Source: Gloeobacter morelensis MG652769
GTDB lineage: Bacteria > Cyanobacteriota > Cyanobacteriia > Gloeobacterales > Gloeobacteraceae
Assembly (NCBI RefSeq): GCF_021018745.1
Contig: NZ_CP063846.1
Span: forward strand, 90,017 to 114,016
Length of the DNA stretch: 24,000 nt
Reading direction: 5' to 3'
Shown: positions 1 to 24,000 of the stretch, in pieces
How positions within the stretch are numbered: the stretch's first letter is position 1
Layout of the letters: the number at the start of each line of letters is the position of its first letter
Made by a program: the position numbers and the translations under genes
Notes under the pieces: generated by a model
Told to the model about the DNA's origin: nothing
The model's input: the letters and a program-made list of their open reading frames with translations, nothing else
The model's database searches: none

Positions 1-250
1 GACGGACGGTTGAACCAAGTGACTCGCCCGAATTCGTGAATAGAACGGACTTTTCAGAAATTGCCCCCGCAGTTGCCGGTGCGCAGCTGGCCAGTGCCCG
101 CAATAGCTGCAGACACCGCGAACCGTAGGGAGTGGGTGTGCGGCACGCCATCACGTCACGAAGCGGGTATCGCTTCAAGATGGCGGCACCTTGAATTCCG
201 GGCGCAGCCCTATTGAGAAGAGGATCCTTTTTGTCTACAATCAAATTCAT
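1..250 (-). CDS. hypothetical protein, N-terminal part only (gene runs off the left edge)
   Basis: ATG at 250-248 on the minus strand, with GAAGGAGG (complement of 259-266) 8 nt upstream. The frame stays open for all 83 codons to the window edge (MNLIVDKKDPLLNRAAPGIQGAAILKRYPL...). It is absent from the ORF track because it has no in-window stop. No family recognised. Confidence 0.5.
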   Translation of the reverse strand, partial: MNLIVDKKDPLLNRAAPGIQGAAILKRYPLRDVMACRTPTPYGSRCLQLLRALASCAPATAGAISEKSVLFTNSGESLGSTVR

Positions 251-519
251 CCAGCGTGCCTCCTTCACACGTTGGTCCTGGGGTGCGCCCTGCGGAAGTT
301 CCTACGGCACGCCTCAGCTCTAGCTCTGCTTTCACTTTCCACGGTGGGGAGCAGAGTTTGAGATTTCGGCGCTCGCCTGAACGTCTTCGGTTTGGGCGGG
401 CCGTGGTTTTAGGTTACACCTATTTATTCCGCTCGTAAAGGGAAAATTGTGACGATTTTGGGCCACTTTTGCCGGTATGCCGCCCGTAGTAGACTGATTT
501 CTGTTGTCTGCTGGAGCCG

Positions 520-978
520 ATGAACCGGGCAAGCGAGCCGCCTGAAAAACTGGAAGGGGTGTGGACGCCTCGACAGTTGGCTGAACTTCTTGGGGTGTCG
601 CGCCAGACAGTGATCGACGCCATCAACGGCAAAGGAGCATACCCTAGGCCGTTGCGCGCCCAGAAAGCCGGTCAACTGTGGCTCGTCGCTGATCGCGATG
701 CACAGGTTTACCTTCACTGGGCGCGAACAGGGGAACTTTTGCCGCAACCCGATGCCCCACCAAAGCTTTACTGGACCACCGGCGAACTGGCTGCCGCCGC
801 TGGTGTCTCCACGAAAACCGTGAGCCATGCCGTCACCGGTTGGCGCAGCGGCAAATACGGCTACCCTCCCACACTGCCGGCGGTAAAGTTTGGCAAAATT
901 TGGTTGGTAAAGGATCCGCATGCTCGCGAATTCATCCAAGACAGGGCACGGGGAGGCGGACAAAAAGGTGATGGATAA
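520..978 (+). CDS. DNA-binding protein with two tandem excisionase/MerR-type HTH modules
   Basis: 152-aa ORF with an internal duplication. Module 1: WTPRQLAELLGVSRQTVIDAINGKGAYPRPLRAQKAGQLWLV. Module 2: YWTTGELAAAAGVSTKTVSHAVTGWRSGKYGYPPTLPAVKFGKIWLV. Each has the HTH_17/Xis-like pattern (HTH followed by a W-L-V strand). The antisense ORF 424-1023 has no motifs. Confidence 0.75.
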   Translation: MNRASEPPEKLEGVWTPRQLAELLGVSRQTVIDAINGKGAYPRPLRAQKAGQLWLVADRDAQVYLHWARTGELLPQPDAPPKLYWTTGELAAAAGVSTKTVSHAVTGWRSGKYGYPPTLPAVKFGKIWLVKDPHAREFIQDRARGGGQKGDG

Positions 979-1142
979 ACGTCGGTTCTGTACTGCAAAG
1001 GCATATTCGGACATCAAGACCATCTGCGTCCCCCTACGGATGCGGTGTAGTCGATCACTAAAAGACTAAAAATAAATTACTTGAGAGACAATTGTTCGTC
1101 TACTAGCTTTGACAACAGGTTCGAGCCAGCCTCCGGGGGAAT

Positions 1143-1784
1143 TCAGTCGAAATGTATTAGTCCTCTTTTTGCGGCTTCCGTAATAGCGCTGGCACGATCT
1201 CCAACTCCGAGTTTGCGAAAAATATTATCAGTGTGAAATCTTACTACTGACACAGACCGGTGAATGCGATCGGCGATGGCCGAGTCGGTTATGTTCGGTT
1301 CGGCAAGGAATACAAGTATTTCACGCTCCCTAGGAGTGAGGAGAGCGGCGCGATCCACCGACCGCTCGGCTATTGCGGGGGAGACGTAGGAAGCCCCTTG
1401 GTGCACCTGCTTGAGGGCGAAATATAACTCCGGTGCGCTAGCTCCCTTCAGCATGTATCCTTTTGCGCCAGCTTTCAGAGCGTGGTATATATCCTCGTCA
1501 GTTTTATACATGGTCAAAATGAGAATTTTTGCTTCTGACCATCTCCTGACGATGGTGCGTGTCGCTTCGGTCCCTCCCATCCCAGGCGGCATCCGTAGAT
1601 CCATCAAGACCACGCACGGTCTGCACTGCAAAACCTTGACAACAGCGTCAGCACCGTTATTAGCTTCGCCCGACACCCAAAAATAGCCGGATTCTTCGAC
1701 CAGAGCGCAGATTCCTTTGCGGATCAATTCTTGGTCTTCAGCAATAAAAACCGATATCTTTTCACCATGCGTGTTCATGGTCAC
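1143..1784 (-). CDS. response regulator, NarL/FixJ family (REC domain plus LuxR/GerE HTH)
   Basis: Receiver motifs are present (FIAEDQ..., phospho-acceptor context VVLMDLRMP, KILILT, KAGAKGYMLK). C-terminal LuxR-type HTH: LTPREREILVFLAE...IADRIHRSVSVVRFHTDNIFRKLGV. Start is GTG at 1784 (GTGA overlap with the kinase stop) or ATG at 1778. Confidence 0.9.
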   Translation of the reverse strand: MTMNTHGEKISVFIAEDQELIRKGICALVEESGYFWVSGEANNGADAVVKVLQCRPCVVLMDLRMPPGMGGTEATRTIVRRWSEAKILILTMYKTDEDIYHALKAGAKGYMLKGASAPELYFALKQVHQGASYVSPAIAERSVDRAALLTPREREILVFLAEPNITDSAIADRIHRSVSVVRFHTDNIFRKLGVGDRASAITEAAKRGLIHFD

Positions 1785-4012
1785 GCCACCTTTTCCGCAT
1801 AATCGGTGTCGATCAATAGACTTATTATCGTCCCGTTGCCAGGCCAGCTATCGATCGAAAGGTGGGCGCGAATTTCATCGGCGCGCTCCTTCATAATGAT
1901 CAGACCTTTGCCACCTGCAGATTGCTCATCTGAGCAGGGGTGTTCAGGATCGAAACCGCAACCGTTGTCCCTCACTTCGACAATTAGAGCGTCACGTTCG
2001 AACACCAAGCGTAAGTCTATCTCCGTAGCCCGGCCGCGCTCGATCGCATTAGTGATGGACTCTTGAACAATATAATAAATATTGATACCAACCTCAGGCC
2101 GGATTCGGAGGGCACCTCCTTCCCGCCCAAACCTGACCCTTGCATGGGAGTGGGAATCCCAGCGGCTGACAAGGCGGGCAAGGGTCGAATCGATATCTGA
2201 ATACTCGCCTTCGTCCGGCTTGAGGGAGCTCGCCGTTTTGCGCGTTTCGCGCAATCCAATATGCAGGTACACCTCCGCTTCTTCAAGCGCTGCCGAAACC
2301 ATGTCGGGATCCACGTCACGGCGATTGACGATTTGCTGGGCATGCTTAACTAGTTCGACGGCGCCGTAGAAATACTGTCCGATTTGGTCGTGATAGGCCC
2401 TTGCTAGCATGTTCCGCTCGTGCAGTGTAGCTGATAAGTGTCTGTTTTTTTCGATTTCCTTTTCGTTGGTAATATCACGAGTGATGCCGTAAATCATTTT
2501 GATTTGGCCGTGTTCGTAAACAGGAATGCTTGAGTTGAGTATCCACCGAATCTGGCCGTCAGGCCATTTAATACGAAACTCAGCATCGTGGCGATGGCTT
2601 AAACGCTCTGGAAATTGCTGCAAACACCTCTTGTAGTCTTCCGGCACAATGGCGTCAACGTGAGCATAAGGATTGCTGTAAAGTGCTTCTATTGGGCGGC
2701 GCCAGATCTTCTCGTACACTGGATTAGTGTAAAGGATGGTCATGCTGTGCGGGTCAAGTATATAAATCGCTTCGTCAAGATTTTCCAGGAACAATTCGAA
2801 TTGCTGCTTAGCTTTTAAATTTTCCGATTCGACGAATTTGCGTTCTCTCTCGGACTCTCCCAAATTCCAGTTCGGAACCGACAAAAGTATCAAGAACATA
2901 ACCACTGCACCAACAGCCGTTTCGGTCGTTCTCTTGCGAAGTCCCTCGACATGAAAAGACTCTTCGAACGAAGCAATTTCCAGCATGCCAATGGGCTTGA
3001 TATCAGGTGAAATGTAGTAGGGATCTTTGCGAATTTGCAGCCTGTGATCCCATAGTGGATGGACTGAGGCTCGGTACTTTCGCCCCCCCGTCACGATCTT
3101 TCCCCAAAATTCTTTGCCTTGTAAAAGCACCACTTTCCTTACTTCGCTTGGCGCTTTTGAACCGTACAACCTGGCGCTGGATTTTTCCTTCAGCATGTTT
3201 GTACTAATTCTTTCGTCAAGAGCATAAATCGATGCTGTATCTTCACCGTGGGATTTAATAAATTCGTCCACAACGGTTGGATCACCGTTTAATAATAAAC
3301 CCGCTACAGCGTACAAGCCGTTCATTTTTCTTGTGGCTACAATGGCCAGGCATTTGTGTTCCGCTTGTTTTCGCAGCCCTAGTTTTTCAAGGATAGGTAC
3401 TGAAATTAGTTCCGTTCCACTGAATCCTTCTCTATTATGATTGCGAGTCGTTTGAACAATATCAAATTCGTTTAAATAACTGCCGATGGCAACTTTTTCC
3501 TTTGTATGCTGATAAGCATTGCTTCTTAAGGACATTTCTGCGGGTACCCACCGCTCCTCTGTAATCGTATCCGGATCGATTCGAACGGGAACAGAAAAAG
3601 CGTCTTTTGTCTTTAAAAGTCGTCGGCTGGTTCCGGCAATTATTTTGCCCTTTTCATCAAGGAGCAGCGCAAAATTGTAGTTATGCTTTGTTAGTCTTTT
3701 CGACAATAATGTTTCGACTTCGGGCTCCCTAACCTTTTTTGGTGAACTCAAAATCATTAACATCAAATCTGCCTCTGCTTCGAGCATCTGTCTTTTTGAA
3801 CGCAGCATGTCTTCGAGTGATATTCGGTCTCCCTGATACCAGTATCCGGTCAAGCTCCAATAGAAGTTTGACAGCCAATTGTGTGTTGCGAAGGCTGTCA
3901 AAATTGCCACCAGAACCATAATGATAACGGCGCTAATCGACCAGCGCGCGCTGAACGACATCGTTTTAAAACTTTTCAACCATCTGTCAGAGTCGAATCG
4001 AAAGTTGTTCAT
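1781..4012 (-). CDS. sensor histidine kinase: 2 TM segments, large periplasmic domain, PAS, HisKA_3, HATPase_c
   Basis: 743 aa. TM1 is SISAVIIMVLVAILTAFATHNW and TM2 is AVGAVVMFLILLSV, flanking about 330 aa. PAS-like block: LDEAIYILDP...WPDGQIRWILNSSIPV...GITRDITNEKE. H-box is ARAYHDQIGQYF (NarX/DegS type). ATPase boxes: QESITNAIERG, VRDNGCGFD, GGKGLIIMKERA. The ATG at 4012 overlaps the permease stop (ATGA). Confidence 0.9.
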   Translation of the reverse strand: MNNFRFDSDRWLKSFKTMSFSARWSISAVIIMVLVAILTAFATHNWLSNFYWSLTGYWYQGDRISLEDMLRSKRQMLEAEADLMLMILSSPKKVREPEVETLLSKRLTKHNYNFALLLDEKGKIIAGTSRRLLKTKDAFSVPVRIDPDTITEERWVPAEMSLRSNAYQHTKEKVAIGSYLNEFDIVQTTRNHNREGFSGTELISVPILEKLGLRKQAEHKCLAIVATRKMNGLYAVAGLLLNGDPTVVDEFIKSHGEDTASIYALDERISTNMLKEKSSARLYGSKAPSEVRKVVLLQGKEFWGKIVTGGRKYRASVHPLWDHRLQIRKDPYYISPDIKPIGMLEIASFEESFHVEGLRKRTTETAVGAVVMFLILLSVPNWNLGESERERKFVESENLKAKQQFELFLENLDEAIYILDPHSMTILYTNPVYEKIWRRPIEALYSNPYAHVDAIVPEDYKRCLQQFPERLSHRHDAEFRIKWPDGQIRWILNSSIPVYEHGQIKMIYGITRDITNEKEIEKNRHLSATLHERNMLARAYHDQIGQYFYGAVELVKHAQQIVNRRDVDPDMVSAALEEAEVYLHIGLRETRKTASSLKPDEGEYSDIDSTLARLVSRWDSHSHARVRFGREGGALRIRPEVGINIYYIVQESITNAIERGRATEIDLRLVFERDALIVEVRDNGCGFDPEHPCSDEQSAGGKGLIIMKERADEIRAHLSIDSWPGNGTIISLLIDTDYAEKVA

Positions 4013-6417
4013 TTTAATTCACCTCGAATCGCTTGCATAGGTTCGGTTCTCGAAGCTTCGATAGCAGGCGCCATGCACGCGATCACAGCGACGGTCAAAA
4101 TCAGGGTAACCACCACTACGAGAACAACAGGATCGATCGCACTGAGGTTGTACATCGCACTTGAGGCCAACCGCGAGAGGATTAAAGTTGCGGCCGTGCC
4201 GATTCCCACTCCAATTAAAACGGGCCACATCCCCTGCCAGAGCATCATCAGAAGGATGTTCTGTCTTGTCGCTCCAAGAGCCATCCGCACTCCGATCTCC
4301 TGCTTGCGCAGCGAACTGGTGTAAGCGAGCATCCCGTAAATTCCCACGGCCGCCAGCGCAACAGACAGACCCGCGAATACCACCAGTACAATCCAGAGAA
4401 TTCTTCGTTGACCTAGCGATTTTTGGGCCACTTCCTCCTGTGTGGCCGAACTGCCTGTCAGTTGCGGTTCCATACCTAGCACGAGCCGCTCGATCGGCAA
4501 TTTGAGGCTCTCGGGCTGAGGGACCGTTTTAAAAACGAAGACAATATCCGGCCAGAGATCCTGTGCGTAAGGCCGATAGATTTGCATACCTCTTTCTTCT
4601 GTAAGGCTATTTTGCTTGATAGAGCCGACCGTCCCGACCACCGTCAACCACCCTTCGGCTACATCAAGCTGCACCCGCTGCCCGACTGGATCTTTATCTG
4701 GGAAACACTTGCGCGCTAGCGTATCGCTCATCAAGACTACCTGCCGTGATTTGGGGTCGTCCCTGCGCTCAAAAATCCTGCCAGCGTATAAAGGGATGCC
4801 CAGGGTGGCAAAGAAATCTGGACTGACCGAGGCGTAGTCTACCTCGAACGCTTTGTGGGCCGGCCGGCCCTCTATTGCAAGAATTTGTGCTCTGCTTTGG
4901 TACCCGCTGAGGGGAAGTGCTGTGGTCAAAGCGGAGTTCTGGACACCCGGCATGACCGAAGCTTCTTGGAGTACTCGGTCTGTGAACGCCAGGCGGGTAG
5001 AAGGTTGTGAATATCGTGCCAAATTTAGGGAGGTCTGGTACGTCAGCACGTTGCGATCTGAGTAGCCAACCGGGGCTGACTGGAGCCGGTAAACACCAGC
5101 AGTAAGTAACCCCGCCCCCGCAACGAGCACCAGAGCGATCGCTACCTCTGCAGCTATCAACACTCGAATCGTCCCCCCGGACCTGCGATCGACCATTTGC
5201 GGGTCATCTTTAAGAGCATGCAGTATTCCCTGCTCGGTTGCGGCCGCCGACGGAAGCAACCCGCAAAGCAAACCGCTGACGGCCGAGACGGCCAGGCAGA
5301 ATGCCAAAACCGGGGCGTCGATGGCTAGTTCTGCGAGCCGGTATGTACCTGAAGGCAATGCCGTTTTTAGCAACCCCAGGCCGGTCACCGCAACGAGTAT
5401 TCCTGCCAAACCACCGCAAATGCCGAGCAAAATATTTTCAACCATCAATTGCTGGAGCAGCCGTGCCTTGCTGGCGCCAAGAGCCATCCGCACCGCCAAT
5501 TCTTTTTTCCTGGCCGTTACAAGTGCCAATTGCAAACTGCCAACGTTCAGGCACGCAACAACTAATACGCAGACTACAGCTGCAAAAAGCATCCAGAGCG
5601 TGGGATCCAAATTGAGGAGCAACTCCTTCTTAAGCGATTTGACCTGGATACCATGCCCTGCGTTTGATCTTGGGTACTGCTTTGCCAATCGAGCAGCCAA
5701 GACCTCCATGTCCGCTTGCGCCCCGGCAATGTTGGTGGAATGGCTCAGCCGAGCGAACACCTGCAGTTCCAGGTGGTTGTTCCTGTCGTGCGGGTTCTCT
5801 ACCCCTGGCGCTGATCTAAGCGAATTGAGTAGTACGCCCAAAGGCAGCCAAAACTCTCCACTATTCAAAAATTCGAACCCAGACGGCATCACGCCAATCA
5901 CCGTGTACGATCCCGAGCCCAAGTAGATAGTTTTGCCCAAAATGTTGCCAGAGCCGCCAAACTTCTCAATCCAGCTGCGATGGCTTATCACCGCCAAACT
6001 AGCACCGACTTTGTCTTCCCTTGCGCTGAAAACCCTTCCAAGTATGGGTTTTTCACCCAGCATCGCAAACAAGCTGCTCTCGACATAGGCACCGTTTGTC
6101 CTCACGGCGTTCGGCCCGATTTTGAGGGAAGTTGCCAGCGCCCAGTAACCAGCCATTGAGGCAAAACTGTTGTTTTGTCCCTTCCAATCCAAGTAATTCG
6201 GGTAGGCGGAAGACAAGATCTTGCGCCCGCGCGTTTCGTAGATGGCTACCAGTTTGTCCGGTTCGGCATAAGGAAGAGGCTTGAGTACCAGGTGAAGGAC
6301 CGCGCAATACAAAGCGGTGGTTGCCCCTATGCCGAGGGCCAAAGTCAGCACCGCCACCAGCGTGGTAAGCGGTTTGCTTGTGAGCCTGCGAAAGGCGTAC
6401 CGCACATCGTCAAACAT
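4009..6417 (-). CDS. ABC transporter permease, duplicated MacB/FtsX type (ADOP-like, two FtsX modules and two periplasmic domains)
   Basis: About 800 aa. N-terminus MFDDVRYAFRRLTSKPLTTLVAVLTLALGIGATTAL is typical of MacB-type TM1. There are two 4-TM FtsX-like blocks (around residues 270-400 and 680-800), each preceded by a large soluble domain. ATG at 6417 lies 2 nt after the ATPase stop. An alternative TTG at 6423 overlaps that stop. Confidence 0.9.
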   Translation of the reverse strand: MFDDVRYAFRRLTSKPLTTLVAVLTLALGIGATTALYCAVLHLVLKPLPYAEPDKLVAIYETRGRKILSSAYPNYLDWKGQNNSFASMAGYWALATSLKIGPNAVRTNGAYVESSLFAMLGEKPILGRVFSAREDKVGASLAVISHRSWIEKFGGSGNILGKTIYLGSGSYTVIGVMPSGFEFLNSGEFWLPLGVLLNSLRSAPGVENPHDRNNHLELQVFARLSHSTNIAGAQADMEVLAARLAKQYPRSNAGHGIQVKSLKKELLLNLDPTLWMLFAAVVCVLVVACLNVGSLQLALVTARKKELAVRMALGASKARLLQQLMVENILLGICGGLAGILVAVTGLGLLKTALPSGTYRLAELAIDAPVLAFCLAVSAVSGLLCGLLPSAAATEQGILHALKDDPQMVDRRSGGTIRVLIAAEVAIALVLVAGAGLLTAGVYRLQSAPVGYSDRNVLTYQTSLNLARYSQPSTRLAFTDRVLQEASVMPGVQNSALTTALPLSGYQSRAQILAIEGRPAHKAFEVDYASVSPDFFATLGIPLYAGRIFERRDDPKSRQVVLMSDTLARKCFPDKDPVGQRVQLDVAEGWLTVVGTVGSIKQNSLTEERGMQIYRPYAQDLWPDIVFVFKTVPQPESLKLPIERLVLGMEPQLTGSSATQEEVAQKSLGQRRILWIVLVVFAGLSVALAAVGIYGMLAYTSSLRKQEIGVRMALGATRQNILLMMLWQGMWPVLIGVGIGTAATLILSRLASSAMYNLSAIDPVVLVVVVTLILTVAVIACMAPAIEASRTEPMQAIRGELK

Positions 6418-6419
6418 CG

Positions 6420-7154
6420 TCAATCCTTGTTGTTGCGCTCGCTCGCGGCCCCGGTCCTTGAAACCTGAGCAGGCCCTTGCCGGATGCGGCCATCGAGCAA
6501 ATGGACGGTGCGCTCTGCCCGACCAGCGAAGCGCGGATCGTGGGTGACCATGCAGATCGTTGCTCCCCCCCGGTGCAACCCACTGAGTAAATCCATCACC
6601 GCCTGGCCGTTGGCCGAATCGAGATTGCCCGTCGGTTCATCGGCAAGCAAAATGCCGGGCGCATTGACGAGGGCGCGGGCAACGGCGACGCGCTGCTGCT
6701 GACCACCGGACAGTTGGGCCGGGTAATGGCCCAACCGGTGAGACATCCCGACGCGATCGAGCACCTCGGCGACACGCTTTTTGCGCTCCCTTTGGCTTTG
6801 ATCCCGGTAGAGTAGCGGCAACTCGACGTTCTCGGCCACGGTCAGATCCCCAATCAGGTTGAATCCCTGGAAAATGAAGCCAATCTCTCTGTTTCGCACC
6901 GTAGCCCTTTCTAACGCCGACAAATGCCCCACGGATTTGCCGCGCAGGATGTATTGCCCAGCGCTCGGCGAATCGATCAGGCCCAAAATCGCCAGCAGCG
7001 TCGACTTGCCGCATCCTGACGGCCCGGCAATGGCTAGGAACTCGCCCGCGTCGACTTCCAAATCCACCCGGTACAACGCCCTTGTCTCTACCTCTTTTGT
7101 AATAAAAGTTCTCTCGATACCCTTGAGGACGACGAGTTTTTCTAGGGTTCCCAT
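6420..7154 (-). CDS. ABC transporter ATP-binding protein (MacB/LolD/DevA-like)
   Basis: Walker A GPSGCGKST, Q-loop FIFQ, signature LSGGQQQR, Walker B ILLADEPTGNLD, H-loop MVTHD. I chose the start at MGTLEKLVVLKG (ATG 7154-7152). The 334-aa track ORF extends upstream into the radical SAM gene with an Arg-rich, non-protein-like sequence. Confidence 0.9.
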   Translation of the reverse strand: MGTLEKLVVLKGIERTFITKEVETRALYRVDLEVDAGEFLAIAGPSGCGKSTLLAILGLIDSPSAGQYILRGKSVGHLSALERATVRNREIGFIFQGFNLIGDLTVAENVELPLLYRDQSQRERKKRVAEVLDRVGMSHRLGHYPAQLSGGQQQRVAVARALVNAPGILLADEPTGNLDSANGQAVMDLLSGLHRGGATICMVTHDPRFAGRAERTVHLLDGRIRQGPAQVSRTGAASERNNKD

Positions 7155-7207
7155 CTTGGCTATCCCTAACGACACGGTCTGCCTTTTGCCAGACTCCGTG
7201 CGGATTG

Positions 7208-8374
7208 TCAGGCAAAAGGATCGTGAAAAGCGTAGTGCAAATCGAGCCTTTGCCGGACAAAGCTTAAAAAATATTTGAGATCCTCGCAATAAACGGACAC
7301 ATTGTCGAAGCTTTTGTCTTCGCTGTATCTGTGGGACAAAAGCCCACCGCCGCAGACGCTCGCCCATTCGCACCGCCGGCAAGCGGCACATAGGCTGCCG
7401 GCGCGATCGAGCGACAACCGCCACAGGCGGTTGTCGAGCAAAGCGGCTACCGGATCGCGTTCGACGTGCAAGCCAGTTTTGGTGATCCCCTCGGCACAGG
7501 CTTTGAAGTACTCCGGGATTTCAAGGGAGCCATCAGTCTCGATCACCGCCACTCCCAACGGATTCAGTCCCCAAAAAGTGTGGGCGATCGATTTACCGAG
7601 CATGACCGCCATGGCGTCTTCGAAAAATCCCACGACGCGCGCAGGGTTGTCTTCTTCCAACCAGCAGCAAAACAGCCGAACAAGCCATTCGCCGTACCCC
7701 GTGCCGTGTGTTCGATCCGGGGGATACCGGTGGTTGTGATCCGGCAAAAGGATGTCCCATTGCTCGATGCCCAAGCCGCGCATATAAGCGTACAATTCTT
7801 CTGGTGGGCAGGCTGGGTTGACAACTGCAAGCACACCGCTGAAAATCCTTCGACCAGCTGAGCTAGAAAGTAACAACCGGATCGCCTTTTCTACCCGGTC
7901 GTGCGTGCCAAAACCGTTGCTGTCTACCCTGCGTGCGTCGTGATAAGCCGCAGGACCGTCCAAGCTGACACCAACGGCTATCCGCAGCTTTGCCAACAGG
8001 TCTATCCACCTGGAGTCCAACAGAATACCGTTGGTCTGTACTCCCAAAAGGTAGTTCTGCGGACCCAGGACTTCGTCAAAAACAGCGACAAGCTTTTCGA
8101 TGCGCTCTTTACCAAACAAAAGAGGCTCGCCCCCATGCAAAACGATGCGCACCGGCCCGCCTGCGTCTTCTTTTTGATGCTCTCGGATGCGCTGCGCGCA
8201 AAGCCTCACGGTTTGTTCGTCCATTACAAAAGGCTGACTGATATAAGATCTGTCAGCTAACTCATAAATATAACAGTAAGTGCACCGAAAATTGCATCTG
8301 CTTACAACTTTGATCACATAGTCGCTAACATGGTGCTCAACGCCTTTAGTGCTTTGTTCCATGACAATAATCAC
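7208..8374 (-). CDS. radical SAM/SPASM peptide-modifying enzyme, FxsB / three-residue-cyclophane (triceptide) maturase-like
   Basis: CxxxCxxC cluster in the context VSRCNFRCTYCYIYELADRSY. Also HGGEPLL, VQTNGILL and VSLDGPAAYHDARR. C-terminal SPASM cysteines: CAACRRCEWASVCGGG...SVYCEDL. The N- and C-terminal contexts match my recollection of the FxsB subgroup. Start is GTG at 8374 or ATG at 8362. Confidence 0.85.
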   Translation of the reverse strand: MIIVMEQSTKGVEHHVSDYVIKVVSRCNFRCTYCYIYELADRSYISQPFVMDEQTVRLCAQRIREHQKEDAGGPVRIVLHGGEPLLFGKERIEKLVAVFDEVLGPQNYLLGVQTNGILLDSRWIDLLAKLRIAVGVSLDGPAAYHDARRVDSNGFGTHDRVEKAIRLLLSSSAGRRIFSGVLAVVNPACPPEELYAYMRGLGIEQWDILLPDHNHRYPPDRTHGTGYGEWLVRLFCCWLEEDNPARVVGFFEDAMAVMLGKSIAHTFWGLNPLGVAVIETDGSLEIPEYFKACAEGITKTGLHVERDPVAALLDNRLWRLSLDRAGSLCAACRRCEWASVCGGGLLSHRYSEDKSFDNVSVYCEDLKYFLSFVRQRLDLHYAFHDPFA

Positions 8375-8380
8375 CGAATT

Positions 8381-8638
8381 TTAACTTGTTGCTTGGTTGG
8401 ATGATACAGGGGGGATTCTGCCCCTCGGAAAACCGATCATCCAGGTTTTTTCATCCTTTTTGATGATCTTGTCGATCACTTTGCTGGATTTCGCCGCTGC
8501 GTCATTTACCGTTTTGACCGCTTCGCAATAGATGGAGGCGGTTGCAATCAAACACGCAAGACTGATCAGCCCATACCCTCCAACCGTGCCACGCGAAGTA
8601 GAGATATTCTTGGTGTCATCCTTAATTTTCATGGCCAT
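8381..8638 (-). CDS. small protein (85 aa), candidate substrate/precursor or membrane partner of the radical SAM enzyme
   Basis: ATG at 8638 or 8632, preceded by GGAGAAG. The stop lies 6 nt before the radical SAM GTG. Sequence: MAMKIKDDTKNISTSRGTVGGYGLISLACLIATASIYCEAVKTVNDAAAKSSKVIDKIIKKDEKTWMIGFPRGRIPPVSSNQATS. It has one hydrophobic segment, a Lys-rich helix, and a C-terminal tail with aromatic-X-X motifs (WMI, FPR). The track's 111-aa version starts at a GTG inside the promoter region. Confidence 0.5.
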   Translation of the reverse strand: MAMKIKDDTKNISTSRGTVGGYGLISLACLIATASIYCEAVKTVNDAAAKSSKVIDKIIKKDEKTWMIGFPRGRIPPVSSNQATS

Positions 8639-8881
8639 CTTCTCCAAGGCAAGCACGGCCTGCCCACACGGCAAAATCTTAGTCCTGGAATAGCGATTTG
8701 GGAACCAGTCAAACACGCGATTTTCTGCGCAACCAATGAAAATGCCCGACCGAGAGAAAAAATAAATATATCTTTATATATTATTCAATTTTGAATGCAG
8801 GGCAAAGAGTTTTTGCCTCGGAAATTCGTTGACATGTTGGGGTGTAGTTTTATTCGCGATCTCTATTTCCTACCCGTTTGC
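8639..8881. promoter_or_regulatory. AT-rich divergent intergenic/promoter region between the small-ORF operon and the XRE gene
   Basis: Contains a locally very AT-rich stretch (aaaaataaatatatctttatatattattcaattttgaat, about 8757-8796). A perfect TTGACA at 8829-8834 is followed 16 nt later by TATTCG, facing the XRE gene. No experimentally defined site. Confidence 0.35.
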
Positions 8882-9136
8882 ATGTCGAATGTTCGTCTGC
8901 CCGGCGCCTACCACGATCTCTTGAAAAAATTGCGGACCGGTAGATTCGTTCAAGGTCTTACCCAGGCCGATCTGGCGAGACGCGCGCGTCTTACTCAACC
9001 GACACTCAGCCGCATCGAAGCGGGAACTCGCCCTGTGAACGTGCTTGAACTGTATGCTCTGTGCGAGGCGCTGCAGCTACCGTTCATAGAACTTGTCTCC
9101 CAATTCGCCGTTGAGATGCATAGAGAGTCACCTTAA
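8882..9136 (+). CDS. XRE-family HTH transcriptional regulator (short, HTH domain only)
   Basis: GLTQADLARRARLTQPTLSRIEAGTRPVNVLELYALCEALQLPF is a classic Cro/C1 HTH_3 pattern. I prefer ATG 8882 because the longer 8795 start lies in the AT-rich promoter region and contains the TTGACA box. Its stop shares the palindrome TTAA (9133-9136) with the convergent HlyD stop. Confidence 0.8.
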   Translation: MSNVRLPGAYHDLLKKLRTGRFVQGLTQADLARRARLTQPTLSRIEAGTRPVNVLELYALCEALQLPFIELVSQFAVEMHRESP

Positions 9137-10395
9137 TCGATAAGCGCGATCCTGTCGACGCCTTCTTGGGCCGACATGTCTGAGAGGATGGCCCGATCGC
9201 CCAAAGTCAGTCCTGAGAGTACCTCGATGGTGCTGACCGAGCCCTTACCGAGGCGCACCTGCACCCGCACCGCCTCGGTGCCGTCCTGGGTAAGCTTGAA
9301 GAGGCTTACGGTTTGTCCCTCGACCCCGAAGGCGGGCCGGCCGATGTAGAGCACATTGGCGACGCGCTCCAGTTCGACGGTGCCGTCCACGCTCAAATCC
9401 GGCCTGGCCCCCTTCGGCAGCGCTCCTAATAGCCCCACCTCCACCGTCACCGTGCTGTTTTGCACCGCAGGATCGATGCGCCTAACCCAGCCCACCACCG
9501 TGCCGTTGCGGGTGTCGACGAGGGCCGGTTGGCCCACGAGGATGTCCTTGGCCTGGGTTTCTTCTATTTTCACCTCCGCTTTGAGGGTTTTCGGGTCGGC
9601 CACCCGGGCGAGATCGGTGCCCTGCGCCACGCGCTGGCCCACTTCCAAAGGCAAAGCGACGAGCACTCCGGCCATTCCAGCGCGCACCGCCAGGGCGGCC
9701 ACCTGGCTGGTGCGCAGCCGCGCAAGCGAACGCAGTTGCTCAACTTTTGCAGCCTGTGCTGCGAGCTGGGCCTGCCTAGCTTCCACAGACATTTCCGAGC
9801 GCTCTTGTTCGATCGCTGAGCGTGTGGCCAGTTCCTCAGCTTTGACCGCCGAAAGCCTCGCTTGCAGTTCACCGATGAGCCCCTGGCGGGCTAGATCGTC
9901 GTTAACGCGCCGTTGCAGCTCGGCCTGACGGTAATCCGACTGGATTGCCGCCAGCGCCGCGCGCTGGGTGAGCAACTGGCCTGCGGTCTGCACGCGTAGG
10001 TTGGTTAGTTCTGCCTCAGCGGCCTTGAGTTGCAGCTTGGCGTCGATGGCGCTTTGTTCCAGTTCGGGATTGGCCAACTTCACCAGCACCGTCTCGGGGG
10101 CCACCGTGGCACCGGGGCGGACCAGAATTCCCTCAACCCGCCCTTCGCTTCGGGCCGGGATGCGACGGATCTTCTCCGGGACCAGAGTTCCGAGCCCCCG
10201 CACCTGGCGGATAAGTGTCCCGCGCCGGACGGTGTCGATCCATACGGCGGAACGCTCGACGGCAGGCGCGGCTGGTTTGAGATTTGCCGCCCCCAACATC
10301 GTCACCCCCACCGCCCCGAAAGTAGCCAGGGCGATGAGGGCAGCCCGCAACCGGCGGCTGGCAAGACTCGGTTTGTTGCGTGGGATATCCATCAC
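9133..10395 (-). CDS. HlyD-family periplasmic adaptor (membrane fusion protein, MacA/DevB-like)
   Basis: 420 aa. N-terminal TM anchor LRAALIALATFGAVGVTML. Lipoyl/barrel motifs (GTLVPEKIRRIPARSEGRVEGILVRPGATV, LVKLANPEL). Long coiled coil (AELTNLRVQ...AQLAAQAAKVEQLRSL). C-terminal beta-barrel (GQRVAQGTDLARVADP, ALVDTRNGTVVGWVRRIDP). Confidence 0.9.
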   Translation of the reverse strand: MMDIPRNKPSLASRRLRAALIALATFGAVGVTMLGAANLKPAAPAVERSAVWIDTVRRGTLIRQVRGLGTLVPEKIRRIPARSEGRVEGILVRPGATVAPETVLVKLANPELEQSAIDAKLQLKAAEAELTNLRVQTAGQLLTQRAALAAIQSDYRQAELQRRVNDDLARQGLIGELQARLSAVKAEELATRSAIEQERSEMSVEARQAQLAAQAAKVEQLRSLARLRTSQVAALAVRAGMAGVLVALPLEVGQRVAQGTDLARVADPKTLKAEVKIEETQAKDILVGQPALVDTRNGTVVGWVRRIDPAVQNSTVTVEVGLLGALPKGARPDLSVDGTVELERVANVLYIGRPAFGVEGQTVSLFKLTQDGTEAVRVQVRLGKGSVSTIEVLSGLTLGDRAILSDMSAQEGVDRIALID

Positions 10396-10529
10396 GAGTC
10401 TCCAAGGGGACTGCCTGCTTCAGCTGGCAGGGGAATTGGAGCGTCCGACACCAGTTGGACAAACCTTTTCGCGCAATAACTGAGTCTGGACACGCTGATT
10501 CTCCTGCGTATATGGGTTAAATTTAACGC

Positions 10530-11696
10530 ATGAACAGAACCGTTCGACTCCTGCTGCGCCCCACGCTGGAACAAGAACAAGCCTTGCTCGGTACTCTGGT
10601 TCGTTTCACGGACTGCTTCAACGCCGTCTGCGAAGCGGGCTGGCAAGACAGGCAGAAAAACGGCGTCGAACTCCACAAGCGCACTTACAGAGGCCTCAAA
10701 GACTCTCAGCCCGGTCTTGTCTCGGACCTGATTATTCAGGCCCGGGTCAAAGCGACCGAAGCCCTGGCGTCGGCGATTGCTCTGGAGAACAAAGGCAAGA
10801 AGGTCGGCCAGCCCAAGTCCAAGCTGTGCCCCGCCAGGTACAACGACCACACCTATCGGCTGAGCTGGCAAGCTTCCACCGTCAACATGTCCTCGGTCGC
10901 GGGCAGGCTCGCCATCTTGTTCGATGCGCCTGCCTGTGCCGCAAAATACCTGGGACACCCCACTGCGACCGCAGACCTCGTCCACCGCAAAGGGCGGTTC
11001 TGGCTGCACGTTGTGGTGGACGTGCCCACGCCAGAGGTCCAGCCGACCGCAGATGTGGTCGGCGTGGATCTCGGCATCAAGCGTCCTGCCGTCACCAGCA
11101 ACAACAAGTTCCTGGGCGAGCGGCGGTGGCGAAACTTGGAAGCAAGAACGTTCAAGTTGAAGCGGGCCCTCCAAAGCAAAGGCACCAAGAGCGCGAAGCG
11201 GCATCTGCGCAAGCTCTCCGGCAAACAGCTTCGCAGACGGAGGGACCACGACCACGTCCTGAGTCGGCGCATCGTCCAAGCCACCCCGGCTGGGGCGACG
11301 ATCGCCCTGGAGAATCTGACTGGCATACGCGGCCGGGCGAAGCAACGGAACAAAGGCGGCCACCAACGCCGCTTGCATTGCTGGAGCTTCGCTCAGTTGC
11401 GAACCTTCATCGAATACAAAGCCGAAGAAACGGGCATCCGGGTTGTCCTTGTGGACCCCAGGAACACCTCCAAGGCTTGTAATCGGTGCGGTCACGTTCA
11501 TCGGTCGAATCGTCCCTCTCAGTCGGTTTTCAGATGCAAATCCTGTGGCTGCGAACTGAACGCAGACTTGAATGCGGCCAGGAACATCCGCCTCAAGCAC
11601 CTTGCCAGCGTTGGCATGTCTGACGCTGGCGCGCCGTCGTCAACCGGCGTATCGTCTCGGTCTCCTTTGGGATCAGGGGCAAGCCGCCTGCTTTAG
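10530..11696 (+). CDS. tnpB: TnpB (OrfB_IS605) RNA-guided endonuclease / transposon accessory protein
   Basis: 388 aa. RuvC-I is VGVDLGIK, RuvC-II is TIALENL, zinc ribbon is CNRCGH...FRCKSCGCELNAD, RuvC-III is NADLNAARNI. N-terminus MNRTVRLLLRPTLEQEQAL is typical of TnpB. The 402-aa antisense ORF is an artefact. Confidence 0.92.
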   Translation: MNRTVRLLLRPTLEQEQALLGTLVRFTDCFNAVCEAGWQDRQKNGVELHKRTYRGLKDSQPGLVSDLIIQARVKATEALASAIALENKGKKVGQPKSKLCPARYNDHTYRLSWQASTVNMSSVAGRLAILFDAPACAAKYLGHPTATADLVHRKGRFWLHVVVDVPTPEVQPTADVVGVDLGIKRPAVTSNNKFLGERRWRNLEARTFKLKRALQSKGTKSAKRHLRKLSGKQLRRRRDHDHVLSRRIVQATPAGATIALENLTGIRGRAKQRNKGGHQRRLHCWSFAQLRTFIEYKAEETGIRVVLVDPRNTSKACNRCGHVHRSNRPSQSVFRCKSCGCELNADLNAARNIRLKHLASVGMSDAGAPSSTGVSSRSPLGSGASRLL

Positions 11697-11850
11697 CGGG
11701 CGGTCGTTGACCAGAGACCTGTGAGTGGGACCGCCAGCTAAAGCATGCCCTGATGACGGCATACGAAGAAAGTCGTATGCGGTCAATCAAAGCATGCAAC
11801 CCGATTTTTGTGTATCCACCACGCTTGCTAAATGCCTGCCGATGGGTAAA
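11640..11850 (+). ncRNA. putative TnpB omega-RNA (reRNA) scaffold overlapping the tnpB 3' end and right end; limits approximate
   Basis: A 17-position helix with one mismatch (11689-11705 pairs with 11729-11745) encloses the tnpB stop codon. A competing local hairpin at 11684-11703 includes a G-U pair. A second hairpin lies at 11755-11784 (8 bp plus 3 outer bp, loop AGAAAG). Direct repeat AAAGCATGC at 11740 and 11789. The position matches where TnpB guide RNAs are known to be encoded. Confidence 0.35.
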
Positions 11851-12034
11851 ATCTATTTGCAGCTGGTGGCGCAAGAAGCAGCGCTCTGGAGGCCAAAAAG
11901 CGTGAAGGTCGGCTGAGAGCCTGGGCCACCGCTTCGCTGACGCTCGCGGCGGCGGCATTGGCGGTGATGGGGTGGCCGTTGGCTCGTTAAACCTTCCGGC
12001 TGCGCAGAGTCAATCGCTATTGATGCGAATTTGT

Positions 12035-12092
12035 GATTGGGAAGGGGCAGAGGCTCTCACTGATGAGAGCCTCTGCAAAGCACCCGTTAATC
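12035..12092. repeat. hairpin element copy A (GATTGG...GCAGAGGCTCTC-loop-GAGAGCCTCTGC...GCACCCGTTAATC)
   Basis: Perfect 12-bp stem (12047-12058 with 12065-12076), 6-nt loop. The flanks are shared with copy B. Confidence 0.8.
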
Positions 12093-12210
12093 AAGAAGAA
12101 GCTGACGCCAGTAACATCATGATCATGAACACAAACCTGCGGGATCGCTGGTGCTCAGACCGTAGCCGCACACCACAAGACGGATCTGGCGAAATGGGCT
12201 CGGAAGCCCC

Positions 12211-12271
12211 GATTGGTTGATAGGGGCAGAGGATCTCAAGAAAGAGATCCTCTGCCATGCACCGTTAAATC
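12211..12271. repeat. hairpin element copy B (GATTGG...GCAGAGGATCTC-loop-GAGATCCTCTGC...GCACCGTTAAATC)
   Basis: Perfect 12-bp stem (12226-12237 with 12244-12255), 6-nt loop. It differs from copy A in the stem by one compensated base pair (C-G in A, A-T in B). Confidence 0.8.
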
Positions 12272-12363
12272 GCAGGAGGGTTGCGCCAAACCCTTCTGGC
12301 TCCCTCTGGGTAGAAAGAGTGGGTCGAAGCTGGTTGGCCGAGCAATAGCCCGTCCTCGTCAAA

Positions 12364-12765
12364 ATGTGCAGTTGTCTGCACATCGACTTCCAAGCCGCCA
12401 GAGGCAGGTTGGGTCGGACCGTCAGTTTCCACCAGCTGGCAGAAACTGACCATCCCTCCTGCCACGGAGGGATAGTATCGGATATGCACCCAGGCAGGTG
12501 CACCTTTTTCGTAGTTACTCCGTGAATGTCTCACGGAGAACTTGCTCTCCATGAGAGCGCACAATGGCTTTAAAAAAGCCATTGCTTCCGATCTATATCG
12601 ATCGGAAAGCGCCCCAAAGCGGACCCAAATGGGGTTCGGTCTGAGCTCTGAGGGGCGGTTTTCGTTCCAAGGAACGAAAACCCAGGGAGTCCCTTGGAAC
12701 CAGAACCTTGTTAGTTCTGGTTCCGCAAACCCAGCAGAAACGTTCGTCTTGAGAACGAACGTTTC
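12364..12765. repeat. run of 11 nearly abutting, sequence-unrelated perfect stem-loops
   Basis: Stems, all Watson-Crick: 12364-12383 (8 bp), 12421-12450 (9 bp), 12452-12473 (8), 12485-12502 (6), 12518-12538 (8), 12544-12558 (6), 12562-12584 (10), 12586-12607 (8), 12657-12682 (12, 26-nt near-palindrome), 12696-12724 (11), 12737-12765 (11). Confidence 0.85.
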
Positions 12766-12864
12766 CCCCTTCGACCGACTAAGGTGGGTGTTTTCCAGGG
12801 AGGCCGAGACCGAGACATTGATGGCAACCATAATCGCTCCTAAGAACCCGTTTATAAACAGTTG

Positions 12865-12921
12865 GTGAACGGGTTCCAAATGATGGACTTAAGACAAATC
12901 CATCATTTGGAACCCGTTCAC
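12865..12921. repeat. perfect 23-bp inverted repeat with 11-nt spacer
   Basis: GTGAACGGGTTCCAAATGATGGA (12865-12887), spacer cttaagacaaa, then TCCATCATTTGGAACCCGTTCAC (12899-12921). A third copy of GAACCCGTT at 12844-12852 can pair with the left arm instead. Confidence 0.95.
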
Positions 12922-13121
12922 TTTGCAGTAATCGACGGGATCATGGAGCAATACAACCCTTCTTCTTGATTTTTCAAGGTGCAACTTCGCAGCAGACTGC
13001 CACCACGGGGATTTCATCCCATCGCTCGTTGCCGGAGTCGCACCCAGATACCCTTCCTCCCTAAAGAAAGTAGGAGAAGGTCCACTCCAGAACTTAGCAT
13101 AGATTGAAGCCAAAAACAAGG

Positions 13122-13150
13122 GAGGATCGAGTTATAAAAACTCGATCCTC
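13122..13150 (-). terminator. possible intrinsic terminator of the small secreted-protein gene
   Basis: Perfect 12-bp stem GAGGATCGAGTT/AACTCGATCCTC with a 5-nt loop, starting 10 nt after the minus-strand stop at 13160. On the minus strand it is followed by CCTTGTTTTTG, so the T5 run is 5 nt from the stem and not immediately adjacent. Confidence 0.4.
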
Positions 13151-13159
13151 AAGTGCGCA

Positions 13160-13399
13160 TTATGGGGTTATTGAACGGCTAAATATAGCCGTTCCAAAAA
13201 CAGCAACCTCAAACGAGGTTGCTGTTTCGTGCACCTCAATCCAAGGTGCGGGAGCAGGTGCGGGAACCGTAGTTGAAAGTTCCACTTCCCAAATGGCTTG
13301 GGAGCAAATTTCTCCTTCGATAGGAGAGGGTAGCTGTGCATAAGCAAAACTACCGAAACCGACGAAGAAGACGAGCACAGCAAAAATGATCTTGTTCAT
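13160..13399 (-). CDS. small secreted hypothetical protein (79 aa, Sec signal peptide)
   Basis: ATG at 13399 with AGGAG 9 nt upstream. MNKIIFAVLVFFVGFGSFAYA|QLPSP... is a canonical signal peptide with an AxA-type cleavage site. The mature part contains PAPAPAP, encoded by the direct repeat AGGTGCGGGA at 13244 and 13256. The last ~20 codons run through two perfect hairpins (13173-13194 and 13198-13227). Confidence 0.5.
   Translation of the reverse strand: MNKIIFAVLVFFVGFGSFAYAQLPSPIEGEICSQAIWEVELSTTVPAPAPAPWIEVHETATSFEVAVFGTAIFSRSITP
13173..13227. repeat. two adjacent perfect stem-loops (9 bp and 13 bp) inside the 3' end of the small CDS
   Basis: GAACGGCTA-aata-TAGCCGTTC (13173-13194) and AAACAGCAACCTC-aaac-GAGGTTGCTGTTT (13198-13227). 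Confidence 0.9.
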
Positions 13400-13459
13400 A
13401 ATAAAGCTCCTGTAGGTAGACGGGGGAGATGAAATCGTGACCGTAGACCATAGGAGTCC

Positions 13460-13510
13460 GACGATCACTTTATGACAGTTTCACGAGTCAACTGCCATAA
13501 GGTGATCGTC
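13460..13510. repeat. 51-bp imperfect palindrome upstream of the small secreted-protein gene
   Basis: GACGATCAC...GTGATCGTC forms 9 perfect outer bp. The arms then extend inward to 13478 and 13492 with two mismatches. 13-nt centre. It sits about 60-110 nt upstream of the minus-strand ATG at 13399, so it may be an operator. Confidence 0.6.
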
Positions 13511-13714
13511 AGAAATCGTGAACAGGAAAGGCCGTTGCTTCCTCCTGCAAACCTCAAACTATGCGCACTATCCAAACCTTTTCTCGTTACCGGAGTCGAA
13601 CCCGACGGCACCTTCGCGCACGAAGTGGGCCTTTGTTCAAGCCTCCACCATGACAGGCGAATGTGTCAAGAGCCGCGGAAAAATTTCTGTGTCTAAAAGT
13701 CGCAAAAAAAAGAT

Positions 13715-13744
13715 TTTACAAAATGGCTCTGCGGGGAGTACAAT
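13715..13744 (+). promoter_or_regulatory. candidate sigma-70-type promoter for the plus-strand gene train
   Basis: TTTACA (13715-13720), an 18-nt spacer, then TACAAT (13739-13744), about 85 nt upstream of the ATG at 13827. By-eye match only. Confidence 0.3.
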
Positions 13745-13826
13745 CCCCGTCGTCTAAAAGGCCATAAAAAACCGGGGCCTATCCGCCAAGACCGACCCCG
13801 GCTACCCCACAAATCGGAGTGAAACC

Positions 13827-14477
13827 ATGGTACGCGATCCGCGTAACCGCGAAATTCGCGCGTTGCTAAATAACGATGTTCGCCTATTTATTTGGGCTCT
13901 GGTAAGACGCAGGCCCGAAGCTCATCATTTTCTGGCACTGGATCTTGCAGAGCGCGAACAGTGTTTCCAGATGGCCGCCTGGCTGGTATTGGCAAAAGGC
14001 AGCGATCACAAAGCCGCCGAATGTCCCGCGCAAGTGGGCTTTGCAGTTTACACAAAAATGATGGACCTGCTGCGCAACCGTGGCAAGAGTCGGCTCGGCC
14101 TTGGACTACGCGCCAAGTCCAACAGCTTCGAGAAAGGGCTTGTCCGGGGGTTAAGCCTCGAATACTTGGGAGAGTTTCCTGCGGTAGAGAATCTTTCAGA
14201 TAACCGACTGGAGATCAACGAAGCGCGCGAATGGTTGGTGAGCGAGCTGACCGCCCTGGGCAACACCGAGAGGGGAGCGGCCCTGGTACAAAAAATCTTT
14301 GCCACCAGAGAAGAGCGCATGCTCACTCTGATGCGCAGATCTAGAAGTACTCTCGTCCCCCTACTCAAAGCCGCTGCCGAGCAGACAGGCTGCGCCCGCT
14401 TGGCCGTGCGCGTGTTTTACGAAGCGGTAGAACACCTAAGAAGCCGGGGGCGATCCAAATTCGATCGGGCGGCGTGA
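13827..14477 (+). CDS. hypothetical protein, divergent sigma-70/ECF-like (paralog 1)
   Basis: 216 aa. Region-2-like segment DLAEREQCFQMAAWLVLAK...GFAVYTKMMDLLRNRGKSR. Region-4-like C-terminus (ARLAVRVFYEAVEHLRSRG). Shares the central motif RLGLGL with the next gene. ATG preceded by GGAGTGAAACC. Confidence 0.55.
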   Translation: MVRDPRNREIRALLNNDVRLFIWALVRRRPEAHHFLALDLAEREQCFQMAAWLVLAKGSDHKAAECPAQVGFAVYTKMMDLLRNRGKSRLGLGLRAKSNSFEKGLVRGLSLEYLGEFPAVENLSDNRLEINEAREWLVSELTALGNTERGAALVQKIFATREERMLTLMRRSRSTLVPLLKAAAEQTGCARLAVRVFYEAVEHLRSRGRSKFDRAA

Positions 14478-15163
14478 TGGCATCAAAATCTCACCCCCGA
14501 GACACATCCCCCAGAGGAGTGGATCCGCGCAGCTTGCGGATTCAAAACTTGCTTACAGCACAGATCCTGGCTCTTGTCCGAGCACAGATCCATCGCTATG
14601 GCCGCCTGCCGGCTCTCGACGCGGAAGAGCTCAGCCAATCTATCCGTATCGCCGTCTGGAAGGTGCTCGAATCGTCGGATCAGCTTGCCGAGTCACTGCC
14701 ACCGCGCGAATTAAGCAGACGGATTTACAACAAGCTGGTGCCGTTGTTGTTGAACGAAGGCACCGAACGTCTCGGGCTGGGACTGGCCAGACGCAACGGT
14801 CGTTTCGCGAGCCGCTGTCGCCTAGTCGGCCTGCAATTTAGCGAAAAACTGCAATATAACTGCAGTATTGACGCAGACGAGGGCACTCTGGATCAAGTCG
14901 CTGCGCAATGGGCTTTGCACAGGCTGCGAATCCGGCTTCGCAAGCTGCTAAGCGTGCGTACAAAACGTGGATTGCTTAAGAGCCTGGGTCAATTGGGAAC
15001 CGGCCAGATATGCAGTCTGCTGTATAAATCGAGGCCCCTACAATCCCTGTTGCGCTCCACCGCCTCGGAGGTGGGTTCGCCCTTTGTCGCATTGAGCCTA
15101 CTCAAACAAGCGCTAGGCGAGGTCCAGGCCGAACTGAGCAAGGGAAACCGCGATGCTGGATAA
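14474..15163 (+). CDS. hypothetical protein, divergent sigma-70/ECF-like (paralog 2)
   Basis: 229 aa. LDAEELSQSIRIAVWKVLE...RIYNKLVPLLLNEGTERLGLGLARRNGRF parallels paralog 1. Start is GTG 14474 or ATG 14477, overlapping the upstream TGA (gTGAtg). Confidence 0.55.
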   Translation: MMASKSHPRDTSPRGVDPRSLRIQNLLTAQILALVRAQIHRYGRLPALDAEELSQSIRIAVWKVLESSDQLAESLPPRELSRRIYNKLVPLLLNEGTERLGLGLARRNGRFASRCRLVGLQFSEKLQYNCSIDADEGTLDQVAAQWALHRLRIRLRKLLSVRTKRGLLKSLGQLGTGQICSLLYKSRPLQSLLRSTASEVGSPFVALSLLKQALGEVQAELSKGNRDAG

Positions 15164-16613
15164 GCCTTGTCTTCTCAAGCGAAGCTCCGGGATGCTGCCG
15201 TCTGCAGTCGGCAGAGGGATAGGTAGCGGGCCGTTGCAAAAACGGCCCAAGCCTGTCGAACGGGGATCGATGCTCCTGAGGCAGGCGGGTACGTTTTTGA
15301 CGCTATTGACTGCTTTTGCGCTCTGCCTGCCTGTGGCTGCCCAGCAGCCCCCTGCGGACCCCTACGACCCGTCGCAACTGAAGCTTGAGCAATTCAAGGA
15401 GATCTACGAAAACCAGACCATCACGGCACTTCCGGGAATCGAGGATCTTAAGCTCGGAGATCTCGGTACGGGCGACACCCCTATCGGCGAAATACCCGGC
15501 TTGAAGGATCTGACGCTCGGTCAGATCCCCGGTTTCGACCCTACCGAGTACGGCATCCCCGCAGACGGAACCAGCGGCATTTGCAGAAACGGTATCTGCC
15601 CGACCGCCGATTGGGAAGATATGACCATTGAGGAGGCGATCGATGCGGGCTATCTGCCCGAGGATCTGCTTACAGAACCGGTATCCGCACTGCCGGGACT
15701 CTCAGAAGTCACCCTCGGCCAGATTCCGGGCATCGACTCTGTGAACCTGGATCAAATCCCCGGCCTCGGCTCGACTCTGCTTTCGAACATCCCCCTCGAT
15801 TGCTTCTTCCCTCAGCTGACGGATCACGTCAACACCGACTACGGCGGCTTCACCGAATTTGCCACTCCCCCCCAGCGTTTCAAGGTCGGCCAGGAAAAAA
15901 CCTGCGGCAACATCAAAATTCGCCACAGCCGCGTGGACGAAGCAAAGGGCCAGGGTTACTTCGAGCTGTATGTCTGGACCCCCTGCGGTCCAGGTTGCTA
16001 TTTCTGGGCCGGGCCTTTCCCCTGGCAAACTGCCATCGAAGAATCCGGAGGCGGCAACGGATGGTGGCTCGGTCCTATGGGAGGGTATACCACCACTGAC
16101 ACCAAAGGCGGTACGGTTGCCCCCCCGCCACCGCCCCCCAAGGGAAAACCCGCCCCGGTGGAAAAACCTAAACCGGTCCCCACCGCCGGCACCAAAACTC
16201 AGCGCATTGCTGCCACCGCAAAAGATCAGCTCAATAAATTCTGTACCCGAAACATCGAGGGCACTAAAAACGGGAGGCTCGGTTGCGCCGCCGCCGTCAA
16301 CGGCATTGTGCAGATAGCGACCGGCAAACAAGTTGGTGGAGGGCTAAGCACGGCCTTGATGGACGCCGCGATGCGCAACGGGTCGGGCACTGCCATCTCT
16401 TCTTCCCAGGCGGTGGCAGGAGACATTGTTATTTCTCCCACGGTGGGCGACAACACCGGCCATGTCGGCTTCTGCCTGAGCAATGGCTGCACCGTCATCG
16501 GTTCAAATTCCAGCAACGTCGGTTGCTACAAGCAAAATTTTACCCTCTCAAGCTGGCTTTCTTACTACCAGTCAAAAAAGGGCTTGGCGGTGAAATTTTA
16601 CCGGGTCAAATAA
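15153..16613 (+). CDS. secreted cell-wall hydrolase: signal peptide, IPG-repeat region, proline-rich linker, C-terminal CHAP/NlpC-P60-like domain
   Basis: Signal/TM segment LLRQAGTFLTLLTAFALCLPVAAQQ. The true start may be ATG 15270. Repeats of (I/L)PG(L/I)xDLxLGQIPG. Linker APPPPPPKGKPAPVEKPKPVP. Catalytic-type Cys in GRLGCAAAVNGIV and His in GDNTGHVGFCLS, with GDIVIS between them. Confidence 0.8.
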   Translation: MLDKPCLLKRSSGMLPSAVGRGIGSGPLQKRPKPVERGSMLLRQAGTFLTLLTAFALCLPVAAQQPPADPYDPSQLKLEQFKEIYENQTITALPGIEDLKLGDLGTGDTPIGEIPGLKDLTLGQIPGFDPTEYGIPADGTSGICRNGICPTADWEDMTIEEAIDAGYLPEDLLTEPVSALPGLSEVTLGQIPGIDSVNLDQIPGLGSTLLSNIPLDCFFPQLTDHVNTDYGGFTEFATPPQRFKVGQEKTCGNIKIRHSRVDEAKGQGYFELYVWTPCGPGCYFWAGPFPWQTAIEESGGGNGWWLGPMGGYTTTDTKGGTVAPPPPPPKGKPAPVEKPKPVPTAGTKTQRIAATAKDQLNKFCTRNIEGTKNGRLGCAAAVNGIVQIATGKQVGGGLSTALMDAAMRNGSGTAISSSQAVAGDIVISPTVGDNTGHVGFCLSNGCTVIGSNSSNVGCYKQNFTLSSWLSYYQSKKGLAVKFYRVK

Positions 16614-16675
16614 ATGTCCTTCCACCCCACACCCACGACCACGATCGCTTCAAACCACCACACCGGAGATACAAC

Positions 16676-17443
16676 ATGGTCCAAAATATGCCAATTGATA
16701 TCGCAGCGGAACTGCGCGCCTTCGAGTCCGACGAATTTGAGACTACAGGTAGCCGGCCCTACTGCCAGTGGTTCAACGACGAGCACGACGGCGGGTTGCT
16801 CATCAAATTCGACGACGCGATGGCCATCGATCTCGACACGGATCTAGCTGAAGGACACGGCTACCGCTGTATCGAGCGCGTCTTCGGTTACGAAGAGGAC
16901 GCAGAGCCTGTCGAATGTCTGGTAACGGACAAACCCATTTTGTGCGTGCTGCGCAAGGGCGAACTGCGCATGTACGAACGTGCCGCAAGCGGTGAGATCG
17001 GCGACTACATCGGCCCGTTTCAGTCGGGTGCTTACGACAGCGAGAAGCACGTCGTCAAAACCCGTTATCTGGTGCATCTTCTGGTGATGGCCGAAGCGGG
17101 CTATACGCTGCTGAACACCGAACCTTTGCTGATGACTTTGAAGGGCACAGTGGGTGCACAGTTCGGCAGCCGCGGCGGCCCGCTCGACACACTCGAAGCG
17201 GCGATCCGCCGCTTCCACGGCAAAGGGGGGAAAAGCCGTGTGCCACCCTTCGCTTTTGCACTCCATCTGACGACCCGTCCCGAGCAGAAGACCGACAAAC
17301 AGGGCAAATCCTACTGGGTGACCAACATCGAGAAGCCTCCGGCGATAGGCTCCCAGGAGGCGCTGGGGACTTTCTGGGTGGGCAGGGAGAACCTTGAAGC
17401 GATGATGTTGGTCTACGAGCAGCACAAAGACGTCAGTCTGTAG
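16676..17443 (+). CDS. hypothetical protein (255 aa)
   Basis: ATG 16676 with GGAGA 7 nt upstream (MVQNMPIDIAAELRAFESDEF...). The track's 386-aa version extends upstream through the CHAP gene in another frame with Arg/His-rich junk. No family recognised. Confidence 0.7.
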   Translation: MVQNMPIDIAAELRAFESDEFETTGSRPYCQWFNDEHDGGLLIKFDDAMAIDLDTDLAEGHGYRCIERVFGYEEDAEPVECLVTDKPILCVLRKGELRMYERAASGEIGDYIGPFQSGAYDSEKHVVKTRYLVHLLVMAEAGYTLLNTEPLLMTLKGTVGAQFGSRGGPLDTLEAAIRRFHGKGGKSRVPPFAFALHLTTRPEQKTDKQGKSYWVTNIEKPPAIGSQEALGTFWVGRENLEAMMLVYEQHKDVSL

Positions 17444-17453
17444 AAAATGTCCA

Positions 17454-17490
17454 CCGTTACCCGAGATAATTTATAGATCTCGGGTAACGG
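17454..17490. repeat. perfect 14-bp stem-loop between two genes
   Basis: CCGTTACCCGAGAT-aatttatag-ATCTCGGGTAACGG, starting 11 nt after the stop at 17443. No T-run follows on either strand. Confidence 0.9.
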
Positions 17491-17513
17491 CCCACCGACG
17501 ATCCGAGGTGACC

Positions 17514-17984
17514 ATGCTCACAAAAACTTTGCTCCCATCGCTGATGTTCCTGGCGCTTATCCCCTGGGCGCCAGCTGCCGAATCTTTCCCCGCACAGCTG
17601 CTTCCATGTCTTGAGCGCGGGGCCACCAATCCCACGGTGGTGGCCCGCGCTCAAGCCGAGCCGGTGCTCGAATACTGGATCGTCGCCGCCTCCGTGGGTG
17701 AGGGTGGGGGCGAGTACCTGGTCACGCTCAAAAACGGTAAGTGCACTTTTGTCGGGGCGGACAATACCGTCTGGCCCCTCTCGCAGTGGGGCGTGCAGCG
17801 TCCGCTCGCGCGCGCCCTCGCCCTCGACGCCTCCAAACGCGAGCTAGCTCAGACCTCCGGGGGACTTACCACCATCCAGAAGCGGATCGACAGCGCCCCC
17901 GCCTACCAACTGGAATGGATGGCCCCGGAGCAAGTCTGGGCTTACGAACAAATCGGCATCAAATTCAAAAGGAAATCGAAATGA
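17514..17984 (+). CDS. secreted hypothetical protein
   Basis: Signal peptide MLTKTLLPSLMFLALIPWAPAAE. GAGG lies 5 nt upstream of ATG 17514, with an alternative GTG at 17508. The stop overlaps the next start (ATGA at 17981). Confidence 0.7.
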   Translation: MLTKTLLPSLMFLALIPWAPAAESFPAQLLPCLERGATNPTVVARAQAEPVLEYWIVAASVGEGGGEYLVTLKNGKCTFVGADNTVWPLSQWGVQRPLARALALDASKRELAQTSGGLTTIQKRIDSAPAYQLEWMAPEQVWAYEQIGIKFKRKSK

Positions 17985-18703
17985 AAAGTTCCTCACCATT
18001 CTGGATGGGAGTTTGGGTCGGGTTTGTCACCTCTTCAATAATAGCATTGACAATCTCACACGACTTATCACAAAAGTTCGATAAGATCCTTGACATCGAA
18101 CGCACTCTCGACAAGGTGTCTTTGGTAGTTCTGGCCGCCCAAGAAGCCAAAGAATCTGGAGTGGACCCCATGCGGTGGAATACGGCCAGACCGGTCCGCG
18201 CACTCGGCGAGTGGCCAAAGGCGGACATGGGCCGCAAGGAGCTGTGCGAATCGCTCCGCTCGCCCGATGATTTCGCGTTCGGCGGACGGCAGGTCGATGA
18301 CCATCTTCGACTAACAATCCTGTCCATTCGACTGGGTGTCTGTCAGAGCCTGCCCAATTCCATGGCCGAGGCGTTTGGAGGATTTTCTTGGAAAGTCGGC
18401 GCTCCGCTCACCCCTGCTGTCATCGGCCAAGCCGCTCTCAACTTTCCGGACAAGACGATTGCCGAAGCACAACTTCGCGGGGACAAAGCCTACACTGCGG
18501 CCCTTGAAAGGGCTGTGGAGCAGGCCGACTATTTGGCCGAAGAGCTCAAGCAGTTGAAATCTAATGCAGGCTGGTTCCGGCACCTCTTCGGCACCGCCCT
18601 GCCGACACAAGTAGATGGCTATCTGAATGCGTTTGACGAAGAAGTCAAACGGGTGGATTTTTTTACGCGCGAACTAACAGGCAAGGTGGAGATTCGACGG
18701 TGA
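17981..18703 (+). CDS. membrane-anchored hypothetical protein (240 aa)
   Basis: Starts at MKSSSPFWMGVWVGFVTSSIIALTI (N-terminal TM). The ATGA overlap with the upstream gene supports this start. The track's longer 17741 start overlaps the previous CDS. Confidence 0.7.
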   Translation: MKSSSPFWMGVWVGFVTSSIIALTISHDLSQKFDKILDIERTLDKVSLVVLAAQEAKESGVDPMRWNTARPVRALGEWPKADMGRKELCESLRSPDDFAFGGRQVDDHLRLTILSIRLGVCQSLPNSMAEAFGGFSWKVGAPLTPAVIGQAALNFPDKTIAEAQLRGDKAYTAALERAVEQADYLAEELKQLKSNAGWFRHLFGTALPTQVDGYLNAFDEEVKRVDFFTRELTGKVEIRR

Positions 18704-18872
18704 GCCATCCAAGCCCGGTACGTGTGGTTGATGTGGGATTGAAAGCCGCTGAGCCTCCGAAGCAAACGGTCGGAGTACGACGGCTGTTGAAACCGCATAG
18801 GATCCGATCCCGAAGGCGAGTACGCCAGCACGGAGCGGCTGCCTACCCTTCAGGTTGACAGGAGAAGTACCA

Positions 18873-19508
18873 ATGTTACTTTGCGAATTGGTCGCGCTTG
18901 TTGTGATCTGGTTCTTGTGCTCCGCCGCAGTATTCTTTGCAAACGTCTACGGGAATTTGCCGGCCATAGCGGATTACGTTGCCAAAGACCAGCACCTCAC
19001 CCACCTGCTACCCTTCTTCGCTATTCTGGCGGCTCTTTGCGCCTTTGCCAAAGTGTATGCCATGGCCTGCTGGATGCTGTCGGCCTTGCTCCTGTGCAAA
19101 GGGTTGAAGCTTAGGGGCGCCGGAGCGCCCCTAACATGGAATCTCGTCTGGTCGTTGCTATACCTGGGGTTTTCTACACCTTTGCCCCACGGCGGAGTGT
19201 TTGGTGGTCCGACAAAGTTCCAGCGGCGCATTCTGGAACTTTTCAATCCGTTCGAGAGACTCAGCTGCCAGCAGATCGCAGATAGGCTCACCTCAAGCGG
19301 AGGGGAACTACCGTTGATGGACGAGACCGTCTTCGTCCAGACGGCGATGCTCGCCTACAAGGATCTGCTCGACTGGGAGCCAGGATTTACAGGCCACTGG
19401 AAAGTGACGATCTATTTCACCCTGAACAACAAGGGCATCAGCGCGCGCAGGGAAGTCAAAGCGAAGATTAAACAAACATCCTCAACTGAAGGAGCGATAG
19501 CAACTTGA
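18873..19508 (+). CDS. membrane protein with C-terminal winged-helix-like domain
   Basis: ATG 18873 with GGAGAAG 5 nt upstream. Three to four hydrophobic helices come first. Then FQRRILELFNPFERLSCQQIADRLTSSG resembles an ArsR/MarR-type wHTH. Confidence 0.65.
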   Translation: MLLCELVALVVIWFLCSAAVFFANVYGNLPAIADYVAKDQHLTHLLPFFAILAALCAFAKVYAMACWMLSALLLCKGLKLRGAGAPLTWNLVWSLLYLGFSTPLPHGGVFGGPTKFQRRILELFNPFERLSCQQIADRLTSSGGELPLMDETVFVQTAMLAYKDLLDWEPGFTGHWKVTIYFTLNNKGISARREVKAKIKQTSSTEGAIAT

Positions 19509-19876
19509 ACACGAAGAACGTACCACAAAATCAACTTGTCGACAGAATCCCCAAAATCATGTTGTACGGCGGGCATCCCAAACTGCGCACCCACATCGAA
19601 CGGCTTCTACCAGAGTTAAAAATGGACCTGGTGTGGCATTCTGGCACCGACCGCGCACTGACTCAAAGCTATTCGTCCGCGGAAGGAGCAGATCTGCTCG
19701 TGCTCATAACTTCCATGGTCTCCCACAAGTATTTTCACAAAGTAAGAAGGGCAAGCGAGCAGTTTGGTGTACCAATGGCGTACTACAACGGCAAAGGGGC
19801 AGCCGGTTTGCAGCAATTTTTGATCGATCAAATTTATCTGCACAAATTGAAAAGAGACAGCGAGGATTCCCAATGA
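19505..19876 (+). CDS. DUF2325-like protein
   Basis: IMLYGGHP...VWHSG...ADLLVLITSMVSHKYFHKVRRASEQFGVPMAYYNGKGAAGLQQFL matches the remembered DUF2325 pattern (GG...H.G...aDlvv.t..vSH...k..ak..g.P). Start is TTG 19505 (TTGA overlap) or ATG 19559. Confidence 0.65.
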   Translation: MNTKNVPQNQLVDRIPKIMLYGGHPKLRTHIERLLPELKMDLVWHSGTDRALTQSYSSAEGADLLVLITSMVSHKYFHKVRRASEQFGVPMAYYNGKGAAGLQQFLIDQIYLHKLKRDSEDSQ

Positions 19877-20322
19877 ATCTATTGATGGTAGCTACAATCA
19901 GTTGGTTTGCAATTCTTCTATTACCCGCTACTTTAAGAATTGCTCCCGTGCTGACTGACTACGCCAAGTTTCTTTCCGAAATCGCTCGAAGAACAAAATC
20001 TTTGAAGTCTTCAACTCCCCCATCGGTTACACAACAGAATAGCCAAGTTTGGAAAAAAGAAACTTGGACCTCTGCGGTTTTCAATGTGTCTGCCGTACTC
20101 GTTTTCGTAGCTTGGGGTTATGTTTTAATCGATACGAACTCGTTGATGAAAATCGCTTTAATTCTGTTGATTGCAGCGGAGCCCGTCGGCTGGGTGTATG
20201 CCACCAACGACCTTGCATGGGCGGGTTCAATAAGGCTTGTCAGACCGCTGTTTACCACCGTCTGGGCAGTACTATGGGCAGCATTCTTGATTTCGTTGAT
20301 TGCATTTTCATCAAGCCAGTAG
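19873..20322 (+). CDS. integral membrane hypothetical protein (about 4 TM)
   Basis: MNLLMVATISWFAILLLPATL..., with an ATGA overlap with the upstream stop. Four hydrophobic segments. Confidence 0.7.
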   Translation: MNLLMVATISWFAILLLPATLRIAPVLTDYAKFLSEIARRTKSLKSSTPPSVTQQNSQVWKKETWTSAVFNVSAVLVFVAWGYVLIDTNSLMKIALILLIAAEPVGWVYATNDLAWAGSIRLVRPLFTTVWAVLWAAFLISLIAFSSSQ

Positions 20323-20334
20323 AGAGGTAAAATC

Positions 20335-20865
20335 GTGATGCAGACACCAAAGTTCAGACTTTTCGAAGGTGAAACAATCATCTTAACTATTAGGCCATTC
20401 ATCTGGATGTATATTGCCGCAGGCCCTGCTGTTTTGATTGCCGGAATCACAGGTGTCCCCTTGGCTGCCGCCATTGCTCCCCAGATATTCGAACTCGCTT
20501 CCTCTATGAGTGTGTTCGTTGTCGTGGCGGGGACGCTTCTCACACTATGGCAATGGTTGTGCTGGCACAACACTATCTATGTGCTCACTACCCACCGGCT
20601 TGCCGTCAGACACGGCGTGCTCAACGTTTTCAAACGAAACATCGACCTGTGCAACATACAGGATGTCGAATCTCAACTTCTGTGGGGTTTCGATTTTGGT
20701 CATGTCAACGTTGAAACCGCAGGCAATTCATCGAACGCCGATCTGCGGTGGATCGAAAATGCGCAGTCGGTAGAAGAACAAATACTTGAAGCCGCAGACG
20801 CGCGTAAACGCAAGACCAGTTGGCGCGGAGGGCTCTACGCCTTGGGAGAGGACAACGATGATTAA
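20335..20865 (+). CDS. bPH2 (YdbS/YdbT-like bacterial PH domain) membrane protein
   Basis: Two N-terminal TM helices, then IYVLTTHRLAVRHGVLNVFKRNIDLCNIQDVESQLLWGFDFGHVNVETAG, which is the bPH_2 pattern. GAGAGG upstream. Start is GTG 20335 or ATG 20338. Confidence 0.7.
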   Translation: MMQTPKFRLFEGETIILTIRPFIWMYIAAGPAVLIAGITGVPLAAAIAPQIFELASSMSVFVVVAGTLLTLWQWLCWHNTIYVLTTHRLAVRHGVLNVFKRNIDLCNIQDVESQLLWGFDFGHVNVETAGNSSNADLRWIENAQSVEEQILEAADARKRKTSWRGGLYALGEDNDD

Positions 20866-21187
20866 CACCGAACTAGAGCGGTTCTTATTGGTCGCTATCT
20901 CTCACACCAGCTACGACCTGACTTCCCGCACGAAGTGGGAACACGAACGCTCAGCTGAGCGGTACACACCCGTTGCCCTGCGGGCAGTACAGCGACTAAG
21001 GGAGCAAACGCCGCAAGCCCTATCGTCAAAGGCAGCTAGCGCTTGCTTGGCGGCAAGTCGGTTGCGGCGTAGTTCCACGTATCAAGGGTGTTCATTCCAC
21101 GAATCGTCGAAAACAGAATCGCAAAGAGAAGCTCCCAAAAAAAGTAGGAAAACCACCTGGAGGAGAAGTCATGGCCGACTTTATTGA
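20858..21187 (+). CDS. small basic hypothetical protein (109 aa)
   Basis: ATG 20858 overlaps the end of the upstream gene by 8 nt. It fills an otherwise 300-nt gap in a tightly packed operon. No motif, and the C-terminus is very basic. Confidence 0.45.
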   Translation: MINTELERFLLVAISHTSYDLTSRTKWEHERSAERYTPVALRAVQRLREQTPQALSSKAASACLAASRLRRSSTYQGCSFHESSKTESQREAPKKSRKTTWRRSHGRLY

Positions 21188-21758
21188 TGGAGAAAAGAAG
21201 AAAGTAAATTGGTTGCCACTTACGATAGGAGGTGGGGTTGGGATACTGATAATTGCACTGGGAATGTTTGTTTTAACAGCAAACCCAAGAAATGAGCAAA
21301 CCCAACAAGTAGAATTAAACGAGTACAAGAATGTGCGAAAGTATTCCTTTGACCTGACAGGGCAGTATTTTTGCTACAGTCAATTGAGTAATCTTCCGCC
21401 GGTATATTACCAGCTAATGCTGACACAAACTCAAAACAAGATAACTGGTGAAGCAAGCATACTCGGTGGTAGCACCGGTACATTTGCAGGGAATGTAGAT
21501 GGTCTTGGGCGACTCCAGTTCGACTTGACACAAGTCGATTCGAAAGGGGCGGGAATCTTGCCAAACCTGCCGATACCCGGCATGGGGAGCGGGAGCAAGA
21601 CAACGATCTTTTCTTTCGTAGGTTACCACAGCAAGGTTGGCACGAACGCACGCCTCACAGGATTCAGTAAGAACCAAACGGCCTCGAACGAAATGGATGC
21701 GAAGTCCAGAGAATTTTATTGCTCGACAACAAGACCTGGTTTTTGGGGAAACAACTAG
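21171..21758 (+). CDS. membrane-anchored hypothetical protein (195 aa)
   Basis: ATG 21171 preceded by the strong GGAGGAGAAG. N-terminal TM segment WLPLTIGGGVGILIIALGMFVL, then a Gly/Thr/Ser-rich, probably beta-rich, extracytoplasmic part. Confidence 0.75.
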   Translation: MADFIDGEKKKVNWLPLTIGGGVGILIIALGMFVLTANPRNEQTQQVELNEYKNVRKYSFDLTGQYFCYSQLSNLPPVYYQLMLTQTQNKITGEASILGGSTGTFAGNVDGLGRLQFDLTQVDSKGAGILPNLPIPGMGSGSKTTIFSFVGYHSKVGTNARLTGFSKNQTASNEMDAKSREFYCSTTRPGFWGNN

Positions 21759-22372
21759 TGTCCGAAGGCGTGTGGGCTGCGATGAAAGACATGGCGATCG
21801 ATCGAGTCGTCTCCAGGAAGCAGTTAGTGGACCGCTATGGGGCATCCGCGTATCGCCATATCCAAAAATCGGTGCAAGATGGGATGGTGGCAAAGCATGA
21901 TTTTCGTTGCAGCTCTGGTCGAATAAAAAGTTGTTACCATCTCACCAAAATGGGTAGAGCGGCGATCGCATCAAGGGAAGATATAGTACCAAGCCGAATT
22001 CCGTATACCGTGGGATTTAAAGGACATATCCTTCATACATTGGCGGTTGGTGAAACAAGATACAGATTATCTTGCCAGGGTTATGAAATCGTGGCTGATT
22101 ACAGCAATAGTGTAGAGAAATTTACCAATAAAATCTTCGGTGATCAGGCAGATCTGTACATCATCAAAGAAGGTAAGCCAGTGGTGGCCGTCGAAATCGA
22201 CAGGGGTTATAGGCCCAAAGAGGTGGTAACGAAGCTAAGCGAATGGCGCTTCAGGGATTTGGAGGTATGGTGGTTTGCCGAGGGAATCGGTCGAGCACAA
22301 AAACTTGAAAAAGGCGGATTTGAATTCGATAGATTGTATGACCTGGATAAACTAGGGTGGAGGTATTGCTGA
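21758..22372 (+). CDS. Replic_Relax-like protein (wHTH plus nuclease-like core), paralog 1
   Basis: N-terminal wHTH-like segment (VVSRKQLVDRYGAS...VQDGMVAK). The HILHTLAVGETRYRL motif is typical of replication-relaxation family proteins as I recall them. Acidic motif DLYIIKEGKPVVAVEIDRGY. The start is uncertain (TTG 21719, GTG 21758, ATG 21782). Confidence 0.55.
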   Translation: MSEGVWAAMKDMAIDRVVSRKQLVDRYGASAYRHIQKSVQDGMVAKHDFRCSSGRIKSCYHLTKMGRAAIASREDIVPSRIPYTVGFKGHILHTLAVGETRYRLSCQGYEIVADYSNSVEKFTNKIFGDQADLYIIKEGKPVVAVEIDRGYRPKEVVTKLSEWRFRDLEVWWFAEGIGRAQKLEKGGFEFDRLYDLDKLGWRYC

Positions 22373-22382
22373 GGGCTCTGCA

Positions 22383-23093
22383 GTGCGCTTGACGAAAAGA
22401 CACCTGATGATTCTTGAACTGCTTTGGCGTTGTGGCGGGGTGGCGACGGCCAGCCAACTCGTCCATCAGGCCCACGACAGAGGCAAAGACAACAGCCGTT
22501 TCAGGCAGCGGCTTTTCGACATGGTCTCGGAGGGCTACACAGAACTTATTCGCTATCCCACTGCACTCGACTCGCACACTCTCGAGCGAACGCGCCAGTG
22601 CTACATGCTGAGTGCCAGTGGTTCGCGGGCAATAGGCAAAGAGCATTCCCGACCGACACAGGAGGAAACTGCCCAATGGCTACTTAAAAGCGAGGTAGTA
22701 AGGCAAATGGCAGCCTGTGGGTATGCGCTACTGCCAAGGGATGCCCACGGGTTGCCGGCGCAGTTTATGCTCTTCGATGCGGGGGAGCTCCGTGTGGTCG
22801 CAGTTTGGAGTCCAGGAAACGGCACGCGGCTTGCGAGGGCCTCGGTAGGAAGATTTCTGGCCGAGGGGTTTGACGAAAGATCGACAAGTTTGATCGTCGC
22901 GTTCGTAGACCCATACCCATACTTGTGCTTTACAGATCTCGTCGGGAGCGCGGATTTCAGGAGGGCCTGCCCGTTTCATTGCACACCGGTGATGGCACAG
23001 TGGCGACTACCCTTCGCGACAGTTGCACAAGCAAAACCTTTCGAAGGGTGGCGGGAGACGCAATGGAAAAAAACGAAGGCTGAAGTGAAGTGA
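22383..23093 (+). CDS. Replic_Relax-like protein, degenerate paralog 2
   Basis: LTKRHLMILELLWRCGGVATASQLV is the characteristic N-terminal wHTH. The architecture is the same, but the His motif is replaced (AQWLLKSEVVRQM). GTG start at 22383. Confidence 0.55.
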   Translation: MRLTKRHLMILELLWRCGGVATASQLVHQAHDRGKDNSRFRQRLFDMVSEGYTELIRYPTALDSHTLERTRQCYMLSASGSRAIGKEHSRPTQEETAQWLLKSEVVRQMAACGYALLPRDAHGLPAQFMLFDAGELRVVAVWSPGNGTRLARASVGRFLAEGFDERSTSLIVAFVDPYPYLCFTDLVGSADFRRACPFHCTPVMAQWRLPFATVAQAKPFEGWRETQWKKTKAEVK

Positions 23094-23221
23094 GATTGCA
23101 TAGACGGATTCGATGGATTATTATAAAGATTTGTTAAAAGTTAAACATTTGGTCGCCGAAAGCGATTTTTCCCTATGAGGGCGGATCCGTTTTTCACCGC
23201 CTGGGGCAAGGGAAACAGATT

Positions 23222-23617
23222 ATGTCGAATCTTATTGTCAGGGCAGAGGAAACGCCGAAGACCGTGGTTTGCGTCGGGACGGTAGAACGCATCCAATGGG
23301 CGTTCGCTTCGATGACGGCGAGTGCGGTGGCTGGGCTGATGGGGGCGCAAGGGGCGATGGCCCAGACGCTCAGTGAACAGGTGACTCAGGGGCTAAACGA
23401 TCGGCTGCCTGCAGCGGCTGCTGCCGGTTCGGGCGAATCGATGACTACCTTGGTTCAATTTTTGCTGTGGGTGCTGGCGGTGGTGCTGGTAGCCCTGTGC
23501 GGCTACGGAGTTATCGAAGGGATCAACGGCCGCGGTTGGAACAAAGCCTTCGCGGCGGTGGTGGGTTCGGTGGCTATCGCTATTTTGGTGGCGGTGGTCT
23601 TGCAGGCGACAGCGTAG
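23222..23617 (+). CDS. VirB2/TrbC-like T4SS pilin
   Basis: 131 aa. Long leader ending AVAGLMGAQGAMAQ|TL. Then two hydrophobic helices (LVQFLLWVLAVVLVALCGYGVI and AFAAVVGSVAIAILVAVVL) separated by a short basic loop, EGINGRGWNK. This is the standard VirB2/TrbC topology. Confidence 0.6.
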   Translation: MSNLIVRAEETPKTVVCVGTVERIQWAFASMTASAVAGLMGAQGAMAQTLSEQVTQGLNDRLPAAAAAGSGESMTTLVQFLLWVLAVVLVALCGYGVIEGINGRGWNKAFAAVVGSVAIAILVAVVLQATA

Positions 23618-23629
23618 GCTTTTTGAGCC

Positions 23630-23983
23630 ATGTCGCTTCCGAGCTGCAAATTCGAGAGCTTCTGGGACGAACAACCCACCCTGGCGACAGGGTGGGGCAA
23701 CGTCAACCTGAAGCTTGAAACGGTGGCCGTGGGGTTGGTGAGCATTGCCATTGGGTGGTTTCTCTGGGGCAAGCTGGGATTCGCAGTTTTCATCCCTGGG
23801 GTGCGATTCGATTTTGGTGTTCTAGGTCCGCTCGCAAGCGCACTGCCATTTTTCATCAGTTTCAAACTGGCCACCATGAAGCGATCGCTCTTCGATGTGG
23901 CCGAGAGCCTGGTGGGAGCACTAATCACCCCGGAGGTGGTAGCGTCGCCGGACTGCGAACTAGTTCCGACCACCGTTGACTGA
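23630..23983 (+). CDS. small 2-TM membrane protein, possibly VirB3/TrbD-like
   Basis: 117 aa, starting 12 nt after the pilin gene. Two hydrophobic segments (VAVGLVSIAIGWFLW and LGPLASALPFFISF). The functional call rests on position only. Confidence 0.4.
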   Translation: MSLPSCKFESFWDEQPTLATGWGNVNLKLETVAVGLVSIAIGWFLWGKLGFAVFIPGVRFDFGVLGPLASALPFFISFKLATMKRSLFDVAESLVGALITPEVVASPDCELVPTTVD

Positions 23984-24000
23984 CCCCCGTCTTGTGTCCC

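Follow-up and report, generated by a model that had tools for sequence, protein, structure and literature searches.

The stretch of Gloeobacter morelensis MG652769 DNA analysed here (the window; 24,000 nucleotides, contig NZ_CP063846.1, positions 90,017 to 114,016) carries genes for a radical SAM enzyme, an 85-aa peptide, the components of a MacB-type pump, a two-component system and an XRE-family regulator (Table 1). These genes, listed in an initial annotation made from the sequence alone, are all present on the strand assigned there, each identified by HMM search. The peptide and enzyme genes are separated by 6-18 nt and the enzyme and ATPase genes by 53 nt on the same strand, while the ATPase, permease, kinase and regulator genes of the window, each taken at its longest start, overlap by 4 nt at every junction. 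The likely start of the enzyme is the ATG at 8362, giving the 384-aa NCBI protein, and NCBI annotates the peptide (P0121) as 83 rather than 85 aa. The HlyD gene is transcribed separately and has a TnpB element on its 5' side. The XRE gene diverges from the small ORF and converges on HlyD; its HTH domain begins near residue 42, and the Met at 8882 may be where the gene truly starts. Neither a sigma-70 consensus promoter nor an inverted repeat was found in the 8639..8794 region, for which a promoter/operator role is assumed. G+C content differs widely along the locus, with the kinase gene (44-49%) and HlyD (63%) as its extremes.

Table 1. Genes and features of the locus, in window coordinates
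Feature	Position	Strand	Basis
NarL/LuxR-type response regulator	1143..1784	-	Response_reg and GerE (Pfam)
Sensor histidine kinase	1781..4012	-	TM, sCache_3_3, TM, PAS, HisKA_3, HATPase (Pfam)
ADOP-family duplicated FtsX/MacB-type permease	4009..6423	-	TIGR03434; two MacB_PCD and two FtsX domains
ABC ATPase, MacB/LolD/DarD type	6420..7154	-	Pfam ABC_tran; start 7154 read from sequence
Radical SAM cyclophane-synthase-like enzyme	7208..8374	-	NF041707 YhhB, TIGR04269 FxsB
Putative precursor peptide, 85 aa	8381..8638	-	GGAG 6 nt 5' of ATG; homologs beside related radical SAM genes
N-terminal hydrophobic signal/anchor-like segment of peptide, residues ~17-38, TVGGYGLISLACLIATASIYC	8525..8590	-	Kyte-Doolittle peak
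Leader-like helix SSKVIDKII, about 7 residues ahead of core	8462..8488	-	Alignment with relatives
Peptide core W-M-I-G-F-P-R-G-R-I-P-P	8408..8443	-	Invariant residues in alignment
AT-rich divergent intergenic region, peptide operon / XRE gene	8639..8794		Read from sequence
XRE-family HTH regulator	8795..9136	+	PF01381 HTH_3, E 1e-11
HlyD/MFP periplasmic adaptor	9133..10395	-	HlyD_D23, HlyD_3 (Pfam)

Judged by its sequence, the enzyme is a full-length relative of the triceptide (three-residue cyclophane) synthases. Its top NCBIfam matches, both end to end, are YhhB (NF041707; 329 bits, curated cut-off 445) and FxsB (TIGR04269; 312 bits, curated cut-off 370); scoring below both cut-offs, it is classed as a relative of these families and not as a member. 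Among solved structures, the triceptide synthase ChlB matches best (PDB 9gm3; E 1.3e-58 over residues 13-373), followed by AnSME, and the anaerobic sulfatase maturase model TIGR03942 scores far lower, at 150.8 bits (cut-off 349). The proposed affinity to FxsB and the triceptide maturases is thus upheld, and the alternative raised with it, a best score to a non-RiPP SPASM family, was not observed. The radical SAM cysteines C23, C27 and C30 (CxxxCxxC) are conserved, as are C328, C331, C337 and C359, the equivalents of the AnSME auxiliary cluster II ligands; the cluster I ligands of AnSME are not. The Pfam SPASM model has no match to the enzyme at E<=0.01, and the label "SPASM" is only partly borne out, since only the four cluster II cysteines are kept.

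The peptide has no Pfam or NCBIfam match, and a search of 1.84 billion representative proteins found only three clusters of it. Homologs of the small ORF lie directly upstream of the closest radical SAM homologs in loci L082, L083, L084 and L085 (G. kilaueensis), the closest enzymes so accompanied being P0002 (58% identity), P0005 (47%) and G. kilaueensis P0127 (48%). This position argues against the small ORF being there by chance, and answers the suspicion that homologs elsewhere might lack it. In an alignment of five peptides, G69, F70, R72, P76 and P77 are invariant; the peptides represent only four independent lineages, so the conservation statistics are thin. A six-frame regular-expression search for the motif in the window and 84 loci (about 1.6 Mb, L085-L088 excluded) returned radical SAM-adjacent matches only in the window's clade, together with seven scattered chance matches elsewhere. 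Ahead of the core, SSKVIDKII aligns with STVLERV (L082), THILEKL (L083) and NSLLQNLL (L085), resembles NKILERV and ALARLIEEV of precursors beside more distant enzyme homologs, and forms a leader-like helix of the kind seen in YhhA/FxsA-type precursors. Where the more distant homologs have an identifiable upstream small ORF, it is mostly a classical triceptide-type precursor (FxSxx-COOH, YNR/HNR or HxS repeats) in the same position. The 85-aa ORF is very probably, on these comparisons, the precursor. The initial annotation, in which no leader-type precursor was visible, was too pessimistic, as both a leader-like helix and a conserved GFxR core are present; its expectation of a non-canonical substrate survives in the hydrophobic N-terminus.

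The enzyme residue D208 aligns with D214 of HtkB, the determinant of basic-X3 preference (PMC11499958). Across 80 loci, Asp in this column accompanies Lys or Arg at X3 in 13 of the 14 loci with an unambiguous motif (5 more Asp loci have a mixed or ambiguous one), and His or Leu accompanies Ser, Ala, Thr or Asn; exceptions occur, such as L011, with HSQ and Asp. ChlB, with the native motif YDR, has Asp in this column too. Because Asp at the specificity position goes with Lys or Arg in relatives, a Phe–Arg cross-link is indicated: the predicted cyclophane site is probably F70-P71-R72, and W66-M67-I68 is a possible second site.

Set against 19 ordinary triceptide precursors, the N-terminal hydrophobic segment is a feature of the window's clade alone. 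The highest mean Kyte-Doolittle value over 15 residues is 2.1 in the window's peptide and 2.6-2.8 in those of L082, L083 and L084; the 19 comparison precursors do not exceed 1.77, and none has an N-terminal peak. In L082/L084 the segment reads as a cleavable Sec signal, MKLSSVLLVVATLSVLVSA followed by D (VSA/D), and in G. kilaueensis it is LVHTAILCAMLAVTL. A clear AxA-like signal-peptidase site is seen only in L082/L084; the remaining peptides are closer in appearance to anchors that stay uncleaved.

The permease passes the ADOP model TIGR03434 (787.8 bits, cut-off 622.3). DarD is the best NCBIfam match of the ATPase (246.6 bits, cut-off 375), with the MacB N-terminal domain and LolD next, and the HlyD adaptor reaches 88 bits against TIGR01730 (cut-off 94.9) and 47.6 bits against DarC. 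An ADOP N-terminus directly follows the radical SAM gene in L082, a metagenomic relative. In G. kilaueensis a Trypsin_2/PDZ protease occupies the place of the pump, which is also absent from L001; the pump is therefore an accessory module and not a core part. No outer-membrane factor gene was found within the window. Along its entire length, the sensor domain as well, the kinase shows homology to that of the G. kilaueensis locus (27% identity, E 2e-45), and the response regulator is 36% identical to its counterpart there (E 2e-43); the two G. kilaueensis genes flank the peptide–radical SAM pair in a gene order different from that of the window. The XRE gene is not conserved in G. kilaueensis.

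Enzyme scores, the adjacent small ORF in homologs and recurring neighbours, namely the two-component system in G. kilaueensis and the ADOP permease in L082, support the initial view of a RiPP-like locus; its grammar of maturase, exporter and sensory system holds with the qualification that the exporter is not in every relative. We consider it rather probable that this is a triceptide-type RiPP locus, in which a precursor bearing a Phe–Arg cyclophane is inserted by a Sec-type route and exported by a MacB-type pump under two-component autoregulation. Outside Gloeobacter, such loci have so far been found only in its close metagenomic relatives. In the proposed mechanism, the radical SAM enzyme would bind the SSKVIDKII helix, reductively cleave SAM, and take a hydrogen from the Arg beta-carbon, which would be joined to the Phe ring of G-F-x-R, giving a three-residue cyclophane with a mass loss of 2 Da; a second ring could form on W-M-I. 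A peptide this short would leave the ribosome before co-translational targeting, and cross-linking would therefore occur in the cytoplasm. The N-terminal segment would insert the peptide into the inner membrane or carry it across, via Sec/YidC, a route replacing a dedicated leader protease and transporter, for which bufferins offer a precedent of Sec signals on RiPP precursors (PMC11626156). Adaptor, ATPase and ADOP permease would form a MacB-type pump, which would pick the peptide up either in the periplasm or at the inner membrane's outer leaflet and drive it out; pumps of the MacB type draw their substrates from the periplasm, as with enterotoxin STII, exported by Sec and then MacAB-TolC (PMC5985334). 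The Cache kinase, NarL-type regulator and divergent XRE protein would regulate the operon, and the peptide itself may be the signal.

The small protein could instead be no secreted product but a single-pass membrane protein (N in, C out), with a radical SAM-modified periplasmic tail that modulates, or is read by, the co-conserved Cache kinase. MgrB and SafA may serve as models for such a protein. Peptide, enzyme, kinase and regulator are indeed the only four parts common to G. morelensis and G. kilaueensis, where the pump is dispensable, and the segments have the length of a transmembrane helix, without a clear signal-peptidase site in three of the four lineages. We nevertheless hold such a signalling device to be unlikely: the L082/L084 signal is a textbook cleavable one, a MacB/ADOP-type exporter is linked to the peptide–enzyme pair in both the window and L082, and all characterised products of the enzyme family are released peptides (PMC12912966). 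It is quite unlikely that ATPase, ADOP permease, HlyD and two-component system form an independent module, like BceAB-RS or MacAB, for sensing and resisting antimicrobial peptides or drugs, which would only neighbour a two-gene RiPP cassette or provide it with immunity and not export. The single strand and the close spacing from enzyme to regulator argue against it, as do the homologous two-component system adjoining the pumpless G. kilaueensis pair and the ADOP permease behind the radical SAM gene in L082; immunity and export can, moreover, coexist. What speaks for independence is the G+C swing, which suggests a mosaic origin, the lack of any ADOP or HlyD gene within 10 kb in 80 of 80 more distant triceptide-type loci, and the description of MacB-family pumps and FtsX-type permeases with two-component systems as classical resistance modules (PMC5985334; Dintner et al. 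therein).

That the enzyme is an AnSME-like maturase of a full-size Sec-exported protein, with an irrelevant small ORF, is very improbable and close to refuted. The G. kilaueensis ortholog AGY57257.1 is named "anaerobic sulfatase-maturase" in GenBank and AnSME ranks second among PDB relatives; AnSME also modifies signal-peptide-bearing substrates prior to export, which would fit action on such a substrate here. These points are outweighed by the TIGR03942 score, well under those of YhhB and FxsB, by the lack of conserved auxiliary cluster I ligands, and by the conserved aromatic-x-Arg small ORF always immediately upstream; no sulfatase gene occurs in the window or in L085.

Returning to the triceptide-type reading, the nearest known systems include the triceptides/3-CyFEs (ChlB, YhhB, FxsB, HtkB, HaaB, XyeB). 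These share an enzyme homologous end to end, a small precursor gene directly upstream with a leader helix preceding an aromatic-X-X motif, and, in the Lys/Arg enzymes HtkB, YhhB-like and ChlB, the Asp at the X3-specificity position. Unlike them, the locus has an enzyme under the curated cut-offs of every named family and a new precursor family, with a single G-F-x-R...P-P core in place of repeats or an FxSxx C-terminus and a signal/anchor-like N-terminus; a Cache kinase and a NarL regulator also accompany it, joined in two lineages by an ADOP/MacB-type permease. Darobactin and dynobactin (DarA, DarBCD, DarE) likewise combine a precursor and a radical SAM cyclophane enzyme with a tripartite system of ATPase, FtsX-type permease and adaptor, without a dedicated protease, and DarD is the best match of the ATPase; however, DarE and DynA score only 85-120 bits, and DarD (247/375), DarC (48/450) and DarB (32/700) lie far under their cut-offs. 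The locus core also lacks the W-x-W or W-x-K motif of daropeptides, and the locus adds the two-component system and signal-like N-terminus. Bufferins have long precursors (~75-120 aa) with an N-terminal Sec-type signal and are modified in the cytoplasm before export by the general pathway (PMC11626156), an order we infer for the locus; their enzymes, however, are MNIO/DUF692 proteins, unrelated to radical SAM enzymes, their products are thiooxazoles and not the C-C cyclophane predicted here, and they have neither pump nor two-component system. In comparison with MacAB-TolC and STII, the permease of the locus is of the ADOP type, duplicated and ATPase-less, its ATPase is encoded separately, and a TolC-like gene is lacking; gene linkage suggests the peptide as substrate of its pump, and the two would share Sec export of a small peptide and its later expulsion through a MacB-type ATPase/permease working with a HlyD-family adaptor (PMC5985334).

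Profile searches bore out the gene inventory of the initial annotation, with all genes on the strand proposed for them and every encoded protein identified except the small ORF (see the table). When the longest start is taken for each ORF, the ATPase, permease, kinase and regulator genes overlap by 4 nt each; the small ORF is separated from the enzyme gene by 6-18 nt, and the enzyme gene from the ATPase gene by 53 nt. The peptide and enzyme ORFs lie in one reading frame (8362-8638, minus strand), with only a TAA stop and a further two codons between the small ORF and the GTG at 8374, an arrangement that is probably coincidental because the frames differ in the metagenomic relative L082. Promoter and terminator scans of the locus and a repeat scan of the divergent region revealed nothing beyond background, a hairpin between the enzyme and ATPase genes was not significant (z = -1.74), and Rfam and tRNA scans were empty. 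Just past the response regulator gene, a 152-aa protein (520-978, plus strand; overlapped by an ORF at 424-1023 on the minus strand) contains two HTH-like stretches (residues ~12-57 and ~86-105) with weak matches to many HTH families.

Genes of the radical SAM locus, with the basis on which each was identified
Feature	Position	Strand	Basis or remarks
HlyD/MFP adaptor	9133-10395	-	HMM searches
Small ORF, 85 aa	8381-8638	-	GGAG 6 nt 5' of ATG; no HMM match
Radical SAM enzyme	7208-8374, likely start 8362	-	HMM searches
ABC ATPase	6420-7154	-	closest models DarD, MacB, LolD
Duplicated FtsX permease, ADOP family	4009-6423	-	TIGR03434
Histidine kinase	1781-4012	-	sCache_3_3, PAS, HisKA_3 and HATPase domains
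Response regulator	1143-1784	-	Response_reg and GerE domains
HTH_3/XRE gene	8795-9136	+	divergent from small ORF, convergent with HlyD

The enzyme belongs to the radical SAM superfamily, matching PF04055 at 59.5 bits (cut-off 29.5) and carrying a C23-x3-C27-x2-C30 motif that is kept in 80 of 81 aligned relatives. Its top three NCBIfam matches are YhhB (NF041707, 329.1 bits against a curated cut-off of 445, protein residues 19-378 on profile positions 4-366 of 369), FxsB (TIGR04269, 312.5 bits against a curated cut-off of 370, aligned end to end) and XyeB (167 bits). Because all scores, including that for anaerobic sulfatase maturase (AnSME), fall below the curated cut-offs, the enzyme is a relative, not a member, of these four families. 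Among proteins of known structure, the best match is the triceptide synthase ChlB (PDB 9gm3, E = 1.3e-58 over 361 residues, 13-373). The enzyme is therefore homologous to characterised 3-CyFEs (ChlB; YhhB, FxsB and XyeB), as is required of the radical SAM component of a triceptide system. Protein searches returned no JGI homologs above 40% identity; the enzyme is 100% identical to the NCBI protein P0001 of Gloeobacter morelensis, in keeping with the source of the window. The proposal of an FxsB-type enzyme stands as a statement of kinship but not of membership, given the sub-threshold score and a peptide that ends in SSNQATS, not FxSxx-COOH; true FxsB loci among the listed relatives have precursor C-termini of the AAFSSSI type.

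An old annotation names the G. kilaueensis ortholog an anaerobic sulfatase maturase, and AnSME is the next relative of the window enzyme in the PDB (E = 1.6e-28). This reading is essentially excluded by the profile scores and the gene content: the enzyme reaches 150.8 bits against the TIGR03942 cut-off of 349, and a sulfatase gene is found in neither the window nor the G. kilaueensis locus L085. The possibility raised at the outset, that a SPASM family outside RiPP biosynthesis would prove the best match, is likewise answered by the ranking (sulfatase maturase 151 bits against 329 for YhhB and 312 for FxsB).

The "SPASM" label itself is only partly borne out, because the auxiliary cluster I ligands are not conserved (the position of the AnSME ligand C330 is Leu in the enzyme) and the Pfam SPASM model has no match at E <= 0.01. 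SPASM enzymes carry a C-terminal seven-Cys motif for two auxiliary [4Fe-4S] clusters; of these, the putative ligands of cluster II are recognisable, in that the C-terminal C328, C331, C337 and C359 align with the AnSME ligands and are kept in 76-78 of the 81 relatives. Two further cysteines, C289 and C325, are present in 22-25 of the 81 and absent from ChlB. A C232-C233 doublet is nearly unique to the enzyme, none of the other aligned relatives having C232 and only three having C233.

The 85-aa small ORF is likely the precursor, judging by its sequence and that of its counterparts. Homologous peptides are encoded directly upstream of the closest enzyme homologs, namely P0002 (58% identity) in L082, P0005 (47%) in the metagenomic relative L083 and P0127 (48%) in G. 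kilaueensis, which settles in the affirmative whether the small ORF accompanies the enzyme elsewhere; the peptide of another metagenomic relative, L084, is a close variant of that in L082. In all five aligned peptides of this clade, a hydrophobic stretch at the N-terminus is accompanied by a short helix-like motif (SKVIDKI, STVLERV, THILEKL or NSLLQNLL) and a G-F-x-R core. The core is invariant in the five peptides, which represent four lineages, and is followed 2-4 residues later by P-P (WMIGFPRGRIPP, YVIGFRRFGPP, WLIGFPRDKPP and EPGFNRGPYRPP). Each clade locus has what is expected of a triceptide system, an adjacent likely precursor, directly upstream of the enzyme gene, with an aromatic-X-X motif after a leader-like helix. 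A regular expression for the core, run in six frames over 84 loci (~1.6 Mb, a set that excludes L085-L088) and the window, matched beside a radical SAM gene only in the clade, with seven scattered chance matches elsewhere. No other precursor was found among ORFs of at least 20 aa around the enzyme gene.

The peptide family is tiny. No NCBIfam or Pfam model matches the peptide at E up to 10, and a word-indexed protein search with the peptide alone as query returned only the peptide itself. A three-peptide profile searched against 5.8 billion clusters added one close variant, and an exhaustive HMMER search of 1.84 billion representative proteins added nothing real, its two long repetitive proteins being chance-like; both large searches recovered clade sequences only. 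The diverged G. kilaueensis peptide escaped the HMMER search and came to light through gene context alone. The Logan contig L088 was rejected as independent evidence, being 100% identical to window positions 1-12706 and from the same genome.

A profile scan of genome contigs with the enzyme alignment gave no Gloeobacter among the matches listed, all at 33-42% identity, and 80 of these listed distant homologs, taken with 10-kb flanks, formed the comparison set. Where a small ORF could be identified upstream of these enzymes, it mostly encodes a classical triceptide-type precursor, placed as in the window, of the types FxSxx-COOH (FxsA-like), SYNRTYNRHNR (YhhA-like), HSQ repeats, HTK (HtkA) and YNK/YSK/YDK. 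The initial annotation had seen no leader-type precursor in the window; this was too cautious, because several of the distant precursors have a leader helix (NKILERV, ALARLIEEV) closely similar to the helix motif of the window peptide.

HtkB D214 and HaaB H204 were shown to be positional equivalents that govern which residue is preferred at X3, the third position of the aromatic-X2-X3 motif (Phan and Morinaka, PMC11499958). In a Pandoraea HtkB ortholog (L022) the Asp is residue 214, within LLPDAN, and aligns with D208 of the window enzyme, within ILLPDHNH. Among the listed comparison loci, Asp in this column accompanies Lys or Arg at X3 in 13 of the 14 loci with an unambiguous motif, the clear exception being L011 (HSQ), with five further loci mixed or ambiguous; where the column holds His or Leu, X3 is Ser, Ala, Thr or Asn and never basic. 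Asp also stands in this column in ChlB, for which the native motif is YDR. The presence of Asp in all five clade enzymes, coupled with the correlation between Asp and a basic X3, points to the invariant F-x-R (F70-P71-R72 in the window) as the predicted cyclophane site, and the correlation predicts a cross-link in which the Arg beta-carbon would be joined to the Phe ring. A [W/Y]-x-I triplet would be a second, optional site at most, because it is missing from the G. kilaueensis peptide. WprB, a W-P-R case with a Trp-Arg C-gamma cross-link, was considered for F-P-R and rejected as the family, being of the WgkB lineage with a twitch domain.

The locus L001, whose enzyme is 54% identical, has no GFxR peptide and carries small ORFs of 56 and 68 aa (7801-7971 and 9236-9442). 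The 68-aa ORF, a candidate precursor downstream of the enzyme gene, ends in GGYMKYTRA, two aromatic-x-basic motifs consistent with the enzyme's Asp. The 56-aa ORF just upstream contains PRLLQLLV, which recalls NSLLQNLLV in the leader from G. kilaueensis; this ORF may be what is left of a precursor. ADOP, HlyD, kinase and regulator genes are absent from L001, where genes for a TPR-CHAT protein and a conventional ABC exporter come next.

Two loci, those of the window and of G. kilaueensis, have enough flanking sequence for a two-sided comparison, and what they share is the peptide, the enzyme, the kinase and the regulator. In G. kilaueensis the kinase and regulator genes precede those of the peptide and enzyme; the kinase is 27% identical to that of the window (E = 2e-45) over its full length, including the periplasmic sensor, and the regulator 36%. 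This locus is without a pump; downstream of its enzyme gene lie genes for a Trypsin_2/PDZ protease and a GerE regulator (L085 11414-13073). The protease (306 aa, HtrA-like, with no obvious signal peptide) is a candidate for leader removal or release, and the GerE-domain protein has a degenerate receiver-like N-terminus. In L082 the N-terminus of an ADOP-type permease is encoded directly after the enzyme gene (49% identity over 79 residues), and homologs of ADOP or HlyD are absent from the 10-kb flanks of all 80 listed distant loci. The pump and the protease would be interchangeable modules for release.

Both Gloeobacter loci adjoin mobile-element genes, TnpB and plasmid-like orphans in the window and TraG and TrbI in G. 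kilaueensis, and in both species mobile islands seem to carry the peptide system. The gene for the TnpB-family RNA-guided endonuclease (10530-11696, plus strand; NF040570, 188 bits) lies directly 5' of HlyD, and the TnpB element may have separated HlyD from the sequence that originally lay upstream of it; Rfam gave no match at this gene. An antisense ORF (10392-11600, minus strand) runs across it, and the 369-aa gene called there by the Logan annotation (L088 1206-2315) is probably spurious. Window positions 12000-24000 hold orphan genes with weak mobile marks (DUF5895 at 16283-17443, DUF2325 at 19505-19876, bPH_2 at 20335-20865), a marginal MobC/Replic_Relax match at 21719-22372 and no other PHROG or NCBIfam matches. 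In G. kilaueensis the conjugation genes TraG and TrbI (L085 1-5934) adjoin the counterpart locus. A plasmid database search gave no real match. Within window positions 1-11000, G+C content is 44-49% in the kinase gene, 47% around the peptide gene and 61-63% in the HlyD and TnpB region, an unevenness that suggests a mosaic or recently acquired origin.

The N-terminus sets these peptides apart from 19 ordinary triceptide precursors, in which mean Kyte-Doolittle hydropathy (15-residue window) reaches a maximum of 1.77 or less and never peaks N-terminally. The four clade peptides scored reach 2.1-2.8, with an N-terminal peak preceded by K/R, and the G. kilaueensis peptide, outside those four, has a comparable hydrophobic segment, LVHTAILCAMLAVTL. 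All five have a hydrophobic h-region after Lys or Arg, with a clear small-x-small cleavage site in L082 and L084 only. The N-terminus of the latter two can be read as a textbook cleavable signal, MKLSSVLLVVATLSVLVSA with cleavage before D, and those of the other clade peptides are more reminiscent of signal anchors.

RiPP precursors are described as rarely carrying Sec signals, bufferins being the known case (PMC11626156). MacB-type transporters have no transmembrane substrate path and expel periplasmic substrates, such as enterotoxin STII after Sec export (PMC5985334). The permease here is a true ADOP member (787.8 bits against a TIGR03434 cut-off of 622.3, residues 5-802 of 804), with two stretches each matching MacB_PCD and FtsX. 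On the strength of the two precedents, we propose a route in which the peptide would be cyclised in the cytoplasm and inserted by Sec/YidC via its own N-terminus, the N-terminal segment would be removed or retained, and the product would be expelled by the pump of HlyD, ATPase and ADOP permease. Such a route would account for the missing dedicated leader protease.

The locus is a real RiPP-type locus and fits best inside the known triceptide class, with a new precursor family, a predicted Phe-Arg cyclophane, a signal- or anchor-type N-terminus and a conserved sensor system. A more ambitious reading, which we consider rather unlikely, unites signal-anchored peptide, synthase, Cache kinase and NarL regulator in a circuit for peptide signalling that mobile islands would carry in an early-branching cyanobacterial lineage. 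The peptide, ring-closed in the cytoplasm, would leave by its own Sec-type N-terminus, be released by the MacB/ADOP pump in G. morelensis or the protease in G. kilaueensis, and be sensed by the kinase; if true, the locus would provide the first case of a triceptide that combines a signal-peptide precursor, two-step export and a dedicated receptor. As rivals to the main reading, the peptide could be a membrane-resident partner of the kinase and not a secreted product, or the pump and two-component system could constitute an adjacent resistance or immunity module.

As a likely triceptide system, the locus joins a class with ~3,900 predicted pathways for which established natural products, export routes and physiological roles are few. 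To this class the clade offers a new core motif, G-F-x-R...P-P, with its predicted Phe-Arg cyclophane, and a Sec-signal- or anchor-like precursor N-terminus, unreported for radical SAM cyclophane peptides in the searchable literature and described as rare in RiPPs; the co-conserved kinase and regulator could show what such peptides do. The value is incremental for RiPP enzymology and would be larger if signalling or two-step export holds true. Compared with the darobactin system DarBCD, the locus scores below each equivalog cut-off (DarD 246.6 of 375 bits, DarC 47.6 of 450, DarB 32.1 of 700). ADOP permeases, a family without known function, take their name from Acidobacterial "orphan" permeases without adjacent ATPase genes. 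The ADOP permease described here is found in a cyanobacterium, directly downstream of an ABC ATPase (4009-7154 for the pair, minus strand); if that naming is right, the locus is an exception among ADOP permeases, and one that supplies the family with a concrete candidate substrate.
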